The notes below the pieces were generated by a model that was not told the DNA's origin, ran no database searches, and saw only the letters and a list, made by a program, of their open reading frames with translations. A DNA stretch of 64,000 nucleotides from a virus. Shown here piece after piece: positions 1 to 64,000 of the stretch. The stretch is from positions 36,686 to 100,685 of IMG/VR virus record IMGVR_UViG_3300045988_149331; one strand, 5' to 3'. How positions within the stretch are numbered: position 1 is the first letter of the stretch; the number at the start of each line of letters is the position of its first letter. The position numbers were made by a program, and so were the translations under genes.

Positions 1-1687
1 GGGTGTTCAGTTCTTGAGACAACTTGTTGTAGTTATCCTCCGCGTCTTGCTGCTCCTTAAGAGCCTTCTTGGCTGCAGGAGAAGTGGTGAGCGGCAGTTT
101 CTGAATTTCATCACGAGCGTCTTGAACGGTAATCACCTTGGCGGAATCATCCAGTACAGCTTCGATGATAGCCCCGTTGTAACCAGCGTAACCACGGGCG
201 TTTTTGTAAGACGATGTGTGCTTGTACCCCGACGGCGTTTTATTGGCGTTATCAGAATCGTTGACGTGGAAATAGATTCCTTCGCCGTAAATACCTTGCG
301 TACCGTAGAAACACGCGTCGTTGTACTTGAAGTCGTCAGCGTAATATTCCGTATCACTGCCGCGCACATTAACGCCACGGAACAGATGGTATTTTGACTG
401 CGCCACCTTGGCCCAGAAGGTATTATCATCTACAACGTCAGGACGCACATCGAAACCGCGGGCCTTGCAAATATTGGACAGCATCTCCCATCCTACCTGA
501 TTATTGGTATTGGTTAACTTGTCCGCAGCACTGATTCCGCTGACGCTACTGTAGATTTCCGCCAACTCATCATCGGTGAACTCGCGGTACATTTCCGCAT
601 CCGGTTTCAGAGTTCGCGGCGCAACCTTTCTTTGCTGGCGTTGCAACTCTATCTCGTACTGTCCTCTGATGCGATCAAGGTCTTTGAAACGAGCCTCGAT
701 GATAGCACGCATCTTCGGTTTAGAGGCCAATTTACCAGCGTCGAAAAACGCCAACACCTCGTCTTTGCGTGCCTTTAAGGCGTCAATTTGGTTGATAAAA
801 TCCCGCGGCGTAAGGTTAGCTACAATCTGTGGGTTGTAGCGAACCATGCCGTCCCAGTCGATTTGACTGTTAAAAGGCTTATTGGCGCCTTGTGCTCGGT
901 AGTCGAACGTACCGCCGTTATCCACGCGATAGACTTTGCCGGCGGCGTCAACCAAGCAGTTGTCATTCTGGTAGATATCCCAGTTGGCCAAAAAGGCATC
1001 AACGGCGAAGCCTTTGGCCATAGCGTCATAGTCCTTGGCCTGCGGCTCACTCATACCGCGCATGTACGGCGAAATAAGCGTCAAATCGGTTCCGTCGTCG
1101 TACATTTCATATTCTGGCGTGTCGAGCCCCAAGAGGTCATAAACCTGCGCGGCGTAGTATTCTGCAGCAACGTGACCGCGATTAGTGTTTTTAGAACTCT
1201 TGACGACAAACTCACGCCCCTTAGAGTCCTTCATGAGTTTGGCTCCAGTACTACCGCCGAGGTCCTGCACATAGGTGAGGTCTGAAGGATCGGCAGGGAA
1301 CATCTCGTTCAACTGCTTCTCTTCCTGAGCCAGCATGGCTTTAGAACGAAAGGCTCCTTTTCCAATAGGTTGGCCGTTGGCGGTCTTGTAAACTCGCCAG
1401 TCGTACGTCGTCTTGGCGTTAGGAGTCAGCGTCCAAATGTACACCACGCCATTCACGACCTTGGTCTGGCCAGGCATGATGGCTTTGGCTATCTCGGGGT
1501 CTTGATCGATACCGTGGATGTGGTCATACACCGATTTGGCGACGTACAGGTTGTACGAATAGTCGTCAGCAAAGTCTTCAGACCGCGCCTTATACGCTTC
1601 ACACGCCTTCTCCAGTACGGCATCAGATATCTCGCCCTCAGCGTTACGGAGGGCGAAGACATCGAGTGCTTTTCTGAGTTCATCCAT
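1..1687 (-). CDS. large multidomain protein, 3' end cut by window edge: protein-kinase-like core plus PARP/ART-like domain
   Basis: Absent from supplied ORF track (no stop inside window). Hand translation from ATG 1687-1685 (MDELRKALDVF...) stays open to position 1 (562 codons). Motifs GGSTGAK..VVK, DAFLANWDIYQNDN, VDNGG (kinase-like); LFRGV..(33 aa)..YGEGIYFHV..IIEAV (PARP/ART-like). Confidence 0.6.
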   Translation of the reverse strand, partial: MDELRKALDVFALRNAEGEISDAVLEKACEAYKARSEDFADDYSYNLYVAKSVYDHIHGIDQDPEIAKAIMPGQTKVVNGVVYIWTLTPNAKTTYDWRVYKTANGQPIGKGAFRSKAMLAQEEKQLNEMFPADPSDLTYVQDLGGSTGAKLMKDSKGREFVVKSSKNTNRGHVAAEYYAAQVYDLLGLDTPEYEMYDDGTDLTLISPYMRGMSEPQAKDYDAMAKGFAVDAFLANWDIYQNDNCLVDAAGKVYRVDNGGTFDYRAQGANKPFNSQIDWDGMVRYNPQIVANLTPRDFINQIDALKARKDEVLAFFDAGKLASKPKMRAIIEARFKDLDRIRGQYEIELQRQQRKVAPRTLKPDAEMYREFTDDELAEIYSSVSGISAADKLTNTNNQVGWEMLSNICKARGFDVRPDVVDDNTFWAKVAQSKYHLFRGVNVRGSDTEYYADDFKYNDACFYGTQGIYGEGIYFHVNDSDNANKTPSGYKHTSSYKNARGYAGYNGAIIEAVLDDSAKVITVQDARDEIQKLPLTTSPAAKKALKEQQDAEDNYNKLSQELNT

Positions 1688-1693
1688 GGCTGG

Positions 1694-3451
1694 CTATTCG
1701 AACAACAGGGTTTCTGCCTTTTCGATCGACATTTCATCAACGTGGAGTGCGCCAAGATCAATCTCTTTGGCCTTCCACGTATCAGGGATCATGTCTTCAG
1801 CACCGAGTGTTTTGGCGCGACGCTTGATCCAGCGGCGAGCGCGTTCGGGGTTCTTAGCGTTGCCGGCGAGGCGGATGGCATTCTTCAGATCAGACTTGTT
1901 GCGGATCGGGAACGAGCCGTCGGGGAGGGCCTCCTTTTTCTTGGCGAGTTTATCGCGCTGCTCTTCGGTGAAATCGGCCTTTTCGAGCGATTCTGCGCCG
2001 TTAAGTAACTGCTCGGCCTTACTGATCGCGTCGGAGGTTTCGATCGGTTGAATGGCCTCATACGCGAGACTCTTCGTCAGCGCACGCACGGCACTCTTCT
2101 CCCACTCCTTTTGCTTCGCACCGATGAGGTTCGTCCACTCACCGCCCTGTTGGGCCATACGGTTAGAACGTTCCGTAGAGCGTTTTTCTGACAGAATGGT
2201 ACCGAAAGTACGGGTGGTAAACTTGGCGGGATCGATCTTATCCTTATTCTTGACGATCAAATCGAACAGCTCTTGGCGTTCGGCCTTGTCCTCTTCAGGA
2301 TCGTCAAGGTGAGGTGCCTGAGGTACGTCCATACTGGCGAATCGGTCTTTTAGTACCTCGATAGTTTCATCAACCGTCAGGTACACCTCCGACGAAAGCG
2401 TAGCGCGGCTGATGATAGCTTTAGTATCTTCGTTCTTGGCGAGGTTCACCAAGTCCTTGTTGGTCATGATGATGATACGTCCCGTGAATACGAAATTCGA
2501 CTTGACGTCTTCAGGGTCGCCGACGACGCGTTTACCACTGGCGGCAGTAGCTTTCTTCATGATAGAAGCCAGGTCGGCGCGGGTGATAACGGAATCGGTA
2601 TCGTCGAACAGCAGAATCTTGCCGTTGTGGGCCTTGAGTACGCCCAACAGCTGCTTCTTGGAGTTGATATCACCAAGTTCAACGTAGTCATAATCGCCGT
2701 CGCCAGGGGCGTCGGTCTCAGCGTCAAACGGACGCTTGTTGAGCAGTTCGGCGATCTTCTTGAAACCGTACGACTTACCAACGCCTGCGCCTCCGGCCGA
2801 GATCATGAAGCGTTGCTCCTTGTTGTCCAAGAACTCCAGATACTGGCGGTTCAGGTCGTACATTACCTCAACGGGCGGCTGGTAGTCGGGGTCCTTACGC
2901 TTCATCTTGTAGACGAAACGGTCGTAGGCGATACGGTCTTGGCGGTTCTGGAGTTTGTTGAATTTCTTCTGAACACGCGGGTCCTCGGGGTTGAGGAACC
3001 AGTCTTCCATAATCTCGCCATCGACGTTTTCACCTTCGCCGTCGTTAATATCAACCTTGTCTTGGGCGTTAGTAGGCGCAACGTCGTCCTGCTTGGAGGT
3101 CATCTTCAGCAGCGCGTCGAGTGTACCGGAGGTATCAACAGCCGAAGCGTCGAATTCGTCACGCGTCTTCAACTCCTCATAGGCAATCTTACGCAACTGC
3201 GCGTTGCCCTTGGGGTTGTTTACTACTTTGAGCAGATTGTCTGCGGAGGTACGCTTGGCCCACTCTTCAAGGCTGGCGGAACCGCCAGCAGAACCCGATT
3301 TACCTTCGTCGGCGGCAGGAGCCTTCTTGTTCTTGGCGTTTTTGTCGAGACGCCAGTTGAACTTTCCTGGCTTGTATTCGGTCCAAACCCACGGCTGTGT
3401 AGGGTGGTGGTCGCCGACGTTGTGTTTTGCTTTTTGGATAATGTCTGACAT
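1694..3451 (-). CDS. AAA+ type P-loop ATPase domain protein
   Basis: Walker A GGAGVGKS, Walker B ILLFDD, sensor-1-like IIIMTN, SR arginine; N-terminal module (aa 56-97) shared with the ART protein at 8165-9919. Confidence 0.6.
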   Translation of the reverse strand: MSDIIQKAKHNVGDHHPTQPWVWTEYKPGKFNWRLDKNAKNKKAPAADEGKSGSAGGSASLEEWAKRTSADNLLKVVNNPKGNAQLRKIAYEELKTRDEFDASAVDTSGTLDALLKMTSKQDDVAPTNAQDKVDINDGEGENVDGEIMEDWFLNPEDPRVQKKFNKLQNRQDRIAYDRFVYKMKRKDPDYQPPVEVMYDLNRQYLEFLDNKEQRFMISAGGAGVGKSYGFKKIAELLNKRPFDAETDAPGDGDYDYVELGDINSKKQLLGVLKAHNGKILLFDDTDSVITRADLASIMKKATAASGKRVVGDPEDVKSNFVFTGRIIIMTNKDLVNLAKNEDTKAIISRATLSSEVYLTVDETIEVLKDRFASMDVPQAPHLDDPEEDKAERQELFDLIVKNKDKIDPAKFTTRTFGTILSEKRSTERSNRMAQQGGEWTNLIGAKQKEWEKSAVRALTKSLAYEAIQPIETSDAISKAEQLLNGAESLEKADFTEEQRDKLAKKKEALPDGSFPIRNKSDLKNAIRLAGNAKNPERARRWIKRRAKTLGAEDMIPDTWKAKEIDLGALHVDEMSIEKAETLLFE

Positions 3452-3486
3452 ACGTTGTGCAGTTTTCCAGATAAATACTTGGAAAT

Positions 3487-4296
3487 CTACACCTCCACCG
3501 CGTCAAAGTCAATATCAAATTTCTTGTACACAATTCGCAACTCCGGTACGCCGTTAATTGGCTTCTTCTTTTCGTCAATACGAGCGTTCAACGGCCAGCG
3601 CTTGAGTATGATGTCGTGCGCCCGCTGCACGCGCTCCTGGCGTTCGTATACGTCTTGGAGACCGCCGCCCTGGTTGGCTTCCTTGTTCATCTTACTCTGG
3701 AGAAGGAACCGCACGAACCGCGCGTAGACGATTCCCAGGTACATGCATTTCAACGAATAGTCGATGTCGCATTTCAACTCCAACTTTTCGTCAAAGTCCA
3801 GTTCCAGCGTCCGTAGCCCCTTGAAGACGATCAAGTGTGGAATACCGCCGTACTTGAAGCGCGGGCTGACGTCGGTACAACTCCAGTCGAAGGCGCTCTT
3901 GCCCATCGTTCCATACTCAAAATCGGTTTCCATGACCTCGCGATCAAACTCCTCAAAGAACTCGCTGAGTTCTTCCGGCGTTTTCAACGACAGCCCACAC
4001 TTGGCTTCACCGTCGATCGAGTAGAAGAAGTTGGCGATGTCGTCATCCATCACCACCACCGGGTGGTTCTTGCGGAGGTAGGTGTTCTTGCAGAAATTTA
4101 CCACGTAGCTGTAGCCGCGGTTCGAGGCCGGCAGCACAATCAGCCGCTCACGGGCGTGACCCGCTTCGACGTATTTTTCAACGTCCTCCTTTTCGACCAC
4201 AATATTGTAGTCAACGCCGCCCTTTTCCAACAGTTTAGTCGTGACGCACTTGGGGCGGTTCTTGGACACGACGAAGAATTGACAGTTCATACTCAA
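3487..4296 (-). CDS. GT-A-like (DxD) glycosyltransferase-like protein, paralog of 21202-22017
   Basis: N-terminal beta-strand FFVVSKNRP, DxD motif VVMDDDI, C-terminal KCDIDYSL..NQGGG..Y segment alignable with KEDFAVAC..NAAGG..Y of 21202-22017; ATGA overlap with upstream gene. Confidence 0.35.
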   Translation of the reverse strand: MSMNCQFFVVSKNRPKCVTTKLLEKGGVDYNIVVEKEDVEKYVEAGHARERLIVLPASNRGYSYVVNFCKNTYLRKNHPVVVMDDDIANFFYSIDGEAKCGLSLKTPEELSEFFEEFDREVMETDFEYGTMGKSAFDWSCTDVSPRFKYGGIPHLIVFKGLRTLELDFDEKLELKCDIDYSLKCMYLGIVYARFVRFLLQSKMNKEANQGGGLQDVYERQERVQRAHDIILKRWPLNARIDEKKKPINGVPELRIVYKKFDIDFDAVEV

Positions 4297-4973
4297 AAGG
4301 GTAATTCACCTTCGGACCATATTTCCTCGGGTGGGTTTTGTTCTATGAAACGTTGATATTTGTCTATCGTAGGCTCCAGCGACGGGTAGAACCTAAAGGC
4401 AAGTTCCCACTTGACGTCAAACATATCGTCGCACGGGACTTTGCGCTTCATCAACACATTTTCGTTGTTGTAGCACTGAATTGTGACTTGCTGACGGCCA
4501 CGCGAAGTGTACGAATAGGGAAAGTCGCGATAGTACTCAGCCAGCGAAACCGTATCTTGAACAACGTCGTGAATGAACTGATTGAAGGGGTGTCCCAGCC
4601 CCAACGGCGCCAATACGGTATAACCACGGTTGCGTCGTAGGAAACGACGCAAATGGTCGCGAAGCGTTTGTTCGGCGAAATTAAGCGTGTCAGTTCCGTA
4701 TTTAGTTCTGAGGTACGTATAGACGCTGGAGAGATTAAAGTCCTTGAAATGGTCGCCAAAATCGCTACAAATCGCATCTTCGAACCCAGTGTCGAAGACA
4801 TCCATCGTAATACCCATGAATTCATAGAGCGATCGCTGTTCTACAACGCGGTTTGGGTCGCTATCTACAGTAAGCACCCGAACGTCATATTCGGGTGCTA
4901 CTAAAACGTGACAAGCGCTCATCAGGAGATCACCCGCGTGAGGCTCGACACACAGGTACTTTATTTTTCCCAT
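4293..4973 (-). CDS. PIG-L/LmbE-like deacetylase-like protein
   Basis: N-terminus LCVEPHAGDLLMSACHVL..DVRVLTV resembles the (v)aHPDDe..gG..L...V.vv.lT signature of PIG-L family; overlaps both neighbours. Confidence 0.4.
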   Translation of the reverse strand: MGKIKYLCVEPHAGDLLMSACHVLVAPEYDVRVLTVDSDPNRVVEQRSLYEFMGITMDVFDTGFEDAICSDFGDHFKDFNLSSVYTYLRTKYGTDTLNFAEQTLRDHLRRFLRRNRGYTVLAPLGLGHPFNQFIHDVVQDTVSLAEYYRDFPYSYTSRGRQQVTIQCYNNENVLMKRKVPCDDMFDVKWELAFRFYPSLEPTIDKYQRFIEQNPPEEIWSEGELPF

Positions 4974-5920
4974 GGCCGCTTGTAGATTTTCTCAGCGCAG
5001 GGGCCGTCTTTCGACACGTCCTCAGCCATCTTCCGGATTTCCGGCGTGATAGGCGGCAGCGTTTGCTTACCCATTTTGTCAGGCAGGAAGCCGACGCGGA
5101 CGCTTACGTGCGTACACCCCTGACACGGGCGGAAGCGGCGGTCGTTGTTGTACAGCATGACACGGGCGGCGTGAAAGCGCGGGTGGTTCCACAGGTCTTC
5201 GATGGGCATGTCGTGGATGTTGGCGATTGGGTACTCACCGCGGAAGTCATCACAGCACAGACACACCTGGCCATTCCACCTCACGTCCAGTTCGCGGAAC
5301 GGGAAGGTGCACCGCTTGTTGTTGAACGAATCGTCAAGCGGGAAGGCCGCGCCGCAGTGGTTGGCCAGGCGACGTGTCATCTTGTTGGTGTCGTCGTGGG
5401 CGATAGGCGGCAGCAAGCAGATACGACGGCCCTGCTTGGGGTAGTAGTACGGAACGCCGGGTTCCAGCGTCACGACGTTGTACTTATCAACATCGATCTT
5501 CTCGACGAAATTCCAGTCGCCGTTGGCCGTGTAGCAGTCCACCAGAATATCGTTCATACCTGCTCCGAACAGCGCGTCGAGGTACGCCTCGGTGTCTTCA
5601 GCGTGGTTCATGGCGTAACCGTTACTGTACATATGAAACACAGCCTTCGGCAAGTGCTTGCGGAACGTGGCGACGATGTCGATGAAGGCAGGATTCAGCG
5701 TCGGTTCGCCGTGCATAGCGAACACGAACTTACAGTTCCAACCCACCCGCGCTACCTCCGAAGCAATACGCTCGGCCGTTTCGACGGTCATGAAATTCCA
5801 GGGCTTGGTCCCCTTTTCACGCATACCGTGTAAACCGCAGAACGAACAACCGAGGTTACAGCCCTCGGTAGGTTCAATCTGCATGGTAAACGGGGGGTCT
5901 TGTACGATTTTGTTTTTCAT
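4961..5920 (-). CDS. radical SAM enzyme with SPASM/twitch-like C-terminal Cys-rich domain
   Basis: CNLGCSFC (CX3CX2C) at aa 21-28, GEPTLNP SAM-binding motif, C-terminal C..GQVCLCCDD...CQGC cluster pattern. Confidence 0.8.
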   Translation of the reverse strand: MKNKIVQDPPFTMQIEPTEGCNLGCSFCGLHGMREKGTKPWNFMTVETAERIASEVARVGWNCKFVFAMHGEPTLNPAFIDIVATFRKHLPKAVFHMYSNGYAMNHAEDTEAYLDALFGAGMNDILVDCYTANGDWNFVEKIDVDKYNVVTLEPGVPYYYPKQGRRICLLPPIAHDDTNKMTRRLANHCGAAFPLDDSFNNKRCTFPFRELDVRWNGQVCLCCDDFRGEYPIANIHDMPIEDLWNHPRFHAARVMLYNNDRRFRPCQGCTHVSVRVGFLPDKMGKQTLPPITPEIRKMAEDVSKDGPCAEKIYKRPWEK

Positions 5921-6852
5921 TATTTTGTAACTTTAATGTTGAGTTTCACGTTCTTTAACTTTGGGTCTTTGAACTGACGCTTGACGGGCTTGGTGAAAGC
6001 GCGGGTTGCGGGGTCCCAATCGAAATTATCAGGCTTGTAATTAACCTGACACCGGCAGTAGGGGTGCGTCGGGTTAATCGTAGGGAGCCACTCTGCCGCC
6101 TTACGACCGATGTTGTTACCGTTAGCGATAAGGTCCGCCAAACGGAACAGTTTCGGTTTCGAGGTAGGGTCCTCGGGGTCTTCTAAGTACAACTCCCGGC
6201 ACTTAGCGCACGCGCCTGGATAGACGTCGAAATACACTTTGGCGTCAGGCCCGTGTTGCTTGAAAATACTTTCAGCACGGCCCACGTTGTAGGCTTCGTG
6301 CAGGAGATAGTACGCAATACGCAGCCAATCGCGTCCCCAGTCTTGGGTAAGGTTTCCCAGTTCGCTGGCTACATAGCGCGCCCCCTTACGGAGTTGAACG
6401 GCTTGAATGGCCTTATCTTTGATTTGCTGGCGTATAGCGGCCTGCTGACGGAAATTCGACTTGAGGATGGTGTTGCGTGTCCCGGTGACGATACGGTTGC
6501 CAAGCGATGTGATGTCGGTGTAGGCGCGGTTCTTGAGGTAATTGAGGGCGTTCTCTTCCTGTTCAGTGAGCGGTACAAAGTTTCCTGATTTCAAGAACTG
6601 AAGAAACTGTTTGTAGTTCATCTTCTTGGCGCGGGTATCGCCGATAGCCTCAGCCAAGATTCCAAACAGAAAGGCGTGTTCGATTATACCCTTAGAGTTC
6701 TTGTACTTATCGACGTTGACGCCTGACGCCACCAAGATGTCGATCTCCGACTGGGTCAGAAAATCCAATCCGACGTGCTTAGCAATAAACAGGTACTGCC
6801 AGCGCCGGAGAATACCGACCATGTCGTCTATTTGGCGGTTATTGAAAATCAT
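5920..6852 (-). CDS. Mu F / SPP1 gp7-like minor head (virion-internal) protein
   Basis: C-terminal NPTHPYCRCQV matches the HPxCRC signature of Phage_Mu_F family; 1-nt overlaps with both neighbours. Confidence 0.5.
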   Translation of the reverse strand: MIFNNRQIDDMVGILRRWQYLFIAKHVGLDFLTQSEIDILVASGVNVDKYKNSKGIIEHAFLFGILAEAIGDTRAKKMNYKQFLQFLKSGNFVPLTEQEENALNYLKNRAYTDITSLGNRIVTGTRNTILKSNFRQQAAIRQQIKDKAIQAVQLRKGARYVASELGNLTQDWGRDWLRIAYYLLHEAYNVGRAESIFKQHGPDAKVYFDVYPGACAKCRELYLEDPEDPTSKPKLFRLADLIANGNNIGRKAAEWLPTINPTHPYCRCQVNYKPDNFDWDPATRAFTKPVKRQFKDPKLKNVKLNIKVTK

Positions 6853-7490
6853 CAGTCTTCAGTGCTCCAAGAGCCGTCGTTTTTTAATTCCCTGGCTTTT
6901 GGTCCATCAGATACAGTCTTCTTGATACCATATTCCCCAGGGCGTTCGTTTTCTTCACTCCGTACCTTGTTCGCAGTTTCCGCCGCTTTTTGATACGAAC
7001 CACTCTTTACCTTCCGTAACAAACGAATGTCTTCTATCTTTATGGAATTTGGATATTTGCCCCCTATTTTGTTAACAAGTCCGTCTATTTTCACCTCAAA
7101 GCTATCGCCATCGCGGCTAACTATCTTCCCAACTGAATATGAATGATAACCGGAGCCGTTATTAACATGAACAATTACGACATCGCCATGGCTTAAATCG
7201 GAAGGTTCAACCTCGTGTCCTGAATTAAAATCCTCAACGGTGTACTGGTACAGTTTCTTGTTAGGTAATTTAATTGGCTTGAACTTAGGTTCTTTGTAAG
7301 GCATCCCAACGCGCCCTAATTTCCGATTTTCAGACGTGTCGGCGTATCGCCCGGTCTTCGAACGGGCTTTCTCCAACGCATCGCCGTCGGTTAGGTTTCC
7401 TTCAAAAGCACCTATGGCTTTACACAAGTGGTCGTGGCGATATTGATTGGCTTCATGAAATGCCCTCGTCACTTCATCTACTACTCCCAT
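6852..7490 (-). CDS. hypothetical protein with EKAR..Y.D...NRKLGRVG module and SH3/Tudor-like beta domain
   Basis: aa 40-65 LEKARSKTGRYADTSENRKLGRVGMPY matches aa 29-55 of the ART protein; C-terminal GDVVIVHV..YSVGKIVSRDGDSFEV beta-barrel-like repeat. Confidence 0.5.
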   Translation of the reverse strand: MGVVDEVTRAFHEANQYRHDHLCKAIGAFEGNLTDGDALEKARSKTGRYADTSENRKLGRVGMPYKEPKFKPIKLPNKKLYQYTVEDFNSGHEVEPSDLSHGDVVIVHVNNGSGYHSYSVGKIVSRDGDSFEVKIDGLVNKIGGKYPNSIKIEDIRLLRKVKSGSYQKAAETANKVRSEENERPGEYGIKKTVSDGPKARELKNDGSWSTED

Positions 7491-7993
7491 AATCTTACTC
7501 GTGATTCATGGCCGTGTTTAACGGCAATTCTACCGTTGTTAAGGTCGATTTCAACGCTCTTATCGGTAAGTGCAACAACTTTTCCAGGCTTATAACAAAA
7601 CCCATTTTCAGCGTTCCCCAACTTGACGATAACAGCTCTGTACTTGGTGAGTTCGGAAAAGTCTTTGATCTTGATGGCTTCTTCGTCAAACATCTTTTTC
7701 CAAAACCACTCGATATCAGGCCAGAGGCGAACCTCTTCGTTAACCCCTAACGACGCTGTAATCGGCGCACCATTGGGGAACAAATTCACCTCACACTTAC
7801 CATCACTGACGCGTGATAGCGTACCGATGTTATACCTCACCTTCCCCTTATCATCCTTCACGCGAACGATGACTCGTACAGGGTAAGGCGGTGTTACCTT
7901 CAACGCGCTGTTAGCAGCGATTGTTGTGCCGATATGCCAAATCTTCTCAGCCTTCGCTGCTGACACGGCCCAAATTATTTTTCTTTGGTCCAT
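7481..7993 (-). CDS. hypothetical protein, two tandem SH3/Tudor-like beta-barrel repeats
   Basis: Two internal repeats of pattern V.V......G..Y..G.v....d...E..L..G.......e.vRLW. Confidence 0.5.
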   Translation of the reverse strand: MDQRKIIWAVSAAKAEKIWHIGTTIAANSALKVTPPYPVRVIVRVKDDKGKVRYNIGTLSRVSDGKCEVNLFPNGAPITASLGVNEEVRLWPDIEWFWKKMFDEEAIKIKDFSELTKYRAVIVKLGNAENGFCYKPGKVVALTDKSVEIDLNNGRIAVKHGHESRVRLWE

Positions 7994-8165
7994 CTTCCTT
8001 TAATTCTTTTACCGCCGCAGCCGTAGCGTCGGCGATGTATTTTAGTACATCGCCTAACGCAGCGGCGTTGTTGGCGTTCCATTCGCGGATAAACCGATCT
8101 TCGTACTGAGTAACGGTGGGGAATGGCGACGGCAAAAAGTGGGTATGTTTGGCGTTGTAAGGCAT
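7947..8165 (-). CDS. hypothetical small protein
   Basis: 72-aa ORF whose ATG overlaps the ART gene stop (TAATG at 8163-8167); 3' end overlaps next gene by 47 nt, so uncertain. Confidence 0.3.
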   Translation of the reverse strand: MPYNAKHTHFLPSPFPTVTQYEDRFIREWNANNAAALGDVLKYIADATAAAVKELKEDGPKKNNLGRVSSEG

Positions 8166-9919
8166 TACTCTTGTTTGCTATCTTCCGGCAACCATTCCAT
8201 TAAGACACGATTTCCTTCAATCTTATGGACCTTATAATTTTGGTCTCGGCCAATTAAAAATTCCCCCTCCTCTCCTCCGTAAACCCCTACTACTGGAGCA
8301 ACCGGGCAACCCGCGGGAGCGATAATATCAAAATACATAGTCCCCTCGTCGTTGCTAATTTCAGGATAACATGTAGTGCTCATGAACGACTTATCGCTGA
8401 ACACCTCCCCCTCCTTGAGATTTTTAACGAAATTATCTGCATCGTTTTCAAACGTAAGTTTCCTGTATAAAACGATATTTTGTCCCACTTTATTTTGAGA
8501 AATAAACGTATCAATTCCGTTTATGAATTTATCCATTTTATCAGACGATACATCGACTTTGTTGCCGTAAAGGTATTTTCTCATTACAGCAAAGTCAAGA
8601 TCATCATCTTCGTCAAAATCGTCATCATGGTCTGCGGAATATAAAACAATAGCTTTTACTGCATCCGAATCGCTTTCGTCCATGAAATCCTCATAAGCGT
8701 CAACAATCTTATCAAAGAATTCAGTTGCATCGTCGCTGTTTAATCGTATGAATTTTTCGCCGTTTATGTCCAACCCACTTTTCCGTAAAGCCCATTTGTA
8801 CGCTCTATCGGCCTTTTTGAGAACTTTTTCATTCGCCTTGTCAGAGGGTAATCGCTCAATGTTTTTCGCAGTACTGTCGCCTGATAATGAAATATTAAAA
8901 CGTTCATTATCTGCTTCAAATTTCTTTTGTTCTTCTGCTTTTTCCCTTTTAACATCCTCGCTTTTTACCCAAAAAGCGATAGCGTCGTCTTTTGTGTCTT
9001 CAGGCACGATATTATTTCTTTTCAAGACATCAATCGCCTTTTTAGATAATTCTTCGGGGGTTAATTTATACTTTGAATACTGTTCGTCGGTCTTTCGTAA
9101 TTTACTCAAAAAGATGCCAGCTATCGTCTTTGGTGTATCGCTACCTCGTACTTGATCCAGCAAATCTTTTTCGAATTTCTCATCAACGGCATCTTCGTCT
9201 TTATTGTCGTCATCCTTTTCACTACCCTCCCTGGCGTCAGGATCGCCGAACTTGGACGCGGCTCCCTCGACGTCAGCGATCTCCTTCACCGTCGTGGTCT
9301 CGAAATTGTCAACATCGGCGTAGGGGTATTTGTCCACGCGGTAGCCTTCGCTGGTCTTGGTGACTACCAGATCGAAGCCGTCTTCGTCGCCGCCGACCTG
9401 CTTGATGAACGCGTGAGAAGCGTCTTCGACTCCAGCGTACTGCTCCAGGTCCTGGTCGTCCATCTGACGGAAGCCCATGGACTCAAACGAGGCCGTCGCC
9501 TTGGCGTCACCGTCAGCCAGGCCGTTACGCAACGAGGCGTCGCCCTTCTTGTTCTTGGCGCGAACGTTCACGCCGCGGCGTTCGAGTTCTGCGGTGGCCA
9601 CCTTGCGCATTTCAGCGTCAGCCGACGGATCGTTAGCCACTTTCACCAACGCCTCCTCCGAAGCCGAGCGGGCATGATTCTGGAGGCTGACGTTGCCTCC
9701 GGGAACGCCACCTTCACCCCCCTCAGCCGCGGGGTCTTTCTCCTTGGCTGCGTGACCGTACTCCTGACCCACACGTTGCAAGCGGCGGTTTTGAGCGTTG
9801 TCGGTGTATACACCGTGACGCGCTTTTTCGATTTCTACCTCTTCAGTTTCGGGGATGTTGACGAACCCCTTGAGGATTTGCTGTCGTTTTGCCTCACCGT
9901 AGTTGATAATCTCTTTCAT
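8165..9919 (-). CDS. C3/VIP2-type ADP-ribosyltransferase domain protein (MuF-associated toxin-like)
   Basis: C-terminal R-STS-ExE triad: VLYRKL, SFMSTT, GEEGEFLIG; long acidic linker; N-terminal shared modules. Confidence 0.75.
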   Translation of the reverse strand: MKEIINYGEAKRQQILKGFVNIPETEEVEIEKARHGVYTDNAQNRRLQRVGQEYGHAAKEKDPAAEGGEGGVPGGNVSLQNHARSASEEALVKVANDPSADAEMRKVATAELERRGVNVRAKNKKGDASLRNGLADGDAKATASFESMGFRQMDDQDLEQYAGVEDASHAFIKQVGGDEDGFDLVVTKTSEGYRVDKYPYADVDNFETTTVKEIADVEGAASKFGDPDAREGSEKDDDNKDEDAVDEKFEKDLLDQVRGSDTPKTIAGIFLSKLRKTDEQYSKYKLTPEELSKKAIDVLKRNNIVPEDTKDDAIAFWVKSEDVKREKAEEQKKFEADNERFNISLSGDSTAKNIERLPSDKANEKVLKKADRAYKWALRKSGLDINGEKFIRLNSDDATEFFDKIVDAYEDFMDESDSDAVKAIVLYSADHDDDFDEDDDLDFAVMRKYLYGNKVDVSSDKMDKFINGIDTFISQNKVGQNIVLYRKLTFENDADNFVKNLKEGEVFSDKSFMSTTCYPEISNDEGTMYFDIIAPAGCPVAPVVGVYGGEEGEFLIGRDQNYKVHKIEGNRVLMEWLPEDSKQE

Positions 9920-9954
9920 CGTATTGTTGTTTTATATGTTTCTTTTCCTACTAC

Positions 9955-9985
9955 AAAAGGTAATGAAAATTCTCCAAACCGCCAA
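9955..9985 (-). promoter_or_regulatory. Bacteroidota-type promoter (TTG-N20-TACCTTTT) upstream of ART gene
   Basis: Minus strand reads TTG(9985-9983) gcggtttggagaattttcat TACCTTTT(9962-9955), 36 nt before ATG 9919. Confidence 0.4.
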
Positions 9986-9994
9986 TAGTTTTTG

Positions 9995-10552
9995 TTAAAA
10001 TTTTACACCAAAATCCACCGTATATCCCCAGTTATCATTAACCCTCATGGCTGAAGCACCTACCATGAACCGCTGGCGGAAATCGGCTCCGGCGGAGAAC
10101 TTTTGTGTACCAAAGTCCAACGATGTGCCTATTTGGGCATAGCCTTGGATGAATGGTATGCGGGTTTGCACCGTGGTACGTTCTATTTCACGCACTCGTA
10201 TCAGAGGATTGATAATTGACGTAGCTTCAGTGATGGCGTTGCGGTTCACAGTGGCGTTCACCTTGAACGTTCCAATACTGTCGTTTGAAAAGTCCAGCGT
10301 GTAGTGCTTTGTAGCAAGATAATCAGCCAGCAACGCCGCGGTGTCGATTTCCCCTGGAAGGTAGATGGTGGTATCGCGTACGACGATATACGGCACCGGA
10401 ACCTTCACTGTATCGCGGTATTCGACCGTGTCGTGCTTTGTATGCCACCTTTCAACGACTTTCGGGGGTTCGGGGATATAACTACCCCGCCCAAGAAAGA
10501 ACGCGAAAATTAGGGCCGCTACAACGATAATTATGGATGCCGCAGTTTTCAT
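9995..10552 (-). CDS. membrane-anchored protein with OMP-like C-terminal beta-signal
   Basis: N-terminal TM/signal MKTAASIIIVVAALIFAFFLG; beta-rich body; ends ...GYTVDFGVKF (terminal Phe). Confidence 0.5.
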   Translation of the reverse strand: MKTAASIIIVVAALIFAFFLGRGSYIPEPPKVVERWHTKHDTVEYRDTVKVPVPYIVVRDTTIYLPGEIDTAALLADYLATKHYTLDFSNDSIGTFKVNATVNRNAITEATSIINPLIRVREIERTTVQTRIPFIQGYAQIGTSLDFGTQKFSAGADFRQRFMVGASAMRVNDNWGYTVDFGVKF

Positions 10553-11049
10553 GGACGTTTGCCGTTTTTGATCATATCCTCGTAGGCCACAATTGACGCT
10601 TCAAGATCACTGATGCGACGCTTGTATTCCTCGGCGGCGCGATTGGCTTCGCACTCATGTGTACGGAACTCCTCCATCAGGCGGTTATACTTATCACGAT
10701 CGGCCTGGCGTTGAGCCTCGTATTCGTCGCGAATCTTGTTGAGTTCGTTACGAAAGTTGGTCATCATTTCGTTAGATAACCGCCGTTCGTTCTGTACCTC
10801 TTGGTAGAGGTTGTCGTAGCGTTCCTTCCACCACGACTCCTTCTTGTCCAACTCAGCCGCCAATACGTCATATCGCCCTTTCCAAAACTCTTCACCCTTG
10901 AGGTCGGCATCAGCCTGACTGGCGCGAACTTCCTGCTCGTATTTCTTACGATCGAGCATACGTGCTACAACGGCATAACCGATACTACCCACTCCAAATA
11001 GAAGTGAGATCACGGGGAAAATTGTAGTCATGAAAAGTCCGTCAGCCAT
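10549..11049 (-). CDS. N-terminal TM plus coiled-coil protein (holin/spanin-like candidate)
   Basis: TM segment TTIFPVISLLFGVGSIGYAVVA followed by about 120 aa heptad-like charged helix; ATGA-type overlaps with both neighbours. Confidence 0.45.
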   Translation of the reverse strand: MADGLFMTTIFPVISLLFGVGSIGYAVVARMLDRKKYEQEVRASQADADLKGEEFWKGRYDVLAAELDKKESWWKERYDNLYQEVQNERRLSNEMMTNFRNELNKIRDEYEAQRQADRDKYNRLMEEFRTHECEANRAAEEYKRRISDLEASIVAYEDMIKNGKRP

Positions 11050-11611
11050 TGCGTTTCATTATTTCGTTAATGCGTATGCGAGCGGCCTTGGCGGCTTTAG
11101 CATATGCATTGTAATTGTAATTCGAGCGGAGACACCTCAAGATTTCGTCAGCAAAAACCTTGATAATATCCACCTTGGCGTTTTGATAGGCGTCCATGTC
11201 GCCTTCATTAGTTAACGTCGCTGGATAGATTATCAGTTTTACTTCCGCGCTTACACGATTGAAGAAACGATACCACTGGCGGTCGTACGAATCGACGAAC
11301 GTAAATGACCTCCAACGAATTTGAGGCGTGAGAATATCGTAGTGGTTTGAAAGATTATAGGCGAAATCCCGTGTTAACACAGGACAAACGCGGTTGAGTG
11401 TTAAACTACAGCCATCGGCATGGTCATGGAAAAAGTCCACTGCCATGGCTACACCGTAGGTGCGATGAGGGCGAAAGTAGTTCCAAACGTCATAGGCGTT
11501 TCCTGTAACAACCTCCACGCGACGACGGCGTAGTTCGTCAGCCAGTTCGCGTACAAAACTACGGGCCTCGGTATTGAACCGCTTTGACGCTAAATAAACT
11601 ACTCTACACAT
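11042..11611 (-). CDS. possible MurNAc-L-Ala amidase-like endolysin
   Basis: AVDFFHDHADG and LIIYPATLTNEGDMDAY..IIKVFADEI resemble Amidase_3 core/terminal motifs. Start moved to ATG 11611, 5 nt after upstream stop; the track start 11689 overlaps the upstream gene. Confidence 0.3.
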   Translation of the reverse strand: MCRVVYLASKRFNTEARSFVRELADELRRRRVEVVTGNAYDVWNYFRPHRTYGVAMAVDFFHDHADGCSLTLNRVCPVLTRDFAYNLSNHYDILTPQIRWRSFTFVDSYDRQWYRFFNRVSAEVKLIIYPATLTNEGDMDAYQNAKVDIIKVFADEILRCLRSNYNYNAYAKAAKAARIRINEIMKRNG

Positions 11612-11616
11612 GGCTG

Positions 11617-13245
11617 TTAGAGATAATCGATCTTCTGAATGAAACTCGTGAATCGTAATCTTGAACTTGAAATATACCCCGTTGCCCACGCTGTGAGCAA
11701 ATAATATCCTGCAGAAGCCATGTTGTAGTCTTTAGACCCGTCACCATCAACCACACGAAGTGTTTGACCGTTGGAGACGTTACAATAGATGATCACCTGA
11801 ATCGTGCCGCCAACACTTTCGTTTGTGTAGGCATCCAGTGCTCCGGGATTATCCAAGAAGCCCAAATTCAGCGTCCACACAGCAGACGTTATTGACGATG
11901 CGTTGAGATTGTAAAAATAACGATACCCGAGTCGGACGTTGTACGTTGAACCGCCGGGCAGATTCGAAAATCCAACACTTCCGCCAACTATTCCAACGGC
12001 CATGTGTCGTTTCAGGACGTTACGTTCAAAAATTGACGATGAATCCACCAATTTCTTAAGTATTGGACCTGTATCGCCACCTGTAATGATCTGAGCAATA
12101 TCGTCCCACAGCAACTTGAATGCATCACGCACGCTTCCCTCGACGTCGATGAAACCCATGTAGTCGATGTCAGGAAAATCGGTCTGTTGGCCGCCTATTT
12201 TAATGTTCTTAGATTCGCCGTATTCCGAATCAATATCCAGAATAGCCTGATGGAGCAGCGCGATAGCCTTTTCGACGATATCCCCTGCTGCCGGCATGAT
12301 GCCCTTGGTGTTAGGGTTGGGTGCGTAAGCCGACGAAAGACTCGCGCCAGTAGCCAGTTTGAGACGATTATACCAGCCTTGAATCTTGTTGAAAGCGGCG
12401 GTTATATCGTCGTTGGGTGTGAGGTCTTGTGGAGCAGCCACCGTAGCCGTTACGGGATTAACCTCGATCAACTTTGAGGTAAATATCATCTCACGCGAGT
12501 TGTTCTGCCAGTCCCGGACTATATCTTGTACGTCCTTGAAGACCTTATCCATTGCGGCGTAATCGGCCGTGTATTGCTTGTAACCGATAACGGTAGTATC
12601 GTCCGTCTGTTCCGAGACGATGACGCCTTTCATTGCCGCTGAAAAGTTGAAATACAACCCGTCAACAAACGCCAACGAGTTCTTCGGTGACTTAGATATC
12701 AGCGACTGAATAGTACGCTTCACCAGTGTGGTGTTCTCTCCAACCATACGCATGCCGTACAATACGTCAGTCATGGCGGGGTTGTCGGTAACGGACTGGA
12801 ACTGGAAATTGAGTTTAGAAGTCGCAGCGTCAAACGTCGCGACGACGTTATCGAAGAAATAGTTCGTGGAGGCGACGTACTGCGTAGTAGTCCCCTGGCC
12901 TGCGAGGTCTTCGACGATGATGTTGTTTTGCTTGTCCACGTACTGGACACGCGTCGAACCCACCACCCAGACCATAGTGTTCCAGTTGGCGTCAGAGTCG
13001 CGTTTAACGACGTGATAGAACGCACCGATAGGCAAGCCGCCGGGGAGGTTCGCTTTATTGATAAGGGCGTTGAAATCGGCTATTTCAGCGACAATTGCCT
13101 GCGACATCGGCACCCACTCCCCCAACGACTGGTTGTAACTCTTGTGGAGGCCGTCGGTGGTGTCGTACCAGATGATGGCCTGATTAGAGGGGGCGGTTGC
13201 GCCGATCGATATGCCGGCAATTGTTCCGATGTCTACAGTTGCCAT
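11617..13245 (-). CDS. tail fibre / receptor-binding-like structural protein
   Basis: N-terminus ...TAPSNQAIIWYDTTDGLHKSYNQSLGEWVP is typical of phage tail-fibre N-termini; beta-rich, next to portal. Confidence 0.4.
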   Translation of the reverse strand: MATVDIGTIAGISIGATAPSNQAIIWYDTTDGLHKSYNQSLGEWVPMSQAIVAEIADFNALINKANLPGGLPIGAFYHVVKRDSDANWNTMVWVVGSTRVQYVDKQNNIIVEDLAGQGTTTQYVASTNYFFDNVVATFDAATSKLNFQFQSVTDNPAMTDVLYGMRMVGENTTLVKRTIQSLISKSPKNSLAFVDGLYFNFSAAMKGVIVSEQTDDTTVIGYKQYTADYAAMDKVFKDVQDIVRDWQNNSREMIFTSKLIEVNPVTATVAAPQDLTPNDDITAAFNKIQGWYNRLKLATGASLSSAYAPNPNTKGIMPAAGDIVEKAIALLHQAILDIDSEYGESKNIKIGGQQTDFPDIDYMGFIDVEGSVRDAFKLLWDDIAQIITGGDTGPILKKLVDSSSIFERNVLKRHMAVGIVGGSVGFSNLPGGSTYNVRLGYRYFYNLNASSITSAVWTLNLGFLDNPGALDAYTNESVGGTIQVIIYCNVSNGQTLRVVDGDGSKDYNMASAGYYLLTAWATGYISSSRLRFTSFIQKIDYL

Positions 13246-13257
13246 AATAGGAAACGT

Positions 13258-13515
13258 TTAGCGTGAATATAGGTAGGCGGTACGGTCGTCCCAAACGAAA
13301 TTGAAACTCATATCCCCTTGAGGATATTCCGTGATGGTAATGCCGTTGGCGGTTGTTTCACGTTCGATACGCCAGCCCGGCTCTCCCTGGCCTGTGCCGA
13401 TAGGGGCATATCCGCGATACACGGTCCCCTCAGTGGAAGCGTCGATGATAGGCTTCGGCATGGCCTCCGAAAGCAACTGCACGATGGGTGCAGTATTCTT
13501 CTCGTTACTCGTCAT
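13258..13515 (-). CDS. hypothetical protein
   Basis: 85-aa co-directional ORF overlapping portal stop by 11 nt. Confidence 0.45.
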   Translation of the reverse strand: MTSNEKNTAPIVQLLSEAMPKPIIDASTEGTVYRGYAPIGTGQGEPGWRIERETTANGITITEYPQGDMSFNFVWDDRTAYLYSR

Positions 13516-15271
13516 GATCTATTGCTTTTTGTAAGTATTCGTCAAATGCGGCCACGAGCGGGTTTGCCTCACGGGCCTTCATAGTCTCTTCGTCGTCGCC
13601 TTGGGCGTAAAGGTCAAACGGGTTGCCGCCCTGGGCGTCGGCGTCTTCTTCGCCTTCACCACCAGCCACAGGCTCATCAGCCGGGCCGCCTGCTGCCTCC
13701 ATACCCATACCAGCGGCCTCTTCGAATGGGTTTCCACCGCCCATTCCCATACCGCCCATCGCCTGCTGCTGTTGCTGCTTGGCGCTGAGGGCTTGTTGAA
13801 TAACGGAGTTTTCGATAGTATCACCACCCTTTTCTTCGCCGATGGCGGGGAGGTCCCACTTTTCGCGAATTTCATCGACGGTCTGGAAGGCTTGAAGGCG
13901 TTTGATGTCCATATCCAACTCCTCGGAAATAGTCATTCCGTTGAGGCCCATGAACACGAACTCAAAGTCAGGGTTAATCTGGTCAACGATGAACTTGTTA
14001 ATCTTACGCTGGATGAACTTCAACAGCGGATACAGACCCTTGTCTTTCGACTGCTCCATACGTTGTTTTTGGCCATCGCCAAACGTCAGGCCGCTGTTGT
14101 TAGAACGTGATATGTCCCAACCGATTTCCGTCGGGTCGATACAGTACACAGCGCAAGCGATCTTAATCAGGTATTCCATCCAAGACGTGTACTCCATATC
14201 ACGGTTGTTCTTCTGGAGGTCTACCCAGTCAATATCACCTTCGACGACAGGCGTCTTCCACGACTGCATAACGCCTGAAATCATCGCCTGCCACTGCTGT
14301 TTGAACTGCTGAAGCGAAGCCTCGTTGACGTTGCCCTTGATACGCAACAGACCCTTCGGGGCTGACCCCTGTGAGAAGAAACGGCGGTTGTACTCATCAC
14401 CCCAAAGCATCGACGTGACGACGTTGATCAACTCTTCCAACTCGGAGTTCCCGTAGCCGTTAGCGTAGATAGACGTTGACGGGTTGCGGATTCCAAAGCA
14501 CAACTCCCATGGATAGAACTGTGCCACCTTGGCTGTTTGGTACACCTGGACGTAGGCCGGGTAGTAACCGTCGATTTTTTGCCCCCAGTTTTGGCGGTCA
14601 TCCATCATTACGCCGCGGAAATACGGGTTGTCGTATTCACCATCAAAGTACGAATCTGCCAACCGGAACGTAGCAGCGTCTACAGCCTGGAAACGTACCA
14701 ATTTACCGCGGCGATTGCGGATACATTCAAACGTCAGCTGGTCGAACGTCAACGAGTCGTCAACGATCTTACGTATGAACTCGTCAAATTCGTCACCATC
14801 CCACGCAGCAGTATCGCCACAGTTTAGGATGAAGTCCGTGATGGACGAAGCGATCTTGCAGTCTTGGGAGTCCATTTTCTGCTCCATACCGTGACGCGGC
14901 TTGCGTCGAATAACGAAGCCCGTCGAATAGCGGTCGGCCTGCGGTTCAGCAAAGTCGGCCACCTGATTCTTACGGGTCTTGATGATGGAGTTGATAATGG
15001 GGGTGCGGCTCATCCGGCGCAGCGTCTCGTACGAGAGTGAGAACGGCTTATCCTTGTAACCCAAAAACGAGTTGAACTCCAACGGGTCGATGAGATATGC
15101 CTTGGGGGCCACGTTGGCGGGCTTGCTTTGCTGGTTAAATATTTCGGCCGCTTTGAGTATGTCGGACGGGTTATCACCACGCAGCGCCTTCTCCACCAAC
15201 AGCGATTTGCGGATGGTCAAGGCTTGCATGGCGCGTTCTACCGATTCCAATCTTTCTTTTACACCGGACAT
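13505..15271 (-). CDS. portal protein
   Basis: RRFFSQGSAPKGLLRIKGNV..SLQQFKQQWQ..G..QSWKTPVVEG..WVDLQ....MEY..W.EYLIKIACAVYCIDPTEIG follows the conserved portal core pattern; Gly/Met- and acid-rich C-tail. Confidence 0.7.
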   Translation of the reverse strand: MSGVKERLESVERAMQALTIRKSLLVEKALRGDNPSDILKAAEIFNQQSKPANVAPKAYLIDPLEFNSFLGYKDKPFSLSYETLRRMSRTPIINSIIKTRKNQVADFAEPQADRYSTGFVIRRKPRHGMEQKMDSQDCKIASSITDFILNCGDTAAWDGDEFDEFIRKIVDDSLTFDQLTFECIRNRRGKLVRFQAVDAATFRLADSYFDGEYDNPYFRGVMMDDRQNWGQKIDGYYPAYVQVYQTAKVAQFYPWELCFGIRNPSTSIYANGYGNSELEELINVVTSMLWGDEYNRRFFSQGSAPKGLLRIKGNVNEASLQQFKQQWQAMISGVMQSWKTPVVEGDIDWVDLQKNNRDMEYTSWMEYLIKIACAVYCIDPTEIGWDISRSNNSGLTFGDGQKQRMEQSKDKGLYPLLKFIQRKINKFIVDQINPDFEFVFMGLNGMTISEELDMDIKRLQAFQTVDEIREKWDLPAIGEEKGGDTIENSVIQQALSAKQQQQQAMGGMGMGGGNPFEEAAGMGMEAAGGPADEPVAGGEGEEDADAQGGNPFDLYAQGDDEETMKAREANPLVAAFDEYLQKAIDHDE

Positions 15272-15308
15272 AATGTTTTTACGCGATTTATGTACCTATA
15301 ATTGGCTA

Positions 15309-15632
15309 TCAACCCAACATTTTCAAAATGTCGTTGCAGGCCGTTTTCCTGATTATCAACGCTTGATGAACGATATCTCCCCACACCGCCAACTGATGAC
15401 CGCGCCATGAGTAGTAGTCGGTTTGGTCATCGTACGAACCTTGCCACTCGCCTTCGCTGCGTATAGTAGCCACCAAACGGCGAAATGCTCGCTGTTCGTC
15501 GGTAGTGAGGGGTGATATAAAAGTGCCGACGACTACTAATCGTGCGGCACTCGTTGTTAGATCATCGGCTAACGTTTGAAAGTTAATGCCCATGAACTCA
15601 CCTGTCTCTAATGGGGTATGAAAAGTTATCAT
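15309..15632 (-). CDS. hypothetical protein
   Basis: Co-directional ORF, 4-nt overlap with upstream gene. Confidence 0.45.
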   Translation of the reverse strand: MITFHTPLETGEFMGINFQTLADDLTTSAARLVVVGTFISPLTTDEQRAFRRLVATIRSEGEWQGSYDDQTDYYSWRGHQLAVWGDIVHQALIIRKTACNDILKMLG

Positions 15633-16639
15633 TCGCCAACCAATTTTACAGTTCGTGGTTCAAAAGTAGAGCGTTGCTTACCTTCACCGATGCGCATCTT
15701 CCAGTATTTTTGATATTCACACAACCACATCTCGATCTGGTGAAGGGTTATATTGCCGTGAGGCGTTGTGTAATATCCTGCTTCGAGTTTGTGCCAGTGT
15801 AGGTACGGAAAATCTCCAAATGTCGCCAACGCCACCTGCGCTTCATCACGCAGACGATAGATACCGTCAATTTGACGTTTCAACGACGGGAATATTAACC
15901 GCAACCCAATCGACGCCCCAGGCCCCACGTTAGTGTAGTCATCCTGAGTGAAACGCATGAAACGCCGATATGTATATCGCGGTATATAGGTGAAATCTTG
16001 ATAGAATTCGTGAGCGATGAATGCAGCCGATGACGGAAGCCCCTGAAGGAACTTGATGATCTGTTCAGGAGTTTGGGCCGTAAATACCATCTTGATGAGT
16101 TCACCCAAGCGACGGTGTAACGTAGGCACTACCAGATGGGTGTAACAGTAATCACGCGGTTTACCCGGCGTGGCCATGGAATTGATGAGATATGCCGTGG
16201 TGTAGGGGTTGTTCCCCGAAGCGCGGTACGACGTTATCATCTCTGCAAAAGCGTCTTCGTCGTAGCTGTCGTAATCTGGAATACCAGCGCCCCAGCCATA
16301 CTTATCGCGAGCGTATTCAAAAGTACTGGGGTTGTTGAAATACCGGAACACCATCATCTTCCACACCAAGCTGGCTAACGACAATGAATCATCCAACAGA
16401 ATATTTCGAATTTGCCACTGGGAATTTCGATCCAGTTCGCGGTACACGTTAGTGAACTTGTAGTCGCGCAAAATAGGGTCTTCAGTCCAGGGGCGTGGTT
16501 GGTGATCGATGAAACGTCGTTTCCAGATCATTTGCCGCTCAAACATCGTGCGAAAGAACTCCGTGCGGTGTTCGTCGCTCACGTCAAGCGTATCAGATGG
16601 GAGTTTGTCACTCCAAGAATAGTGATCAAAGTTTGCCAT
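15629..16639 (-). CDS. alpha-glutamyl/putrescinyl-thymine pyrophosphorylase (aGPT-Pplase)-like DNA base hypermodification protein (candidate)
   Basis: N-terminal MIWKRRFIDHQPRPWTEDPILRDYKFTNVYRELDRNSQW matches my recollection of the R..W.RR....PWT.DPIL...KFTNV(F/Y)R.LDR.SQ signature of this family; needs HMM confirmation. Confidence 0.45.
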   Translation of the reverse strand: MANFDHYSWSDKLPSDTLDVSDEHRTEFFRTMFERQMIWKRRFIDHQPRPWTEDPILRDYKFTNVYRELDRNSQWQIRNILLDDSLSLASLVWKMMVFRYFNNPSTFEYARDKYGWGAGIPDYDSYDEDAFAEMITSYRASGNNPYTTAYLINSMATPGKPRDYCYTHLVVPTLHRRLGELIKMVFTAQTPEQIIKFLQGLPSSAAFIAHEFYQDFTYIPRYTYRRFMRFTQDDYTNVGPGASIGLRLIFPSLKRQIDGIYRLRDEAQVALATFGDFPYLHWHKLEAGYYTTPHGNITLHQIEMWLCEYQKYWKMRIGEGKQRSTFEPRTVKLVGE

Positions 16640-16940
16640 TTTGTTTACAATAGCTTCGTATCAGCAATTCACGGCGCGCTTCAGAGGTCTTTCCAGCCAG
16701 CCGGAACAACGTAGCATCAGGCAAGTTCTTCAGTGGTCGTTTAGCTGCATTTACAAGACGCGCTTCGTCTATAACGAGGTTTACCCTTATCCGCCGCCCG
16801 CGGATCAATTTGACGGACTCTGCAGCGAGCAGTGGACAATAATCGTTACCGTGTAACGAACGTACAATAAACGTCATCGAACCCCAAACCTCAGGGTCTG
16901 CAACGACGTCGCCTATTTTGAAATATCTCCATCGGTCCAT
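16626..16940 (-). CDS. hypothetical protein
   Basis: Co-directional ORF, 14-nt overlap with downstream gene. Confidence 0.45.
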   Translation of the reverse strand: MDRWRYFKIGDVVADPEVWGSMTFIVRSLHGNDYCPLLAAESVKLIRGRRIRVNLVIDEARLVNAAKRPLKNLPDATLFRLAGKTSEARRELLIRSYCKQNGKL

Positions 16941-17026
16941 ATAACTAAAAAACGTTGGCCCCGAAACGCTTACTGAATCGAGGCCGCGGTCCTAACTAAC
17001 CTTGGAAAATGGAAACAGAAAAGAAA

Positions 17027-17698
17027 CTAAAACCCGAACACCGTCAGCTGTCGAGGCGACAATTGATAGCGTTCGTTGTCGGAAAGATTAGTCTCGAGAA
17101 TTTCACACGCCTTGATGTCGGTAGCGACATTGGCGTACTCACGGACCTTATCGTTGTACTCCTGGCGGCACTTACGCATTTCGGGAGTAACAGGGTTCTC
17201 CTGCTCTTCGCCGGCAATGAGCGATCCTGCAACTTTAGGACCTTCACAGAGGTCGCATGCCTGCCACGAGAAGATGCGGAACGGAAAATCCATCTTGATC
17301 TCCGCAGTCCACCAGGGCGGAACGGTCTCGGTAGGAGCCCCGCCGCAGTCTTCGAGTTTGCTCTCGATTTCAGCCGTCAGGACTTGGAGTTTAGCGTTCA
17401 GCGGCGGAAGAATATCGGCCTTCAGTTTAGCCTTGATTTCCTTGCCCAGTTTGCCGAACTTGATGTTAGAATCGTAGCTGATGGCGTTCATGATGTCCGA
17501 TTTCTCGATCTCGCCCTGAAGAGCCACGTCGCTATCGCCGGACTCAGCCTTTTCGATAGCCCCGGCCATCTTCTCGAAAACGTTATCAGCCTTTTCGACC
17601 TTTTCCTCAGGGTCTTCGGAAACCGGAGCGAAGCCCTTCAGCATGTGCTCTTGACGCTCAGCGCGAACGCCAAGAATGATATCACGAATGTTTTCCAT
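17027..17698 (-). CDS. hypothetical acidic protein
   Basis: 223-aa co-directional ORF; no motif recognised. Confidence 0.5.
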   Translation of the reverse strand: MENIRDIILGVRAERQEHMLKGFAPVSEDPEEKVEKADNVFEKMAGAIEKAESGDSDVALQGEIEKSDIMNAISYDSNIKFGKLGKEIKAKLKADILPPLNAKLQVLTAEIESKLEDCGGAPTETVPPWWTAEIKMDFPFRIFSWQACDLCEGPKVAGSLIAGEEQENPVTPEMRKCRQEYNDKVREYANVATDIKACEILETNLSDNERYQLSPRQLTVFGF

Positions 17699-17882
17699 CG
17701 CTCACTTCGGTTTTTGCGGCTCGCGCCTTTACGTAATTAACCCACGCCCAGTGTGCCACCACGCCCGCCGTGAACGAGCCAATAGCCACCAACGTGTGAA
17801 TGATCTTCGCCTCATGGGCGTACACTACCGCAGCCACGACAAGCGCGACAACGATAATAAGAATCCACATCCATTTCTTCAT
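17682..17882 (-). CDS. small two-TM membrane protein
   Basis: WILIIVVALVVAAVVYA and LVAIGSFTAGVVAHWAWV hydrophobic segments. Confidence 0.4.
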   Translation of the reverse strand: MKKWMWILIIVVALVVAAVVYAHEAKIIHTLVAIGSFTAGVVAHWAWVNYVKARAAKTEVSDGKHS

Positions 17883-17901
17883 ACTACTATAATTTTGGTT
17901 G

Positions 17902-18894
17902 TTACTTAATCAACATTCCGTAGAAATCCTCAAGTGTGTATGCCTTTTTATAGTTGTAAGAATCCTTCGTATTGGCCACTTCTTCAGCCATTGCTACGAG
18001 CAGTTCTTCTTGGCGCGGCCCGTACACTGAAGGCGACAGCCAGGTTAATTTTACGTTGAACAGAATCTGACCTATCTCGTCAGTGCTTAACGGCGCACCC
18101 AAGAATTTCTCGAACTTGGACTGAATCCACAGCGCCAGTTTCGTCGAGACATATTCTTGGAAATAAGTCGGCGATACGAGTCGGCCGTTGAATTCTTGTT
18201 TCAGCGATTCGATAAAACGGTTGAACGCCTTATCACCAAATCCGCGCCGCACCTTGGGGATATTATCCGACTTATCACCCATCAGCACCTTGTACAGCAA
18301 CACCTCCATCGCTTCAGTATTGAGGACCTGGATGTCGGCATCCAACAGATCGTTCCACAGCGATTCTTTACCGGGGAAACAGTAAAATTTCATGAACTTG
18401 GAGTTGTAGTTGAACACCGAAACCGTTGGCGTTATCAACTGGCGAATATCGCTATCGGCCGTGAGGATGACTGTTTCTTCGCCGGGGAGTTCGTCCAGCG
18501 CAAAGGCCCACAACATCATCAGGTCGTCGCCTTCAGCGCCCGGTACGCGCGTAACGATCAACCCGCGTTTACGCAGCAGGCTTTCCAGTTCGCCCAACAC
18601 CTCGATGAACGCATCACTCCACGGCTCCTTTACCTTGGTGAGTGCGTACTTGTAGTCGTCATATACGTCACGACGCCACGAATGAGAGTCAATCACCACT
18701 ATCACGCGATGAACGTTATCGCCAAAACGGCGTACCGCGGCGCAAAGATTCATCACGCACTTACGGATCAGCACCTGGCGTTTTTCCGGGTCATCCAAGA
18801 CCTCTGTTAAATCTTGACCCCGGTAGTACGTGGACCACACTGAAAACGACAGGTGGTACAGGAAATTGCCGTCAAATACGAGATTAATCTTCAT
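17902..18894 (-). CDS. 5'-3' exonuclease / flap endonuclease (T4 RNase H-like, PIN-like fold)
   Basis: Acidic-residue motifs LVFDGN, IDSHSWRRDVYDDYK, GAEGDDLM, TADSDIRQL, MGDKSDNIP. Confidence 0.75.
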   Translation of the reverse strand: MKINLVFDGNFLYHLSFSVWSTYYRGQDLTEVLDDPEKRQVLIRKCVMNLCAAVRRFGDNVHRVIVVIDSHSWRRDVYDDYKYALTKVKEPWSDAFIEVLGELESLLRKRGLIVTRVPGAEGDDLMMLWAFALDELPGEETVILTADSDIRQLITPTVSVFNYNSKFMKFYCFPGKESLWNDLLDADIQVLNTEAMEVLLYKVLMGDKSDNIPKVRRGFGDKAFNRFIESLKQEFNGRLVSPTYFQEYVSTKLALWIQSKFEKFLGAPLSTDEIGQILFNVKLTWLSPSVYGPRQEELLVAMAEEVANTKDSYNYKKAYTLEDFYGMLIK

Positions 18895-19718
18895 CGCGCT
18901 AACTGGTTAAGGTTGGTATTTTCGGCGGTGAGTCCCGCCTTGGAGATAGTAACGTTGCGGCCGTCTTCCATCCCCTGTCGCATCGCTTGGTAGCTACCAA
19001 TGTGCTCCGGGCGGGCCTTGCCTAATTTAGGATATTTCTCAGCCAGGTAGTCGTCGAGTTTCTTGTCGGTACGCAACAACAGCGCGTTGACCTGGACCTG
19101 GGCTTGAAGTTCGCGGTCGCGCTCCTCTTTGAGTTTCTGCTGAACACCTTTGGCTGCGCCAGCAAGGTACGACCGCAAGAACGTACCGCGGTGCATTTTC
19201 TTTTCGCCAACGAAAAGCCGCATCACCGCTTGAGTGTCGTCGTTACGGTATTCCTCGTAACGCTTCAACGCCAACTTATAAAGATTGGCGGCCAATACGT
19301 CGAACAGCCACTTTACGACCTGGATGTTCTGCGGCTCACCGATGACGATGTAACGACGGCGGTTTTCCCATACCTCACGACCATTACGATTCGTACGATA
19401 AACGTGCGTATTACTAATCAGCACATAACAGAAATTGTACTTACAAATTCCGTACAACAGGAGCTGGTCCCACGAACCGCCACACTTACGCTGCCAGTTG
19501 TCGCCCAAACGTTCTTCGATAACGTCAGTCTTTTGCTCGTTGTCGGCAACCGATTCAACGTCAGCCATCGAAAGGTTGTACTGAGTTAAGAGATTCTGAA
19601 TTTTGGTAGCGGCATTCTGTGCTTCGGCTTCGGAGTTGATAGCCTTGGCGCCTTCGTACAGACGCTGCAGTTTCTTCAGTTTTGAGAGGATCAAGTTGAG
19701 ATCTTGAGTCTTTTCCAT
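18891..19718 (-). CDS. DUF2786-like domain protein
   Basis: N-terminal ILSKLKKLQRLYEGAKAINSEAEAQNAATKIQNLL resembles DUF2786. Start moved to ATG 19718 because the track start 19781 is the TTG of the promoter -33 box. Confidence 0.5.
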   Translation of the reverse strand: MEKTQDLNLILSKLKKLQRLYEGAKAINSEAEAQNAATKIQNLLTQYNLSMADVESVADNEQKTDVIEERLGDNWQRKCGGSWDQLLLYGICKYNFCYVLISNTHVYRTNRNGREVWENRRRYIVIGEPQNIQVVKWLFDVLAANLYKLALKRYEEYRNDDTQAVMRLFVGEKKMHRGTFLRSYLAGAAKGVQQKLKEERDRELQAQVQVNALLLRTDKKLDDYLAEKYPKLGKARPEHIGSYQAMRQGMEDGRNVTISKAGLTAENTNLNQLAR

Positions 19719-19750
19719 AACCAATTTTGTTTTACGATTCTTTTCAAGAG

Positions 19751-19799
19751 CGAAGGTACGTTGAAATTCCAAAATCTCCAAGAGAATTTCAAGAAATTT
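19751..19799 (-). promoter_or_regulatory. Bacteroidota-type promoter, conserved repeat copy A
   Basis: Minus strand: AAATTTCTTGAAATTCTC TTG(19781-19779) N20 TACCTTCG(19758-19751); near-identical to copy at 33054-33100. Confidence 0.55.
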
Positions 19800-20073
19800 A
19801 ACAATCCATCACTAAATTTCCCGCCAACTCCAACTCATACAACCGTTCAGCATCAGGCTTGGCGTAACAGAATATCAACTTTCCACCGCCCGCAGCCCGC
19901 AACGCTTTACGATACGTCGCCTTGATGCGGGCCAACTCTTCGCTTCGGTAAAAATCGTAGTCGCTTACACACAACTCCCACCACCGCTCTTGCCGCGACG
20001 CCCAGGCTATGACTCCTGGGCGTTCGGCTTCAATCCGCTTTACAGCAGCTAATAACAGCGCGTCGTGTTTCAT
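19798..20073 (-). CDS. hypothetical protein
   Basis: 91-aa ORF, 4-nt overlap with upstream gene. Confidence 0.45.
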   Translation of the reverse strand: MKHDALLLAAVKRIEAERPGVIAWASRQERWWELCVSDYDFYRSEELARIKATYRKALRAAGGGKLIFCYAKPDAERLYELELAGNLVMDC

Positions 20074-20657
20074 AACGTTTCGTCGATAGACTGCGCCAAC
20101 TCAGCCAACAGCCTTACGTGTACGCGCTCGTCGGCGATAATCTTGTTGAGGAGTTGAACCGCCAACGTAGAAGTAGTGGTCGGCGTAGGGTTGCCTGCTT
20201 GGATGCGCTGGATGAGTTTTTCGTACTCAGCGATGGTGTCCTGCTCGGCGCGAATATTGATCTGGATGGCTTCAGCCGCGCTTTCGGTCGTTATGTCCAC
20301 TTTGGCTGCCGAAAACACAGGCTTCGATACCGCGTGACCCAGATGGTGAATGAAGTCGCCTAATCGGTCGTAGTGCTTCATCTCGGTGAGGGCGATACCC
20401 AGGAACGTTTCGCCAATCTGATCGAAAAGCATCCGCTGTTGGGTGTATTGGATGATGGCGGTGAGTTCGGACGTTCCGGTAATTCCGGCGTAGACTTTGT
20501 AGAACCACTCGGCCGGAACGCCGTCGTCGGCTTTAGCCTTGGAGATGTCGGGATAGTCAATCGCGTGGTCGGCGTAACGCATCGACTCTACCAGCGCGTC
20601 GGCCATGATTTCGACGTTGTCCTGCTTGGCGGGTTGGTGTACGAGAATCGTTTTCAT
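20070..20657 (-). CDS. ferritin-fold di-metal carboxylate protein (Mn-catalase/CotJC-like)
   Basis: Four-helix pattern E...ExxH...E...ExxH: SELTAIIQYTQQ, LTEMKH, RAEQDTIAEYE, ADERVH. Confidence 0.5.
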   Translation of the reverse strand: MKTILVHQPAKQDNVEIMADALVESMRYADHAIDYPDISKAKADDGVPAEWFYKVYAGITGTSELTAIIQYTQQRMLFDQIGETFLGIALTEMKHYDRLGDFIHHLGHAVSKPVFSAAKVDITTESAAEAIQINIRAEQDTIAEYEKLIQRIQAGNPTPTTTSTLAVQLLNKIIADERVHVRLLAELAQSIDETL

Positions 20658-20659
20658 GA

Positions 20660-21205
20660 CTATTTGGTTTCAGGTTCTTGGCTCTTGACGGTCGATCCCC
20701 ATCCTGCTTCGCCGCGAGCGCTGGGCGTGAGTTCTTCGACGAGTGTAGGTTCAATCAACGGCGCAGGCACAATCACCAGCTGAGCAACGACGTCGCCCTT
20801 CTTGTACGCCTTACATTCGTACGACAGCTCCCGCATTTTGAAGTCGGCGATAGTCCCTAAGACGTTGGAGAACAACACCGCCAAACACCGCGACATACGC
20901 TGCCACAGCGTGGGCATGTGATAGATCTTTTTGTAGCGTACCAGCATCTCGCCACGGTACCCCGGGTCGATAATACCCGGCGCGTTACACATCACCAGGT
21001 CCATCTTCGACACGCGCGAGTTGGGGACCAGCAACCCGCTGTACCCTTTGGGAATTTCAACGGCGATTCCCGTCTGGTACTCGATGAAATCTTCGGTTTC
21101 GCGTACTCCAACGGCTACCAGGTCCAAGCCGTTATCCTCGCCATCGGCGTGGGCATACGCCGGCAACGTGGCGTTGGGGTTGAGTTTCTTGAATTTTACG
21201 TTCAT
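20660..21205 (-). CDS. dut: dUTP diphosphatase (trimeric dUTPase) with about 30-aa insertion
   Basis: Motifs DNGLDL, GIIDPGYRGE, GDVVAQLV, RGEAGWGST; insertion between motifs III and IV. Confidence 0.85.
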   Translation of the reverse strand: MNVKFKKLNPNATLPAYAHADGEDNGLDLVAVGVRETEDFIEYQTGIAVEIPKGYSGLLVPNSRVSKMDLVMCNAPGIIDPGYRGEMLVRYKKIYHMPTLWQRMSRCLAVLFSNVLGTIADFKMRELSYECKAYKKGDVVAQLVIVPAPLIEPTLVEELTPSARGEAGWGSTVKSQEPETK

Positions 21206-22017
21206 TTCTTGTATCCTTTTAAGTGTATTTTGACCTCGATCATCTCACGGTCCTTCATTTCACCACCCCAGTTGGTACACTTTTTGGTACGGAGGGTGAT
21301 GTACTCGGGGAACGCTTCTCTTAAACGTTGTGATTCGGCGTTGGAGTTCTCGATCGTACGATAAATCGAACAACCACCAGCGGCGTTGGCTCCCGTCATT
21401 TTGTCGAACGAATACTGATACGAGACGATATTATCCAACCCCGCGCGGCGTAATCCACACGCCACGGCGAAATCCTCCTTTATGGGCCAATCGCTGAACC
21501 TGACAGGCTGACTTAGATACTGGGCGATATTGAGGCCCCAAATGGAGAAGAACCGCCCGTTTATTTGTACGTCGTGTTCCTTGTCGCGGTTGAACGGACG
21601 GTATGAAAGCGCAGCCACGGCGTAGGTGTCTAACTGCTCAGCCACCCAGTCGAACATCATCTGGTAGATGTATTCCTGCGCCTCGACGGTGAAATTGTCG
21701 TTGTTTACGACCACAGGGGTCTTGGCATCGTCTAAACGCAACGAGAAAGACACGTTATCGTCTAAGAAAAAGACTCCTCCAAATCCCCTATCAACGGCCT
21801 CTACAACAATATAGTCCCGTATGTCCCCCACGCCGCGACACGCCGTACTGTATTCCTCGATACTGGCTACTTTTCCACCCCAGTTGCGCTGGTGAGCCGC
21901 CAACTCGCCGGGGTGACAGAATATGTGGACGCGCTTCAACGCTTCAGGCGTCAACCGTTGAAGAGTTTTTTGGCGGTCAACACGACCTCGTGTGAATAAG
22001 GCTATCAGAGTTTTCAT
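21202..22017 (-). CDS. GT-A-like (DxD) glycosyltransferase-like protein, paralog of 3487-4296
   Basis: LIALFTRGR, FFLDDNV DxD-like motif, KEDFAVAC..NAAGG..Y alignable with 3487-4296; ATGA overlap with dut. Confidence 0.35.
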   Translation of the reverse strand: MKTLIALFTRGRVDRQKTLQRLTPEALKRVHIFCHPGELAAHQRNWGGKVASIEEYSTACRGVGDIRDYIVVEAVDRGFGGVFFLDDNVSFSLRLDDAKTPVVVNNDNFTVEAQEYIYQMMFDWVAEQLDTYAVAALSYRPFNRDKEHDVQINGRFFSIWGLNIAQYLSQPVRFSDWPIKEDFAVACGLRRAGLDNIVSYQYSFDKMTGANAAGGCSIYRTIENSNAESQRLREAFPEYITLRTKKCTNWGGEMKDREMIEVKIHLKGYKK

Positions 22018-22036
22018 ACCACTTAAAACGATGGCG

Positions 22037-24757
22037 CTAACCTAACATGTCGAACTTAAATCCCGTCGTCATACGCGAAGCCGCCAAGTCAGCCAACCAG
22101 AACGAAGACGAAATATCGTCATGACTGCCGACGCTCTCCAGCCCCTTTTCGGTGAAGGCTACTGAACCGAGGTCTTGGAAGATGAGGTCCTTGACCTGCT
22201 GTGAATAGACGTTCCCCACCGGGATGTGAATCTTACCGCGTTCGAACAGCGTCGATAGGTGGGGCCATCCGGTCTTGAGGTCATATTTGTCGATTCCAGT
22301 TGTATGGCCGATGACGGGCATCCCTTCGGTATCAGCTGTTTCGACGAATATCTGCTGAAAGGTGTTATTCTCCATCACGATCAGGTCAGGCCGGAAACGG
22401 GAATTTATACGCCGCAAGACATTCATCTGCTCGAAGAACTTGGCGCCTTTTTCGCGGTAAAGGTGAAGCAGCCAACGCTCATCAGTCAGTTCGTCAATAC
22501 CCCACACGCTGAATACCGCGTAGTCAGCGCCGACGTTGGCTGAAATAGCGAAGTCACAGCCAACGACTACCTTGGAGAACTTGATGGGGAACTCTTCGCG
22601 TGAATCCACCAGCGTGTATTTCTCCATCCTCAGCAGCGACCGCGTGAGAATTTCCATCGGGAAAATAGACGATTCGTTGGTGATCGGGCGGCAAAGGTTC
22701 TCGCGCGAGAAGATGATCGACCCCTGGGTCTCCTTTTTATCCATCAGATCCTTAAACGACCAACGCTGCGGCCACAATATTCGCCCGTTGGGGAAGATGG
22801 CCGGATATTCGATAACGAACCAACCGTTCTTGGTCTTCAGGTCGCCATAAAGGTCTTCAGCGTGAAACGGTGTACCGACGACGATAATTTGGCCGCCAGG
22901 TACGAGCATGTTCATAATTACGGAGTGGAAATAGTCGGTGGATTTGTTCCGTTGGAGAGCCGAATAGATGACGTTATCCTTCAGACCATCATCGACGATA
23001 ATCCAGTACGGGTGAGCGCCACGCACCGAAGAACCAAAACCCTTGCCTGTCAAACGCGCGCCGTTACGGCACACTATATTGGTAGCTGACCAGTTGGCTG
23101 ACGTTGACTGAGGATAGAGTCGTTCCTTCAAGATTTCGTTTTCCTCGATGGTACCCTTCAGAATCTCCAAAAGGTCAACGCTCTGTTGTAACGAGAACGA
23201 AAACAGAAATCCGCGGTTCGACGACGCCACGGTGGGACGCTTCGAATAACGAACGCTTGACGGCTTTTTGTAGCGGTACAACTGCCACGCTGCGTAGGCG
23301 TTGGAGAAGTAGAACGAGTTGTGAGCAACCGTTCCGTCGCCCAGTACGAAGCGATGGTCGCCATCGGTGGTGATCGAGACATATTCCCCTTCGCCAACAG
23401 GCGTGATCTTCAACGACGATACCACCGTAGGGTGAACACCATCGATAGTTCCCCAGTCTTTGTGTGACGTCTTGGTAGACCAGTCGGTTTGGACCTTTTT
23501 ACGGGCTATTTTCACGGGGATTCGATCCAGTTCGCCAGAAATAGTTACACACCACGACGAATAGTCACGCCCTAACGCCTTACAATACCGCGTTCCACCG
23601 CCCATTCGCGTACAGAAGCCAAGACTGTCGGCCAGGTTCTTCACGTCACACACCAGCTGGTAGTTCGTATTACCGAAGTGATAGCCACCCTGCCAGTAGT
23701 TACCGTCGGAATCGATCAACCCAGCCAACACCTGGAGGCGGACTGCTTCGCTGTTGACGAGATACTGCTCTGGAATGTGTTTATTGTAAAGCAGGTTGTA
23801 GCCCTTCAACACCCTTTCAATCGGGTTACGCTTACCGCGACCCCGAACGCCGACTCCAAGCGTCACGACAAGTCCCTTTTGGCTGTAGCGAAGCCCCGTG
23901 CGCTCGGCGTAGCCGCGGAGATATTCACGCACTTCAGGGTCGGCGGTGGTGATCTTCTGGTTGTTGGAGTTGCCGTCACCTAACCAGTACCCCAAGAAAT
24001 ACGGCTCCAACGTCACAGGCCGTGCTGGATATTGTACCGCTACCTTGAAACCACGATAACGTTCCTTGATCCAGTTGGGGGTCTTACTTAACAGGGTCGG
24101 CATATCAATGTCCACTATCCGCTTCGACGCTGTATCGATGGAGCCGTTGCGGTCCTTTTCGATCAGCGTACAAATGTGACGCGAATTGACCGTGTAACTA
24201 TCACCGCGCGACTGGTCGATACGGTACATCGTGGAATCGTGACCGCGGTGCGTAGCCACCACACGGCGTGGTGTAGAGTTGATACCCATCAACAGATCGC
24301 CAACCACAACGTCTTCTACCCTCTTGATGGTTCCGTCGTACATCCTCACTGGTGTTCCAACAGCCTCACATTTCCCGTGGTCACGAGCAGCGTTGATACA
24401 CAGTTTCTTGTGCTGGTGAACTAAATCGCCCCACTCCAGGTGGTGCCACGATAGTTGAAAGTCGGGGATAACGGAAGTGATGAAATACGTCAAATTGGCA
24501 CACCGCAGCGTGTCTTCCACCACGGCAGAAATATTCTCTTCATAGCGCGGCTTAAAGTCGATCGACGCGTCACCTGTGTACATCACCTTGTAGGTGTCTT
24601 CCATCAACGCCGCGAATATATCGTCAACATCGTGTGAGTCGCCACTCATCAACTCATTCAGTCCGCGCTCATCCAGCCCCTCGATTATTTCATCAACGAG
24701 GTCCAGGCACGCCAAACGGTGCGTCACCGACGGCGATATAATAGTGTCTAAACCCAT
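22037..24757 (-). CDS. terL: terminase large subunit, interrupted by an intein
   Basis: Walker A reconstituted as RDHGK|S across the intein; downstream ATPase/RNaseH-like nuclease regions (IIVDDG, VGCDFA..GADYAV). Confidence 0.85.
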   Translation of the reverse strand: MGLDTIISPSVTHRLACLDLVDEIIEGLDERGLNELMSGDSHDVDDIFAALMEDTYKVMYTGDASIDFKPRYEENISAVVEDTLRCANLTYFITSVIPDFQLSWHHLEWGDLVHQHKKLCINAARDHGKCEAVGTPVRMYDGTIKRVEDVVVGDLLMGINSTPRRVVATHRGHDSTMYRIDQSRGDSYTVNSRHICTLIEKDRNGSIDTASKRIVDIDMPTLLSKTPNWIKERYRGFKVAVQYPARPVTLEPYFLGYWLGDGNSNNQKITTADPEVREYLRGYAERTGLRYSQKGLVVTLGVGVRGRGKRNPIERVLKGYNLLYNKHIPEQYLVNSEAVRLQVLAGLIDSDGNYWQGGYHFGNTNYQLVCDVKNLADSLGFCTRMGGGTRYCKALGRDYSSWCVTISGELDRIPVKIARKKVQTDWSTKTSHKDWGTIDGVHPTVVSSLKITPVGEGEYVSITTDGDHRFVLGDGTVAHNSFYFSNAYAAWQLYRYKKPSSVRYSKRPTVASSNRGFLFSFSLQQSVDLLEILKGTIEENEILKERLYPQSTSANWSATNIVCRNGARLTGKGFGSSVRGAHPYWIIVDDGLKDNVIYSALQRNKSTDYFHSVIMNMLVPGGQIIVVGTPFHAEDLYGDLKTKNGWFVIEYPAIFPNGRILWPQRWSFKDLMDKKETQGSIIFSRENLCRPITNESSIFPMEILTRSLLRMEKYTLVDSREEFPIKFSKVVVGCDFAISANVGADYAVFSVWGIDELTDERWLLHLYREKGAKFFEQMNVLRRINSRFRPDLIVMENNTFQQIFVETADTEGMPVIGHTTGIDKYDLKTGWPHLSTLFERGKIHIPVGNVYSQQVKDLIFQDLGSVAFTEKGLESVGSHDDISSSFWLADLAASRMTTGFKFDMLG
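23318..24370 (-). mobile_element. intein with LAGLIDADG homing endonuclease, inserted in terL P-loop
   Basis: Starts at Cys130 (CEAVGTPVRMYDG), LAGLIDADG motifs FLGYWLGDGNS and LAGLIDSDGN, ends ..GDGTVAHN followed by +1 Ser; 351 aa. Confidence 0.85.
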
Positions 24758-24765
24758 ATCTGTAC

Positions 24766-24805
24766 CTTAAAAGGCAACGCCGGAAGGGTTTTTAATCCCT
24801 CCGGC
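24766..24805 (-). terminator. hairpin plus short T-run
   Basis: Stem 24779-24788 / 24797-24805 (one bulge), followed on minus strand by CCTTTTAA. Confidence 0.4.
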
Positions 24806-24827
24806 ATTACCTGTCATACAACAAAAC

Positions 24828-25304
24828 TCATCTCTTCACCTCCAGCGCCGTGGTGAGGTATTTCTCCATCTCGAGCGATTCACGCTGGTAGACTTCCTCG
24901 GGGTAGTCTTCCAGCAACAACCGCTTATAGCCTTCAACGGCATTACCCAGTAGCTGGGCGAGTTGTATGATTTTAGCCTTGTAGACCGCCGCACGGTCAT
25001 CGGGGCTGAAGGCGAAGCAGAATTTTGTCTTGTTAGCGTCGAAGAATTTGACGTAGTTAAACGCGCTGAGCGTTTCAAGTAGTTCGAGTGCCGTGCGGTG
25101 CGACAGCGTTGTCTTTTTGACTACCTCGGTACGTGTGTAAGGCCGCTGGGCCGACATTTCAAGTTCCAGATGGTCCTTATTCAGAATACGAAGCAATTCG
25201 AGAGCCTTGGTGAAAGCCAATTGGCGATTTTCGTCTTGCTCGGTGAACTTTTGTGCCGCTGCTACCTCTTCGGGCGTTTGAGCGGCTTGTTTCTTATCTG
25301 CCAT
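24828..25304 (-). CDS. hypothetical protein (position suggests possible small terminase / DNA-binding)
   Basis: 158-aa ORF immediately upstream of terL; helical, basic; function from position only. Confidence 0.45.
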   Translation of the reverse strand: MADKKQAAQTPEEVAAAQKFTEQDENRQLAFTKALELLRILNKDHLELEMSAQRPYTRTEVVKKTTLSHRTALELLETLSAFNYVKFFDANKTKFCFAFSPDDRAAVYKAKIIQLAQLLGNAVEGYKRLLLEDYPEEVYQRESLEMEKYLTTALEVKR

Positions 25305-25983
25305 TTTGTTTTACGGTTTCTCGTTTTATAGTTGGAAATAATTCTCCCGTAAACCGAACCATCGTGCGCTGGAGATGGGCGAAAATGTCTTCCGGTTTGA
25401 GGTGGAGTTCTTGTAACAACACCCGTTCCATCGTAATCAGTCCCTCGGTGTCAGGCAGACGATACACAACGTCGAAATTGTATTTTCCGTCGTGAGGATC
25501 GCGATAAATGGTGACGATCTTCACCTCGATGATTTCGATAGGCCCTTCTGCGCCCGTGATAATGTAACGCGAATCGCCAATTTGAGGGAGAATGTTGCCC
25601 TTAACGCGAATTGCCTTTCCGTTCTGGTTGACGTCGCGCGGGGGGGTTACATGTTTTTGCCTTGAAGTAGCACGTTTCGCGCGGCTGTAGTCTTGATTCT
25701 CCAACCAAACCTGCGCCGCCAATTTATCGAGATCAGGGATAGTGGCGGAGGTGGGGACGTAACGATATCTGATCGTTGACTTCACGCCTTCGCGTTGGAT
25801 AATACCCACGCTGGAAAGTACTTTGAACAGCGCCGGCGATACCTTGGGGCTGATGCCGTTCTTAGTGAGGATAGCACCAAACGACGCGCCAGGTTCCATC
25901 ACACTAACCCATTTGTTGAGCGAACGTTCTAAGATGTCGGCAATGGCCGCCTTGACGCCTTTTTCGAAAAGTTCTTGTTTCAT
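25294..25983 (-). CDS. hypothetical protein
   Basis: 229-aa co-directional ORF. Confidence 0.5.
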   Translation of the reverse strand: MKQELFEKGVKAAIADILERSLNKWVSVMEPGASFGAILTKNGISPKVSPALFKVLSSVGIIQREGVKSTIRYRYVPTSATIPDLDKLAAQVWLENQDYSRAKRATSRQKHVTPPRDVNQNGKAIRVKGNILPQIGDSRYIITGAEGPIEIIEVKIVTIYRDPHDGKYNFDVVYRLPDTEGLITMERVLLQELHLKPEDIFAHLQRTMVRFTGELFPTIKRETVKQNGR

Positions 25984-26013
25984 CGTTGTACAGTTTTGTT
26001 GTTAGACACACTG

Positions 26014-26027
26014 TATAACGTTGGCGG
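26014..26027 (-). promoter_or_regulatory. CCGCCAACGTTATA motif copy
   Basis: Plus strand TATAACGTTGGCGG; lies 31 nt upstream of ATG 25983. Confidence 0.35.
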
Positions 26028-26032
26028 CTTTG

Positions 26033-26698
26033 TTATTTGGCGCATTGGAACTCGAAAAAGTCGTTACCGCGGCGGCGTTTCTTACGCTCGGTGGCGGTAA
26101 TTTCGCCTTCAGCTCTCAACCGCTGGACACAGTATCGAAAATATTCGGCTGTGGCTTCAACGTCGTTCATCGCGCCGTGAGCGTCTGTGAGGCGGATGCC
26201 GGCGCGTTCACACGTAGCACCAAGTGTCATTTTCTCGTCACCCGTCAAGCCGTACATCATTTTGGAAAAGTACATCGTGTCCAGCGTCTGTTCTTGGATG
26301 TAGGTGAATAGGTCGTATTTCCGTCCATAGGATGAATATTCAAACGCCGCCGATAACATCGCCACGTCGAACATCACGTTGTGACCCACACCTATCAGGC
26401 GGCGCTGCTCTTTGCCCTTGGCGTCGGAGAAATTTTGAGTACAGAACCGCCCCAGTGCTTCGATAAACGCATCCAACTCCATACCTCGGTTCACCTCAGC
26501 CATATTGACCATGGTCTTAGAAATGGATTCTTTCGTTATTTGGAGACCATTGTACGGCTTTACGTAGGTTTCCCAGCGGTCTACCTCTTTCAGGGTGTTA
26601 AAGTCTAAAACAACGGCTGCAAACGACGTTATGGGGTTTTGAGTGGGATCGAGACCTCCAGTTTCCGTGTCGAAACACAAGAAATTACTTTTCTTCAT
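26033..26698 (-). CDS. DEDDh 3'-5' exonuclease (DnaQ/epsilon-like)
   Basis: Exo I FDTETGGL, Exo II GHNVMFDVAML, Exo III HGAMNDVEATAE. Confidence 0.8.
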   Translation of the reverse strand: MKKSNFLCFDTETGGLDPTQNPITSFAAVVLDFNTLKEVDRWETYVKPYNGLQITKESISKTMVNMAEVNRGMELDAFIEALGRFCTQNFSDAKGKEQRRLIGVGHNVMFDVAMLSAAFEYSSYGRKYDLFTYIQEQTLDTMYFSKMMYGLTGDEKMTLGATCERAGIRLTDAHGAMNDVEATAEYFRYCVQRLRAEGEITATERKKRRRGNDFFEFQCAK

Positions 26699-26727
26699 AT
26701 CATTTCGGTTTTACGTAGTAACGCTGT

Positions 26728-26764
26728 AAGAAAACCACCCCTCTGCATCACTGCGGTGGGGTGG
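26728..26764 (-). terminator. rho-independent terminator-like hairpin
   Basis: 7-bp GC stem 26735-26741 / 26758-26764 followed on minus strand by TTTTCTT. Confidence 0.45.
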
Positions 26765-26810
26765 CGGCGTTTAATCTATTTAACTTATGAATGCCCCTCT
26801 TTTTGAGGTT

Positions 26811-26840
26811 GTAAAAATCGGGGTGATATTTCACACCCCG
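26811..26840 (-). terminator. rho-independent terminator after tRNA
   Basis: Stem CGGGGTG/CACCCCG (26819-26825 / 26834-26840) followed on minus strand by GATTTTTAC. Confidence 0.55.
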
Positions 26841-26922
26841 CACCCGAGTTGCCGTTCCTATTTACACTCCCGAAACTGCCGACAATGGGCGAACTGCCAC
26901 AACATTCCGTCGGGTGAAAAAG

Positions 26923-26994
26923 TTGATCTGGAAGGGTTCGAACCTCCAATACGAGAACCAAAATCTCGTGTGTTGCCCATTACACCACAGATCA
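26923..26994 (-). tRNA. tRNA-Gln (anticodon UUG)
   Basis: Hand-folded cloverleaf: acceptor TGATCTG/CAGATCA, D stem GTGT/ACAC, anticodon stem CGAGA/TCTCG, loop TT-TTG-GT, T arm GGAGG-TTCGAAC-CCTTC, discriminator A; no encoded CCA. Confidence 0.85.
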
Positions 26995-27201
26995 AGATAA
27001 GGGGCCGCGACGTATCGCTTATACTCTTGCCCCTTGGTAGAGTCTGTCTCCTCCGCTCCGGCGCTCGCCTATGAGGAAGTCTGCGTTGCTGCCTTGGAGA
27101 CATTTTGAGTAACGAAGTAACGCCAATTCATCGGAAAAGAATCTACACTACAAACTCGTCTCAACTGGCATGTTAAGCGGCGTTACGCTCGTTACGATTA
27201 G

Positions 27202-27214
27202 TATAACGTTGGCG
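27202..27214 (-). promoter_or_regulatory. CGCCAACGTTATA motif copy upstream of tRNA leader
   Basis: Plus strand TATAACGTTGGCG, directly after the HU terminator and followed on minus strand by TAATCGTAAC. Confidence 0.3.
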
Positions 27215-27227
27215 TGAAAAAAGTAAC

Positions 27228-27263
27228 GAAAAAATCCGCCAGGGCAAACCACCTCCCTGACGG
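27228..27263 (-). terminator. rho-independent terminator after HU gene
   Basis: 9-bp stem (27236-27244 / 27255-27263, one G-U) followed on minus strand by ATTTTTTCG. Confidence 0.6.
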
Positions 27264-27296
27264 ACTGCGAAAGCAACCTTGTTGTTTGTTACGGTG

Positions 27297-27587
27297 TTAT
27301 TTCTTGCCTTTGGCCTCGTCGAACACCTTGAACGAGTATGCGGGCTTGAAGGCGATGGACCTGTATCCACGGCATTCCACCTTCTCGCCCGTCAGGGGAT
27401 TGTACCCCGGGCGCGGAGCGGCCACCTTCTGAACGAATCGGCCAACGCCGCCGATAACGATGTCTTCACCTTTGTCCCTCACCTCTTCGGTAAGAATGCC
27501 TTCGAGAGCACGGACGAACTTAATCGCCTCGGCCTTGGTGCTGCCGGTACGCTCGGCGAGCGCCTTGTAAAGATCTTGCACTTTCAT
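27297..27587 (-). CDS. HU/IHF-family DNA-binding protein
   Basis: MKVQDLYKALAERTGSTKAEAIKFV...GGVGRFV...RPGYNPLTGEKVE...AFKP matches HU throughout. True start is the internal ATG 27587; the track ORF extends spuriously to 27803. Confidence 0.85.
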   Translation of the reverse strand: MKVQDLYKALAERTGSTKAEAIKFVRALEGILTEEVRDKGEDIVIGGVGRFVQKVAAPRPGYNPLTGEKVECRGYRSIAFKPAYSFKVFDEAKGKK

Positions 27588-27627
27588 TGTACGATAATTT
27601 TGATTGTTGATAAATATGGGGTTTTGA

Positions 27628-28107
27628 TTAAACCTTTGCTTTGACGACTTCGATGCCCAGTTCCACCAACTGGTCACGTATGGAATTCCACGCTGCGTCG
27701 CGGGCCGCTTCGTTGACCCACCACTCGGTGACGTTATCACCTTCGGCGGCTGACGTGTCGCGATTGAGGATGATGCCGAACTCATATCGCATTGAATCAT
27801 CATTCCAGCGCTCTACACGATCTATCGAACGCACATAGACCCACGGTACCATCGACTGACCAACCTCGATAAAAACGGCACTCAAACGCTTTTTCTTCGT
27901 GAGGTCTTCGGCGGCAGCCAGAAAATCCGTCAACGACATATCGTAATCAACGCCATCGTCGGCGTTACGTTCAGCGTCGTACGGCTTGGCCTTTATCGTG
28001 ACGGGTTCACCGCCAAAAAGCGGAAGCCCATCAGAGCCGCGTGGTATTTTGTGAGCCTTTGCGGGCTGTTCTTGTTCGTCAATTTTCGACGTGTGGATCT
28101 TTACCAT
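27628..28107 (-). CDS. hypothetical protein
   Basis: 159-aa co-directional ORF. Confidence 0.5.
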   Translation of the reverse strand: MVKIHTSKIDEQEQPAKAHKIPRGSDGLPLFGGEPVTIKAKPYDAERNADDGVDYDMSLTDFLAAAEDLTKKKRLSAVFIEVGQSMVPWVYVRSIDRVERWNDDSMRYEFGIILNRDTSAAEGDNVTEWWVNEAARDAAWNSIRDQLVELGIEVVKAKV

Positions 28108-28441
28108 CGTGTTTCACCATTTTGATGTATCCAGCCTTCACTAACTTACGAATGGCGTTTCGCTCGTTGAGGGCCTGGAGATATACGCAATCGGGATCGT
28201 ACAGGACCTTCACGGAACGAGTAACATTGTTACCGATGACGGGGTCGAATTCCAACCGCCGTTCAGTACCAATCTCCCGACATTCTCCGGTCTTATAGTT
28301 GAACTGGTAAAGTCTCATCCCGGGACGAAAGATTGTAGACCCCAGATAGCGCAGCTCTTGCTTTTGGCGCTCTAATTGCTCGGTGCGTGTGCGTTCGGCG
28401 TCTTGCTGGAAGAAACGCCCAGTGTGAAAGAATTCGCTCAT
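28079..28441 (-). CDS. hypothetical protein
   Basis: 120-aa co-directional ORF. Confidence 0.45.
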   Translation of the reverse strand: MSEFFHTGRFFQQDAERTRTEQLERQKQELRYLGSTIFRPGMRLYQFNYKTGECREIGTERRLEFDPVIGNNVTRSVKVLYDPDCVYLQALNERNAIRKLVKAGYIKMVKHDGKDPHVEN

Positions 28442-29019
28442 TTCTTGAAATGTTTTAGTCCTCGCTCGATACCCGCCAAAGTCTCGCTGGTAAAGGCGTG
28501 GATAATATCGGGTTTTGTGTTACAACGCCAGTACGGAACCGCTCCTTCCACGTCAGGCCCAGTGAGGCGGTACTGCATAAGCGAAAATTCCAACACGTAA
28601 TCAACCTTGGGGGAATTGTAGTTGCCCGGCAGCCGTATCTGTACTTGGAGCAGGTGGGCGTATCGGCCGCAGAATATCTCGTCACGACTATGGGCGTGGT
28701 CCAAACGTAGGCGGTAGGCGTCCATCGTGAGTTGGAATTCGCGAATGTAGGTAGTGTTGGCGAGTTTTATCGTTCGTGTCAAGATATGAGCGTGGTTGGT
28801 ATTATCCATCCACTGACCATGGATGATTTCGGCGTGGTTTGGCAGGTTGAGTATTACCGCGGCCCAGATTTCCTGGGGAATTACCGAATTGCGTTCGGGT
28901 TGATGGCGAAACGCTTCGGGCCACGTGGCTTCGAATTCGTCATCGACGGCCTCCTGTACCAAGGCGGCGATTTCTTCGGCGTAGAGCCAATTGATTATCC
29001 AACGAATCAGGCGTTTCAT
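28438..29019 (-). CDS. hypothetical protein
   Basis: 193-aa ORF, 4-nt overlaps with both neighbours. Confidence 0.5.
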   Translation of the reverse strand: MKRLIRWIINWLYAEEIAALVQEAVDDEFEATWPEAFRHQPERNSVIPQEIWAAVILNLPNHAEIIHGQWMDNTNHAHILTRTIKLANTTYIREFQLTMDAYRLRLDHAHSRDEIFCGRYAHLLQVQIRLPGNYNSPKVDYVLEFSLMQYRLTGPDVEGAVPYWRCNTKPDIIHAFTSETLAGIERGLKHFKK

Positions 29020-29270
29020 CGTGTTACGGATTTTACCATTTGACCGTCGTCTGGAAATAGGCGAAGTTGCCTGACTCCTGGTTGTACTTTGGCCGTTTGC
29101 TGTTGGCGCTTATCGGTCAGCGTGAGTTCAAAACCGTTGGTGCTACCGACGGTGATACTCTTGACGTCGAGTTGACGTGTGATTATCTGTTTGGCGTATT
29201 CATGAGCCATGCGCTGCATACTGCGGGCAATATGGCCGATGTAGGGATGTTGTTTAGCTTCTTGTTCCAT
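29016..29270 (-). CDS. hypothetical protein
   Basis: 84-aa ORF; first gene after the 590-bp non-coding region. Confidence 0.45.
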   Translation of the reverse strand: MEQEAKQHPYIGHIARSMQRMAHEYAKQIITRQLDVKSITVGSTNGFELTLTDKRQQQTAKVQPGVRQLRLFPDDGQMVKSVTR

Positions 29271-29293
29271 TTCGTGGTAGGTTTTACGAACTC

Positions 29294-29307
29294 AATAACG
29301 TTGGCGG
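29294..29307 (-). promoter_or_regulatory. CCGCCAACGTTATT motif copy
   Basis: Plus AATAACGTTGGCGG; minus reads GAACCGCCAACGTTATTGAGTTCGTAAAAC, ending 11 nt before ATG 29270. Confidence 0.4.
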
Positions 29308-29330
29308 TTCTGGGTGATGCCTTACGCGCG

Positions 29331-29470
29331 TGTATGTACACGTGTACGCGCTGGGGTGTACACACGTTCGTGCTGGCGTCGGGTGGGCTTCTCTCGAGCG
29401 CGTGTGTTCTCTCTCGCGTAAGCGTACGAGCGCACGTATGTGCGCGTCGGGAGACGTCTTCGACAGATTT
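29331..29470. repeat. alternating purine-pyrimidine / palindrome-rich tract
   Basis: 12-bp perfect palindrome GTACACGTGTAC (29336-29347), GTGTACAC (29356-29363), GCGCAC-GTAT-GTGCGC hairpin, many (GT/GC)n runs. Confidence 0.6.
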
Positions 29471-29497
29471 ATCTGGAGAAGGAAAGTCTCCCGTTGA

Positions 29498-29529
29498 GTG
29501 TAAAGAGAAGTGTCTTTTTCTCTTTACAC
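29498..29529. other. perfect 12-bp stem / 8-nt loop hairpin
   Basis: GTGTAAAGAGAA (29498-29509) pairs with TTCTCTTTACAC (29518-29529); not followed by a U-run on either strand. Confidence 0.7.
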
Positions 29530-29530
29530 C

Positions 29531-29606
29531 GGATAAGGGGGATTATAGGGGGTTAAGGAAAGGAAGGTTGCAGGAGGGAAACCATTAGGGGGAAGAAAGG
29601 GGAAAC
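29531..29606. repeat. purine-rich (GA) tract with TA(A)GGGGG repeats
   Basis: TAAGGGGGA 29534-29542, TATAGGGGG 29544-29552, ATTAGGGGGA 29584-29593, AAAGGGGA 29597-29604. Confidence 0.6.
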
Positions 29607-29789
29607 CGCCAACATAGACTTTGTAAATCTCCAAAAGGCTAAATTTTACAACAGCATGAAATAACTCGCCAAACATCGTTTCTACAACATCTCTTTAACA
29701 GCAGTTTTGCGCCAATCGTTTTTAGGCGATTTGGCGATCTAAAATCTCTCAGGTGAGGTAGGTGTACCAGAAACAGATTATCGGCAGAA

Positions 29790-29834
29790 TACAAGAGCAA
29801 GAGAGCCGCTCCTGATTGATGGGGGCGGCTCTCT
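29790..29834 (-). terminator. terminator-like hairpin after 29858-30841
   Basis: 10-bp perfect stem AGAGAGCCGC / GCGGCTCTCT (29800-29809 / 29825-29834), 15-nt loop, T-rich tail on minus strand. Confidence 0.45.
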
Positions 29835-29857
29835 GCAGTAAACGAAACGACGTAGCG

Positions 29858-30841
29858 TTACGATACGGGCTTCTTTTCGGCGTCCAGCACGACTTCAGTG
29901 TCTTGGACCTTGTCGTTGAGGTCTACGACGTCTGCTTTACCGCCGCCGGCCGGAATGTCGATGCGTGAAAGTCCTACGCGACTCCCCAGCATCTTACCCA
30001 GCGCGGCAGACAAATTGGCCATCGGGGCGTCGGTGGGGACAGCGGTGTCTTCCTCTTCGTCGTCGGGAATACCGTGTTGGCGCTGATATTCCTTCGACAT
30101 CGCCTGGAAACGATCGCGGTACTCGTTCAACGTGTCCTCAGGGTCGCGCTGGAGATGGCCTTCATCGGCCAACGTAGCCAGCAGCGGTACGTTGATGGCG
30201 CAGAGTTTCTCGATGATGAACGTACCGACGCCAAATACGTTGGCTAACAGCATACCGTCCGTTCGACGATACGTTGCGGCCATAAGATCACGATCGACCA
30301 ACACGAACTGGCCCTTGAGTTCGCGCGGATTCAGCGTCGGTACGTGGCGCAGGAGTTCCTCGACGCCGATGCCGCAGTGGGAGTAGCGTTCGTTGACGAT
30401 CTTCAGGATCATCCGTTCGATCACCAGCAGTTCCGTGTCCAGCGCGCGGCCGTACTGCTCCAGTGTCGTAACGCCATTGGCCGTCAGCGACAGCGTGTTG
30501 TCGTCAACACAGAACTCCGTCAGACCGTTCTCGCTGCATTCTACGGACAGCCGCCGGATGTAGTCGCGAAGATGTTCATCTTCGTGGAGGTCGATCAGTG
30601 AGCGGCACACCAAGTTGGCGTCCAACATCTGCCCCAGCCAATCACGCGCTGCGCCATACGGAACGCGCAGTTCGTCGATGCCCGTAAACGGCAGCGGGCC
30701 TTCCTCGACGTTGAGGATAACAGGACGATCCGCAGCAGCAGAGGCCATGGCGTACAGGAACAGAACCTGCGCTTTGGTCGTTTGGAGATTTTCAGTCACA
30801 GCCAGCGGTCCCGCGGCATTGAATACAGTTTTCGTTTCCAT
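29858..30841 (-). CDS. hypothetical protein
   Basis: 327-aa co-directional ORF. Confidence 0.55.
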   Translation of the reverse strand: METKTVFNAAGPLAVTENLQTTKAQVLFLYAMASAAADRPVILNVEEGPLPFTGIDELRVPYGAARDWLGQMLDANLVCRSLIDLHEDEHLRDYIRRLSVECSENGLTEFCVDDNTLSLTANGVTTLEQYGRALDTELLVIERMILKIVNERYSHCGIGVEELLRHVPTLNPRELKGQFVLVDRDLMAATYRRTDGMLLANVFGVGTFIIEKLCAINVPLLATLADEGHLQRDPEDTLNEYRDRFQAMSKEYQRQHGIPDDEEEDTAVPTDAPMANLSAALGKMLGSRVGLSRIDIPAGGGKADVVDLNDKVQDTEVVLDAEKKPVS

Positions 30842-30883
30842 TTTTTGTTTTGCTGTTTGAGTGAAAAATTGGGTGAATTTTCG

Positions 30884-31114
30884 TTACTTGGCGGCCTCGG
30901 TTTCGAATGCCCGTAGCAGTTCACGCGTGTCGGCGATACGCTCACACAACCGCATGACTTCTTCGTCGGTGGCGCCCTCCTTGGCGCGGTTGAGCGATTT
31001 GACCTGGTCACGGTACAGGGCTACCTGTACGCGAACGGCTTCTTTGGAATGGTTCTTTGCGTAGTCACGGGCTGTGGCCATGGCTGTAGCGCGGGTTACT
31101 CGATTAGGTGCCAT
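30884..31114 (-). CDS. hypothetical protein
   Basis: 76-aa helical ORF. Confidence 0.4.
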   Translation of the reverse strand: MAPNRVTRATAMATARDYAKNHSKEAVRVQVALYRDQVKSLNRAKEGATDEEVMRLCERIADTRELLRAFETEAAK

Positions 31115-31126
31115 AATTTTGATGGT

Positions 31127-31420
31127 TTAGACTTCAATTTCGATTTTCTCGAACATCACGCGCTGAGGATCAAAATCGCCAAACGTCGTAGTGACGCGAT
31201 ACCACACGCTGTTGGCTAAATCGTCGGTGATGTGCGGCATTTTGACGGCTGTGCGCTCTTGACCGCCAAGGACCAAAGTGGTGGCGATATTGTAACCGCC
31301 CATCGCGAATCTAACAGCCATGAGGCGACGTTCTTCGATCTTTTGGCGCTCAGCGGGCTTCATATCACGCAGGTCGCTGTTTTCAGCAGCGTTGAGGATG
31401 TACAAATCGACAGTTTTCAT
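31127..31420 (-). CDS. hypothetical protein
   Basis: 97-aa ORF, 4-nt overlap with upstream gene. Confidence 0.45.
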   Translation of the reverse strand: MKTVDLYILNAAENSDLRDMKPAERQKIEERRLMAVRFAMGGYNIATTLVLGGQERTAVKMPHITDDLANSVWYRVTTTFGDFDPQRVMFEKIEIEV

Positions 31421-32247
31421 TTTCGTCCGTAGTCGTGGGCTGATTCGTAAGCCGTCCAGGCGGCTTCAAAGTCCTCCAGCCCGAGGTTTTGCATTTTAAC
31501 GTTGGCGGTGCTGATGGCAGTCGCGATCTCACTAACGGCGGCCCGGTGTACCAGCATAGCCTCTTTAAGCGATTTGAGGCGGTCGCCCAACAGCAACAGG
31601 CCCATCCACGCATAGCGCACGACCTGTACATTTACGTCTTCGCACGAAAAGCGGCCATAATTCTCAAGCGACGTCACCAGTACGGGGTTGCCGTTATCGT
31701 CATCGAGATAGAACGTCAGCGTGGATTTTTGGTCGATGTCTCCACGGCCATCAAGCAGCCCAAACGTCACTGAGCCTGGCGACGTGCGTGAAACACGCCA
31801 ATCCGTGCAGTTGCGGTTTTCGACGAGGAATTTGTCCAACGCCTTTTGGAACTTCAGGTTGGCTTCATCCATTTTACGATTGGAGCCGTTGACGGCCATC
31901 TCCAGACGCGCAACGGCCACTTTACCAGCGTTCGAAGAGCGATATGCGTTCATGATACGGAACCGGAGGTAGTTGCGCCGAGCGTCTTCGAACAGTCGCT
32001 CCATATTGTTCAGGTACTCAACCATCTCCCGCTTCGATTTCTGGTAGACGCCCGGCTGAAACGAATTACCACCCATCGACTGAAAGGCCAGATCGTACGC
32101 CTTTTGAGCCCTGAATTCAGGCTCGGGGTTGACGCCGTTGAGGCGTGCTTCGTACTCACACCAATCTTCACGCCGCTTGAAGACGTCGATTATGGCGTCC
32201 ATCACGGCCTCCTTGGTCTTGAATTTGTTGATACGGTACGTTTTCAT
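31417..32247 (-). CDS. hypothetical protein
   Basis: 276-aa co-directional ORF. Confidence 0.55.
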   Translation of the reverse strand: MKTYRINKFKTKEAVMDAIIDVFKRREDWCEYEARLNGVNPEPEFRAQKAYDLAFQSMGGNSFQPGVYQKSKREMVEYLNNMERLFEDARRNYLRFRIMNAYRSSNAGKVAVARLEMAVNGSNRKMDEANLKFQKALDKFLVENRNCTDWRVSRTSPGSVTFGLLDGRGDIDQKSTLTFYLDDDNGNPVLVTSLENYGRFSCEDVNVQVVRYAWMGLLLLGDRLKSLKEAMLVHRAAVSEIATAISTANVKMQNLGLEDFEAAWTAYESAHDYGRK

Positions 32248-32316
32248 CGCGTTATTTGTTTTTCGGTTTTGACTATTTTACTTGGCGAGATAGGCGTTGA
32301 TGGCGTCGGCCAGGTG

Positions 32317-32725
32317 CTACTCGTTCTTGGGCTCTTCAGGCTGAATGGGCTCTTTAGCCCACTTCCTCCACGCGGCGTTCTCGTCAGCACGAAGCATCAG
32401 CACGTCGCCAGAACCATTACCCCACCAGTTGTTGCAGTGCGAGAGGTGAATACCAGCCTGGTTACCATGAGCAGAGCACATTTTCTTGTAAATCGACCGG
32501 AACATCGCCGATACTCGCCGACCGCTGAAATGGCCGCCTTGCTTGGCGTCGTTAGTGACGTAGATTTCGGCATCAGCGGGGGTGATATCGCCTAACTTTT
32601 CGTCTACGAACTCAGCCGAGGCGCCGCCCCAATAGCCGTGTTTGATAGTGTCCTTGAGGAGTTGCTGTTCTTCGGGGGGTCAGCGCCTTTACGATTTCGC
32701 GGATGGCTTCAACGGTTGCTTTCAT
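32317..32725 (-). CDS. hypothetical protein requiring a +1 shift at a C6 run (or disrupted by a homopolymer error)
   Basis: ATG 32725 frame (MKATVEAIREIVKALTP) stops at 32612. The +1 frame continues from the C6 run (32679-32674): EEQQLLKDTIKHGYWGG...PEEPKNE, to stop 32317. Removing one C gives a 135-aa ORF. Confidence 0.4.
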
Positions 32726-32769
32726 GGCTTTATACGATCTTGTTTTACGATTTGGGGATTTGGCGGCGA

Positions 32770-33018
32770 TTAGAACCACACTTTGCGGAATTTAACGCGA
32801 ATCGGGGCGCAACCTATACTGGCCAGTGCGGCGTTGATTGAACGCTCTTCGAAAGCGGCCTGGGCTTTGAGGACCTTATCCTCCAGCGGGGAATCTTTCG
32901 GGAATTCGACGAAGAGGAGATCGTCATTCTGACGCGACCAGAAGGTCTTGGCGGCTGCCCATTCTTTGCCCATTTTACGGAGGTTGGCTTTCAGCTGAGT
33001 TGAGATTTGCTTTTTCAT
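32770..33018 (-). CDS. hypothetical protein
   Basis: Start moved to ATG 33018; the track start 33084 is the TTG of the promoter -33 box. Confidence 0.45.
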   Translation of the reverse strand: MKKQISTQLKANLRKMGKEWAAAKTFWSRQNDDLLFVEFPKDSPLEDKVLKAQAAFEERSINAALASIGCAPIRVKFRKVWF

Positions 33019-33053
33019 AGTTTTGTAGTGTGTTTTAGTTTCATTTTCAACTA

Positions 33054-33100
33054 CAAAGGTACGGCGAATTTTCCAAATCTCCAAGAGAATTTCAAGAAAT
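33054..33100 (-). promoter_or_regulatory. Bacteroidota-type promoter, conserved repeat copy B
   Basis: Minus: AAATTTCTTGAAATTCTC TTG(33084-33082) N20 TACCTTTG(33061-33054), an exact TAnnTTTG. Confidence 0.6.
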
Positions 33101-33147
33101 TTTTCTCTTTTTACAAAGATTTTTCCAAGACCCTCGTTAAATCAACA

Positions 33148-33264
33148 TCAGAGCGAGTATATCATCATCGCCAACAGCAGCGCCACAACACAAAACCCCA
33201 GTAAATAAAGAAGGTTGACGACTACCCGAGCCATCAACCTTACAATATACGCCAACCGTTTCAT
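33148..33264 (-). CDS. 38-aa hydrophobic peptide (unlisted small ORF)
   Basis: MKRLAYIVRLMARVVVNLLYLLGFCVVALLLAMMIYSL; ATG overlaps the upstream stop (TGATG at 33262-33266). Confidence 0.35.
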   Translation of the reverse strand: MKRLAYIVRLMARVVVNLLYLLGFCVVALLLAMMIYSL

Positions 33265-33701
33265 CACGGTTTGAATAGCATTTTGTTACACTTAGGACAG
33301 CGCAGCAGAACCTTGGGCAGATAGCGGTCCTCAAACGCGCCACGCATAAAGATTCGCGCCTGGTCGTGAGTGAGGGAGATATTTTCGCCACACTCACACG
33401 TCAGCGTGACGTGGGCGGTGTACTTACCCTCACCAGGTGTTTCGTTAAGGTAAAGGCGGTCGGGGAACTGGCGAAACTCCAGTACGCCGTTGGCGTTACG
33501 CGTCCACGAGTTAGTACGTTCTTTACCAAACCCCATGTTCATCGTGATGGCGTACCCCTTGGTGTTGGCCAGGAACTCGGGCGTTAGACAGATTTGAGCG
33601 TCGTGCGGGTGCTTAGGGTCATCGCTGGGTACGGTGTAACACCCGTAACGGCGCATTTCTTCACTGAGGCGCGGGTCGTCGTAGTTACGTTCTTCGTTCA
33701 T
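33264..33701 (-). CDS. zinc-ribbon protein
   Basis: C-terminal CECG...(29 aa)...CPKC four-Cys pattern. Confidence 0.5.
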   Translation of the reverse strand: MNEERNYDDPRLSEEMRRYGCYTVPSDDPKHPHDAQICLTPEFLANTKGYAITMNMGFGKERTNSWTRNANGVLEFRQFPDRLYLNETPGEGKYTAHVTLTCECGENISLTHDQARIFMRGAFEDRYLPKVLLRCPKCNKMLFKP

Positions 33702-33717
33702 ATCGTTTCCAAGATTT

Positions 33718-34269
33718 TTAGTTAAATAGCGTTCCGTTGGCGTATTTCATCACCCAGGCTGTCGATTCCAACAGATAGTCGCCCTCTTTAGCCATATCCA
33801 CCAACCGCCAATACTGAGGAAATACGCGGCCCGTAGGGTCTTCTCCAGCAGCGGAGTTGTAGCGTACCTCCATCTGGGCAGTACGAAAGTCGCGAAACCC
33901 CAGGCGTGCGGCGCGGAAGTGGTGTTCGTCCTCAGGGCTGGCCAAGGTGACGGCGATAGCGTCCACCAGCGGTGCTACTTTCAACAACCCCTCGACGTCG
34001 GGAAACCCGGTGAATAGCTTTACCCACACACGTGGGTTAGCTTGGCGCAATTCGGTAACAACGTCAATAACGCGCTGGGGATAGTTCATCGGTTCGCCGC
34101 CAATAATCTGTACCACCGGAAAGGAATCACCCAGGGCACGACCCGTTGAAATACACACCTTACCCTGCTTGGCCCACAGGTCACGTGCCGCGGCCAACAC
34201 CCGCATTCCGTAGGCGTCAACGGGCAATTCGTCAACGATCAGGCGGCATATACGTCCTTTATAGTCCAT
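33718..34269 (-). CDS. NrdG/QueE-like radical-SAM-activase-related protein lacking the CX3CX2C cluster
   Basis: VVQIIGGEPMNYPQRVIDVV..VWVKLFTGF..VDAIAV parallels T4 NrdG LTGGDPLYPQN....IWLWTGY...VDVIIDG, but no Cys triad in the N-terminus. Confidence 0.3.
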   Translation of the reverse strand: MDYKGRICRLIVDELPVDAYGMRVLAAARDLWAKQGKVCISTGRALGDSFPVVQIIGGEPMNYPQRVIDVVTELRQANPRVWVKLFTGFPDVEGLLKVAPLVDAIAVTLASPEDEHHFRAARLGFRDFRTAQMEVRYNSAAGEDPTGRVFPQYWRLVDMAKEGDYLLESTAWVMKYANGTLFN

Positions 34270-34271
34270 GG

Positions 34272-34760
34272 CTATCGGTTTTTGGTGTGTCTTATAACGC
34301 GACCCGTTTCTTCTGGTGTTTCATCCAACCCGCGGTTGTAGGGTGCGTCGGTGATTTCACTGAAGGGATAGGGTACAGGCATCGTGTTTAATTCCGCGCG
34401 GCTGGTTGGTTCTTTCCAAGAGCGAACTTTGCGTCCTGGTACGTGTTTCAAAACGTTGGGTGGAATGAGGTCCTTTGGCGGTTCGTACGCTGGAACTGGC
34501 GGCGGAGGCGGTACGACAGGCGCTGACTTACGAGGTCGTCGTTGCTTGTCCGTATTCGTGTTGGCGGTGACGATTTTAGTCGCTTTCTTACGCTCACTGA
34601 GTAAACCCCTTCGCGACGCCGTACTGCGGACCGTAGCGATCGACAACCCCCATTTAGCGCAAAACGCCTTAATATCCATCGTGGCGTAGGTTTCGATGAG
34701 TTCTCGTAAAGCGTCACTGCCTTCGACAAGAACTGATGGTTTACCAGCAATTCGCGACAT
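34272..34760 (-). CDS. hypothetical protein, N-terminal HTH-like and Pro-rich basic region
   Basis: FCAKWGLSIATVRSTASRRG; VVPPPPPVPAYEPP. Confidence 0.45.
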   Translation of the reverse strand: MSRIAGKPSVLVEGSDALRELIETYATMDIKAFCAKWGLSIATVRSTASRRGLLSERKKATKIVTANTNTDKQRRPRKSAPVVPPPPPVPAYEPPKDLIPPNVLKHVPGRKVRSWKEPTSRAELNTMPVPYPFSEITDAPYNRGLDETPEETGRVIRHTKNR

Positions 34761-34761
34761 A

Positions 34762-34995
34762 TCACAGGTAGGTTAAGGTGGTGTTGTATTTAACACGTTC
34801 TTCATTCAAGAGAGCCAACAGACGCTCTTCAGAACGCGACGACGATCCTTCGTAGTGATACTCGTCGAGTGTGAGTTCTACTTCAGCGTCGTTGTGTACG
34901 GGATAACCGCGGCCGCGCGCTATCAGCTGGCGTTCGGTTTTGGCGCGTTGACGACGTACATCCTCGATTTGGCGTATTATTTCGTCCTTAGTCAT
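34762..34995 (-). CDS. hypothetical protein
   Basis: Start set to ATG 34995, which overlaps the upstream stop by 1 nt (track start 35019). Confidence 0.4.
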   Translation of the reverse strand: MTKDEIIRQIEDVRRQRAKTERQLIARGRGYPVHNDAEVELTLDEYHYEGSSSRSEERLLALLNEERVKYNTTLTYL

Positions 34996-35324
34996 CACCG
35001 CGTCAGTTTTAACATCCAATCACGGAACTGGTACGGCGCACGTGGTTCGCGTTCTACCATCTGGCCTGTGCGTAGGTTACGCAGGTGGTAGGTCGGGAAC
35101 TCGTCCTCGGTATCGCCGCCAACGATAAGGCACGTGTCTTCGCCCTTACCAGCGGCGTCGTACATTTCGTCCAACAACCCGATAGGGTCGTCGTTGGCTT
35201 CGTCGTACACCACGGCGTACAGCGTGTGGAATTCTTCCTCGGTAAAGTCAACGCCCGTATAGGCGGCTATCTCGTCCCACGTCTTTACCTTTACGCGGGT
35301 GCCGATACGAAACAGCGGATTCAT
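34995..35324 (-). CDS. hypothetical protein
   Basis: 109-aa co-directional ORF. Confidence 0.45.
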   Translation of the reverse strand: MNPLFRIGTRVKVKTWDEIAAYTGVDFTEEEFHTLYAVVYDEANDDPIGLLDEMYDAAGKGEDTCLIVGGDTEDEFPTYHLRNLRTGQMVEREPRAPYQFRDWMLKLTR

Positions 35325-35659
35325 TTCTGCGCTTTATTAGGACCTTCAGGGTCGAGGTCGATAATAAGATTCTGCATTTTGTGGAGGTTGTAACGCACGA
35401 AAACCTCTTTAGCTATCAGCGTCTGGCGATACGCCTCAACGAGCGCCAAACGTAAATCTTCCAACTGCTCGCCGTTGATGGCCGCGTCGGCCAGAACTTT
35501 TCCTTCGAGGTCGGTGATGTTGATAATTACAGCCGAACCGTTGTACGCGTTACCGCTTACGTGCGTAAGCGTGTCCAACGTCTTCATTACGGCCTCAGCG
35601 GACTGGGCGTAGGCCTTACGTTTCTCGGCCAGGAACTGTTTAAGGGTCTTGGATTTCAT
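35321..35659 (-). CDS. hypothetical protein
   Basis: 112-aa co-directional ORF preceded by CTTAAATCGTAAAAC. Confidence 0.45.
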   Translation of the reverse strand: MKSKTLKQFLAEKRKAYAQSAEAVMKTLDTLTHVSGNAYNGSAVIINITDLEGKVLADAAINGEQLEDLRLALVEAYRQTLIAKEVFVRYNLHKMQNLIIDLDPEGPNKAQK

Positions 35660-35679
35660 TTCGTTTTACGATTTAAGTT

Positions 35680-35787
35680 CTACAATCTTACGGCGTCGGC
35701 CAAATAGGCTTCAGCCCCGGTAACGCTGGGCGTTTCGGCACCCCAGCCAGCGGCATACGCAGCAGCGATAAGCGTTTCGGCAGTCAT
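35680..35787 (-). CDS. 35-aa small ORF (unlisted)
   Basis: MTAETLIAAAYAAGWGAETPSVTGAEAYLADAVRL; preceded by the same CTTAAATCGTAAA leader as the next gene. Confidence 0.3.
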   Translation of the reverse strand: MTAETLIAAAYAAGWGAETPSVTGAEAYLADAVRL

Positions 35788-35789
35788 GG

Positions 35790-35981
35790 CTATTTACGAT
35801 TTAAGCGTTCCACTATACGATATATCACATACACGCCATACCCGATAACGAGCATGCCGAAGAGTTTTACCAACCCGTCACCGTACCAAATCAGGTTGAT
35901 ACCTACAAACGCTATCACGGCAACGATTATTACCAACATCCACGCGGCGCGTTCTTCCAACTGTTTACGATTCTTGTCCAT
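35790..35981 (-). CDS. small two-TM membrane protein
   Basis: MDKNRKQLEERAAWMLVIIVAVIAFVGINLIWYGDGLVKLFGMLVIGYGVYVIY; start moved to ATG 35981 (the track extension covers the promoter repeat). Confidence 0.45.
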   Translation of the reverse strand: MDKNRKQLEERAAWMLVIIVAVIAFVGINLIWYGDGLVKLFGMLVIGYGVYVIYRIVERLNRK

Positions 35982-36011
35982 TTTACAGAGTTTAGTTTCA
36001 TTTTCCAAGAG

Positions 36012-36042
36012 CGAAGGTAGTGTAAATCTCCAAGACTTCAAA
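36012..36042 (-). promoter_or_regulatory. Bacteroidota-type promoter, repeat copy C
   Basis: Minus: TTTG(36042-36039) N19 TACCTTCG(36019-36012). Confidence 0.5.
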
Positions 36043-36091
36043 GAGAATCGCGAAAAATCCTCCAAGAAAAGCGAATTATTTTCGTAAACCG

Positions 36092-36136
36092 CCAACAGAA
36101 ACCCCAGCTAACGGGGTGGATAGGTGTTAGCTGGGG
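36092..36136 (-). terminator. rho-independent terminator
   Basis: 11-bp perfect stem CCCCAGCTAAC/GTTAGCTGGGG (36102-36112 / 36126-36136) followed on minus strand by TTTCTGTT. Confidence 0.6.
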
Positions 36137-36189
36137 AGTTGTAAAACGAATAGTTATACCGCCTCACGGCGTCACGTAGTATAACGTTG

Positions 36190-36729
36190 TTAGATGAACT
36201 TACGAGCGATCCACTGGATGTACTCCTGTTCCACAGCAGCACGTTCGGCGTCACCGCGTTGACTCTTTTGTTCACAGATATACGCCCGTTTAGCGATCTC
36301 GTAGCAGGTGTCGTTACTCATTTGTTCCATCATCCACTGGTAGGCGTCAAACGTTTCGTCGTGGATGATATTAGTCACCATGGCGCTGGCGTCGTGAAGG
36401 TCGATCGTGACCAACGGAGTGCAAGGGTTGTGTGAACGTTTAGGGAACAACATCAACCACTTACGGTACGCACCTTCGTTGTACTGCTCGATGCCGCGGG
36501 TGACGATAATGCCGTTGGAAAGACACTCACGGTGACGCTTATATGCCTTGTACGCTCGCTTGTGTATACGCTGTACTACCTCGTTCCACGACATTTCGTC
36601 AGGGGTGATTTTCTCTAACCCCAACAGGTAGCGACACCAAAAGAACGACGGACGGTATTCCCACCACGTTACAACGACAATAGCCAGCGCACACGCCAGT
36701 GCGGCGAATAGGGTGAATTTATCCTCCAT
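36190..36729 (-). CDS. hypothetical protein with N-terminal TM segment
   Basis: FTLFAALACALAIVVVTWW hydrophobic N-terminus. Confidence 0.5.
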   Translation of the reverse strand: MEDKFTLFAALACALAIVVVTWWEYRPSFFWCRYLLGLEKITPDEMSWNEVVQRIHKRAYKAYKRHRECLSNGIIVTRGIEQYNEGAYRKWLMLFPKRSHNPCTPLVTIDLHDASAMVTNIIHDETFDAYQWMMEQMSNDTCYEIAKRAYICEQKSQRGDAERAAVEQEYIQWIARKFI

Positions 36730-36747
36730 ATTGGTCTTGAATTCTCG

Positions 36748-37320
36748 TTATCGCGAAGCGAACGTCACCTTGTACCACCCTGCGCCTGCAACGGCCACAA
36801 ATCGCGTGTTACGATCCTTCTCGTCGAGGGAGATGTACACCGCTGCTGACGTATTAGCGAACGCCGGCACCAACTCCACACCAACGCGCGTTTTCACAGC
36901 AGCCATCGTCACTACAGACACCTTCTCCACCGCGGTGTCTTCGCGTACGTCGAAACCCAACGCGCGGATTGCACCCATCACGTAGTCCGACTGGTCAACA
37001 CGACGCTGTAAGGTTTCCATCATCGCTGCGTGGTCGTTCTTGAATTCAGCGAACGAGCGGACCTCGGTGCTTTCGTGCACGAAATTACCAACCGTGTTTT
37101 CACCGATCACCACCACATGGCGCACGCGGTTGTACGTCCCACTCGCCACGGGCACTACTGCAGACACGTTCCAACCGATGGCCGCCACCTTGGTACGAAT
37201 GTAGTCGAGGCGCTCTTCCTTTTCACGATCGAGGTTCACCAGTACGTCAGCCTCTGCGGCGGAGATCAGTTCGATGGGCTGGCCGTTCCACTTTGATTTG
37301 AAGTCTTGAATTTCCATCAC
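36748..37320 (-). CDS. hypothetical protein
   Basis: 190-aa co-directional ORF. Confidence 0.5.
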   Translation of the reverse strand: MMEIQDFKSKWNGQPIELISAAEADVLVNLDREKEERLDYIRTKVAAIGWNVSAVVPVASGTYNRVRHVVVIGENTVGNFVHESTEVRSFAEFKNDHAAMMETLQRRVDQSDYVMGAIRALGFDVREDTAVEKVSVVTMAAVKTRVGVELVPAFANTSAAVYISLDEKDRNTRFVAVAGAGWYKVTFASR

Positions 37321-38555
37321 TTCTTGAATTTAGATTTTTGCTTTTTGTTGAACTTGTGCTGCGGGACACGTCCTTCCTCGCGGGTGAGTTCGTGATCGTC
37401 GTCAGCTGTCTTATTAAACTTTGAACGCCAGAAATCGACGTCAGCTGCAGCACGTTGTTTAGGACCTTCCAACATCTCACGCTGCTGACGTATACGCTGG
37501 AGGAACAGCTGCTTTATGGCCTCGCCTGAAGCGCGTTCTTCGGGGGTGAGGGGTTCGGCCTTGACGTCTTCAACCTCATCGATGCCGCTGACGGCGTGGT
37601 TGTGCTGGATGCGGTTGAAATCGTAGTTCATCGTAGACGGATATTCCATCTCGGCCTCAGGATCATATTCCTCGTTAGCGGGCATAAAGCGGGCATAATA
37701 CGAGTTGTGCAGTCCGGCAATGAGTTTCGGTAGACTCCAGTTCATGCGCGCAGCCACACGGCCAAGGATTATCTCCTTGAGGTTGATCGACTTATAGATG
37801 GTTTGTTGGATATGAAGGCGGATTTCAGTTTCGACGTTGACGTCGATGGCGCCGTTGATGAATATTTGGTCGCCTTCAGCCTCTTTACGGATCTGTTCCA
37901 GCGTCCGGAGCATCGCGTTATAAGCGTCCGTGCTGTTCAGGGCCTTATACCGCAGTTTCATCTGCGTGTACATCCAGCTAAGTTCTTCAAGACGAGGGCG
38001 TTTTGAGTAGAGACGTACGTCCTGGACGCGGTTACGGAATTCTTCGCGGCGTTTTTCAATGTCGGTGATGTAGTGCTTTAATACGTCCTGCACGTACGAA
38101 AGTTCTACCTGTATTTCACGACTTTCAGCCAAAATACGAACCACCTCCTTGGGGGTGAACATTTTCCCTAAAAGTTCCTTAATATCTTCGGCCAGCGAAA
38201 CGTCATTCATCCGTAAGGCGTCGTGCTCTGCCTTTTGTTGGCGGTGACGACGATATGCCAAATCGTAGCTTCCGCGTGCAGTGGCCAAAAGGCGATTGGC
38301 GGCCAACTGCGCTTTACGGCGTGCGATGTAGATTTCACGTATCTCTTCTTGTTCGCTGGTGGAGAGGTGCTTGATGGTTTCGTTGAGTTTCTTGGGGAAC
38401 CACATAAGGTGGATTTCCGTGCCGTCGGAAGCTAATAGGTGGATGCGTTTGAGGGTATTCGATTCCTTGAGTACCAAATATTTCTTCCAAGCCACAGGAT
38501 CAACGACTTCCGATGGAATTTCAGCGTTCAAAACCTCTTTTATGTCTTTTTCCAT
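37317..38555 (-). CDS. hypothetical protein
   Basis: 412-aa helical ORF. Confidence 0.55.
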   Translation of the reverse strand: MEKDIKEVLNAEIPSEVVDPVAWKKYLVLKESNTLKRIHLLASDGTEIHLMWFPKKLNETIKHLSTSEQEEIREIYIARRKAQLAANRLLATARGSYDLAYRRHRQQKAEHDALRMNDVSLAEDIKELLGKMFTPKEVVRILAESREIQVELSYVQDVLKHYITDIEKRREEFRNRVQDVRLYSKRPRLEELSWMYTQMKLRYKALNSTDAYNAMLRTLEQIRKEAEGDQIFINGAIDVNVETEIRLHIQQTIYKSINLKEIILGRVAARMNWSLPKLIAGLHNSYYARFMPANEEYDPEAEMEYPSTMNYDFNRIQHNHAVSGIDEVEDVKAEPLTPEERASGEAIKQLFLQRIRQQREMLEGPKQRAAADVDFWRSKFNKTADDDHELTREEGRVPQHKFNKKQKSKFKK

Positions 38556-38623
38556 TGCGTTGTACGGTGAATAGGTTTGGGGATTAATAACTGTTGGCGG
38601 TTGTTTTCTTCTATTGTGAGGGG

Positions 38624-38938
38624 CTATTTCTTTGAAATTTGCGGTGTTGGAAATAACGGCGGTGCTACCTCATCGCGATAATCTACAAAGGCCCAACGGT
38701 TGAATTCATTACTCAACGCGCCAAGCAACTCACGATCTCGCCAAATGTTATTACGAACCGGAAAGGGCTGGCGACGCATACGTTTGGGGACGATGCCGTA
38801 GTTAACCGTGTTGCGGGCTATGCCTTCACTAACCTTTACAGCATCGGGCACAGTCAAACTGAACGCCTGACCCGCGTCCTCAGGGTAGAGAACAGGGATC
38901 AGGAGTCCATCGCGTGTTTTATAGATTTCGTATTTCAT
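38624..38938 (-). CDS. hypothetical protein
   Basis: 104-aa ORF, 4-nt overlap upstream. Confidence 0.45.
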   Translation of the reverse strand: MKYEIYKTRDGLLIPVLYPEDAGQAFSLTVPDAVKVSEGIARNTVNYGIVPKRMRRQPFPVRNNIWRDRELLGALSNEFNRWAFVDYRDEVAPPLFPTPQISKK

Positions 38939-39207
38939 TCAGTGCACTTTTTCTCGTAGAACAACCGCCAACGCCAATACGGCATATAGTCGTTAAGTGT
39001 ATCAACGTTCACGATCTGTCCGCAATACGGACAACACACGCGGTCAGGTTCTACCAACGACTTAGGTGAGGTTATTTCTGTGCGCGCGAATATGAACTTT
39101 GCGCCACACATTTTGCAACGCTTTTTGTAAAGGGGGTTGTCGTAGTAGGTTTTACGACGCGACGCTTTGTCGTATTGTTTTAGACACCCTTTTTTAAGAG
39201 TTATCAT
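38935..39207 (-). CDS. zinc-ribbon protein
   Basis: CKMCGAKF....CCPYCGQ. Confidence 0.45.
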   Translation of the reverse strand: MITLKKGCLKQYDKASRRKTYYDNPLYKKRCKMCGAKFIFARTEITSPKSLVEPDRVCCPYCGQIVNVDTLNDYMPYWRWRLFYEKKCTE

Positions 39208-39272
39208 CGCTTTTCTTTATTACGTTCTCTGAATAACACCCAACGCAGTTTATTCGCCAACACCTGTCACTG

Positions 39273-39836
39273 TCATATCTTCTGTTGTTTCTTTTTACGT
39301 TGATACGCCATCCTGATGTTTTGGCCTGTGAGTTGGGCATATTCCGCTTTCGTTACCTCGCGACAGTCGGCAGGTATTTTGGCGCGTCCTGTTTCAACCA
39401 TCCATTCCGAGACGGCGAAACCGAACTCCGACCCTACGATTTTGATGTTGGCCTCAATCTCCACGCGTATGCCGGCGAAATAGTCCGTGTAACCGATGAT
39501 GGCGTTCACCTCGTTGCGGCTCACACGCGGTAGGCGTTGTAATTCACGCTCAACGGCGCGTCCTGCTTCAGTGGACGTATTAGGACGGTACTGATGCGCC
39601 AACGGCGAACCGTCCAATCGCCAAACGTTAGGATCAGGCGTTTCAGTGAACTCAATCGCGCTGATACCACCAGCCCAAAGCAGCCGTGGTGGACGGTAAC
39701 TCACACCGCCAAAGCCCTTCATCGCTGCACGCGCAGCGTTCAGAGCCTCCATACGGCGGTGCGCCAACGCGAATATAGCGTCATAGGTCGCCGTTCCCGG
39801 CGGCGTAACATAATATATCATCCGTTCGTCTTTCAT
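39273..39836 (-). CDS. hypothetical protein
   Basis: 187-aa co-directional ORF. Confidence 0.5.
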   Translation of the reverse strand: MKDERMIYYVTPPGTATYDAIFALAHRRMEALNAARAAMKGFGGVSYRPPRLLWAGGISAIEFTETPDPNVWRLDGSPLAHQYRPNTSTEAGRAVERELQRLPRVSRNEVNAIIGYTDYFAGIRVEIEANIKIVGSEFGFAVSEWMVETGRAKIPADCREVTKAEYAQLTGQNIRMAYQRKKKQQKI

Positions 39837-39842
39837 GGTCTT

Positions 39843-40625
39843 TTATCGTGTTTCTTTTTCCATCGCCACCATCGCGTACATCAACGCTCCGTACACGGCT
39901 TGTAACGCTGACGGTGCCGGAAACAACGAGCGGTTACGATTCATCGCTACCATTACACGGTCATCGTCCAAACGCTCAAAGCGCACATCACCATATTTCA
40001 GTAGTTCCAACAGTACGTCTTCAAACGTCAACGCTGGCTGATAGGTGTATCCCTTACAGTTGGCGAAGGCTGCGGCGGTGTTTACCGTCAACAGCCCGCT
40101 GGTGCGGTGACGATTCGACAAAATGAAGCCCAGCTGTTTGACAGGCTTCATGCCGCGATTCAAGAGTCTTGCTGAAGCAGCGGCGGGTAATACGTCGCGA
40201 CCGATAAACGGCGTACAATGGGCCTGGCGCGATCCGTAGTGTACAGGTTGGTCGTCGGTGGGTTCAGGTACGCGCTGGAGAGCAGCTTCCAAGGCTTCGC
40301 GCGGTGCTATTTCAGTAACGCCTTCAGTGATGTACCACTGACCCTCCAAACGGCTGGGTTGACGGTCGAAATAGTGTATCGTACCGTCAGCATCGGCGGC
40401 GTACCATCCGGGCTTGACGACGAAACTATGAGCCGTATTGGCGCGTCGTAGAGCCATGGCTTCGCCTACCTTCAACGGATAGCCGTGAGTGAGTATCTCG
40501 GCGGCATAGGCGTCGATTTCTGTGGTTTTGGCGTCAGGTGCAAAGCACATCACGCCGCGGTTGTACAACGGGTGTACCTCGCTGATGATGTAACGGCCTG
40601 TGAGACTCTTAATCAACCAAGCCAT
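39843..40625 (-). CDS. hypothetical protein
   Basis: 260-aa co-directional ORF. Confidence 0.5.
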   Translation of the reverse strand: MAWLIKSLTGRYIISEVHPLYNRGVMCFAPDAKTTEIDAYAAEILTHGYPLKVGEAMALRRANTAHSFVVKPGWYAADADGTIHYFDRQPSRLEGQWYITEGVTEIAPREALEAALQRVPEPTDDQPVHYGSRQAHCTPFIGRDVLPAAASARLLNRGMKPVKQLGFILSNRHRTSGLLTVNTAAAFANCKGYTYQPALTFEDVLLELLKYGDVRFERLDDDRVMVAMNRNRSLFPAPSALQAVYGALMYAMVAMEKETR

Positions 40626-41076
40626 CGCGGTGTAGTATTTCGTAAAACTCGCGCGGCCAAACGATATTATCAGGCAGCGGAACCAGAAACGACGCCAAGG
40701 CCGTGGCGAACGTTTCGGCTACTTCCTCCACGCTCCAACCAGCAATTCCACAACCGATCTTCGTCACGTAAAAACGCAGTTCGGGGTGTTGGCTGGTGTA
40801 AAGGATGAAACGGTCGCACGCCTCCAAAAGTACCTCGCGCGGAACCCTTGCTTTGCCGTATTCCGGGAATTCGTCTTCGGCGTTGATTTCGACATATTCC
40901 ATCGTCGGGATGGCGTAGCTTTGGCCTTGAGGACCTTCGGCTTGACCGTTGACGGCGCCAAAACGCTTCAGTGCCACAAGAGCCGCACCGCCGCAGTGCT
41001 CGCCGTCGGTATTAGAACCGAACACGAAGACGCCATCGTCGGGGAGTTTCGCTAAATTATCGGGTGTAAATTCCAT
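40609..41076 (-). CDS. hypothetical protein, possible nucleotide-binding Rossmann/SLOG-like fold
   Basis: FVFGSNTDGEHCGGAALVA..FGA..G.AEGPQGQSYAIPT resembles a recurrent phage family motif (GSN..G.HG.GAA...G..G.SYAIPT); family identity from memory only. Confidence 0.3.
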   Translation of the reverse strand: MEFTPDNLAKLPDDGVFVFGSNTDGEHCGGAALVALKRFGAVNGQAEGPQGQSYAIPTMEYVEINAEDEFPEYGKARVPREVLLEACDRFILYTSQHPELRFYVTKIGCGIAGWSVEEVAETFATALASFLVPLPDNIVWPREFYEILHRDGLVD

Positions 41077-41078
41077 AG

Positions 41079-41285
41079 TTAGATTTCTTCGATTTCGTTG
41101 TTTTGGAGTTTTTTCTTGTGTTTCACAAGGTCTATAACGGTGGTACTGACGCCGTCTTCGCCAAGGAACTGAACGCCGAGTTCGTTCTTTTCAGGGCGTA
41201 TAGCTACCACACGGAATGGAATGCCCGCCGGGTGAGTGTATTTTCCGCCAACGCGGAAGAACCGCGCTTTACTTTTCTTGGTCAT
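41079..41285 (-). CDS. hypothetical small protein
   Basis: 68-aa ORF. Confidence 0.4.
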   Translation of the reverse strand: MTKKSKARFFRVGGKYTHPAGIPFRVVAIRPEKNELGVQFLGEDGVSTTVIDLVKHKKKLQNNEIEEI

Positions 41286-41889
41286 TGAGTTTGTCTATTT
41301 GGGTGGTTAATTTCGTCACCAGGTTGGTGAACTCTTCGATGATAGCGGCTTTTTCAGGCGTATATCCTTTGGCTTTTTCGTCAACGTGTTTGCATAACTC
41401 GTTGACCTCGGTTTTAAGGCGTTTGAGGCTGGCCTCAAACCGCAAAGCCTCAATTTTTGCCGTTGAAGCGTATTGGAGTCGGCAACCTACACCCTCGAAA
41501 CAACCGCTCTCACCTAACTTTCGTTTCACACAAAAGCCGGCTTCAGGCAACGGCGTCAGGTCTGAGAAATTGAGAGGCGTCACCCGCGCTTCATCCGGCG
41601 TGGTGTCGGTCACGCGATACACGCCTATGATACGACCGTGATTTTCTGCATACAACAGGTCGTCAATATACAGCAGCGTGGGGACCTTATTCCAAGCGTC
41701 AAAATACTTGCGTTTGACGGCCATATTTTTCAGAATACCAGGTCGAACAGCTACAGCGCACATCACGATTTCCTCGGCACCCATGATCGGGATAGTGGGA
41801 GTAGCGGCTTCGTCACCGACGGCGATCACGTTGAAGACGTGAAGCGCAGGACGGTACACCCATTCTCTTCCAACAAGTTTCTCTTCCAT
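41269..41889 (-). CDS. hypothetical protein
   Basis: Start set to ATG 41889 (MEEKLVG), 1 nt after the upstream stop; the track start 41916 overlaps the upstream gene. Confidence 0.5.
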   Translation of the reverse strand: MEEKLVGREWVYRPALHVFNVIAVGDEAATPTIPIMGAEEIVMCAVAVRPGILKNMAVKRKYFDAWNKVPTLLYIDDLLYAENHGRIIGVYRVTDTTPDEARVTPLNFSDLTPLPEAGFCVKRKLGESGCFEGVGCRLQYASTAKIEALRFEASLKRLKTEVNELCKHVDEKAKGYTPEKAAIIEEFTNLVTKLTTQIDKLNDQEK

Positions 41890-41890
41890 T

Positions 41891-42286
41891 TTAGTTGTAG
41901 TTTTTGCGTAATTCATCCAGTTTGGCGACGTATACCTCCATCAACGCAGGATCATACGCCATACGGCGTTTCCATGCGTCAATACTCTCGGTAGCGGGCA
42001 GTACACTCGAATAGTCAGGCGAGGGGCTTTGGTCAGCCCACGAGCGCTGGGCGTCTTCCATCATATAGGCCACCAACTCCCACTCGTAAGGCGAATGGAC
42101 CTCGGTGCGCAGGTACTCGTAGTGTACCAAGATTTCGATGGGGTCCTCGGTACGGAAGGCGAAGTCGGCGTTCGACGATTCAGAGAAGCCTCTCCCCCGG
42201 CCTATCAACCCCGACCGCAGCCACTGGTGATAAACGGGCTTTCCGGTTTCAGAGGTTCGTTTCAAAAGGTAATATAAACTCTTCAT
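41891..42286 (-). CDS. hypothetical protein
   Basis: Start set to ATG 42286 (MKSLYY); the track start 42349 is a GTG reading through the CGCCAACGTTATT motif. Confidence 0.45.
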   Translation of the reverse strand: MKSLYYLLKRTSETGKPVYHQWLRSGLIGRGRGFSESSNADFAFRTEDPIEILVHYEYLRTEVHSPYEWELVAYMMEDAQRSWADQSPSPDYSSVLPATESIDAWKRRMAYDPALMEVYVAKLDELRKNYN

Positions 42287-42311
42287 GATGTTGTTAGAAT
42301 TTTCTGTTCTT

Positions 42312-42324
42312 AATAACGTTGGCG
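42312..42324 (-). promoter_or_regulatory. CGCCAACGTTATT motif copy
   Basis: Plus AATAACGTTGGCG, 25 nt upstream of ATG 42286. Confidence 0.35.
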
Positions 42325-42429
42325 ATTTGCCTTGGCGATGGTACGCCACGCGACGAATTACGTCGCGCCGGATGAGGTTCTATCGGTTCATCGGCGGTGT
42401 CTTCAATGCGGTCTTCGGCCTTGTTGAGT

Positions 42430-43965
42430 TCATCTTCGTGAGCCTTGGACTGAATATCTTCCTCGGAAGGGTTGGCTGAGGTCATAACTGATTTGATTTA
42501 ATGGGACGTATATTAATGAGGTCTTGGCGCGGGTGATAGCCACATACGCCAAATTTCGTTCTTGTTCTAACTGCCACGGCTGTGTAGCGTACCGTGACGG
42601 GATGAGTTCTGGAGCCAGGAAGAACACGTTGTCGTTCTCCAGCCCCTTCGATTTGTGGATCGTCATGAGGAGTATGCCCTTGACGTCGTCGGTAAAAATT
42701 CCCTCGATTATTTCACGCAATTCGTCAACGGTATCGGCCTCAACGGCCAAGGCGCGGATAACCTCAATCTTCTCGTAGAGTTCTTCTACTTTGAGTGACG
42801 TTTCAGGTCTGTTCCACCCCTTTTTACGTAGTTTCTCCAAGAGTTTATCCACCTCCTCAGACATCAGTTTTTCCAACTGGTCGATGGTTCGCGCTCCGGT
42901 CTTGTCGATTAGGTCGATCAACCCACGGCCAATATCCTTACCGCGAATACTGGATTTGATCTTGTTCTTTAACAGCCACAGGTACACCTCTACCAGCGGG
43001 CGCAAGTTACGACAAATGATCCAGTCGCCGTCTTCAATATCGTTGAGTGATCCGACATACACCTCGCCTTCATGAGCGCGTTCGTACGGACGGACGTAGG
43101 GAACGTATTTCTCAGCCTCTTCAACGATACGTCGTCCACAGCGATAACATACCGACAACGGCATTTCAACGCTTTCGCCATTCAATGACGCCAACCGTGC
43201 ATAGCTGTTAGCATCCGCACCCGCAAAACCGTATATTGCCTGACGGGGGTCACCAACGGTTATCAACCGTGAACGGCGATCCAAGGCCCGTTTTATGAGT
43301 TCGTGTTGAAGGAGCGACATGTCTTGGCTCTCGTCAACCATTATCACCTCATATTTACGGAATTTAATCGTGGGGTCGGTGACTGGAACGTACAACATAT
43401 CGGTAAAGTCGAACTGAGTGTGGTCGGCCTGCGCCAGTGCAAAGGTCTCCAGTGCTAACTGCTTTTCAAGCGTACCGCAGTCGATGTCGTGATACTCGCA
43501 CAACGCCTCAATTTCGCCGATTTCAGGACGGCAAAGTGCTGTGCGCATCAGGTCTACTATCTTCGGTATAAGATAGTACAAATAGCCCTTTTTGCATCGC
43601 CTCAACAGTTCCTGAGTTTCAGGATCGCGGGCGTGACGCTTGAGGACTATTTCGATTTTAGTGAGTGTCTTGTTGGGGTTCATGATGGCCTTATTACCGT
43701 ATCGCCGTAAAAGCAATCGCCAACCGTAGCTGTGAAGCGTCATGATGTCCACGTTGGGACGCTTATTGCGGGCGATCAACTCTTTGACGATAGACGTATT
43801 GAAGGCCATAAAGATTATGGACTTACCGCGCGGGATGCGCTCTAAACACCCCAACAGCGTGGTGGTCTTACCACTACCAGCCACCGCATTCACGTTGATG
43901 TTGTGGTTGGTAGTGGCTACCTCGGTGTATATTGCTTGCTGATAGGGTGAGGGCTCGAAAGCCAT
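42430..43965 (-). CDS. UvrD/PcrA-like superfamily 1 DNA helicase
   Basis: AVAGSGKTTTLL (I), IMVDESQDMS (II), GDPRQAIYGF (III), TIHKSKGLE (V), LAYVAITRAK (VI). Confidence 0.8.
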   Translation of the reverse strand: MAFEPSPYQQAIYTEVATTNHNINVNAVAGSGKTTTLLGCLERIPRGKSIIFMAFNTSIVKELIARNKRPNVDIMTLHSYGWRLLLRRYGNKAIMNPNKTLTKIEIVLKRHARDPETQELLRRCKKGYLYYLIPKIVDLMRTALCRPEIGEIEALCEYHDIDCGTLEKQLALETFALAQADHTQFDFTDMLYVPVTDPTIKFRKYEVIMVDESQDMSLLQHELIKRALDRRSRLITVGDPRQAIYGFAGADANSYARLASLNGESVEMPLSVCYRCGRRIVEEAEKYVPYVRPYERAHEGEVYVGSLNDIEDGDWIICRNLRPLVEVYLWLLKNKIKSSIRGKDIGRGLIDLIDKTGARTIDQLEKLMSEEVDKLLEKLRKKGWNRPETSLKVEELYEKIEVIRALAVEADTVDELREIIEGIFTDDVKGILLMTIHKSKGLENDNVFFLAPELIPSRYATQPWQLEQERNLAYVAITRAKTSLIYVPLNQISYDLSQPFRGRYSVQGSRR

Positions 43966-43995
43966 AACAATCTTGTTTTACAATTCAATACTCGT

Positions 43996-44319
43996 TTATC
44001 CGCGAGTCGATGCCCAATATATCCACTTGACGCTTTTGTGGAACTGGAAATGGAGGGCTTTCTGGTTTTGAACGATGGCTTCCAATTTCGACAGCACCGC
44101 CGCTTTACCGCGGTTCATGTCCACCGACTCTGAGCGTATAAACGCTGTAACGTCGTACCCGACCACCTCGCAATAGTCAATCGACGCCACATTAGATTCT
44201 ACCGAAGGGGTGAATTTGTTCACCAAGAACACCAACGGTTCCTGGCCGTACATCCAAACCTCCAACAGCGCAAAACCACTTTCGAGGATGGTGGTGATGA
44301 TTTCAATCTTTCTTTCCAT
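43996..44319 (-). CDS. hypothetical protein
   Basis: 107-aa co-directional ORF. Confidence 0.45.
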   Translation of the reverse strand: MERKIEIITTILESGFALLEVWMYGQEPLVFLVNKFTPSVESNVASIDYCEVVGYDVTAFIRSESVDMNRGKAAVLSKLEAIVQNQKALHFQFHKSVKWIYWASTRG

Positions 44320-44941
44320 TGTGATAATACTTTTTGATGTTTTTCAACAGTTTCTTCATTCTTACCAGCGCCCGGCTATAAAGGCTTTCAGTAACGTCGG
44401 GGTTGTCGGCCAAGAATTCTGACTTACGCTGACCACTGAGACGTGATAACGATATACGGCGTTCTAACTCAGTGAAGCCAAAATTATCAAAGGTTATTTC
44501 TATGTCGTTGATGTGGTCGGGGGTGCGCATCGACGGGTGCGATGACTCCATGCCGTCGGAAATTTCAGCGTGACGCGCCTTGAGGTTTTTCTTGTAGAGT
44601 GTGTAGAAATTACGAGCGATGGACTTGTTAAAATAGAAATAGAAATTCGCTCCCGGTAGGATGGTGAATTTCTCCAAGCATTTATCAAACATCGCGTAAC
44701 AATCAGCAATCGCTTCATCGCGCGAAGGAATATCCGGCGCGTTTGATCCGTTTAACAGGTTGATGTAGTTAGTTATGTTTTTCAACACTATGGTCCCCAT
44801 CATCCTGAACACCAAATTACGATAGGCTGCAGCGCGACGCGGATCGTCACAATGGCGTATAATTAGGATATATTTATTCACCAGACCGATTCGGTATTTG
44901 AACGCCTGGCGAAACATTTGACCCTCGACCGTCCTTCTCAT
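44303..44941 (-). CDS. sigma-70-family-like (ECF-sized) transcription factor
   Basis: Region-2-like DEAIADCYAMFDKCLEKF...FYFYFNKSIARNFYTLYKK; region-4-like FTELERRISLSRLSGQRKSEFL...SLYSRALVRMKKLL. Confidence 0.45.
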   Translation of the reverse strand: MRRTVEGQMFRQAFKYRIGLVNKYILIIRHCDDPRRAAAYRNLVFRMMGTIVLKNITNYINLLNGSNAPDIPSRDEAIADCYAMFDKCLEKFTILPGANFYFYFNKSIARNFYTLYKKNLKARHAEISDGMESSHPSMRTPDHINDIEITFDNFGFTELERRISLSRLSGQRKSEFLADNPDVTESLYSRALVRMKKLLKNIKKYYHNGKKD

Positions 44942-44949
44942 AAGCCCTG

Positions 44950-45279
44950 CTATTTTTTCATCATGGCCTTACCCTCAGCGCGAACAGCAGCCAATTTGGC
45001 GGCACGCTCGGGGGCGATCTCCTTTTTGAAATGCTCGTGTGAACGGCGTTTCAGTGATTCCTGCTTCTGTTCCTTAGACATAGCGCGGAACCTACCAAAG
45101 TATATGCCGCTCAAATCTGCCGGGGCTTCCTTGGGGACCTCTTCACGTATATGCCCACAATGAGGGCACGGCGATTGCTTGCAATACGGCTGGCCGTCAC
45201 GCATAACAAAGCTAACCGATGAATAGTAGTCACGCTGGTCGTAGCGCGGACACTCGGGGTTCTTGCAAACGAATTCCAT
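44950..45279 (-). CDS. zinc-ribbon protein
   Basis: CKNPECP...(33 aa)...CPHCG. Confidence 0.45.
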   Translation of the reverse strand: MEFVCKNPECPRYDQRDYYSSVSFVMRDGQPYCKQSPCPHCGHIREEVPKEAPADLSGIYFGRFRAMSKEQKQESLKRRSHEHFKKEIAPERAAKLAAVRAEGKAMMKK

Positions 45280-45288
45280 AGGGCGTAT

Positions 45289-45765
45289 TTATTGACGGCT
45301 GCCATACAACGCAATCAGCATTGCGTCACAGGTGGCCAGTGTTACATTGAACGTAGGGAATAGCTGTTGGGCCTTGGCTTTGAGTTTGTTCTTCCACTCG
45401 GTTTTAGACATCGTTTTGCCGCGCCCGCCCAATTGAAACTCCTTCTGCCACTTTTGGGGAGTAACGGTTTCCGTAGGTATTCGACACGCCAAGAGAGCCA
45501 TCTCCAAGTGTCCATATCCACGGCCAAAGTTAAACATAGCGTTGGCGCCGTTACCCGGTATGCCGCCGACCTTCTCCAAATAGCACTTGGAGTTCAACGA
45601 ATGGAGTTTCAAAAACGCCAAAAGGTCGGTCGGAGTTTCAGGCATTTTGATAGCCACGATGAGACGCCCCTGGGTGATGGAGTAAACCCCGATGCCGCCA
45701 GCGGCTCCGGGGTCAATACCGATTATGAGTCGGTCCTTGTAGTAGGTTGTGACGGAAGGTTTCAT
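45289..45765 (-). CDS. RuvC-like Holliday junction resolvase
   Basis: IIGIDPGAAGGIG (first Asp), CYLEKV (Glu), ...ATCDAMLIALYG (terminal Asp). Confidence 0.7.
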   Translation of the reverse strand: MKPSVTTYYKDRLIIGIDPGAAGGIGVYSITQGRLIVAIKMPETPTDLLAFLKLHSLNSKCYLEKVGGIPGNGANAMFNFGRGYGHLEMALLACRIPTETVTPQKWQKEFQLGGRGKTMSKTEWKNKLKAKAQQLFPTFNVTLATCDAMLIALYGSRQ

Positions 45766-45807
45766 CGTTATATCTTATTTTTGAACTATAAGATAATAAC
45801 GTTGTAA

Positions 45808-47679
45808 TCAAACGTACCTTGACACTTTGTCTATCTTCCTCACTGTGAGTTTGTTCTTCGCCGAAAAGTCGGCCGATACGTTCTGGGTGATCATCATCGA
45901 CGTGATACCCACATTTTCGAGCGTCCGGATGATGTGTTCCTGACCCATGGAGTCAATACCGTGGAACGCCTCATCCAGCAGTATCATATCCAACCCGCGC
46001 CCGTCGGTAGACATATTGATAAGTCGATTCAACCCGATCAGCGAAGCCAACGCCACGCGCCCGCGCTCTGCACCAGAGTGGATGCCGTACACGTCAGCGT
46101 TCAGGCCGTCCGACTGGATGTACACATCGATCTTGTCGCGGACGTTACCGTCTTTGGTCATAGTGAAGCCGTTGATGAGTACCGTCACGTCCAGCCCGAA
46201 CTTTTCAAGATAGACGTTGGTCATTCCCTCCAGTACTTTCAACGACTTATTCGCCAAGAACGTCAGGAAGCCGTTTTTACCCATGTGAAAGTCCCAGAAG
46301 GACAGTGACTCGGTTAGGTAACGAAAGTCCGCTAATTCGGCCTTGGCGGCCTTAATTTCAGCCTTCACGGTTTTGATCTTAGCCTCGGCGGCCTTTACCG
46401 ATGTGTCGTTGTCGGCGGCTCGCTTGGATTCTTCAATACGTTTCGCCAAATCGGCCCGGCGGCGTTCAGTTTCATCCATCTGACGCTTCAGGCGATCGGC
46501 GCGCTCACGAATAGCCGTCATGTTGCGTTTCACGCGGGTGAGTTCAGCCGACACCTGCTCATAGTCACGCTGTTTTTCTTCAAGGTCCTCCAAGGCTTTT
46601 TCAGCCTTTTTAATCCCCGCCGCCATCTGTTCGTCGTCACGCTCACGCTGGGCGATGATACAACGTATCTGGTCAGGAGTGAGATCGAGTTCGCTGTTGG
46701 GGATAAACTGCTCGCCGCACTTGGGGCACGAGATAACGCCTTCCAACGCCAATTCTAACTCTTCCTTTGCGCGGCGGTTCTTCTTGCGTGCTTTGCGGGC
46801 GGCGTCGATCTTCTCCTCGGCTGCGGCGATATCTTCCTCAAAGTTCGGTGCTGCTTCCAGTTGGCGTTCAAACTGCCCGCGCTTCGTCTTTTCAGCCTCG
46901 AATTCTTCACGAATGGCCTTGACTTGAAGACCGAGCGCAGCGGCGTCCTTAATGTACCCTTCCAACAGCCCAGTCATTCCGGCGATGTTGGCCGCTGCCG
47001 ACGTGTTGGCCTTCAACTCAGCGAGGTTCTCTTCAAGGGTTTCACGGCGTGTGTCCAACGTCAAAATCTTGGTTTCATACTCTGCGACACGATCAGTCGC
47101 GGCCTTGTAGTCAGCCTTGATGGCGTCGAGTACAGGTTGGAGCATGTCGGCATTGGTAATGCGGTTCAGAATCTCTTTCTTGGTGGCGTCGGGAGCGGTA
47201 AGAAAATTGTACTGGCGGTCTTGGCTGATGATGTAATAGCGGAGCAGGTCCTCGCGGCTCAACCCCAGCAACTCCAGTATGCGCTTATCGACCTCGGCAA
47301 CGGACGTCAACTCGGTGTTCAAGTGGTCGTTTTCGTACAATGCCGCCTTGGCGCTTTTCTTACGATAGAAACGGCGGCAGACTTCCATAGTCTGGTGAAG
47401 AACGTCGTTCGCCAGCCGCATCATCACCCACGCTTCGTCGCTATCGCGGTTGATAGCCTTATCGCGTGTGATAGGCGTATCGCGCGGCAGCAGGTCGCCA
47501 GTCAACGCTAACGCAATAGCCTCGAAAAGCGTCGATTTTCCTGCCCCGTTGTTAAGTACGCCACGGTCGGTTTGGTTGTCGCCAAAGATCACCGTACACT
47601 CACCACGCTTGAACGTGACCTCAGCGCGGTCGCGAAAAGCGAACAGGCCGCCAAATTCTATTTTTACAGGATACCACAT
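45808..47679 (-). CDS. Rad50/SbcC-like ATPase (T4 gp46-like)
   Basis: Walker A NNGAGKSTLFEAI, long coiled coil with CPKCG zinc hook, signature and Walker B LILLDEAFHGID. Confidence 0.8.
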   Translation of the reverse strand: MWYPVKIEFGGLFAFRDRAEVTFKRGECTVIFGDNQTDRGVLNNGAGKSTLFEAIALALTGDLLPRDTPITRDKAINRDSDEAWVMMRLANDVLHQTMEVCRRFYRKKSAKAALYENDHLNTELTSVAEVDKRILELLGLSREDLLRYYIISQDRQYNFLTAPDATKKEILNRITNADMLQPVLDAIKADYKAATDRVAEYETKILTLDTRRETLEENLAELKANTSAAANIAGMTGLLEGYIKDAAALGLQVKAIREEFEAEKTKRGQFERQLEAAPNFEEDIAAAEEKIDAARKARKKNRRAKEELELALEGVISCPKCGEQFIPNSELDLTPDQIRCIIAQRERDDEQMAAGIKKAEKALEDLEEKQRDYEQVSAELTRVKRNMTAIRERADRLKRQMDETERRRADLAKRIEESKRAADNDTSVKAAEAKIKTVKAEIKAAKAELADFRYLTESLSFWDFHMGKNGFLTFLANKSLKVLEGMTNVYLEKFGLDVTVLINGFTMTKDGNVRDKIDVYIQSDGLNADVYGIHSGAERGRVALASLIGLNRLINMSTDGRGLDMILLDEAFHGIDSMGQEHIIRTLENVGITSMMITQNVSADFSAKNKLTVRKIDKVSRYV

Positions 47680-47681
47680 AT

Positions 47682-48737
47682 CTACAATTCTTTTAACATC
47701 GCCAAGCCTTCTTTCATCCGCTCGCCGCGTATTTCACGTTCCTTACAGAACTCTATGAAGTTCTTAACGATGGTCGATTTACGGAACGTCACCACTTTTT
47801 CAGGGTCGGCTGCTGTAGCCATCGCCGCAGTGGTTTCGTCGGCTTGAAACTTGATCTCGATGCCCGCGGCGGCGAACTCCGAGGCGTTGAGTTTTTCACA
47901 ATCGGCTTTTGAGCCAGTTACAACGATTCTGACGCGATCAAAGTCTTCACCGGAGTACTTATCCATGAGGTTACGTAAAGTTGCTGTATCGGTCGCTACA
48001 ACAGTTTCGCGGATATACCGCGGAAAGCGTAACGAGCGGTGTTCCCACGTGCCGTCGCTGTAGACAATGGTGACGCCCTTGTCGTCGGCTGTTTCGCCAA
48101 AGTTGTTCTGACACATCGAACCGAGGTAGTACACCTTATCGCCAACCTGCGAAGCGTTGTGATAGTGCCCTACAAACACGGCGTCGTAGTTACGGAACAT
48201 ATCCGGGCGAATATCGCTTTCAACCTGCGTACCGTCGTTATTCCGTACCCCTTCCACGGCCACGTGAGTAATCATGAAACGTGGGCCGTCGAATTTTCTT
48301 CGCTCAAGACCATTATCAACGGCCAATTTCTCTTCCAACCATTTGGAGTCGCCGTAATACGGTATCAGCACGAACGAGACACCGCCGTACTCAAACTCCG
48401 ACGCTTGACTAACAACAGTAGCCTTACCGGGGCACACGCTGAGGTAGCTGCGGTCGGAGTCGGCGTCGGTCTTATCGTGGTTGCCGGGAATGGCTACTAT
48501 CTCCAAGCCGCGGTCGTTGGCTTCTTCAGTGATAGCCCGCCACGTGTCCAGAACCTCCAAAGGTTGTGCCGAGCGGGACGTGAATACGTCACCGCCCAGA
48601 ATCACAATCTTACAACCTATTTCTTCCGCCAGCGCAAACGTCTGGTCGAACAAGTCCCGGACCACCGCCACGTTATCCTTCGACAGGTGGGGGTCAAAGC
48701 CCAAGATGGCTACCGGGTATTTAGCAGTCTTTTTCAT
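47682..48737 (-). CDS. Mre11/SbcD-like nuclease (T4 gp47-like)
   Basis: Phosphoesterase motifs GFDPH, LGGDVF, IPGNHD, ITHVAV, FVGHYH. Start set to ATG 48737 because the track start overlaps the recA-like gene. Confidence 0.8.
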   Translation of the reverse strand: MKKTAKYPVAILGFDPHLSKDNVAVVRDLFDQTFALAEEIGCKIVILGGDVFTSRSAQPLEVLDTWRAITEEANDRGLEIVAIPGNHDKTDADSDRSYLSVCPGKATVVSQASEFEYGGVSFVLIPYYGDSKWLEEKLAVDNGLERRKFDGPRFMITHVAVEGVRNNDGTQVESDIRPDMFRNYDAVFVGHYHNASQVGDKVYYLGSMCQNNFGETADDKGVTIVYSDGTWEHRSLRFPRYIRETVVATDTATLRNLMDKYSGEDFDRVRIVVTGSKADCEKLNASEFAAAGIEIKFQADETTAAMATAADPEKVVTFRKSTIVKNFIEFCKEREIRGERMKEGLAMLKEL

Positions 48738-48753
48738 ACCGTCTAAAACGTTG

Positions 48754-49884
48754 TTATTCGCTTTCCAACTCGGCCTCTTCGAGCATCTTTTCACGCCAAG
48801 ACTTGAGGTCCTTGTTGCGGGCTGCGGCGATGACCTTCTCCAACGTCTCCAGCGCCGGATTCTGGTCGTAGTAGTGCTGGTAGAGTTCGCGGTCAGATTT
48901 CCATTTCAACTTGCCGTTCATGAACGAGAAGACGGTCTTCGACGGCTTGGTGATGATACCACGTTCGACGGCATATTCGATGTCTTCGTCCGAGAGGATG
49001 ATACCGTACCCCAACAAGATACGGATGTAGGTCTTTTGGCGTGAACCAAAGTCGTTCTTAATGACCTTCACCTCTGAAATCTGAGCCACCTCCACGTCGT
49101 CGATCTTCTTCATCTCCGTTACACGCATTTGGAGACGTAGCGTCGGCATGAGTTCAACCCATTCTCCACCAGTACTTTTGCGTGACGTAGCGCCCATGAC
49201 GTTTTGGTCGTACTGGTGATTAAGGATCACGAAATGGATCACGTTAGTGTAGCAAAGCCCAACCAATCCTTTGGCGAACATCTTAGCCGATTTAGCAAAC
49301 GCCATCATCTTAGGCTCTTGTAACTTTTCCAGTTCTTCACCCTTGGCGGCAGCCTTGTCCATATTATCGACATTAGCGCGGAGGGCGTCATATTCGGCCT
49401 TGGAAAGCGTGGCACCCAGCGAGTCCCAAAGAAAGAAGAACCGCGGCTTCTCCTTGATGCCGGCTTCGGCAAACAACTCGTGAGCGTCCTTGACGAACTT
49501 GCTCACGCGGACAAACATTTGCTCCACGTAGCGGATTTTGATGATGACCACGCGCGAAGGGTCTATGCCTAATTGGACGGCGTAGTCCTTGTTATCGCGG
49601 TTTTCAGACGAAAGGATACACGCCAGGCCGGTATCAGGATTCTCGGCCAGAAAGTATTTCATCGCCTCCAACCCCTCGGTGGTCTTACCGCTGCGGCTAC
49701 GCCCGGCAATTTCGATGATACCCGTCGGAAGGCCATAGGTGCGCAAGTTCCAGTTCAATTCCGGGCTGCCGGTATAAGCCCACGATTTGATCTCCGAAAA
49801 GCCGTCTTTCTTCTTGAAAGTGATGACGTCTTCAGAGTTGAACCTGGCGGCGAGTTTTGATAAAATTGATGATGTTTTAGCCAT
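48754..49884 (-). CDS. RecA/UvsX-family recombinase-like ATPase
   Basis: GLPTGIIEIAGRSRSGKTT (Walker A), FFFLWDSLGAT (Walker B). Confidence 0.6.
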   Translation of the reverse strand: MAKTSSILSKLAARFNSEDVITFKKKDGFSEIKSWAYTGSPELNWNLRTYGLPTGIIEIAGRSRSGKTTEGLEAMKYFLAENPDTGLACILSSENRDNKDYAVQLGIDPSRVVIIKIRYVEQMFVRVSKFVKDAHELFAEAGIKEKPRFFFLWDSLGATLSKAEYDALRANVDNMDKAAAKGEELEKLQEPKMMAFAKSAKMFAKGLVGLCYTNVIHFVILNHQYDQNVMGATSRKSTGGEWVELMPTLRLQMRVTEMKKIDDVEVAQISEVKVIKNDFGSRQKTYIRILLGYGIILSDEDIEYAVERGIITKPSKTVFSFMNGKLKWKSDRELYQHYYDQNPALETLEKVIAAARNKDLKSWREKMLEEAELESE

Positions 49885-49895
49885 GATAAGGTTTA

Positions 49896-49927
49896 GTTAA
49901 AACGGCTGGCCAACTCGTAAGCCAGCC
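49896..49927 (-). terminator. rho-independent terminator-like hairpin
   Basis: Stem GGCTGGC/GCCAGCC (49904-49910 / 49921-49927), followed on minus strand by GTTTTAAC. Confidence 0.5.
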
Positions 49928-49957
49928 AGCCGCGGGAAAATGATGGAAACGCAGGAA

Positions 49958-51229
49958 CTATTTCTTGCCGAGTTTGGCGCGGATCGAAGCCAGCGAGCGG
50001 GCAGCAGGGCTTTCCTTTTCAGGTTCCGGTTCGTCGTCGAGTTCAGGTTCCGGCTCAGGCTCGGCCTCCGGTTCCGGCTCCTCGAGACCGAGGGCCTCGC
50101 GGATAGCGGCGCGAATCTGATCGTCGGTCGTGGACTTGTAGACCTTCACCGTGTCGCCGAGACCGTTGTCGCGGATGAACGCCTTGAGTTCGGCGCGGTC
50201 CATGTCAGCCAGCGGATCGTCGTCAGCGGCTGCGGGCTCCGGCTCTGCGTCAGGCTCGTCGTCGAGTTCAGGTTCCTCCTCCACAGGCTCCGGTACGCGA
50301 ACGCCCGGACGGTTCTTCTTGGTGCGAACGGGCGGCACGTCGTCTTCCTCGTCAACGTCACGACGTTTGGCGGCTTTCTTGGTGACCTTCTTCTTGGGCT
50401 CGTCGTCGGACTCGGCGTACTGAGCGCGGACCTTCTCCACGATCTCCAGCCATTCGTCGTCGCTGAAGATGTCGATACCGTTGGCCTCGTCGAAATTCTG
50501 GAGACCCTCCAGCGCTTTCTCGAACATTTCCAGCGTGTACGTTCCGGCGACCTCCTCGATGGGCTTCAGTTTCATGAACTTTTCGATGGCCTCGTCGGTC
50601 AGGGCGCATGCCTTGGGCTTCTTGCCGAGCGACACATCGTAGTAGTTCTCGCCCTTCTTCTTGTTGGGGTTCTTGATGTACTTGACGAACAGCGGCAGAC
50701 CCTCGTCGGGATCGGTGAACGGATCAGTCTCGATGGGTTCGTCCTCGTCTTCAGTGATGGCCAGGCGGTTCAGCGCGTCACGAACCGACTTCTTGAACTC
50801 CCACAGTTTGGGTTCCATGCCGTCTTCCTTCACCTCAGCGGCGTAGCACAGCCACGTCAGCGAAGGCAGCAGGCTGTCGCGCTGTGCCGTAACAGCAGCC
50901 ACGGCGGCTTCCGAGCCATGCGTCTTGACGTAGGCTACATACTCCTGGACGATGTCCATTGCGGTCTTGGCGTGGAACACAGAGTCCAGTACCGTACCGC
51001 GGCGATCGTCGCCGGCGTCAGTCACGAACGGCAGCCAGTAGCACTTGCGTGGTACGTAGAAATTGTCGTGGCCGGGGTGAGCCGGGAAGATGCGAATCTT
51101 CATCAGCCGCCCGTCCTCCAGCTGAAGGAACTCGGCGTTGCCGTTGTTGAGCATCGAGTTGTCTTCGTCGATGCGGGCTTTGAGTTTCTTGATTGGCGTT
51201 GCTTTAAGCAACTTTCGAGCATCATTCAT
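49958..51229 (-). CDS. hypothetical protein with long acidic (E/P/D) C-terminal region; possible ssDNA-binding protein by position
   Basis: 423-aa ORF between the recombinase and polymerase genes; EPEPEAEPEPEPELDDEPEPE tail; function from position only. Confidence 0.45.
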   Translation of the reverse strand: MNDARKLLKATPIKKLKARIDEDNSMLNNGNAEFLQLEDGRLMKIRIFPAHPGHDNFYVPRKCYWLPFVTDAGDDRRGTVLDSVFHAKTAMDIVQEYVAYVKTHGSEAAVAAVTAQRDSLLPSLTWLCYAAEVKEDGMEPKLWEFKKSVRDALNRLAITEDEDEPIETDPFTDPDEGLPLFVKYIKNPNKKKGENYYDVSLGKKPKACALTDEAIEKFMKLKPIEEVAGTYTLEMFEKALEGLQNFDEANGIDIFSDDEWLEIVEKVRAQYAESDDEPKKKVTKKAAKRRDVDEEDDVPPVRTKKNRPGVRVPEPVEEEPELDDEPDAEPEPAAADDDPLADMDRAELKAFIRDNGLGDTVKVYKSTTDDQIRAAIREALGLEEPEPEAEPEPEPELDDEPEPEKESPAARSLASIRAKLGKK

Positions 51230-51993
51230 TTGTTTTTAATTTTATTATGATGAGTAATATGAAAGCCTTTTGGAATTTCTTCCCCTATTTTTATACGTTT
51301 TATCGACTCACCGTCGGTTATATAAACCCTGTTAGAATTAGAAGCACCGATTTTTCGTTTCGTTTCCTCAGACAACGGTTTTCTTTTTACGCCGCGAATA
51401 GAAGCACTTAAACGGCGTTTTGCTTCTTCAGACATTTTGCGTCTTAGTATCAATTTATCCTCGGGGTGTTCGATGTAGCGTTTTCTTTGCGCTTCCGACA
51501 TGCGGAGACGTGATTCAATACTATGTTTTAAGGTCCCATTTTTACGTTTACTTTCGATTGCTTTAGCAATAGATTCTTTGCTCCTTTTTCGTCCTTTCAT
51601 TGCCATTGATATTTTTCTCCGCGTTTCATCTGTAAGTCTTTTATTCTTGTGAAACGTAGAATTTTTAAGCCGAGATGATGGCAATTTTGACGGGTTTATA
51701 TCAGAAGAGCTTACATTTCCATCTGCAATATTGTATCCAAATTTATGGTCTTGTGTTTTGTATAGTTTTATATACACATATTCCCACATGTTCAAATCGT
51801 GAGTAGTCGTACAATATCTCAGAATCCGACGTTCAAAATTCTCGCGACCGTATTTAGCAATGGCCTTAATTATGAGAACGCCGCTACCGAGATAGTAGTT
51901 GTCCCAATATTCGCTTCCTAATGTGTGTTGGCCGACATACTTTTTACCGTTTACTTTATTTGTCGTAAGATATATAAATCCCTTGTATTTCAT
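51226..51993 (-). CDS. free-standing GIY-YIG homing endonuclease (Seg/I-TevI-like)
   Basis: GFIYLTTNKVNGKKYVGQH...GSG; repeated NUMOD-like basic helices; stop overlaps the next start (ATGA 51226-51229); visibly AT-rich versus flanks. Confidence 0.8.
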   Translation of the reverse strand: MKYKGFIYLTTNKVNGKKYVGQHTLGSEYWDNYYLGSGVLIIKAIAKYGRENFERRILRYCTTTHDLNMWEYVYIKLYKTQDHKFGYNIADGNVSSSDINPSKLPSSRLKNSTFHKNKRLTDETRRKISMAMKGRKRSKESIAKAIESKRKNGTLKHSIESRLRMSEAQRKRYIEHPEDKLILRRKMSEEAKRRLSASIRGVKRKPLSEETKRKIGASNSNRVYITDGESIKRIKIGEEIPKGFHITHHNKIKNK

Positions 51994-52029
51994 AACGAAG
52001 ATTTATCATCTTATAACTGACCTCTTAAG

Positions 52030-52566
52030 TCATTCGTCTTCGTCAGGAATCAGTTGGCGGCGTTTACGAACCTTCGCCACGGAATTGGCCTTGGCTTGAA
52101 GCAGGTGCTCTTCGATGTCGCCAGCGGGAATCGACAGCGACAACTTATCGAGTTTGGCCGACTTGTCCTTGGCCGAAAAGAGAAGCGAAGCCGCATAGTC
52201 GCGAGTCTTTTGAGCCTCATGCAGTTTCATTTTGTTAGCCTTGTAAAGCGGGTTCTTGACTACTGCGGTGTTTACCTCATCGACGGTGGGGGCTTTCTTG
52301 CGGTCTTCTTCGCTGTTGAGTTCAGCACGCACCTGTTCGCGGATCTTGGCTTCGAAGATATCGCAGTTCAGTTTGGTTTCAGCCAGCGAACGTTCGGCGT
52401 CGGCCAGCAACAACCCCAGACGGTTTACGATCACCGGGAAGGTGATAATTTCGCCAACGAGGTTCTCATAGTGAATCGTCAGCAGGTCATCGACGTTAAT
52501 TTCGTCGTCGAATTCTTCGAACTCGATCTCGTAGACGTTTTTGCCGATCAGCAGTTTCCGTTTCAT
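52030..52566 (-). CDS. hypothetical protein (weak UvsY-like recombination mediator resemblance)
   Basis: 178-aa helical ORF near the recombinase; resemblance is impressionistic. Confidence 0.4.
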   Translation of the reverse strand: MKRKLLIGKNVYEIEFEEFDDEINVDDLLTIHYENLVGEIITFPVIVNRLGLLLADAERSLAETKLNCDIFEAKIREQVRAELNSEEDRKKAPTVDEVNTAVVKNPLYKANKMKLHEAQKTRDYAASLLFSAKDKSAKLDKLSLSIPAGDIEEHLLQAKANSVAKVRKRRQLIPDEDE

Positions 52567-52928
52567 TCTACAGGTTCTTGTTGGTTAACGTCGCCGGAAC
52601 GTACACGACGAGTGATCTCGATGATGAGGTAGTGAACGGCCTTTTCCAGGTCGCGGATCAGGCGACTCTTTTTGTGCCCTTGGGTGATGTACCGCTGGAG
52701 ATAGCGCGTTACCTGGTAGATGTTGATGGCCGCACCATGGTCGTCACCATACAGCATCTTCTTGGTGTCGATGACCTTTTCGCCATCAGCGTACTTATCA
52801 GAGTAAGTCCTGGCGATGTGGTTGATGGTCATCGCCAAAGCCTCGGCCGCTTCCGGCTCGGCGTCACACACACGCTCGATATCGTACGACACCTGCGCGA
52901 GTAGTTCGTTTCTTCGTTTTTGGTCCAT
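52563..52928 (-). CDS. DUF3310-like protein
   Basis: AINIYQVTRYLQRYITQGHKKSRLIRDLEKAVHYLIIEI matches the ..KY..R...K.....DL.KA..YL pattern. Confidence 0.45.
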   Translation of the reverse strand: MDQKRRNELLAQVSYDIERVCDAEPEAAEALAMTINHIARTYSDKYADGEKVIDTKKMLYGDDHGAAINIYQVTRYLQRYITQGHKKSRLIRDLEKAVHYLIIEITRRVRSGDVNQQEPVE

Positions 52929-52929
52929 G

Positions 52930-53589
52930 TTAAATGATATTTTTTAATAAATCGATGATATCATCCTCCGACGCGTACAGCGAATGCGACGTAGTGCAAA
53001 TACCCATCTCAATGCACGTATTTCGTAACGTTGAAACTGCCTTATAGTAGTTATCCTTACAGTAGGGCAGCAAGTTTAACGGCCATGAACGGTTGCCGAT
53101 AGCCAATTCGCGGTTCAAAAAGTACAGCAGCGCCATCCAGTCTGCTACTTTCACAATAGCGTGCATCACGTCGTAGAACTTATCCTCTTTGGAGAACATT
53201 TTGACCACTTCGGATTCCTCGCCAAACTCTTCCGTCAACTGGTGGTTAACGAACTTATCAAGCACGTTTCGGATTTCGCCGCCGTTGTAGTTGTTGTACT
53301 TGAGTTCGTGGGTGATATCGCGGCGCAGAATGGCTTCGTCGAAGTCGTGCATCAACGCCAGTTTCAGCGTCTGGTATTTGAATAACCACACTTCGGCGCG
53401 TTGTGTGTCAGACGGCCACAAATATTCCAAGAGGCTCATCGCGAAGACCGAAACCTTAAACGAATGTTGTGACACGCTTTCCTGCTGGTGGCGGTCGTAT
53501 TCCAACCACTGCTTGATGTTATCCAACCGCGCCAAATAGTCACGGTTGAATAGCTTTATCAAATCTCCTTTGTTTCCTTTGTTTTCCAT
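52930..53589 (-). CDS. HD-domain 5'-deoxynucleotidase-like hydrolase (YfbR-like)
   Basis: ESVSQHSFKVSVFA ... LALMHDFDEAILRDI (H..HD..E) pattern. Start set to ATG 53589, which is preceded by GTAAAAC. Confidence 0.6.
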   Translation of the reverse strand: MENKGNKGDLIKLFNRDYLARLDNIKQWLEYDRHQQESVSQHSFKVSVFAMSLLEYLWPSDTQRAEVWLFKYQTLKLALMHDFDEAILRRDITHELKYNNYNGGEIRNVLDKFVNHQLTEEFGEESEVVKMFSKEDKFYDVMHAIVKVADWMALLYFLNRELAIGNRSWPLNLLPYCKDNYYKAVSTLRNTCIEMGICTTSHSLYASEDDIIDLLKNII

Positions 53590-53603
53590 ACGATTTTGTT
53601 TTA

Positions 53604-56447
53604 CTACTGTAGTATTTCTAACCTTGTAGATGGACACGACTGGATGACCTTCTTGCCCGCAAAGAAATTAACGCGTCCTGATACAGCCACAACTCGGTTC
53701 AGCAGCGTCGCTTCAGTTTCAGGCTGGTATTTCCAAAAGTCAGCCCACAACGTGACTTGAACGATAAGGCTGTTGATTTCTACCTGCAATACGCCATACG
53801 TATCACCCCGCTTGGTTTGACGTTCGAATACGTTGTTAACACGCCCCACGATACACACCTCGTCACCTTCGTTTTTCTTCTCGAATTCAGGCGCAGTAAC
53901 GTACAGCCGAACCATCCGTTTTCCGAGACCATACTCGTTCAACATACGCGTGTAGTCCACTTCGCCATACCCGGTTATTTCGCGCTGTTTGAAGACCCAC
54001 CAAGCGTTAGTATGGGCATCGGGAGTAGCGAATTCTTCAGGCAGTTCTTCGCCCCGGCGTTCGAGATATTGTTTGACGATATCTAACCGTTGACGCGGGT
54101 TGCGTACTCCTTCTACAAGGTCGAACGCTCCGGCTGTTATCAACCGTAATACCACCGTGCGATTAACGCCCGTAGGGACTGACGTTATGAAGTCTTCGAA
54201 AGAAAACACCTCGCCGTGCTCAGCCTTCATTTGTTTGAGGAGCGTCAACGCCCGATCGCCGACGCCTTTAACCTTCCCCAGTGAGAAGAAGATACGATTG
54301 GTTTCAGGGTCGCAGGTAAACGTATCGCCCGAGAAATTGATATCCGGCGGACGCACCTCAATATCGACACCCGTCTTCTTCATTTCAACAAGCCGATACG
54401 GAATATCAGCCTCTTTGGAAGCGTACTGAAGCGACGTCGTCCAAAACTCCAACGGGTAGTTCACCTTAAACCACTGCGACCAGTACGACATCATGGTATA
54501 GGCCACGGCGTGAGAATTACACGTTACCACACCACCGTCAGTCAAAAACGTGTGTGACACGTTGCCGCTCACCTCCACGTCATAGACTTTTTCTTCACCT
54601 ACGCACTGAATATTGACGATTTCTTCCAATCGTGTTAACAATCCCTTTTCACCCATTCGGTGACGCGGTAGCGTTTCAAAGTGGATTTTCTTATGACACG
54701 AATTACAGAGCCACATCAGGTTGCTAACGTCATTATTCGCCCGATTCCCATCCATATGATGAGCCTCCATGCGTTTTCCCACTTTGCCGCACTTATCACA
54801 CGGGCATCCGGCGTGTTGGCGTTTGAAATTTTCAAAGTCAACGGTGGGATGATATTCTTGACGCTGGAATCCGCACTGACCCTTCGTAGGATAGTTTTGA
54901 GACCTACCACGTTGGAACGAATAATCCTTATTCGTTTCTTCGTATCCAGCCCAGATATACAATCGAGCACCAACTGCCAAACCGCTATCTATAGACATTT
55001 CACCCGCCGGTGTCGGGAAGCGGTGATTAGACGTACAGCGTATCTTTTCGCCGGAACGTACAGTGATTTCGTAAACCGGACGCACACCTTCAAAACGGAT
55101 GTCAACGATTTTATTACGAACCAACCTGCCTTCGTCGTTTAACGACCAGCACATTCCGTACCCTGAACGAATATACTTATCGCTTAACGATTCGTGAGAT
55201 AGCCATAAATCAGACGTGCGATTCTTTATTTCGTACATCTCTTCGATAGTGGGAGCATACGAACCGCGCGTAATACCTACGCGACGAATACGTTCCGAAC
55301 CTGCCAAGCACTTATTGAAGCCGTACGAAGCGAACGCCAGCATCTTCTCCCAGACTTCAGAGGCTTGTTCAACGGCTCGTTTTTCCGCAACTCCTTTTGA
55401 TTTTATCAAATTGGAATATCCGTTAACGAACTTTTCCTTGAATTGAGCTAAGGCTGTGTGATTCTTTTTCTTAATGTACGTACGACACTCGTCGGATTCG
55501 ATAGGCGTTAAACCTCCAACAACCATCGCTTTCATGATCTGCTCCTGGTAGGTGTACAACGAATAGGTATCACGAGTGATATCCTCCATCCCGGGGTCAA
55601 ACTTTGGCTTCTTGCGGCCGTTCTTTATATCGACAAACGTTTCGTGCGCCTTCACATCCATCGGGCCTGGTCGGAACAGTGCCGTCATAGCGATTAGGTC
55701 GTCGAGACTTTGAGGTTTAGCCTCGCGACAGTAATTCATCAGTCCCATGGCTCCAAACTGGAATACGTCTTCACACCACCCACGCTGGAAATAACGGTAA
55801 ACCTCTTCGTCGTTGAACGGAATGGCGTTAACGTCGATTTGCTCCCGACGGTTCTTGGCGATAAGTTTGATAATAGACGAGAACTTATCCAGCTGGTTAA
55901 GACCCAATATGTCCTCCTTCAAGAATCCGGACTTGTCAACATACTTGCCTTCCCACTCTGATACAAGCACATCGCCCATTTTCTTCATAGGCATCCACCC
56001 AAACAAGTCGATCGGGTTTCCATCCTCATCTTCCTGCGGTACAACAATGACCGCTGAGGGATGAATTGACGACGTTTTACACTGCGTAAGGGCGTATTTC
56101 GTCATATGGACCAACTCGGGGTGATCCTGCACAAAACGGAACAATTCACGCGATGTAGCTGCGTAGTTAAACAAGTCACCCCACGTGTACTCGATTTGGT
56201 CGTCGATGTCCTTGGTGAGTTTGTTCATTACCGCGAACGGCACGCCCATGACCTTGCCGAAATCCTTCAAACATGTCTTGAGTTTCATGCGGGTGTACGT
56301 ACCAACAGAGCACACATGATTGACGCCATAGCGTTTGGACATGTATTCCTTCACTGTATCCCGAAATGCAACAGGGAAATCGGCGTCCACGTCCGGCATG
56401 CTGTCCTGACGGGCAATTTCGACTTTTTCTATTTTTAGAATCTTCAT
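53604..56447 (-). CDS. dnaE: DNA polymerase III alpha (DnaE) C-terminal fragment: palm catalytic Asp pair onward, fingers, OB fold; contains an intein
   Basis: SMPDVDADF...TYTRMKLK..LKDFGKVMG collinear with E. coli SMPDFDVDF...TFGTMAAK..IRDVGRVLG; FRPGPMD; GFNK|SHAVAY split by intein. ATG 56447 overlaps the GIY-YIG stop (ATGA). Confidence 0.8.
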   Translation of the reverse strand: MKILKIEKVEIARQDSMPDVDADFPVAFRDTVKEYMSKRYGVNHVCSVGTYTRMKLKTCLKDFGKVMGVPFAVMNKLTKDIDDQIEYTWGDLFNYAATSRELFRFVQDHPELVHMTKYALTQCKTSSIHPSAVIVVPQEDEDGNPIDLFGWMPMKKMGDVLVSEWEGKYVDKSGFLKEDILGLNQLDKFSSIIKLIAKNRREQIDVNAIPFNDEEVYRYFQRGWCEDVFQFGAMGLMNYCREAKPQSLDDLIAMTALFRPGPMDVKAHETFVDIKNGRKKPKFDPGMEDITRDTYSLYTYQEQIMKAMVVGGLTPIESDECRTYIKKKNHTALAQFKEKFVNGYSNLIKSKGVAEKRAVEQASEVWEKMLAFASYGFNKCLAGSERIRRVGITRGSYAPTIEEMYEIKNRTSDLWLSHESLSDKYIRSGYGMCWSLNDEGRLVRNKIVDIRFEGVRPVYEITVRSGEKIRCTSNHRFPTPAGEMSIDSGLAVGARLYIWAGYEETNKDYSFQRGRSQNYPTKGQCGFQRQEYHPTVDFENFKRQHAGCPCDKCGKVGKRMEAHHMDGNRANNDVSNLMWLCNSCHKKIHFETLPRHRMGEKGLLTRLEEIVNIQCVGEEKVYDVEVSGNVSHTFLTDGGVVTCNSHAVAYTMMSYWSQWFKVNYPLEFWTTSLQYASKEADIPYRLVEMKKTGVDIEVRPPDINFSGDTFTCDPETNRIFFSLGKVKGVGDRALTLLKQMKAEHGEVFSFEDFITSVPTGVNRTVVLRLITAGAFDLVEGVRNPRQRLDIVKQYLERRGEELPEEFATPDAHTNAWWVFKQREITGYGEVDYTRMLNEYGLGKRMVRLYVTAPEFEKKNEGDEVCIVGRVNNVFERQTKRGDTYGVLQVEINSLIVQVTLWADFWKYQPETEATLLNRVVAVSGRVNFFAGKKVIQSCPSTRLEILQ
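54516..55310 (-). mobile_element. intein with HNH endonuclease domain in dnaE
   Basis: Begins CLAGSERI after GFNK, block B TSNH, HNH CDKCGK..HHMDGNRANN..LCNSCHKKIH, ends VVTCN followed by +1 Ser (SHAVAY); 265 aa. Confidence 0.8.
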
Positions 56448-57345
56448 TTCTTCCTTGGTTTCATTCCATACCAAAAACCGTCGGGGAGCGGACTGTCCTT
56501 CGGTATAACAGTATTTATTTCACCATTAGTTATTCTAACTTTGCCTTGCATAGGATTCGTGTATCCTTGTTCGTATTTTACGCGAAATTTTTCCCTTAAC
56601 GCCTGACGTTGTTCCGCCGACCAACGATTATTCCAATTCGGATTGTTCTCACCTGCATAGCGGCCCTTCATTTTGGCAGATAATTGCGCCTTTTGCTCCG
56701 GCGTCCAGTAATTACCGTAGTTTGGATTCTTTTCGCCGGCATATCGACCTTTTAAGGTTTGTGAAATTCTTTTCTTGTAATCGGTATTATCCAAAGTCAT
56801 TTGACGCTTTTGATGAATTCTTTTCATCACTTCCGGATGATCCTTGAATGTCTTTTTAAGCGAACGTGAAACTTTAGCCGCAACCTCTGGTATCAACACG
56901 GGCGAACCGCTTCCAAACTTATTCGCCGAACCCGGTAATATGTTGTAGCCAATCTTTTTATTGGCGGAATCGAATTTCTTGATGTAGAGCATCTCCCAGG
57001 CGTCGAGTTGTAGTTGAGTGTCGCAAATGCGAAGTGTTTCGCGCTTGAAGTTCTTTCGGCCGTAACGCTTAATCGCGTTCGTCAAAGATATGCCGCTACC
57101 TAAATAACCATCAAACTCATCCGTATCGCACCAGTGTTGGCCTATGTAAATTCTTCCATTAACGAGGTTTGTCGTTTTGTAAATTATACCTTGCATAAAG
57201 TCCGCAATTTATCAATATCAATGTCCAGATCTATATTTGACAAATCGCAGTCTATATCTATTTCCTCGCCATTACGAAGAGGAATTTTAGCGTTTTCGGG
57301 CAATCTAAACTTGCCATACCCCTCAATTTCCAAATCCCAAAATTT
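56394..57345 (-). mobile_element. 952-nt insertion splitting dnaE: candidate group I intron or free-standing HEG cassette
   Basis: Removing 56394-57345 joins ...FLNSNRVTVP to DVDADF..., gap-free against the E. coli RVSMPDFDVDF. The upstream exon would end in U (57346) and the insert would end in G (56394). Confidence 0.35.
56444..57196 (-). CDS. GIY-YIG homing endonuclease inside the dnaE interruption
   Basis: GIIYKTTNLVNGRIYIGQH...GSG; NUMOD3-like GEKNPNYG / GENNPNWN; C-terminal VRITNGEINTVI..PLPDGFWYG. Confidence 0.85.
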   Translation of the reverse strand: MQGIIYKTTNLVNGRIYIGQHWCDTDEFDGYLGSGISLTNAIKRYGRKNFKRETLRICDTQLQLDAWEMLYIKKFDSANKKIGYNILPGSANKFGSGSPVLIPEVAAKVSRSLKKTFKDHPEVMKRIHQKRQMTLDNTDYKKRISQTLKGRYAGEKNPNYGNYWTPEQKAQLSAKMKGRYAGENNPNWNNRWSAEQRQALREKFRVKYEQGYTNPMQGKVRITNGEINTVIPKDSPLPDGFWYGMKPRKK

Positions 57346-58887
57346 AGGAACCGTTACGCGATTAGAATTCAGAAATCGTTCGAACATTAAATCATATTTC
57401 AACGGGTCAACGTCCGTTATGTACAGGCAATATGCAATCAACGATCCGCACACTGAACCACGCCCCGACCCGGTCATGATACCCTGCTCGCGGCACCAGT
57501 TCATGATGTCCCAAAGGATCATGAAATAATCACATAGCCCGTTAGGAACGATAATGGCGCACTCCTTTTCGAGTTCATTCATATACTTATCCAGGTCATC
57601 GACCTTACCTACCAACCGCTCTTGAACGCCCTGTTCCAACTTTTCAAAGAAGGCGTCTTCAACCGTAGTTTTTACAAACTTGTATTTCGGAAGGTGACGA
57701 ATGCCCGTCGGTATCTCAAACTCAATAGTGTCCGTCAAAGTCGCTGTAAGGGTCATGCCATCAATTATCTTCTCGTAAAGGGGCGCGGCTACGTCCATCC
57801 ACTCTTCGTAGGCTAAAATCGTCTCTTTTGAGTTTTTGAAATACTGGGTCGAACTTTCGGCATTCACCACCCCAGCAACCTTATTCAGCAGGGCCTTCAG
57901 CGGAGCCTCTTCGCGATCAAGGTAATACGAGTCGTTGATGACGATAGGCAGCGTCTGGCAATAAGCCTTCATTTTCCGACAACGGCAGATGTAGGTGTCG
58001 ATAGCTTCCAGGTGAGCGCGGAATAACGCTTCGGATTCGAATTCGACGGTGTCGATCTGATAGTACACTTGATCGAACGCCGTGTGATACGCTTCCAGTA
58101 AAGCCTTGCACCGCTCGGCGTCGGACTTAAAGTAGTTCAGTTCGCTATCCGGCGGGATAACGCAGATCAGCCCGCGGCCAAGTTTATACAGTTCCTCGCT
58201 GGGGATGAAGCCTTGATAATCGACGTTTATGGCCTTATTCACCAACAGCAGGTTGCGCCACCCTTCAGGGCTGGTTACGTATAGTTTCAACGCGAAGGTT
58301 TCCTGTACGTCAGCCGCCTGGTCGTAGTTACACGCCACGGTCACAGTCTCGCCTATTATAGGCTTCAGCCCGTTATTCAAGCATGCGGTCTGAAAAGCCA
58401 GCGTTCCGGCCAAAGTGTTTCGGTCGCATATGCCGAGGGCCTTCATGCCGTTGAACTTGGCCTTGGCGGCCCATTCTTCGCAGTTTGACGAACCGTTCAA
58501 AAACTCATACTCGCTGTGAACGCCCAGATGAACGAACGGAACCAGTTCTTCGGCGGTTGCAGTGCCAAGGTACTTAAAATCACGGAACTCCGGGCGGAAC
58601 ACCACCGATTTATCCAACCGAAGATGATCTTTCTTGATGTTTGAATAGTAGAACTTACCGCCAAATTCGAACAGGATGTATTTTACAACCCCATCGTACA
58701 AGGCGTCGAACTCCGCCCCCGTCACCGCGAACGAGAAGCGTTGATCGATGATCTTGCCCTTATCGTCGGGGTGGAGGTACAAAAAGTCCCCCACGCCTTC
58801 GATAGCGATTATATTCAGTTCGTCGTCGCGCTTTTCTTCGATAGCCAGGTAGTTATCGTCGGCCCAGCGCCGTAATGCCTCAGTCAT
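57184..58887 (-). CDS. dnaE: DNA polymerase III alpha (DnaE) N-terminal fragment: PHP domain and start of palm
   Basis: PHP FVHLGVHSEYEFLNG...ALGICDRNTLAG; GRGSVCGSLIAYCLYITDVDPL..LMFERFLNSNRVTVP collinear with E. coli DnaE. The last 53 aa have no DnaE counterpart. Confidence 0.8.
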   Translation of the reverse strand: MTEALRRWADDNYLAIEEKRDDELNIIAIEGVGDFLYLHPDDKGKIIDQRFSFAVTGAEFDALYDGVVKYILFEFGGKFYYSNIKKDHLRLDKSVVFRPEFRDFKYLGTATAEELVPFVHLGVHSEYEFLNGSSNCEEWAAKAKFNGMKALGICDRNTLAGTLAFQTACLNNGLKPIIGETVTVACNYDQAADVQETFALKLYVTSPEGWRNLLLVNKAINVDYQGFIPSEELYKLGRGLICVIPPDSELNYFKSDAERCKALLEAYHTAFDQVYYQIDTVEFESEALFRAHLEAIDTYICRCRKMKAYCQTLPIVINDSYYLDREEAPLKALLNKVAGVVNAESSTQYFKNSKETILAYEEWMDVAAPLYEKIIDGMTLTATLTDTIEFEIPTGIRHLPKYKFVKTTVEDAFFEKLEQGVQERLVGKVDDLDKYMNELEKECAIIVPNGLCDYFMILWDIMNWCREQGIMTGSGRGSVCGSLIAYCLYITDVDPLKYDLMFERFLNSNRVTVPKFWDLEIEGYGKFRLPENAKIPLRNGEEIDIDCDLSNIDLDIDIDKLRTLCKV

Positions 58888-58888
58888 A

Positions 58889-60115
58889 CTACAAAATTGT
58901 ATTCGGGTCCGCGTTAGATAACCTTGCCGCGAAGAAATTGCGCGCCAGCATTAGGTAGTCCCAACGCGCATCGACTTGATAGTAACTCGGCATATAATCG
59001 ATGATCGAGATACTGCTTTTCAACAGCTGATCGCGATCCTCCGGCAGGCACCCACCGCGATTACGCTTATAGGAGATGTACGCCTTCAACAACTGATACA
59101 CGGCCGAAAAATATATCGACTTTTCATGGACGTATCGCTGGAATCCAGCCTCGTCTTCTGGATCGCCACCGTCGGCGTTACGGTTGAGCAGACGGGTGAT
59201 CATCTCCTCCAGGAATACAGTTATTTCACGCAGGCGGTTTACCGGCACCTCGGACTCGAAATCAAAGTCCATCATGTACGAAATAGCTTCGTTGTAAAGC
59301 CCCATTTGTGCCGAATTAACAGGATATTCGGCGTTGGTGAAAAGGTCGAACATCTTCTCGGTAATGTCGTTCCATTCGTAGACGTGAAGCGACTGCGAGT
59401 TATGAGTCTGAACACCCAACTCAATGCCCAGACACAGCGACATTATCTCCGTCAGGAACGAAAACTGGAAGATGTTCGTAGGGAGACCCCAGTGAAGGTC
59501 ATTCGAACGATTCTGGACCGTGGTAACGAGTTTACCGTCGCGAATTTTCAACATCACCATATCGTTACACGGCAGGTCCTTGGTCTTCACACCGAGGTCG
59601 AACTTGGGGTTCCAAATCGACATCACCACCTGCCGCGTATCAGGATCAGCCGACAGTAAGCGTATCGCCTCTGCAACCTGATCCAGTCCAGTATCGGCCG
59701 ACTCGCTTTCCGAAGCAATTCCCCAGTGGCGCAGGCGCCACCCGTAGGGAGCATGAAACGTTTCGCCGTTGTCCGAAAAGTCAGCCATCCGGCTATTGAA
59801 GATCGTCAGGAACTCAACGTCCTTACGACCCACGGCGATCCACATCGCTTCAGCCAGCAGGAAGAACACGTTGATATTACGACCGTACCCGCCCACGCAG
59901 CGGCGATAGGGGTTGGTGATAACGGTCTTCACGTCCAGCAGTTCGCGCACCTTTCCGCCACGTGAATTACGCCACGGCAGTTTACGTATCGTATCGTTGA
60001 TGTACGGATACAACTGGGCAAATGATCTGCGGGGATCGGTGACGTAAGTCGTTTGACTTTCAAGTTCACTGACTGAAACGCCATCAACGGACTTGGATAT
60101 TGTTTCTTCTTTCAT
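58889..60115 (-). CDS. divergent thymidylate-synthase-fold enzyme (candidate dUMP hydroxymethylase or thymidylate synthase) with long C-terminal extension
   Basis: FHAPYGWRLRHW, DPDTRQVVMSIWN, catalytic LPCN, NRSNDLHWGLPTNIFQF align with ThyA YGxQWR, DPDSRRxIxSAWN, PCH, QRSxDxxLGxPFNI; 408 aa versus about 264 for ThyA. Confidence 0.65.
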   Translation of the reverse strand: MKEETISKSVDGVSVSELESQTTYVTDPRRSFAQLYPYINDTIRKLPWRNSRGGKVRELLDVKTVITNPYRRCVGGYGRNINVFFLLAEAMWIAVGRKDVEFLTIFNSRMADFSDNGETFHAPYGWRLRHWGIASESESADTGLDQVAEAIRLLSADPDTRQVVMSIWNPKFDLGVKTKDLPCNDMVMLKIRDGKLVTTVQNRSNDLHWGLPTNIFQFSFLTEIMSLCLGIELGVQTHNSQSLHVYEWNDITEKMFDLFTNAEYPVNSAQMGLYNEAISYMMDFDFESEVPVNRLREITVFLEEMITRLLNRNADGGDPEDEAGFQRYVHEKSIYFSAVYQLLKAYISYKRNRGGCLPEDRDQLLKSSISIIDYMPSYYQVDARWDYLMLARNFFAARLSNADPNTIL

Positions 60116-60142
60116 ACTTTAATTACGATTTTTTATACCCCT

Positions 60143-60156
60143 TATAACGCTGGCAG
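60143..60156 (-). promoter_or_regulatory. degenerate GCCAGCGTTATA motif copy upstream of the ThyA-like gene
   Basis: Plus TATAACGCTGGCAG; 27 nt upstream of ATG 60115. Confidence 0.25.
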
Positions 60157-60159
60157 TGA

Positions 60160-60196
60160 TAGTGAAATGAACCCCGACTGTTTAAGGCCGGGGTTC
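60160..60196 (-). terminator. terminator-like hairpin
   Basis: 8-bp stem GAACCCCG/CGGGGTTC (60169-60176 / 60189-60196); weak T-tail (ATTTCAC) on minus strand. Confidence 0.4.
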
Positions 60197-60218
60197 GGGA
60201 TGAAGAGTAACTATGGCG

Positions 60219-61235
60219 CTATTTCTTAGCGGCTTTAGCTTTCTTGGCTGCGGCGGCTTTAGCCAGCGCGGCGCGAGCAGCGGCCTTGGGATCGGCCTTC
60301 GGTTCCTCGGCCTTGGGAGCGGGGGCTTCCTTCTTGGCGGTAGCCTTCAGATCGGCTTCCATCTTCTCGCGATTCTTGCCAAGACGGCTGTCGGTAGTCG
60401 AGACGGCGGCCTTGATGTCGGGGAGGTAGGTCTGAACGATTTCCATCGCATGTTCCCACGTGATGCCCTTGAGCCACGGCAGAGCGTTCCACGTCATTTC
60501 GAAATCGACACCGTCGTCGGCGAGTTTGTCCTGAGCAGCCTGACTGCGGAACGTGTTCAGAACGACGTTGGTCGTGGCGAAATTGCCGTCCTTCGAGTAC
60601 ACGTTCTCGAACATGATGGCCACGGGTTTCGAGTTGGCGCCGCCGTACTTGATCGAGATACCCTGCGACACGGCCACGTACTGGAACTCCTTCTCGGGGA
60701 AGAACTTGACCAGAGCCTTGCGGAGCAGGTCCATGTGCTCCGGAACGGTCTGCGGCTTCAAGCGAGTACCGCGTTCGCTGTTACGAGGCTTCTTGGCCTT
60801 GGCGGGCTTGATCTCCTTGGCGCCTTTAGCGGGCTTGGGTTCCTTCGGTTCCTTGGGTGCGGCTTTGGGGGCAGCGGCTTTCTTCTTCGGCGCAGGGGCC
60901 GGAGCCTCTTCTTCAGGCTCGGCCTCCGGTTCCGGCTCCTCTTCAGGCTCGGGTTCTGCCTCAGCCTCCTCTTCGGCGGCCTCATCGGCGAGTTCATCGG
61001 CCTGCTGTTCAGCCGGAGTGGCTTCTGCCTCGGGGGCGGCAGCCTCCTCGCCTTCCAGTTCGGCGAACGAACCGACGATGTCGATCAGGTTATCGATGGT
61101 TTCGTCGTCCATCCCCGGGATGCCGGCGTCTTCGAGCCGCTTGAGGAGAATCTCCTTGGCGGCCTCTTCGGTCTTTGCCTCGATGCCAAGTTTCTTCAAG
61201 CGCTCGGCGTTTACTTTCGAAATTTTAGTTGCCAT
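60219..61235 (-). CDS. hypothetical protein with acidic E/P/A and basic K/A low-complexity regions
   Basis: 338-aa ORF; AEPEPEEEPEPEAEPEEE linker, C-terminal AAAAKKAKAAKK. Confidence 0.5.
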   Translation of the reverse strand: MATKISKVNAERLKKLGIEAKTEEAAKEILLKRLEDAGIPGMDDETIDNLIDIVGSFAELEGEEAAAPEAEATPAEQQADELADEAAEEEAEAEPEPEEEPEPEAEPEEEAPAPAPKKKAAAPKAAPKEPKEPKPAKGAKEIKPAKAKKPRNSERGTRLKPQTVPEHMDLLRKALVKFFPEKEFQYVAVSQGISIKYGGANSKPVAIMFENVYSKDGNFATTNVVLNTFRSQAAQDKLADDGVDFEMTWNALPWLKGITWEHAMEIVQTYLPDIKAAVSTTDSRLGKNREKMEADLKATAKKEAPAPKAEEPKADPKAAARAALAKAAAAKKAKAAKK

Positions 61236-61276
61236 AGTTTTGTACGGTTTAATGAAACAATTGTTATTTGATTGAA

Positions 61277-61909
61277 TTATTCGTCATTCAAACGATAATA
61301 GTCGTATCGCGTTGGCGTATAATATAACGCTGACTTGTAATTGGCCAACAAATACGCCTGCTGGTCGGCGATAATTTTATCAACCAACGACAATGCGTCG
61401 TTGAAAAGCATGTTTTGGTCATACCCTTCAGCAGCGGCGCGCGGCGAACGTAGCAATTGAGCCATCATCCGGCGATTGCGTCCTCGGATATGAAGCGAGA
61501 ATATCATCCGCTTCATGCCTGTTAGGTTCCGTAATACGTCAACGCCGTTAACCACAAAGTGGTTAGTTTCGGGTTCGACTTGAACGGTGTCTTCGATACC
61601 GCAATCGTAGTTGGTTTGGTCGATACGGAGTTTGTGGTTTTCCTTTTTGATGGCCCTCATCAAGTCGGTGCACTTATTCGAACAAGCGCATTCAACGTAG
61701 TAGCGCAACGGCACCGGACGCGCCGCTTCACCGCGTCGGTACGCCAACCATCGGCGACCATAGGCTTTTATGGAGGTGAATATTTTTAGGCGAAATTCCT
61801 GGAGCAGATCTTCACGCTCCAACGATATTTCCTCGTACGAATAGAGTTTGTTGGCGTATTTTACAGCCAGGTACTCTAATTCCTTGTAGGCTTTTTCCGA
61901 TGGTTTCAT
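61277..61909 (-). CDS. sigma-70-family-like (ECF-sized) transcription factor
   Basis: Region-2-like REDLLQEFRLKIFTSIKAY...YYVECACSNKCTDLMRAIKK; region-4-like LTGMKRMIFSLHIRGRNRRMMAQLL. Confidence 0.45.
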   Translation of the reverse strand: MKPSEKAYKELEYLAVKYANKLYSYEEISLEREDLLQEFRLKIFTSIKAYGRRWLAYRRGEAARPVPLRYYVECACSNKCTDLMRAIKKENHKLRIDQTNYDCGIEDTVQVEPETNHFVVNGVDVLRNLTGMKRMIFSLHIRGRNRRMMAQLLRSPRAAAEGYDQNMLFNDALSLVDKIIADQQAYLLANYKSALYYTPTRYDYYRLNDE

Positions 61910-61957
61910 GCCAATTGAGTTTTACGATTCAGATGTCGTTTTCATACATCCACAGCA

Positions 61958-61988
61958 CGAAGGTAGGTGAAATTTTCCAATCGACAAA
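61958..61988 (-). promoter_or_regulatory. Bacteroidota-type promoter, repeat copy F
   Basis: Minus: TTTG(61988-61985) N19 TACCTTCG(61965-61958), 48 nt before ATG 61909. Confidence 0.5.
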
Positions 61989-62016
61989 GAACTTTCAACA
62001 AAATGTTGAAAATTTT

Positions 62017-62448
62017 TTACAACACCCGTATCACTTCGGCTTTCGAGACATTGTTGGCATAAACCTGAGTCCGCTCGTTGTAGAGCGTTAAATACTCCCC
62101 ATTAACGGCATCAAGTTTCCAAACCTCACCGCGATACGCAAAATCGCTGTTAATGGAATAATAGTTTGCCTTGTCCTTGGGGGTAGCGAGAAAATTCGGC
62201 CGCCCTATCGCGTCGAACAATTCAGCGCGCACAGCCTGCATTTTATCGGTCGATGTGAAGATAGAAAGCAACTTATTACGGTTGGCGATGTCTTCGATCT
62301 TCTCGCGCTTAAAACGCATCACTTTTTCGTAGTAACGCTTGTCTTTAGGAGAGAAATATATTTTGCGCTTGAATTCAGCGATGATATATTCCCGTTGAAT
62401 GACATGGAAATACTCAGCCACTGAAAGACTGCGTGAGTTGTCGTTCAT
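62017..62448 (-). CDS. hypothetical protein
   Basis: 143-aa co-directional ORF. Confidence 0.5.
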   Translation of the reverse strand: MNDNSRSLSVAEYFHVIQREYIIAEFKRKIYFSPKDKRYYEKVMRFKREKIEDIANRNKLLSIFTSTDKMQAVRAELFDAIGRPNFLATPKDKANYYSINSDFAYRGEVWKLDAVNGEYLTLYNERTQVYANNVSKAEVIRVL

Positions 62449-62452
62449 GATA

Positions 62453-63412
62453 CTACCTTTTTAGTTTTCCAATTACATTCCAAGCAAAATCACGTGGGCG
62501 CTGGAGGCGTTCAAACACGGCTATGGTTTCAGCCTCATTACACTCATCAATATCCTTCTTGGTCGTGAAAACTATATTTGTAGCAAAGTACTTGTCTAAC
62601 TCAAATGCGTACTTTTTGATCTCCTTGATGGCGTCAAAGTCGTATAACAAAACTACTGAACGGACCCCCCGATGCTGAAGCATGGCGCGTTGGTAGTCGC
62701 TTATTTTCTTACCAAATGTGGCGCAGCACTTAACGTCGTCACACTCGTCCAGCCGCAGCCGCCGATCGACGGCAATTTTATCGAATACCCCCTCAACCAA
62801 TATGACCGTAGCACCAGGTGTGGTTATATCGTCATAGCCGTACAGCATTTTGGCGAAGTCGGCTCCAGTATCATTACGCCAACGCAACGCACCATCGGGA
62901 ACATTCTTAGAGGCATACCGCCCCTGAAAAGCAGTTATGACACCGTCGGTAGTAACAGGGATGAGTATATAATCGGCGAACTTACGCATTAACGTAGTTC
63001 GCCCCAATCCATATCGTTTCATGACTGCTGGAGTAAGGCCACGGGTGTTTTCGAGGTAGTCGTCATGACGGCATACCCGATACCCCACAGGCATCTTACG
63101 CGGCGGCAGCGGTTCAAGCGTTATGTCTTCTGCAACGTCGGCTTTCAAATCACGTATTTTGGTGATAACGTCGCGCTCTTCAACTGTGGCTCCTTCCAGC
63201 AAATATAGCTTATCAAGGTGTGAAAGCAGTTTGTACACGCCGCCTTCTTCCCAGCATTTCTTGCACTGAAACTGAAGAGTTGTGGGGTTGACGTAAAAAT
63301 GGCGTTCTTTGCCGCAAAAGACACACGTGGTTATGTACTCATCGCGCCGTGAGTTAAACCGCCCGTTGGCTCCGAGCAGTTCACGAATATCTATACCCCA
63401 TTTATTCGTCAT
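62453..63412 (-). CDS. DnaG-like primase (zinc finger plus TOPRIM)
   Basis: CVFCGKERHFYVNP..FQCKKC zinc ribbon; TOPRIM ILVEGVFDKIAV and VVLLYDFDA. Confidence 0.7.
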   Translation of the reverse strand: MTNKWGIDIRELLGANGRFNSRRDEYITTCVFCGKERHFYVNPTTLQFQCKKCWEEGGVYKLLSHLDKLYLLEGATVEERDVITKIRDLKADVAEDITLEPLPPRKMPVGYRVCRHDDYLENTRGLTPAVMKRYGLGRTTLMRKFADYILIPVTTDGVITAFQGRYASKNVPDGALRWRNDTGADFAKMLYGYDDITTPGATVILVEGVFDKIAVDRRLRLDECDDVKCCATFGKKISDYQRAMLQHRGVRSVVLLYDFDAIKEIKKYAFELDKYFATNIVFTTKKDIDECNEAETIAVFERLQRPRDFAWNVIGKLKR

Positions 63413-64000
63413 CGTCCGTCGAATGCCGCCCGCGTTTGGTCTTAGTTGCGCGCTGTTCCTCTGCTATTTCCTCCCAAGGCATTTCCAACGTGCGCTTGCG
63501 GTCATAGAAACGCGAGTAAGTCATGTTGTTACAGATGTGAATAATATCTCCAGCCTTGTGCTCACGAGCCTTATCCAGGTACAAGCGCATGATCTCTTCC
63601 TTGCGTTCGTCAGACGTAAAGTTCATCGTCACAAAACCATCCATTGGGTTCACCTTGCCTTTAGCCTCAGAGAGGTTGTAACGAGTGATAACGAAGTCGG
63701 GGTCGTTTTGTAATTCAGGAGGTATGCCATTAGCCTGTGTAGCGACATGGACCACGGCGTTGTATTCCATAGCCAACATCTTGGCCTGCTGAGCCAGTTT
63801 CATCTGACGAAAGCGCTCTTCAGCCATCGAGTAGCTATGACCGTCGCCCAACTCAGCCAGTTCCAAGTAGTCCCAAAGGATCATATCCACCTTGCCGTAG
63901 GCGCGTTCAATATCCTGCATTTCTTGACGCATCTGCGCAACAGTCATACCGCCAAAGTTCTCGACCGCTACCACTATGATATCGGTCTTGCCGAGTTTGG
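63402..64000 (-). CDS. DnaB-like replicative helicase, C-terminal part (5' end beyond window)
   Basis: Frame stays open to position 64000 upstream of the listed GTG (…KLGKTDIIVVAVENF…); LAQQAKMLAMEYNAVVHVATQANG resembles DnaB motif H3/H4. Confidence 0.55.
   Translation of the reverse strand, partial: KLGKTDIIVVAVENFGGMTVAQMRQEMQDIERAYGKVDMILWDYLELAELGDGHSYSMAEERFRQMKLAQQAKMLAMEYNAVVHVATQANGIPPELQNDPDFVITRYNLSEAKGKVNPMDGFVTMNFTSDERKEEIMRLYLDKAREHKAGDIIHICNNMTYSRFYDRKRTLEMPWEEIAEEQRATKTKRGRHSTDDDE

Follow-up and report, generated by a model that had tools for sequence, protein, structure and literature searches.

The three genes at positions 3,487 to 5,920 of the window (the whole stretch of 64,000 nucleotides of viral DNA that was analysed) probably form a late-expressed modular cassette by which the phage would hypermodify its own DNA with a tailored sugar. 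It is from homology and gene neighbourhood that we infer DNA as the acceptor. The preliminary description had offered DNA, a virion protein or glycan, or a peptide as targets. Among these, DNA is favoured since the cassette glycosyltransferase belongs to the TAGT family, the genome has a gene content of the 5-hydroxymethyl-dU (5-hmdU) type, and homologs of the radical SAM gene adjoin genes of thymidylate-synthase homologs, nucleotide kinases and 5-hmdU DNA kinase (5-HMUDK) in unrelated phages; nothing supports the virion-protein or peptide targets.

Table 1. Position of the cassette, its flanks and other putative DNA-modification genes in the window
Feature	Position	Strand	Length (aa)	Match or remark
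P-loop protein, downstream flank	1694-3451	(-)	585	one border of the variable slot
TAGT-family glycosyltransferase gene	3487-4296	(-)	269 (from TTG)	
PIG-L-like gene	4293-4973	(-)	226	
Radical SAM gene	4961-5920	(-)	319	
Weakly MuF-like head protein, upstream flank	5920-6852	(-)	310	other border of the variable slot
5-hmdU DNA kinase (5-HMUDK)	15629-16639	(-)		thymidine-hypermodification marker; Pfam HMUDK_hel 3.9e-51, 174.5 bits
dUTPase/dCTP-deaminase-like protein	20660-21205	(-)		Pfam dUTPase 2.3e-09, DCD 1.1e-05
Second TAGT-family glycosyltransferase, very divergent	21202-22017	(-)		Pfam TAGT 1.1e-12
Thymidylate-synthase homolog	58889-60115	(-)		Pfam Thymidylat_synt 8.5e-23

Layout and enzyme classes of the three genes

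The three ORFs were described as chained by overlapping stop and start codons, and both coordinates and overlaps match the sequence. As read off the letters, the stop of the upstream gene overlaps the radical SAM start in TAATG (5918-5922), the radical SAM and PIG-L-like genes share 13 nt (4961-4973), and the PIG-L-like stop overlaps the TTG start of the glycosyltransferase gene in TTGA (4293-4296). An alternative start of the latter, the ATG at 4288-4290, lies 2 nt past the PIG-L-like stop, gives a protein of 267 aa and is the one chosen in public gene calls. A gap of 35 nt separates the glycosyltransferase gene from the next one. However, the overlaps, although real, are not peculiar to the trio, since all genes of the 64 kb share a single coding strand and overlaps occur at 31 of the 72 gene junctions (4 nt long at 13 of these). 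The enzyme classes claimed were essentially correct, with Pfam matches for the radical SAM enzyme and the glycosyltransferase and a family profile for the PIG-L-like protein.

The 319-aa protein matches Radical_SAM (PF04055; 1.8e-15, with 58 bits where the cut-off is 29.5) and, above the Pfam cut-off, SPASM (2.6e-12). A full SPASM domain has seven cysteines (CX9-15GX4C ... CX2CX5CX3C ... C) that ligate two auxiliary [4Fe-4S] clusters, while a twitch domain is a truncated SPASM domain with a BtrN-like fold and a single auxiliary cluster on four cysteines. In an alignment of 65 homologs, the CX3CX2C motif (C21/C25/C28), the binding site of the SAM-cleaving [4Fe-4S] cluster, is invariant and the only other conserved cysteines are C204, C222, C223, C266 and C269, arranged as C204-x12-G217-x4-C222, C223 and C266-x2-C269; CX2CX5CX3C is absent from this alignment, with no cysteine at +6 or +10 after the CX2C. 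The SPASM match is found despite the missing second cluster because the Pfam model also spans twitch domains. NCBIfam N_Twi_rSAM matches at 1.2e-10, below its cut-off. The best PDB sequence match is BtrN (1.4e-08, with an identity of only 20%). In the same way, the AlphaFold2 model (pLDDT 92) matches structures of the radical SAM superfamily, which is marked by a partial TIM-barrel core, with BtrN (4m7t) as the top Foldseek hit (E 7.8e-13, BtrN-normalised TM 0.81, rmsd 3.4 Å) and the runner-up structural family at E 4e-08 and TM 0.35. The cysteine spacings (18-19, 43-44 and CX2C) agree with those of C169/C188/C232/C235 in BtrN. By its motifs and predicted model, the protein is thus a radical SAM enzyme of the BtrN-like twitch type with one auxiliary cluster, outside the full SPASM group; the SPASM radical SAM enzyme of the preliminary description holds as to superfamily, but not as a peptide-type SPASM maturase.

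This bears on two other readings of the enzyme. It could be a SPASM-type maturase acting on a small phage (RiPP) peptide decorated by the other two gene products, as the Pfam SPASM match, weak NCBIfam peptide-maturase matches and a 70-78-aa ORF just upstream of the gene in some relatives (L052, L078) might suggest. This is very unlikely: the five conserved cysteines outside the SAM cluster and the lack of CX2CX5CX3C point to one auxiliary cluster, not two, CteB, anSME, PqqE and SkfB match far worse than BtrN (rmsd 8-15 Å), and the 70-78-aa ORF is not conserved, the window having no small ORF there (the upstream stop overlaps the radical SAM start). Hardly credible is a viperin-like maker of modified nucleotides, involved in defence or counter-defence and unrelated to the glycosyltransferase. 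The weak matches to PADLOC pVip (7e-4, residues 18-115 only) and NCBIfam viperin (0.0038) do not extend beyond the core common to radical SAM proteins, structures of viperins reach E about 1e-3 against 8e-13 for BtrN, viperins have no twitch domain, and the linkage of this gene with a glycosyltransferase is near-universal.

The 226-aa middle protein has no direct match in Pfam, PHROG or NCBIfam. A profile search nevertheless recovered 87 relatives; 17 of the 55 aligned ones match Pfam PIG-L (PF02585, best 1.4e-16), and the family profile matches the GlcNAc deacetylases Dbv21 (1e-15) and Orf2* (1.1e-13) of the PDB over nearly full length. By this profile, the protein is a member of the PIG-L/LmbE family. 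With residue roles as in MshB, zinc is bound by the His and second Asp of (A/P)H(P/S)DD and by the last His of HxxH, and the first Asp serves as general base. Here, PHAGD and GHPFN stand in place of PH(S/P/A)DD and GHPxH, so that a near-invariant Asp and one His are missing, and the decay goes further in close relatives (PQAGD, SQAGD, GNPFN, GQPFN), whereas the canonical residues are kept in every partner outside this phage clade. With a dN/dS of 0.155, against 0.029 for the radical SAM enzyme and 0.022 for the glycosyltransferase, the protein evolves at about five times the rate of its neighbours, yet under purifying selection. It is therefore as a family assignment that the claimed sugar N-deacetylase stands; deacetylation is doubtful in this phage because the catalytic Asp and one His are lost, and the protein of this clade is probably catalytically dead or repurposed.

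The third protein, claimed to be GT-A-like, matches TAGT (TET/JBP-associated glycosyltransferase, PF20691; 5.3e-13, with 49.8 bits where the cut-off is 27.5, over positions 3-203 of the 205 in the profile) and phrog_842, 'beta-glucosyl-HMC-alpha-glucosyltransferase' (1.1e-16). Its sequence carries an MDDD motif (DDD, of the GT-A DxD type); its 'VVVMDDDIANFF' is conserved in P0142, a PIG-L~TAGT fusion whose C-terminal half is 52% identical to the protein. On these matches, it is a TAGT-family GT-A glycosyltransferase, of a family that glycosylates DNA bases and sugars on DNA. PF20691 includes the T2/T6 enzyme adding a second glucose onto glucosyl-5hmC (PMC13216743). Furthermore, phage GT-A enzymes that are predicted to be similar in structure to JGT, the glucosyltransferase of base J, put Hex or HexNAc on 5hmC in DNA (bioRxiv 10.1101/2023.12.21.572611). 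Because of the characterised family members and of the gene context, the predicted activity is transfer of a sugar to hydroxymethyl-pyrimidines in DNA, or to a sugar that these already carry.

The variable slot and the neighbourhoods of homologs

Both flanking proteins resemble only in part what had been claimed for them. The likeness of the upstream one to MuF head proteins is weak (sub-threshold Phage_Mu_F matches in 4 of 14 homologs, best 0.0016); it has an HPYCRC motif. The downstream one is, by its Walker A-like GAGVGKS and Walker B-like LLFDDTD motifs, seen by inspection, a P-loop protein (phrog_1250, 1.7e-11), but AAA+ membership is not established (Pfam AAA_30, 0.039). These two conserved neighbours delimit the cassette slot in 68 related loci, inside the portal-to-major-capsid block; throughout this phage group, it is found in the head-morphogenesis block, with the MuF-like gene on one side and putative internal proteins on the other. 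The product of a neighbouring gene has an ADP-ribosyltransferase toxin domain. Two related loci (L188, L213) keep the flanking genes around an empty slot. The placement, described as unusual, is thus real but recurs in the group, and DNA-glycosylation clusters beside structural genes were reported earlier (bioRxiv 10.1101/2023.12.21.572611).

Neighbourhoods were surveyed for radical SAM homologs of 38-100% identity in 78 viral loci, which form 37 clusters at 90% identity. A recognised glycosyltransferase lies at most three genes away in 31 of the 37 clusters (17 TAGT-type, 14 GT-B-like), a thymidylate-synthase homolog at most three genes away in six, and a PIG-L-like gene nearby in 19, to which come PIG-L~TAGT fusions in three further loci (L086, L095, L121). 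The 5-HMUDK gene directly adjoins the radical SAM gene in L096 (HMUDK-rSAM-TAGT-portal) and L126 and lies within the same cluster in L127 (HMUDK-TAGT-PIGL-rSAM-rSAM-TAGT) and L130. The orders of L096 and L127 lie outside the head module, as do a TAGT-rSAM-kinase-like-TS order in PolA phages and an rSAM-dUTPase-ferritin-like one in L115. In L048, L117 and L119, a gene for a DNA N6/N4 methyltransferase is part of the cassette or next to it. Fusions join the radical SAM enzyme (46% identity, full length) to a PIG-L-like domain in P0135, and PIG-L-like to TAGT domains in P0142. Such synteny and fusions bear out the claimed functional linkage of the trio. However, this linkage recurs in a modular form: in close relatives, a GT-B-like enzyme replaces the TAGT enzyme in the same slot, many relatives have no radical SAM gene, and a PIG-L-like gene beside a GT-B-like one is the commonest architecture. 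The trio is thus a modular cassette rather than an invariant unit. For the GT-B-like partner family, glycosyltransferase matches are sub-threshold (weak GT4-type) and the PDB holds no sequence match, which counts against the DNA reading.

A target among the virion proteins would fit the head-morphogenesis position as well, and this too counts against DNA. That the cassette would glycosylate or tailor a virion or ejected protein (MuF-like protein, internal protein or capsid) is nevertheless unlikely. The single slot shared by the 68 loci and the toxin-domain protein nearby are consistent with it, as is the glycosylation of capsids by some GT-A enzymes (PBCV-1, cited in bioRxiv 10.1101/2023.12.21.572611), but the cassette glycosyltransferase belongs to the TAGT family, and elsewhere radical SAM and TAGT genes lie in replication and nucleotide-metabolism modules with no structural genes near. 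Furthermore, the methyltransferase gene is inserted within the cassette in L048 and L119, and the empty slots imply that the cassette is dispensable for making the flank proteins.

The radical SAM family appears phage-restricted: among 185,579 bacterial and archaeal species (one representative genome each), it was found only on one phage-like contig. No homolog was detected by tblastn (E 1e-5) in 50,697 GenBank phage records. The apparent restriction to phages argues against a cassette that, following the cellular logic of GT4, LmbE and BtrN enzymes, makes or remodels small molecules or glycoconjugates of the host, such as a conjugate of GlcN that is aminoglycoside- or thiol-like, or a glycan of the cell envelope; this is improbable, somewhat more so than a virion target. 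Such a role would fit the match of the PIG-L family profile to teicoplanin and chitobiose deacetylases, the weak GT4-type matches of the GT-B-like partner and the fact that BtrN, the best structural match, works on a free aminocyclitol. However, the GT-B-like enzyme is interchangeable with TAGT in the same slot, the radical SAM gene is tightly linked to thymidylate-synthase homologs, 5-HMUDK and nucleotide kinases, and genes for acceptor synthesis are absent. GT4 and LmbE pairs usually act on small molecules or lipids, which counts against the DNA reading.

Other putative DNA-modification genes and the proposed pathway

Elsewhere in the window, the thymidylate-synthase homolog keeps the catalytic Cys, and its GLPTN aligns with GLPFN of E. 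coli, with the uracil-type Asn at the specificity position, equivalent to N177. It is a probable dUMP hydroxymethylase making the acceptor base, with the dUTPase/dCTP-deaminase-like protein as the likely dUMP supplier. Nearly all related loci that extend far enough keep the 5-HMUDK gene upstream of the cassette. The genome combines the 5-hmdU DNA kinase and the probable uracil-type dUMP hydroxymethylase of a 5-HMUDK system. The second TAGT enzyme has no BLASTP similarity to that of the cassette; its subfamily (TAGTb) adjoins radical SAM homologs in other phages. In such systems, an aGPT-pyrophosphorylase replaces the (pyro)phosphate by an amine or amino acid. No aGPT-pyrophosphorylase family was detected by Pfam in window ORFs of at least 90 aa or in precomputed Pfam annotation of about 20 kb beyond both ends (about 84 kb of the ~100-kb genome), nor any PLP enzyme or amino-acid logic over the same region. 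The lack of a detectable aGPT-pyrophosphorylase in a genome with 5-HMUDK counts against the DNA-sugar reading.

In the proposed DNA pathway, 5-hmdU would replace thymidine, as suggested by the uracil-type thymidylate-synthase homolog, the dUTPase-like protein and the 5-hmdU DNA kinase. The TAGT enzyme, judging from its family, would then move a sugar from a host nucleotide-sugar to the 5-hydroxymethyl group in DNA or to a first sugar set by the second TAGT enzyme. Most relatives have a PIG-L/LmbE enzyme whose metal and base motif is intact and which would turn a HexNAc into an amino sugar by de-N-acetylation. Its partner is a GT-B (GT4-like) transferase, a pairing also seen in the pathways of mycothiol, bacillithiol, GPI, teicoplanin and butirosin; this phage has probably lost the deacetylation step. 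Finally, from its fold and cluster content, the twitch enzyme may abstract H from a sugar carbon, most likely turning a secondary alcohol into a ketone, the two-electron oxidation expected of BtrN-like twitch enzymes, with epimerisation or dehydration less likely. The logic put forward in the preliminary description (GlcNAc-type sugar, deacetylation, radical step) matches the GT4, LmbE and BtrN pathways, but without the catalytic residues of the PIG-L-like protein this phage cannot carry out all three steps as put forward. The radical SAM enzyme most likely acts on the sugar and not on the base, whether that sugar is borne by DNA or by the nucleotide-sugar donor, because the family accompanies both uracil- and cytosine-type thymidylate-synthase homologs. 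The presumed benefit would be DNA shielded from host nucleases, and the swapping of glycosyltransferases among close relatives would reflect diversifying pressure.

A bolder version, possible but on balance doubtful, is that the twitch enzyme acts directly on the sugar attached to hydroxymethyl-pyrimidines in double-stranded phage DNA, giving a keto, epimerised or rearranged sugar, and that relatives with an intact LmbE enzyme place a cationic amino sugar on DNA. If true, radical chemistry on glyco-DNA would be seen here for the first time, and thymidine and cytidine hypermodification would gain a new class. It would be widespread among the uncultured phages of anaerobic habitats, some of them abundant in the human gut and possibly with Bacteroidales as hosts. 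The source is itself an uncultured gut phage. One protein of the window is indexed in 120 blocks of a public assembly collection (81 with contigs of 50-200 kb): cassette phages are common in public metagenomes, with no cultured or GenBank representative. Natural variants are on hand, with or without the radical SAM gene, with TAGT or GT-B glycosyltransferases, intact or degenerate deacetylases, and uracil- or cytosine-type precursor enzymes. Whether a phage is open to attack by restriction enzymes, CRISPR nucleases and DNA glycosylases depends on the hypermodifications of its DNA, which have also yielded enzymes useful in epigenetic sequencing.

Comparison with known systems

The closest DNA systems are the TAGT/GT-A glycosylations (T2/T6, the metavirome 5hmC GT-A enzymes, and trypanosome JGT, which leads to base J). 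Both glycosyltransferases of the window share PF20691 with them, the DDD motif is found in the cassette enzyme, a thymidylate-synthase homolog supplies the hydroxymethyl pyrimidine, and the transfer of HexNAc to DNA is already known (bioRxiv 10.1101/2023.12.21.572611). However, the acceptor predicted here derives from 5-hmdU and not from 5hmC, and the coupling to radical SAM and PIG-L-fold proteins has no counterpart in those systems; the word 'radical' is absent from the main text of bioRxiv 10.1101/2023.12.21.572611.

With the 5-HMUDK pathways of M6, ViI, PhiW-14 and SP10, the phage shares 5-HMUDK, a dUMP-hydroxymethylase-like gene and modular, combinatorial tailoring genes (PMC5889632, PMC8989533). 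Sugars would be appended here, whereas amino acids are there, with no aGPT-pyrophosphorylase or PLP enzyme detected in the region searched. M6 gp53 shows that a radical SAM enzyme can install a modification on DNA (PMC5889632, PMC8989533), but it resembles spore photoproduct lyase, while the cassette enzyme is BtrN-like.

The same three enzyme classes occur together in butirosin/neomycin-type pathways, where BtrM is a GT4 enzyme, BtrD a PIG-L-family deacetylase and BtrN a twitch radical SAM dehydrogenase, with GlcNAc transfer, de-N-acetylation and radical oxidation of a carbinol carbon in succession. The phage enzyme differs from BtrN by about 70 additional residues and by its low identity; the predicted acceptor is DNA instead of 2-deoxystreptamine, no aminotransferase follows the oxidation, and the deacetylase is degenerate. 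In the same way, the PIG-L-like/GT-B-like pairing of relatives recalls the GT4 and LmbE pairs (MshA/MshB, BshA/BshB, PIG-A/PIG-L, teicoplanin GtfA/B with Orf2*/Dbv21), PH(S/P/A)DD and HPxH being conserved in the phage family and its profile matching Dbv21 and Orf2*. However, this family is phage-borne, its partner in the window is a GT-A (TAGT) enzyme, and the LmbE-like protein there has lost the Asp and the His.

No description of DNA glycosylation combined with radical reworking of the sugar was found for DNA in the literature searched. To our knowledge, M6 gp53, which is unrelated to the cassette enzyme, is the only radical SAM enzyme that installs a DNA modification, and the known DNA sugar modifications need no enzymes beyond glycosyltransferases and, in some cases, epimerases. 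From the cassette, one would expect DNA to carry amino, keto or epimerised sugars that arise by oxygen-independent radical chemistry.

Gene layout of the trio and its surroundings

The minus strand carries every gene of the 64-kb window, and the three ORFs of the preliminary description, which encode a radical SAM enzyme (rSAM), a PIG-L-like protein (the middle protein) and a glycosyltransferase (GT), were found exactly where it had placed them. As read from the sequence, their junctions overlap as it had claimed: the ATG of the rSAM gene overlaps the TAA of the upstream gene (TAATG), the rSAM and middle genes share 13 nt and the TGA of the middle gene overlaps the TTG at the start of the GT gene (TTGA). 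Public gene calls choose an alternative GT start, an ATG located 2 nt past the middle-gene stop, which leads to a protein of 267 aa. However, 31 of the 72 junctions of the window overlap, so those of the trio are typical of the genome. An operon of its own is not supported, since promoter-like sites (9 versus 6.8±2.7 expected, with a sigma-70 consensus that may not apply if the host belongs to Bacteroidales) and terminator-like sites (9 versus 11.7±3.6 expected) were both at chance level. The trio therefore sits in a long co-directional late block, from which a separate operon is not demonstrable.

Features of the window discussed in the text
Feature	Position	Strand	Remarks
P-loop protein gene	1694-3451	-	585 aa
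GT	3487-4296	-	ORF, 269 aa
Middle gene (PIG-L-like)	4293-4973	-	ORF, 226 aa
rSAM	4961-5920	-	ORF, 319 aa
MuF-like gene	5920-6852	-	310 aa
212-aa protein	6852-7490	-	N-terminal NR[KR]L[GQ]RVG motif, common to the 584-aa protein
584-aa protein	8165-9919	-	C-terminal ADP-ribosyltransferase toxin domain, 2.2e-09
5-hmdU DNA kinase (5-HMUDK)	15629-16639	-	3.9e-51
Ferritin/rubrerythrin-like	20070-20657	-	near the second TAGT and the dUTPase/DCD-like gene
dUTPase/DCD-like	20660-21205	-	adjoins the second TAGT
Second TAGT	21202-22017	-	TAGT family, very divergent; not similar to the cassette GT by BLAST
906-aa protein	22037-24757	-	Hint and LAGLIDADG intein domains (selfish element)
tRNA-Gln	26922-26994	-	anticodon TTG, single
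DNA polymerase III alpha	53604-56474, 56444-57196, 57184-58887	-	split in two ORFs, intein signal and 250-aa ORF between
Thymidylate-synthase homolog (TS)	58889-60115	-	Asn at the E. coli Asn177 position

SegE-type GIY-YIG and NUMOD3 endonucleases are matched in the DNA polymerase III alpha/intein part of the window. The genes of the 584-aa and 212-aa proteins and that at 7481-7993 share 31-99% identity between close relatives, are sometimes absent and are far more variable than the cassette.

Identity of the three proteins

The rSAM passes the Pfam cut-offs for both Radical_SAM and SPASM, and the radical SAM part of the class first proposed for it thus stands. The full SPASM part does not: outside the CX3CX2C motif, only C204, C222, C223, C266 and C269 are invariant among 65 homologs, which fits one auxiliary cluster, whereas a true SPASM enzyme has two. 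By its cysteine pattern, this protein is thus a predicted twitch enzyme. BtrN, a twitch radical SAM dehydrogenase of butirosin biosynthesis, is its top sequence match. It is also by a wide margin the best PDB match (E 7.8e-13, TM 0.81 normalised to BtrN, rmsd 3.4 Å) of the alignment-based AlphaFold2 model (pLDDT 92, pTM 0.91), the runners-up CteB, anSME, PqqE, SpeY, DesII and EpeE being at E 4e-08 or worse and rmsd 7-15 Å. Two other identities were rejected, that of a peptide maturase on cysteine content and structure, and that of a viperin because the weak PADLOC (pVip) and NCBIfam matches are confined to the radical SAM core and viperin structures fit far worse than BtrN.

The middle protein has no direct match in Pfam, PHROGs, NCBIfam or PDB. 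A profile of its close relatives retrieved 87 proteins among 1.84 billion representatives; Pfam PIG-L is matched by 17 of 55 aligned relatives (best 1.4e-16) and, when PDB sequences were searched with the family profile, two GlcNAc deacetylases, Dbv21 (1e-15) and Orf2* (1.1e-13), were matched over nearly full length. Calling it PIG-L-like was thus right, and a single-sequence AlphaFold2 prediction gave an unusable model (pLDDT 40). The deacetylation step proposed with this call fares less well, for the near-invariant motifs of the family are PH(S/P/A)DD, GHPxH and YRDFPHSYK, while the window protein has PHAGD and GHPFN in place of the first two. Judged by MshB, the residues lost are presumably the general-base Asp and one of the three zinc ligands. 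Further decay is seen among close relatives (PQAGD, SQAGD, GNPFN, GQPFN), and all PIG-L-like partners outside the window's clade are canonical. In a second set of loci, the protein is canonical in 34/34 loci devoid of rSAM and in 15/30 of those bearing it, and all 15 non-canonical loci belong to the close-relative group of the window. Among close relatives, dN/dS reaches 0.155 for the PIG-L-like gene, 0.029 for rSAM and 0.022 for the GT; purifying selection on the former persists, relaxed about five-fold. In the window phage, the role of this protein is most likely that of a partner which is inactive or has been repurposed.

The GT-A-like call for the third gene holds, as its product, which has the DDD motif, belongs over its full length to Pfam TAGT (PF20691) and to phrog_842. 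TAGT and 5-HMUDK were reportedly defined by Iyer et al. in 2013. PF20691 takes in the T2/T6 enzyme that places the second glucose on glucosyl-5hmC (PMC13216743). Related phage GT-A enzymes, whose predicted folds look like that of the base-J glucosyltransferase, transfer a hexose or HexNAc onto 5hmC in DNA (bioRxiv 10.1101/2023.12.21.572611). In four close-relative loci (L003-L006; L-numbers denote related loci in other contigs), a protein of 495 aa takes the place of the GT and shares 51% identity with one of 482 aa from a much more distant relative. For the replacement family, several matches below threshold fall on Glyco_transf_4/5 and Glycos_transf_1, which together make up a GT-B enzyme of the GT4 type. 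Family profiles of the GT-B-like and MuF-like proteins found nothing meaningful in PDB sequences, and both assignments come from several sub-threshold Pfam matches each.

Modularity and distribution of the cassette

Scanning with the MuF-like protein and taking 10-kb flanks gave 68 loci in which the content of the slot bordered by the MuF-like gene and the P-loop protein gene could be compared. In 22 loci the slot has PIG-L-like and GT-B-like genes but no rSAM, and a further 7 add an inserted ORF to this pair; rSAM accompanies the pair in about 18. Another 17 loci have rSAM, PIG-L-like and TAGT genes (the ORF picker mis-split six of them, and full-length PIG-L is confirmed in four of the six). 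One locus has the GT-B-like gene alone and two are empty. The portal gene and 5-HMUDK lie upstream in nearly all loci with a long enough flank. The cassette is thus modular, and conservation of the trio as a unit, on which its earlier reading depended, is contradicted by the rSAM-less, GT-swapped and empty slots.

The inserted ORFs (181-253 aa, between the PIG-L-like and GT-B-like genes of L157, L164, L165, L176, L192 and L203) were considered as extra tailoring enzymes. This was set aside because, by eye, their N-termini, those of the 214-253-aa insertions included, show GIY-YIG-like motifs (GIIYK...Y[VI]GQ), so that an invasion of the cassette by homing endonucleases is probable.

Some lineages (L052, L078 and relatives) have, between the MuF-like gene and rSAM, an ORF of 70-78 aa that the window lacks. 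The MuF-like gene upstream of the cassette encodes 666-711 aa instead of 310 in several close relatives (L135:5532-7532, L152-L155, L166 and L168), where it carries an intein (Intein_splicing and DUF559). The P-loop protein bears a terminal 'ALPDGSFPIRNKSDLKNAIRLAGN' motif at residues about 505-545, and its HMM also labelled several other ORFs in the head-module loci of relatives, a sign that they may have a motif or module in common.

In close relatives (contigs of about 100 kb), identity is 87-100% for rSAM, 72-100% for the middle protein and, L003-L006 excepted, 94-100% for the GT. A wider scan with the rSAM alignment led to 78 viral loci (38-100% identity), whose neighbours were labelled with HMMs built in this analysis and counted over 37 rSAM clusters at 90% identity. 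A GT lies within three genes in 31 clusters (17 TAGT-type, 14 GT-B-like), a PIG-L-like gene accompanies 19, with PIG-L~TAGT fusions in three further loci (L086, L095, L121), and a TS accompanies six. Two fusion proteins, P0135 (rSAM and PIG-L-like) and P0142 (PIG-L-like and TAGT), link the components of the cassette to one another; fusions in metagenomic gene calls may come from frameshifts, but even then the order of the genes is preserved here at 46-52% identity. Several arrangements lie outside the head module: HMUDK-rSAM-TAGT-portal (L096), HMUDK-TAGT-PIGL-rSAM-rSAM-TAGT (L127), TAGT-rSAM-TS (L128, L130) and, beside PolA, PDDEXK and SNF2 genes, the order TAGT-rSAM-kinase-like-TS. In L115, the rSAM homolog is followed by a dUTPase and ferritin-like pair as beside the window's second TAGT, and a DNA N6/N4 methyltransferase is inside or next to the cassette in L048, L117 and L119. 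Near the few rSAM homologs lacking a recognised GT, a Pfam scan found dUTPase, ferritin-like, UvrD helicase and AAA_24 genes, five neighbours having no match.

Neither blastn with the trio nor tblastn with the rSAM and PIG-L-like proteins gave a match in 50,697 GenBank phage records. In the GTDB species genomes, with one representative for each of 185,579 species of bacteria and archaea, the sole close match to the rSAM family (96% identity) is on a 10-kb contig (L215, CAAEIL010000161.1) binned to a human-gut Bacteroidales MAG, probably phage DNA binned along with its host. It hints weakly at an anaerobic host from the Bacteroidales; such a host would be suited to an enzyme sensitive to oxygen.

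DNA as the likely target and the proposed pathway

In an alignment with reference sequences, the position that is Asp in T4 dCMP hydroxymethylase is occupied in the window TS by Asn, the residue of uracil-specific enzymes. By homology, the gene content is that of a phage swapping T for 5-hmdU and modifying the latter further (PMC5889632, PMC8989533), although no aGPT-pyrophosphorylase was detected in ~84 kb (the window and about 20 kb past both ends), despite the strong 5-HMUDK. Between DNA, a virion protein or glycan and a peptide, the targets initially envisaged, the genome context, with its hypermodification genes and the TAGT family of the GT, points to DNA.

The TS of related loci has Asp (cytosine type) beside TAGTc-rSAM pairs and Asn in HMUDK loci. 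The rSAM/GT pair would thus serve either type of base, an argument for the sugar as the substrate of rSAM. The compact set of TAGT, rSAM, 141-aa kinase-like and Asp-bearing TS genes of PolA phages (L054, L104-L116; about 35-53 kb) is predicted to be a minimal pathway to a radical-SAM-tailored glycosyl-cytosine.

Family and fold assignments, motif loss, synteny, fusions and the selection pattern are direct observations. Beyond them, 5-hmdU would be formed before replication and then incorporated into DNA, where TAGT enzymes would glycosylate it, one of them perhaps adding the initial sugar and the other elongating it. In relatives, the LmbE-type enzyme would remove the N-acetyl group from HexNAc. 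The BtrN-like rSAM would oxidise a carbinol carbon of the sugar, epimerisation or dehydration being less likely, and its substrate could be either the DNA-bound sugar or the nucleotide-sugar donor.

In the searchable literature, no case turned up in which a twitch radical SAM enzyme is combined with an LmbE-fold protein and a DNA glycosyltransferase, nor was a description of the cassette found among works linking radical SAM, BtrN or LmbE to phage DNA modification. The main text of a metavirome survey of DNA glycosyltransferases is silent on radical enzymes, and the survey reports 'annotated viperins' near GT pathways (bioRxiv 10.1101/2023.12.21.572611); given the weak pVip matches of rSAM, it may be speculated that some of these belong to its family. 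The proposed system resembles known phage DNA glycosylation in how it works, and it shares its enzyme logic with the aminoglycoside and thiol pathways that combine GT4, LmbE and BtrN.

Follow-up and report, generated by a model that had tools for sequence, protein, structure and literature searches.

The gene g18 lies at positions 15629..16639 (minus strand) of the window, the 64,000-nucleotide stretch of viral DNA analyzed here (IMG/VR record IMGVR_UViG_3300045988_149331), and encodes a stand-alone PF18723 protein of 336 amino acids, as supported by Pfam, an AF2 model, and 140 homologs. The open reading frame runs from ATG to stop at exactly the boundaries given in an earlier, sequence-only reading, and the N-terminal peptide taken there as a family signature, WKRRFIDHQPRPWTEDPILRDYKFTNVYRELDRNSQW, represents residues 39-75 and holds the best-conserved N-terminal positions of the family. 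That reading also correctly placed the gene between the portal region and replication genes: the portal gene is located at 13505-15271 and a gene for a FEN-like 5'-3' exonuclease at 17902-18894. Two small ORFs overlap g18 on the same strand. The 107-aa g17 (15309..15632, minus strand) overlaps the g18 stop by 4 nt (ATGA), and the stop of the 104-aa g19 (16626..16940, minus strand) overlaps the g18 start by 14 nt. Neither has any Pfam or PHROG match; in relatives, ORFs of 94-111 aa occupy the position of g17 (L005-L007, L105, and L106) and ORFs of 101-105 aa the upstream position of g19 (L105, L106, and L169). Within the window, g18 adjoins no TET-associated glycosyltransferase (TAGT), hydroxymethylase, or radical SAM gene.

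The phage genome, reconstructed to ~100 kb, encodes a sheath-like tail protein and a DnaE-type polymerase, and more than half of its genes lack annotation. Megablast of positions 15000-19000 against 50,697 phage records returned no match, and the phage therefore has no close cultured relative.

Family membership of g18

g18 matches the Pfam profile PF18723, the former aGPT-Pplase clade 1, far above chance (E value of 3.9e-51; 174.5 bits against a cut-off of 25) over profile positions 5-279 of 281, and on this profile evidence it is a full-length member of the family. It also matches phrog_2396 (E value of 5.8e-50), and a family search retrieved 3,104 cluster representatives at an E value of <=1e-3. 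NCBIfam gave no match to g18, and the family profile gave none among PDB sequences. Homologs with 24-30% identity are present in 460 phage records, including SP-10, PaMx11, M6-like, ViI-like, and SH-Ab 15599 phages. Those of cultured phages are each found beside or near genes for a dUMP hydroxymethylase and a kinase, and g18 is, as previously proposed, a good marker of 5-hmdU-based thymidine hypermodification. The predicted structure (AF2 model; pLDDT of 90.5) agrees with this assignment: its fold matches those of SP10 F8WQ30 (BFVD E value of 1.4e-13, TMq of 0.74) and phiW-14 C9DG43 (E value of 2.5e-7), and its BFVD neighbors include entries labelled "Pplase1 clade 1."

Members of PF18723 include ViI gp160, SP10 gp186C, phiW-14 gp72, and PaMx11 gp50, of which the first three are "aG/PT-PPlase1" in Table 3 of Lee 2018. 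M6 gp55 can be added as a probable clade 1 gene through its synteny with MP1412 (MP1412_14). g18 shares with all of these the full-length family, the invariant residues, and the predicted fold, but it differs from the characterized PF18723 proteins in being only 24-30% identical to them, in standing alone, and in neither adjoining nor being fused to a P-loop kinase. Its counterpart in SP10 gp186 is the non-kinase half only, and g18 itself lacks a Walker A motif and any match to PF18748 or AAA_33. The name of PF18723 in Pfam is now "5-hmdU DNA kinase, helical domain" (HMUDK_hel), and the Pfam curators regard it as an accessory, helical part of that kinase. The older "aGPT-pyrophosphorylases" is a group name from Iyer/Aravind (Iyer et al. 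2013, as cited in Lee 2018 and Lee 2021), and a GenBank protein labelled "aGPT-pyrophosphorylase clade 1" matches PF18723 at an E value of 1.7e-49.

The sequence-only reading had called g18 aGPT-pyrophosphorylase-like and attributed to it the replacement of phosphorylated 5-hmdU by an amine or amino acid. The superfamily and pathway stand, since g18 is a PF18723 member, but the cited activity is on record only for the sister clade 2 (PF18724), now named "amino acid:DNA transferase." Amine or amino acid transfer has been demonstrated for clade 2 only (M6 gp51, ViI gp247, PaMx11 gp46, phiW-14 gp109, and SH-Ab 15599 Pplase2), and g18 has no match to PF18724 at an E value of <=1, whereas the controls PaMx11 gp46 and SH-Ab 15599 Pplase2 do match. 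In the literature searched, no biochemical activity is reported for any clade 1 or PF18723 protein, and neither PF18723 nor HMUDK_hel is mentioned by name.

A function outside thymidine hypermodification, either as a helix-hairpin-helix (HhH) DNA glycosylase/lyase in repair or anti-defense or as a terminase small subunit, is very improbable. The g18 fold is weakly similar to those of MjOgg, EndoIII, AlkA, and OGG1, and the predicted protein resembles these HhH-GPD glycosylases in being all-alpha, with an HhH followed by a conserved Asp and with presumed base flipping. However, the fold matches are not significant (Foldseek E values of 1.2-9, TM of <=0.52), no PDB sequence is matched, and nothing points to cleavage of an N-glycosidic bond by g18. 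The invariant Cys-Glu-x-x-Lys motif of PF18723 is not known from glycosylases. A terminase function is suggested by proximity to the portal gene, by the labels of several GenBank records, and by a match to phrog_800, "terminase small subunit" (E value of 5.3e-6), but of the 511 positions in the PHROG profile only a C-terminal portion is matched, and the label has been carried over from misannotated kinases and kinase fusions (PaMx11 gp49, MP1412_13, and SP10 gp186). Furthermore, the family lies near a dUMP hydroxymethylase gene in every cultured phage examined, and the g18 genome also encodes a predicted one.

Conserved residues and possible relationship to amino acid:DNA transferases

The set of residues conserved across 140 PF18723 members appears enzyme-like. 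R35, N64, R67, D70, F207, and G241 are present in all 140 of these diverse homologs, C307 and K311 in 139, and E308 in 137, while position 303 has Glu in 128 members and Gln in another 11; P50, W51, and F62 are nearly invariant. g18 contains the family motifs FTNVYRELD, a Phe in the HhH region, a GPG loop, and E-x-x-L-C-E-x-x-K. Its putative active-site residues are R35, N64, R67, D70, F207, D215, E303, C307, E308, and K311.

Several of these residues may have counterparts in the clade 2 transferases. Alignment of PF18723 with the ADDT family by hhalign gave an E value of 0.054, or 0.01 with larger profiles, and was co-linear over 192 columns. It places IEMWLC(303-307) of g18 on VETILC(243-247) of PaMx11 gp46, F207 on W146, and D215 on D153, equivalences that come from a statistically weak alignment (E values of 0.01-0.05). 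The crystal structure of gp46 has Cys247 attacking C6, a metal bound at O4 by Glu243 and Thr244, and the flipped base clamped by Cys247 with Trp146. As judged from the AF2 model, the nearest structural neighbors of g18 outside its own family are amino acid:DNA transferases in both libraries searched. The transferase 8z2m ranked first of 350,542 PDB chains (TM of 0.40/0.45) and an AADT-domain protein was found in BFVD (TM of 0.48/0.54), fold matches that are statistically weak (Foldseek E values of 0.08-0.7, TM of 0.40-0.54).

With the AADT/ADDT proteins (PaMx11 gp46 [PDB 8Z2M] and others), g18 thus has in common a co-linear HhH region and the E-x-x-L-C motif, and it appears from the alignment to keep the candidate nucleophilic Cys, the metal-binding Glu, an aromatic base clamp, and a conserved Asp. 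The likeness is one of profile to profile (E values of 0.01-0.05), with no PF18724 match. In contrast, the residues forming the ligand/phosphate pocket of gp46 (D24, Y47, Y51, E92, D262, and E265) have no demonstrated counterparts in PF18723, which has the invariant R35, N64, R67, and D70 instead.

PF18723 could alternatively be a non-catalytic, DNA-binding accessory module that recognizes or flips 5-hmdU and presents the base to the P-loop kinase in classical phages or to TAGTs in the g18 phage, thereby adjusting how efficiently, how extensively, or at which sites modification takes place. The HhH-like fold is consistent with such a role, as is the fusion of PF18723 to the kinase in SP10 gp186 and P0228 and its place immediately behind the kinase gene in PaMx11 and MP1412. 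In addition, PF18723 persists where TAGTs replace the kinase and adjoins a TAGT in L169 and L171, as would fit a partner-agnostic helper, and reconstitution with M6 lysate still formed N-alpha-GlyT when gp52, gp53, and gp55 were left out, so that the reaction worked without the putative clade 1 protein. However, near invariance of the Cys-Glu pair, K311, D70, N64, and two Arg residues over 140 sequences at ~25% identity is unexpected for a passive binder, as is the order in which the weak profile alignment sets these residues against the nucleophile and the metal ligand in a paralogous enzyme. Phage SP10 also argues against a passive role: it makes alpha-glutamylthymine, with transfer of glutamate, and its kinase has a fused clade 1 domain, yet no clade 2 gene was detected. 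We regard the accessory role as rather unlikely.

Candidate modification genes in the phage and its relatives

As in classical phages, the g18 genome has a dUMP-hydroxymethylase-like gene and a gene for an HD protein. The former, g81 (58889..60115, minus strand; 408 aa), encodes a protein of the thymidylate synthase fold (PF00303, E value of 8.5e-23; phrog_5131, 7e-73) that is closest to SP10 gp188 (2.9e-56) and PaMx11 gp51 (8e-41). Its DLPCN motif holds the catalytic Cys and its LPTN motif the uracil-type Asn, and it has the C-terminal extension seen in phage hydroxymethylases; as a predicted dUMP hydroxymethylase, g81 would provide 5-hmdU as the substrate. The comparison with E. coli ThyA and T4 gp42 is indicative only. 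The HD-domain, YfbR-like 5'-deoxynucleotidase g77 (52930..53637, minus strand; PF12917, 1.4e-13; phrog_7076) is a candidate nucleotide-pool editor; in PaMx11, the gene for the HD-domain protein gp52 is directly 3' of the hydroxymethylase gene. A dUTPase/dCTP-deaminase-like protein is encoded by g26 (20660..21205, minus strand; PF00692, 1.5e-8; phrog_135, 2.9e-32).

The genome also encodes two TAGTs. Copy 2, g27 (21202..22017, minus strand; PF20691, 4.3e-12; phrog_842, 4.4e-27), is a variable cassette, missing from some relatives at ~81% identity. Copy 1, g4 (3487..4296, minus strand; PF20691, 5e-12; phrog_842, 1.1e-16), is conserved in L010-L012 and belongs to a tightly packed run, g7-g6-g5-g4-g3. 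The same run includes g6 (4961..5920, minus strand), which encodes a radical SAM protein with a SPASM domain (PF04055, 4e-15; PF13186, 7.6e-12); it has no similarity to MP1412_12 and was rejected as an M6-type radical SAM isomerase. Between g6 and g4, and overlapping the boundaries of both, is g5 (4293..4973, minus strand; 226 aa), which has no assigned function and no match in Pfam, PHROGs, or PDB and is a possible pathway member by position. Just downstream of g4 is g3 (1694..3451, minus strand; 585 aa), identified by a Walker A scan (GGAGVGKS) and matching phrog_1250, of unknown function. The pathway genes are dispersed, as the sequence-only reading had noted, with candidates other than g18 at 3.5, 5, 21, 53, and 59 kb of the window. 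Unlike its classical counterparts, g18 is situated between the FEN-like exonuclease and portal genes rather than in a modification cluster.

The sequence-only reading had proposed looking for a 5-hmdU DNA kinase elsewhere in the genome, and none was detected in the reconstructed ~100-kb genome. Pfam (applied to the window), phmmer --max, a Walker A scan, and a custom HMM all failed to reveal a P-loop 5-hmdU kinase (PF18748 or AAA_33-like), and no clade 2 transferase (PF18724) was found in the window or remaining genome by Pfam (window only), phmmer, or HMM. No PLP enzyme or M6-type radical SAM gene was found in the genome. The ~37 kb of genome outside the window was taken from close relatives and not from the window's own contig, and the ~18-kb tail/baseplate region within it was screened by phmmer and Walker A scan only. 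As controls, the same searches recovered an ADDT and P-loop kinases beside the L103 homolog, which is 48% identical, and a kinase also in L184; the relatives with recovered kinases or ADDT are at 48-54% identity. The classical systems of M6, ViI, SP10, phiW-14, and PaMx11 carry a P-loop 5-hmdU kinase and a clade 2 transferase (in SP10, clade 2 itself was not detected), but the g18 clade appears to have lost both.

The missing kinase means that no homolog is detectable in a genome that is largely unannotated. A canonical pathway could therefore operate through a kinase and transferase that escape detection because they have diverged too far or are not homologous, encoded by g3 or other unannotated ORFs, with g18 acting as clade 1 does in M6 and ViI. 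Most ORFs of the genome lack a family match, and 5-hmdU kinases are hard to detect, as the PaMx11 kinase itself reaches an E value of only 0.002 against the Pfam kinase model. The Walker A motif of g3 would also fit, as would its place in the g7-g3 run, which includes genes for a TAGT and a radical SAM protein. Nevertheless, the phmmer and HMM searches that find kinases and ADDT in the 48-54%-identical relatives find nothing in the window. g3, the sole orphan Walker A protein of the genome, is at the edge of the virion module and finds no support as a hidden kinase: kinase references are matched only at E values of >0.5 and AAA_30 only at 0.039, with no kinase-HMM match and no PDB relative. 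A concealed canonical pathway is accordingly quite unlikely.

Association with glycosylation was examined in an IMG/VR survey with the family alignment, whose best 80 loci all belong to one phage clade and therefore describe that clade rather than family-wide co-occurrence. Within these 80 loci, a TAGT gene was found within 10 kb of the PF18723 gene in 26 and a clade 2 transferase in none, and 79 gave no kinase by phmmer and HMM. A TAGT-like ORF starts directly 3' of the PF18723 gene in L169 and L171; in L169, the TAGT follows 1 nt on and is itself followed by an FkbM-type methyltransferase. This arrangement, with a TAGT and an FkbM-type methyltransferase directly 3' of the gene, is that of 56%-identical relatives.

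A comparable set is known from pelagiphages, which carry genes for TS, PPlase1, 5'-deoxynucleotidase, and glucosyltransferase (PMC9599517). The HTVC023P-type module (TS and aG/PT-PPlase1, with or without 5'-deoxynucleotidase and beta-glucosyl-HMC-alpha-glucosyltransferase) comprises the same four gene types as in the g18 phage; neither a kinase nor a clade 2 transferase is reported for it in PMC9599517, and its function is uncharacterized, as is that of the g18 set. Pelagiphages differ in being small SAR11 podoviruses with the genes clustered near PolA (PMC9599517), whereas the g18 phage is ~100 kb with dispersed genes, a second TAGT, and a radical SAM/SPASM gene.

Proposed role of g18 and its significance

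The observed family assignment, conserved residues, gene content, and gene neighborhoods are the ground for an interpretation to which we give about even chances: that g18 is a base-flipping, Cys-dependent enzyme whose substrate is 5-hmdU-containing DNA and whose pathway, probably sugar-based, needs no kinase; the chemistry is our inference. The enzyme would resemble DNA glycosylases in its all-alpha, helix-hairpin-helix build, and it would flip a 5-substituted deoxyuridine from the phage DNA and act on the C5 side chain of the flipped base. Cys307 would be the nucleophile attacking C6, Glu303 would hold a metal or water at O4, and Phe207 would stack on the base, while R35, R67, D70, N64, E308, and K311 could form a pocket for the leaving or incoming group. 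The substrate base is presumably 5-hmdU, made before replication by g81, with nucleotide pools edited by the HD nucleotidase g77 and the dUTPase g26. g18 may cooperate with the TAGTs, to which relatives would add a sugar-type methyltransferase. The end product would most likely be a glycosylated or other non-amino-acid thymidine hypermodification formed without a phosphorylated intermediate; a non-amino-acid and probably sugar-based product is suggested because no kinase or clade 2 transferase was detected in the clade and PF18723 is paired with TAGTs.

Thymidine hypermodification shields phage DNA from restriction enzymes, and its enzymes serve as tools for DNA chemistry. The pathway has been regarded as solved, proceeding from kinase to clade 2 transferase to tailoring enzymes. 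A clade 1 paralog is nevertheless present in every classical system examined, and no function has been assigned to it in the literature searched. The g18 clade retains clade 1 and the hydroxymethylase with no detectable kinase or transferase and is therefore a natural background for isolating the role of clade 1, and the residues apparently shared with the transferase nucleophile and metal ligand yield a hypothesis that can be framed in terms of specific mutations. From the association with TAGT and FkbM-type genes, a thymine derivative bearing a sugar would be expected, and we found no report of one for phages in the literature searched.

The orphan g18, in a genome with sugar-adding enzymes that adjoin its homologs in relatives, points to an undescribed route of viral DNA modification. 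Tentatively, and with rather less than even likelihood, PF18723 may represent a second, uncharacterized class of Cys-dependent base-modifying enzymes rather than a "helical domain," which, together with TAGTs and in relatives also a sugar-type methyltransferase, would convert 5-hmdU straight into a thymidine hypermodification that is glycosylated and base-J-like or more elaborate, bypassing any phosphorylated intermediate. If true, the PF18723 and TAGT route from 5-hmdU would be a new path of DNA hypermodification in an abundant clade of ~100-kb phages.

The PF18723 gene and its family

Nearly all of the 86 ORFs in the window, a phage genome fragment, lie on the minus strand. The sequence-only reading had placed an aGPT-pyrophosphorylase-like gene between the portal region and replication genes, and the ORF (g18) proved real: it starts with ATG, spans exactly 15629-16639 (-), encodes 336 aa and contains the peptide quoted in that reading as residues 39-75. 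It overlaps the upstream 104-aa ORF by 14 nt and the downstream 107-aa ORF by 4 nt, and has, as proposed, the portal gene (13505-15271) on one side and the gene of a FEN-like exonuclease (17902-18894) on the other. The order FEN, two further genes, PF18723, small ORF, portal is kept among relatives down to ~60% identity. In this region, a plus-strand shadow ORF (17009-17740) is longer than the probable true gene on the minus strand (17027-17698).

In Pfam, the g18 product aligns with PF18723 (“HMUDK_hel, 5-hmdU DNA kinase, helical domain”) over almost the entire model (E 3.9e-51; 174.5 bits, cut-off 25) and belongs to this family by all criteria tested. No other relevant Pfam family was matched at E<=1, and there was no NCBIfam match; the PHROGs match is phrog_2396 (function unknown; 5.8e-50). 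An exhaustive search at E<=1e-3 recovered 3,104 cluster representatives; nearly all of them stand alone and measure 290-400 aa, and longer fusions are rare. Homologs at 24-30% identity were found by tblastn in 460 phage records, including SP-10, PaMx11, M6-like, ViI-like and SH-Ab 15599 phages. The gene adds a new member to a family that is already known and large.

PF18723 is also matched by PaMx11 gp50, the SH-Ab 15599 homolog, a Bacillus phage protein that carries the annotation “aGPT-pyrophosphorylase clade 1” and a 400-aa homolog of the Kuttervirus Salmonella phage BRM 13314. PaMx11 gp46 and SH-Ab 15599 Pplase2, transferases proven by experiment, match instead PF18724 (“amino acid:DNA transferase”), to which g18 does not belong, and the 5-hmdU kinases match PF18748 or AAA_33. 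The aG/PT-PPlase1 proteins of Lee 2018 (Table 3) are phiW-14 gp72, ViI gp160 and SP10 gp186C, the last fused to the kinase gp186N; gp186 has 637 aa and its C-terminal half holds the SP10 match, and this fusion accounts for the present Pfam name. Together, these matches, that table and SP10 gp186 identify PF18723 as the former aGPT-Pplase clade 1. M6 gp51 and gp55 are assigned to opposite clades in Lee 2018 (Table 3) and Lee 2021 (Table 1). In the M6-like phage MP1412, HMM matches and synteny make the first gene of the cluster a PF18724 transferase and the one following the kinase a PF18723 member.

The pyrophosphorylase label is therefore historically right, but the amine or amino acid replacement of phosphorylated 5-hmdU attached to it has been demonstrated only for clade 2 enzymes.

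Pathway genes, kinase and transferase

When all proteins of the window were scanned against Pfam and PHROGs, the candidates for a role in the pathway were a thymidylate-synthase-fold protein (g81, 58889-60115), an HD, YfbR-like nucleotidase (g77), a dUTPase (g26), two TET-associated glycosyltransferases (TAGTs; g4 and g27) and a radical SAM/SPASM protein (g6). The g81 protein is much nearer to the SP10 and PaMx11 dUMP hydroxymethylases than to E. coli ThyA or T4 dCMP hydroxymethylase (gp42), the comparison with these two being indicative, and has the uracil-type Asn as well as the C-terminal extension of phage hydroxymethylases. A ferritin-like domain protein (g25, 20070-20657 (-)) is encoded immediately upstream of the dUTPase gene, a position kept in relatives.

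The genome circle was closed at ~100 kb through near-identical and closely related contigs; the ~37 kb outside the window encode capsid and tail modules and further replication genes. IMGVR_UViG_3300029572_000001 (199,131 bp; loci L017, L074, L079, L087, L088, L121 and L122) is a head-to-tail dimer of a ~100-kb genome: each marker gene recurs at a spacing of ~100 kb (99.3-100.1 kb) and both ends of the record cut through the capsid gene, which supports a circular or terminally redundant genome.

The 5-hmdU DNA kinase that the sequence-only reading proposed to look for elsewhere in the genome was not detected: no P-loop 5-hmdU kinase or clade 2 transferase was found in the window or the other ~37 kb, nor a PLP enzyme or M6-type radical SAM gene across the ~100-kb genome. 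The searches comprised Pfam on the proteins of the window, 25 reference proteins run through phmmer --max, custom HMMs against every six-frame ORF of the window, and Walker A scans. The sole orphan P-loop protein, g3, does not match kinases, and the gene set is not that of the classical four-component hypermodification system. A canonical pathway with undetected partners is improbable. The methods were sensitive enough for both genes: they recovered an amino-acid:DNA transferase (ADDT) with an EVETCLCKW motif and two P-loop kinases adjoining the PF18723 gene of a 48%-identical relative (L103), and a kinase in L184, the most divergent locus of the clade (54% identity).

Of the best 80 IMG/VR loci of this clade (54-99% identity, +/-10 kb), 26 have a TAGT, one has a kinase and none has an ADDT. 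The PF18723 gene of L169 and L171 is followed directly by a TAGT-like ORF; in L169 this ORF starts 1 nt past the PF18723 stop, and an FkbM-type methyltransferase gene comes next. A pelagiphage study independently reported TS and PPlase1 with a 5'-deoxynucleotidase and a glucosyltransferase. Clade 1 with a hydroxymethylase and glycosyltransferases, without kinase or transferase, is therefore a recurrent arrangement and no assembly accident.

FkbM-type (PF05050) genes occur in some clade members (L169, 9998-12966; also L171), with another in L105 ~10 kb away (about 20571 onward), which suggests that sugar decoration differs among relatives. TAGT copy 2 (21202-22017 (-)), ~5.4 kb from the PF18723 gene, is a variable cassette: in a comparison with L005-L007 and L126-L129 it is present in most relatives at 81-99% identity and missing in others (~80-81%), in which the dUTPase gene comes straight after that of the terminase.

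Mobile elements and other genes

Within the large terminase gene (22037-24757 (-), 906 aa) is an intein that combines Hint and LAGLIDADG homing-endonuclease domains; in relatives at ~81% identity, the protein in this position has 563 aa and no intein. The DnaE-type Pol III alpha gene (53604-58887 (-)) is split into a PHP/N-terminal part (g80) and a finger/HHH part (g78), the latter with its own HNH-containing intein, and a GIY-YIG/NUMOD3 homing endonuclease (g79) lies between them. As L013 and L014 split the gene differently, it is a mobile-element hot spot. A second free-standing GIY-YIG (SegE-like) and NUMOD3 endonuclease is g74 (51226-51993 (-)).

An ADP-ribosyltransferase exotoxin domain (PF03496, 2.5e-9) is present in g11 (8165-9919 (-)), which shares an N-terminal “NR(K/R)L(G/Q)RVG..Y” motif with g8 (6852-7490 (-)); g3 (1694-3451 (-)) ends with “DGSFPIRN..DLKNAI”. 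From their location at the edge of the virion module, these three may, speculatively, be packaged or ejected effectors. A single tRNA-Gln (anticodon TTG; 26922-26994 (-)) lies in a short non-coding stretch, and the mechanical ORF overlapping it (26858-27103) is probably spurious. In the proteins at 60219-61235 (-) and 49958-51229 (-), long stretches of low complexity, Ala/Pro/Lys-rich and Glu/Pro-rich, resemble histone H1 tails; at both, a plus-strand shadow ORF exceeds the likely real gene in length.

Predicted catalysis and a proposed kinase-independent pathway

The AlphaFold2 model of g18 is confident (pLDDT 90.5, pTM 0.88) and mostly helical. Its BFVD matches include the SP10 kinase fusion (E 1.4e-13, TMq 0.74), phiW-14 gp72 and entries with the label “Pplase1”; the first neighbor beyond the family has an amino-acid:DNA transferase domain (TM 0.48/0.54). 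The best of 350,542 PDB chains is PaMx11 gp46 (8Z2M; E 0.69, TM 0.40/0.45), followed by HhH glycosylases, none significant. A role outside hypermodification, for example as a glycosylase or as implied by a “terminase” label, is highly improbable.

Six residues (R35, N64, R67, D70, F207 and G241) do not vary across 140 diverse homologs; C307 and K311 are kept in 139 and E308 in 137, and position 303 is Glu in 128 and Gln in 11. When PF18723 is aligned profile to profile with the transferase family, the similarity is weak (E 0.054 with small profiles; E 0.01 over 192 columns with 140 versus 123 sequences) but co-linear. This weak alignment sets E303-x-x-L-C307 on gp46 E243-x-x-L-C247, F207 on W146 and D215 on D153. 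The structure of gp46 has Cys247 attacking C6, a metal at O4 held by Glu243 and Thr244, and the flipped base clamped by Cys247 and Trp146. SP10 makes alpha-glutamylthymine and has only the clade 1 domain. The fold neighbors, conserved residues, gp46 alignment and SP10 lead us to judge that PF18723 proteins are probably catalytic.

A non-catalytic helper presenting 5-hmdU to the modifying enzyme is an unlikely though credible alternative. The literature searched assigns clade 1 no function, and N-alpha-GlyT still formed in an M6 lysate reaction without gp52, gp53 and gp55, the last being the putative clade 1 gene by synteny with MP1412. We give an even chance to the reading that g18 would be a base-flipping, Cys-dependent enzyme acting on 5-hmdU in phage DNA, within a kinase-independent, probably sugar-based hypermodification pathway. 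The surrounding system would be a new form of thymidine hypermodification and provides a clean setting in which to test the role of clade 1.

Follow-up and report, generated by a model that had tools for sequence, protein, structure and literature searches.

The window analysed here, a 64,000-nucleotide stretch of the IMG/VR virus record IMGVR_UViG_3300045988_149331, carries dnaE as two minus-strand fragments with a GIY-YIG endonuclease gene between them (Table 1). The three open reading frames lie where a sequence-only reading had placed them, at 57184-58887 (567 aa), 56444-57196 (250 aa) and 53604-56474. The last of these, as listed by the program, is TTG-initiated; its conserved start is the ATG at 56447, and homologues of the C-fragment begin at MKILKI. 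The N-fragment has a clade-specific N-terminal region ahead of its PHP domain and matches Pfam PHP (3e-17) and DNA_pol3_alpha (8e-33, model positions 5-109), while the C-fragment matches DNA_pol3_alpha positions 98-260, the finger domain and HHH_6, with the catalytic PDVDADF at 56376-56396. Against E. coli Pol III alpha, the N-fragment aligns over residues 6-402 (E 2e-35) and the C-fragment over residues 395-759 (E 9e-38), starting RQDSMPDVDADF to ERVSMPDFDVDF; the fragments therefore overlap on the reference. The cut does fall just before the PDxDxDF motif, as first reported, but the exact, gap-free join RVTVP-DVDADF proposed with it does not survive this overlap. A separate element within the C-fragment, the HNH intein, is also present in L009, L012 and L018; L003, L005 and most of the remaining loci lack it at this site.

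Table 1. Features of the split dnaE locus in the window
Feature	Position	Strand	Description
dnaE N-fragment ORF	57184..58887	minus	567 aa; PHP, then the initial palm segment with GRGSVCGS
Mobile cassette (tail, endonuclease, leader)	~56403..57354	minus	949-952 nt; from codon alignments with unsplit relatives
Tail	57187..57354	minus	56 codons (TVPKFWDLEIEGYGKFRLPENAKIPLRNGEEIDIDCDLSNIDLDIDIDKLRTLCKV), in frame with the N-fragment; left part of the cassette
Seg-like GIY-YIG homing endonuclease with NUMOD3 repeats	56444..57196	minus	250 aa; free-standing
Leader	56403..56447	minus	15 codons (MKILKIEKVEIARQD), opening the C-fragment; right part of the cassette
dnaE C-fragment ORF	53604..56447	minus	947 aa including the 265-aa intein; leader, PDVDADF, remaining palm, fingers, HhH
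HNH-containing intein	54516..55310	minus	265 aa, precise insertion at GFNK|SHA (C1 ... CN|S); separate element in the C-fragment; Pfam Intein_splicing, HNH, HNH_3

The assignment of the intervening gene as a GIY-YIG endonuclease is borne out by its match to PHROG 314 'homing endonuclease' (4e-32) and by a NUMOD3 score above the Pfam cut-off (26.3 bits against 20.4), alongside SegE_GIY-YIG (24.2) and GIY-YIG (18.8). The protein is about 30% identical to T4-like seg genes. Its start overlaps the end of the N-fragment by 13 nt, with the ATG at 57196 lying 10 nt before the N-fragment stop, and its own stop and the C-fragment ATG share the sequence ATGA; both arrangements are as originally described. 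Homologous endonucleases occupy the same position in other split loci at 38-98% identity and across tail types, which suggests long co-residence. The gene is truncated in L009, decayed in L065, and deleted in L016 and L017, where its last codons are retained.

Codon alignment with the unsplit alleles of L015, L018, L020 and L027 defines the cassette boundaries. Unsplit close relatives read RV-SGERAKSAD-S[LM]PDIDxDF; thus the common sequence runs to the RV codon (57355) and picks up again at GAC AGC, 'DS' (56405). The cassette replaces the 24-nt linker (SGERAKSA) of these alleles, turning RV-SGERAKSA-DSLPD into RV, a 56-aa tail with its stop, the endonuclease, and a 15-aa leader ending in D ahead of SMPD. 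The last leader codon (D) is common to the linker of unsplit alleles. The DnaE homology of the N-fragment stops at the RV codons, 57355-57360, and the insertion lies in the loop that leads from the RV of FERFLNxxRV to the catalytic strand (D)SMPDxDxDF. Comparison with uninterrupted relatives thus upholds an insertion but shifts its edges. The block earlier placed at 56394-57345 spans about 56403/56406-57354, its junction having been 9-12 nt (3-4 codons) off on each side; 'TVP', taken as the counterpart of 'SMP', is the start of the tail; and the tail and leader, given as 53 and 27 aa, measure 56 and 15 aa (MKILKIEKVEIARQD).

The cassette and its surroundings have discordant similarities. The cassette is 99% identical to those of L007, L008 and L010, and the downstream 1 kb is 96% identical, whereas the N-fragment bodies of these loci are only 80% identical to that of the window, which in turn is 93% identical (DNA) to unsplit L015. 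The switch point falls at 57355-57414, the 60 nt immediately upstream of the cassette. Within the window's own clade, tail, endonuclease and leader are gained or missing as one block relative to unsplit genes that are 86-97% identical. Judged from these comparisons, the cassette is mobile; the mosaicism is directly visible, and cleavage is its presumed source.

The tail and leader are protein-coding and under strong purifying selection. Between the window and L003, the tail shows 21 synonymous and 4 non-synonymous changes (dN/dS 0.02) and the leader 4 and 0; between L059 and L065 the tail shows 14 and 1, and tail dN/dS ranges over 0.01-0.02. The tail is acidic and predicted to be strand-rich, with a terminal strand motif h-D-h-D-h-D-x-x-L, and the leader is basic and shows strand-like alternation; net charge runs from -3 to -10 in tails and from 0 to +5 in leaders (11 pairs). 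There are 85 distinct homologous tails, and MK[IV]xK[IV]...D leaders are kept in 21 distinct C-fragment homologues and all split loci. AF2 predicts four short strands for the tail (pLDDT 55-79). In an AF2 model of an artificial N+C concatenation, the tail reaches pLDDT 55-69 and its acidic last 22 residues stay below 50; at this low to moderate confidence no tail-leader pairing was readable. The two peptides probably act as a complementary association module that clamps the polymerase halves together.

The split is a conserved trait of a large phage clade and outlasts loss of the endonuclease. The 80 IMG/VR loci examined comprise 30 split, 49 unsplit and one unresolved. Homologues of the N-fragment fall into more than 100 clusters (551-567 aa, 98-100% coverage); at 45-89% identity, those of about 555-567 aa all have a tail. 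The split form with intact ORFs is kept over 45-99% identity, and every lineage has its stop and start codons in precise arrangement. Four loci (L004, L041, L044 and L052) are split with no intervening gene; the 41-45-nt gap from N-fragment stop to PD motif corresponds to the leader alone, and in L004 the N-fragment stop and C-fragment start overlap as ATGA. Gaps in L059 and L063, at 46 and 53 nt, exceed the leader-only gaps by 1-8 nt. In L078 and L079, a GH16 gene takes the place of the endonuclease.

These observations make it very probable that dnaE is truly a gene in pieces and encodes a polymerase of two subunits, an arrangement that a homing-endonuclease cassette created and spreads. The second model of the sequence-only reading, a split polymerase with a free-standing endonuclease and coupled ORFs, gains support from the endonuclease-free splits and the selected tail and leader. 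The cassette gives the upstream half an acidic, in-frame tail of 56 aa and its stop codon, and the downstream half a start codon with a 15-aa basic leader, with the endonuclease gene between. As the overlapping stop and start codons suggest, one transcript would be read as three ORFs, and the halves would be joined by neither RNA nor protein splicing. The polymerase would then be a non-covalent heterodimer with a composite active site, in which GRGSxxGS of the N-piece would correspond to the triphosphate-binding part of the Pol-beta-like palm and the PDxDxDF aspartates of the C-piece would bind metals. The endonuclease presumably cuts cassette-free alleles, repair would copy the whole heterologous block with short flanks, and the split itself outlives decay or deletion of the endonuclease. 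Enzymes are known to stay functional when split in the cases of NrdA, gp43 and topoisomerase (PMC2988022).

An unlikely alternative is that dnaE was anciently a two-gene system with the tail-leader module, unrelated to inteins or mobility, and that the endonuclease landed later. The 'SAHH-tail' clade (48-52% identity) contains only split loci, often endonuclease-free and with cleanly abutting ORFs, and the GH16 cases show that the gap can hold a non-endonuclease gene; intergenic insertion is also typical of free-standing endonucleases (PMC2988022). However, the all-or-none presence of the block in the window's clade, its discordance with the backbone, and the homology of the site endonucleases across tail types all speak against this order. 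The alternative differs from the main explanation solely in the order of events, and the two-subunit mechanism fits both.

Very unlikely is an active split intein, with the tail as IntN, the leader as IntC and the halves trans-spliced to a covalent DnaE. The order half gene, free-standing endonuclease, half gene is that of fractured genes, DnaE loci among them (PMC2677866), and the tail is weakly similar to split-intein N-fragments in sequence and fold: it matches the C-terminal half of such fragments weakly (hhalign P about 3e-5), and they are also its top Foldseek matches. Tail and leader together bear a weak resemblance to the central part of a split intein, yet they total 71 aa, whereas reported IntN alone measures 88-105 aa (PMC2677866). 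Tails open with T, E, K, C, R, S, G or A, which leaves no conserved Cys/Ser at their first position; PENA or RDGD replaces the block B TxxH; the leader lacks His-Asn, and the next residue is S, M, L, T or V. Pfam intein models give no match to the cassette peptides.

The sequence-only reading also offered a group I intron, in which an element carrying the GIY-YIG ORF is removed by RNA splicing and translation yields one contiguous DnaE; this is now rejected as extremely improbable. Phage group I introns do host such endonucleases, I-TevI in td being one (PMC2988022), the annotation 'group I intron endonuclease' is attached to some T4-like homologues of the present enzyme, and the proposed boundary bases fit, 57346 being T (U in RNA) and 56394 G, as noted earlier. 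But Rfam returned no Intron_gpI or other match at E<=10, either on 55800-58000 or on the endonuclease-deleted L016. The proposed exon junction differs from the real homology boundary, only about 50 nt lie 3' of the endonuclease stop, and the selected tail is a translated peptide. The same split with leader-only or nearly leader-only spacing leaves no room for an intron in L004-type relatives, where no gene intervenes and, in L004, stop and start overlap. A decaying pseudogene in a phage that replicates with another polymerase is scarcely credible: an interrupted catalytic region, an added intein and a mobile-element load that can go with decay would suit it, but the halves retain all DnaE motifs examined (GRGSVCGS, PDVDADF, YGFNK) and the full Pfam domain set, ORFs are intact across the more than 100 clusters, codons are precisely arranged in every lineage, and purifying selection reaches even the tail.

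The cyanobacterial DnaE, reportedly described by Wu et al. in 1998 with a naturally split DnaE intein, is the same enzyme (Pol III alpha) in two pieces. Its Npu/Ssp IntN chains, in PDB 2keq and 4kl5, are the tail's best remote matches. There, however, the two genes are at separate loci, no endonuclease intervenes, and a true trans-splicing intein restores the covalent chain; the insertion site also differs (PMC2677866). Fractured genes, intein-less ones included, were described by Dassa et al. 2009 (PMC2677866). Their split inteins surround a free-standing GIY-YIG or Vsr-like endonuclease, at three DnaE loci among others, in the identical order of N-part plus peptide, endonuclease, and peptide plus C-part; phage-like replication genes are hit, the added peptides have complementary charge, and their IntN is weakly similar to the tail. 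Here, unlike there, all five splicing residues are missing, the peptides measure 56 and 15 aa against 88-105 aa for IntN, and the halves cannot be ligated. An intein-less case is mentioned in that paper, but a conserved non-splicing association module is not described there.

In Aeromonas phage Aeh1 nrdA/mobE, as summarized from Friedrich et al. 2007 in PMC2988022, a free-standing endonuclease likewise sits in a functionally critical region of an essential gene of nucleotide or DNA metabolism that is contiguous in related phages. Two ORFs in one operon yield non-covalently reassembling products, and overlapping start and stop codons suggest translational coupling. By that account, Aeh1 involves an HNH enzyme (mobE), NrdA and a single phage, whereas the present case involves a GIY-YIG enzyme, a C-family polymerase and a large clade, and its split travels with an oppositely charged, conserved tail-leader pair and outlives endonuclease loss. 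A family B replicative DNA polymerase encoded by two genes, which in one case flank a seg-like GIY-YIG gene, is similar in that the endonuclease could be the cause of the split or a later invader. Its halves co-purify and are active; its split position differs, its genes are separated by 2-3 kb or by an untranslated spacer, and no tail-leader module is reported. The T4 td / I-TevI group I intron shares the endonuclease superfamily, the modular NUMOD DNA-binding architecture and a target in conserved, catalytically important coding sequence; unlike td, the cassette has no ribozyme core and no splicing, and its flanks are translated.

Two variants among the relatives bear on the tail-leader module. 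A second split site, in L018, holds a paralogous endonuclease with only a 14-aa tail and a leader of about 10 aa; no charge-paired module is found in these short extensions, so such a module is not strictly required for a split polymerase. In P0099 and P0150, tail-like and leader-like segments are naturally fused in frame, which indicates that the module is tolerated as a single insertion in that loop.

Two minus-strand ORFs in the window encode the halves of phage dnaE, the gene for Pol III alpha, and an endonuclease gene lies between them (see table). According to Pfam and the E. coli alignment, the PHP domain, a Pol-beta-like palm with GS and PDxDxDF, the fingers and HhH are all present, distributed over two ORFs. 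By this domain set, the halves together make up a C-family replicative polymerase. Pfam DNA_pol3_alpha is matched at positions 5-109 of 260 in the N-fragment and 98-260 in the third ORF, and the conserved catalytic motifs are divided: the N-piece carries GRGSVCGS, the C-piece PDVDADF. Both dnaE ORFs are under selection, as are the tail that extends the N-fragment and the leader that opens the C-fragment. The sequence-only reading correctly placed the endonuclease ATG (57196) 10 nt ahead of the N-fragment stop and the C-fragment ATG (56447) in an ATGA overlap with the endonuclease stop; the three ORFs may be translationally coupled. Megablast of the region found no close cultured relative among GenBank phages, and the best protein matches are DnaE proteins of Bacteroidota phages, ~32% identical.

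Features of the dnaE locus, its relatives and its surroundings (window coordinates unless a related locus is named)
Feature	Coordinates	Strand	Description
N-fragment ORF	57184-58887	minus	567 aa; PHP and first palm part
Endonuclease ORF	56444-57196	minus	250 aa; GIY-YIG with NUMOD3 repeats
C-fragment ORF, as called	53604-56474	minus	rest of palm, finger, HhH, HNH intein
Intein	54516-55310	minus	265 aa with HNH nuclease, in C-fragment
Second dnaE split site	L018 8592-9460		gap with paralogous GIY-YIG/NUMOD3 gene, 292 aa; DnaE proteins P0021-P0023, P0033 (~850 aa) split there too
Thymidylate-synthase-family gene	58889-60115	minus	408 aa, immediately upstream of dnaE; PF00303 in syntenic L001, L003, L004
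Acidic / repeat ORF	60219-61235	minus	338 aa; low-complexity acidic stretch, then Ala/Lys/Pro-rich repeats
tRNA-Gln, anticodon TTG	26922-26994	minus	sole tRNA gene of the 64-kb window

The junction was located by codon alignment of the window with the unsplit loci L015, L018, L020 and L027. Shared sequence stops just after the RV codon (57355) and restarts at GAC AGC (56405), so a heterologous block of 949-952 nt (~56403-57354) substitutes for a 24-nt SGERAKSA linker. Unsplit clade members read FERFLNETRV-SGERAKSAD-S[LM]PDIDxDF at this point. The homologues of the C-fragment start at MKILKI; its true start is ATG 56447, which gives a leader of 15 aa. Against E. coli Pol III alpha, the N-fragment aligns to residue 402 and the C-fragment from residue 395, so the pieces overlap on this reference and do not abut. 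The codon alignment thus bears out the split itself, as noticed in the sequence-only reading, and corrects the boundaries given there along with the supposed gap-free RVTVP-DVDADF join. TVP forms the first residues of the 56-aa tail, and E. coli SMP corresponds to the SMP that directly follows the leader; the apparent join is a coincidence of sequence.

Uninterrupted relatives are close at hand: L015, L018-L021, L023 and L027 are contiguous here, with 86-97% amino acid identity over residues 1-512, and the L015-type allele contains CGTGTGTCGGGTGAACGTGCCAAGTCTGCAGACAGCCTACCAGAT at the cassette site. All unsplit clade members, these loci and ~40 others, carry at this point a highly conserved 9-aa linker, SGERAKSAD. 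It has no counterpart in E. coli (RV-SMPD) or in the homologue P0197 (RVTVSLPD), and its final D is the same D that ends every leader. The linker may be a deletion scar of the cassette element.

An active split intein would fit the gene order, since host-gene halves lie on one strand with a free-standing endonuclease between them, as in the fractured genes described by Dassa et al. (PMC2677866), DnaE loci among them. The locus shares this order with fractured genes and differs in the intein parts themselves. In split inteins and fractured genes, the N-terminal part (IntN) spans ~88-105 aa, begins with Cys or Ser and carries a block B TxxH, and the C-terminal part (IntC) of split inteins ends in His-Asn, with Cys, Ser or Thr as the +1 nucleophile (PMC2677866). 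The tails are 50-57 aa long in the loci examined, begin with T, E, K, C, R, S, G or A, and read PENA or RDGD at the TxxH position. The leaders, mostly 13-15 aa (up to 19), end in D, lack His-Asn and are followed by S, M, L, T or V. None of 235 homologues has a full IntN, or a full IntC (~35 aa with HN and nucleophile), at this site, and 17 tail-plus-leader sequences gave no Pfam intein or Hint family at E<=10, only scattered weak matches. An active split intein is rejected on the variable first tail residue, the missing TxxH and His-Asn, and a combined tail and leader of 71 aa in the window.

A group I intron, one of two models in the sequence-only reading, fails on RNA, spacing and coding evidence. 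The Intron_gpI covariance scan proposed there for the junction gave no match at E<=10: cmscan with permissive filters found no RF00028 in window 55800-58000, only chance matches to unrelated families. No credible Rfam family was found at 7300-8000 of L016, a natural variant from which the endonuclease is deleted. In L004, L041, L044 and L052, 41-45 nt separate the N-fragment stop from the PDxDxDF motif, which is the leader alone. In L059 and L063 the gaps are 46 and 53 nt, 1-8 nt beyond the leader, and in L004 the N-fragment stop and C-fragment start overlap as ATGA. These arrangements leave no space for a ribozyme. Moreover, tail and leader evolve as protein. The tail shows 21 synonymous and 4 non-synonymous changes between the window and L003 (dN/dS 0.02) and 14 and 1 between L059 and L065, with dN/dS of 0.01-0.02 in the pairs compared; the leader shows 4 and 0. 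Both are conserved as peptides among backbones 45-99% identical. The other model, a genuinely split polymerase, is accepted as very probably correct. A ribosomal frameshift or hop joining the ORFs of relatives with an ATGA overlap is unnecessary, and it is inapplicable where a 750-nt endonuclease gene lies between the halves.

The split is widespread in this phage group. More than 100 clusters of N-fragment homologues (45-89% identity, 551-567 aa) each carry a homologous tail, yielding 85 distinct tail and 21 distinct leader sequences. Among 80 IMG/VR loci compared at the PDxDxDF site, 30 are split, 49 are unsplit and one was left unassigned. Gap content could be read in 26 of the 30 split loci. 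A homologous endonuclease occupies 15 of these gaps (38-98% identity, one copy truncated) and a decayed remnant one; two have lost the endonuclease and kept its final codons. In five, the gap is hardly or not longer than the leader, with N and C ORFs abutting or nearly so. Two gaps hold a GH16 glycosidase gene, and the last is 883 nt long. These gap contents trace the familiar cycle in which a homing endonuclease is gained, decays and is lost, and the split outlives it.

The two glycosidase loci are similar in layout: L078 has a 243-aa glycosyl hydrolase family 16 gene (7686-8417, Pfam 1.5e-13) between the dnaE halves, and L079 has the same arrangement. In both, unrelated cargo has landed at the split junction in place of an endonuclease. 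P0099 (892 aa) and P0150 (partial) carry a single ~51-aa insertion between RV and DSMPD, in which a tail-like segment runs in frame into a leader-like one, without the tail's terminal acidic strand and stop codon and without the leader start. These natural fusions place the tail-leader module in a loop that tolerates it. Other C-fragment homologues (P0172-P0211, 35-44% identical) differ in their starts. Many are ~645-660 aa long and begin ME(E/Q)RYG…, about 15-20 aa past the PDxDxDF motif, and others start just ahead of a degenerate motif (SEIDTDF, ELDIDTDV). They may reflect recurrent splits near PDxDxDF in other phage lineages, or gene-calling artefacts.

The gene in the gap belongs to the Seg / I-TevI type of GIY-YIG homing endonucleases, a class defined here by a GIY-x10-YIG motif, by Arg, Glu and Asn residues further downstream and by DNA-binding modules of the NUMOD kind. 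Its sequence reads GIIY-x10-YIG, and NUMOD3 scores 26.3 bits (cut-off 20.4) in Pfam; the SegE_GIY-YIG and GIY-YIG models fall just under their cut-offs, with 24.2 of 25 and 18.8 of 22.6 bits. Among PHROGs it hits family 314, 'homing endonuclease', at 4e-32, and seg-type genes from T4-like phages share ~30% identity with it. Another SegE-like GIY-YIG/NUMOD3 gene lies between dnaB and dnaG in the relatives L001 and L002 (502-1203), and this phage group generally has many free-standing endonucleases in its replication module.

Cassette and backbone differ in their closest relatives. The N-fragment body of the window has 93% DNA identity with the unsplit L015. L007, L008 and L010 share 99% identity with the window over the cassette and 96% over the 1 kb that follows it, and just 80% over the N-fragment body. 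Similarity switches inside the final 60 nt ahead of the cassette (57355-57414), as expected if the endonuclease had initiated gene conversion and a short tract upstream had been co-converted. The cassette block thus appears horizontally mobile. Judging by this discordant identity, the endonuclease would cut an endonuclease-less allele, into which the cassette would home.

The two halves probably assemble non-covalently into a heterodimer that has a composite active site, and tail and leader would clamp them together. Reassembly into an active enzyme is suggested by the conserved halves and catalytic motifs. In 11 of 11 pairs the tail is acidic (net charge -3 to -10) and the leader carries 0 to +5 (basic), and both have alternating strand-like patterns. 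The tail has no match in PHROGs. AlphaFold2 on an artificial N+C concatenation gave pLDDT 80 and pTM 0.75 overall, with a low-confidence leader; the tail reached pLDDT 55-69, with its last 22 residues <50, and no tail-leader contacts were readable. Owing to this low tail pLDDT, the clamp stays inferred. Modelled alone, the 71-aa module reached pLDDT 68 with a helix at the junction, probably an artefact of the artificial fusion. A Pol-beta-like palm holds the incoming triphosphate through its GS element and metals through its DxD strand. This assignment follows the structures established for Pol III alpha (PDB 2hnh, 2hpi). With the GS element and the metal-binding aspartates on separate polypeptides, the locus puts to a stringent test how firmly such pieces have to be joined.

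Where the module came from is a separate question, with no effect on the main conclusion of a split gene. A tail-plus-leader profile against PDB matched split inteins (Npu and Ssp DnaE, gp41-1) at E 0.1-0.9, in every case within the C-terminal half of IntN, and Tudor-type hairpins at E 0.01. In hhalign, 46 tails matched six split inteins over 59 columns (Prob 75%, P 2.6e-5), and the alignment stays collinear across the point where IntN and IntC are split. One of 300 column shuffles attained this score, and a reversed decoy scored 12 vs 32. The six-intein set comprised gp41-8, NrdJ-1, IMPDH-1 and Ssp DnaE together with the PDB-checked gp41-1 and Npu; the two checked sequences alone gave the same outcome (Prob 73%, P 3e-5). 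Foldseek with the module model returned two Npu IntN chains, 4lx3_A and 4qfq_A, as top matches (E ~1.5, rmsd 2.2-2.6 Å over 42-45 columns). These weak lines converge, and the chances that the module descends from an intein are roughly even.

Under the 'capture and collapse' model for split inteins, the acidic second half of IntN and a basic IntC associate first, electrostatically. A tentative reading, which we hold slightly less likely to be right than wrong, is that the module is the remnant 'capture' segment of an ancestral split intein, now a non-covalent clamp in a portable gene-splitting cassette with the endonuclease. What was kept would be IntN's acidic C-terminal half and the basic strand that opens IntC, with both catalytic ends lost. 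Such a cassette would let a free-standing homing endonuclease settle in an essential polymerase at its catalytic centre and leave the enzyme alive, and a stable two-subunit enzyme would remain after endonuclease loss. The P0099 and P0150 fusions and the SGERAKSAD linker would then be successive decay scars of one element. Oppositely charged interacting strands were also noted by Dassa et al. (PMC2677866).

The dnaE gene of this phage carries a further insertion. An intein with an HNH nuclease sits exactly at YGFNK|SHA in the C-fragment, starting CLAG and ending TCN|S. It is present in L009, L012 and L018 and lacking in most relatives, including the 99%-similar L005, so this dnaE is home to two mobile elements that are independent of each other. 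A second split site lies ~25 aa ahead of YGFNK in some relatives whose PDxDxDF site is unsplit. The endonuclease in this gap in L018 is nearly identical to that of the window in its catalytic domain and different in its C-terminal DNA-binding part. The extensions there are a 14-aa tail, ADLLMNLDKKKEQV, and a ~10-aa leader, MGLSRKEAEK, with no comparable charge-paired module, which suggests that the module is helpful, not obligatory. P0091 (612 aa) is unsplit at the PD motif; after …DDQIEYT it diverges abruptly into CHLSASMYETTLALKDYVDSQIGAVLNEQF, then a stop. This could be a third dnaE interruption site or an assembly artefact.

Among known systems, the locus resembles the genes-in-pieces Aeh1 nrdA/mobE, phage 25 gp43 and T4 topoisomerase. 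An essential gene is split in the window and contiguous in related phages, and a free-standing endonuclease occurs sporadically at the split, as intact, truncated, decayed or deleted copies. By analogy, the locus would work mechanistically like endonuclease-created genes-in-pieces (PMC2988022), for which the reassembly of the split enzymes is a stated open question. New here is the combination of three aspects: a C-family replicative polymerase divided just ahead of the catalytic aspartates; a tail and leader that are conserved, complementary in charge and non-splicing and that move with the endonuclease as one cassette; and a split that persists and diversifies across a large uncultured phage clade. 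The literature searched gave no account of this split phage DnaE, nor of non-splicing intein remnants acting as clamps.

This one gene family offers a natural series, from unsplit genes through in-frame module fusions to splits with an intact, decayed or absent endonuclease or a cargo gene, and its distinct tails and leaders provide material for co-variation analysis. If the module is intein-derived, the locus would record how a trans-splicing intein can evolve into a module for non-covalent dimerisation, and might supply small orthogonal charge-zipper tags for protein engineering. Annotation pipelines would label the locus 'DnaE fragment / hypothetical protein / DnaE fragment', which recognition of the cassette corrects.

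Two further genes of the window also deserve mention. Typical ThyA is much shorter than the 408 aa of the thymidylate-synthase-family protein, which might be a pyrimidine hydroxymethylase-type enzyme and a hint of modified DNA bases. The 338-aa ORF, whose synteny is conserved in relatives with no Pfam match on record for them, contains AAPKAAPKEPKEPKPAKGAKE and KAAAAKKAKAAKK and resembles a histone-H1-like DNA-binding tail.
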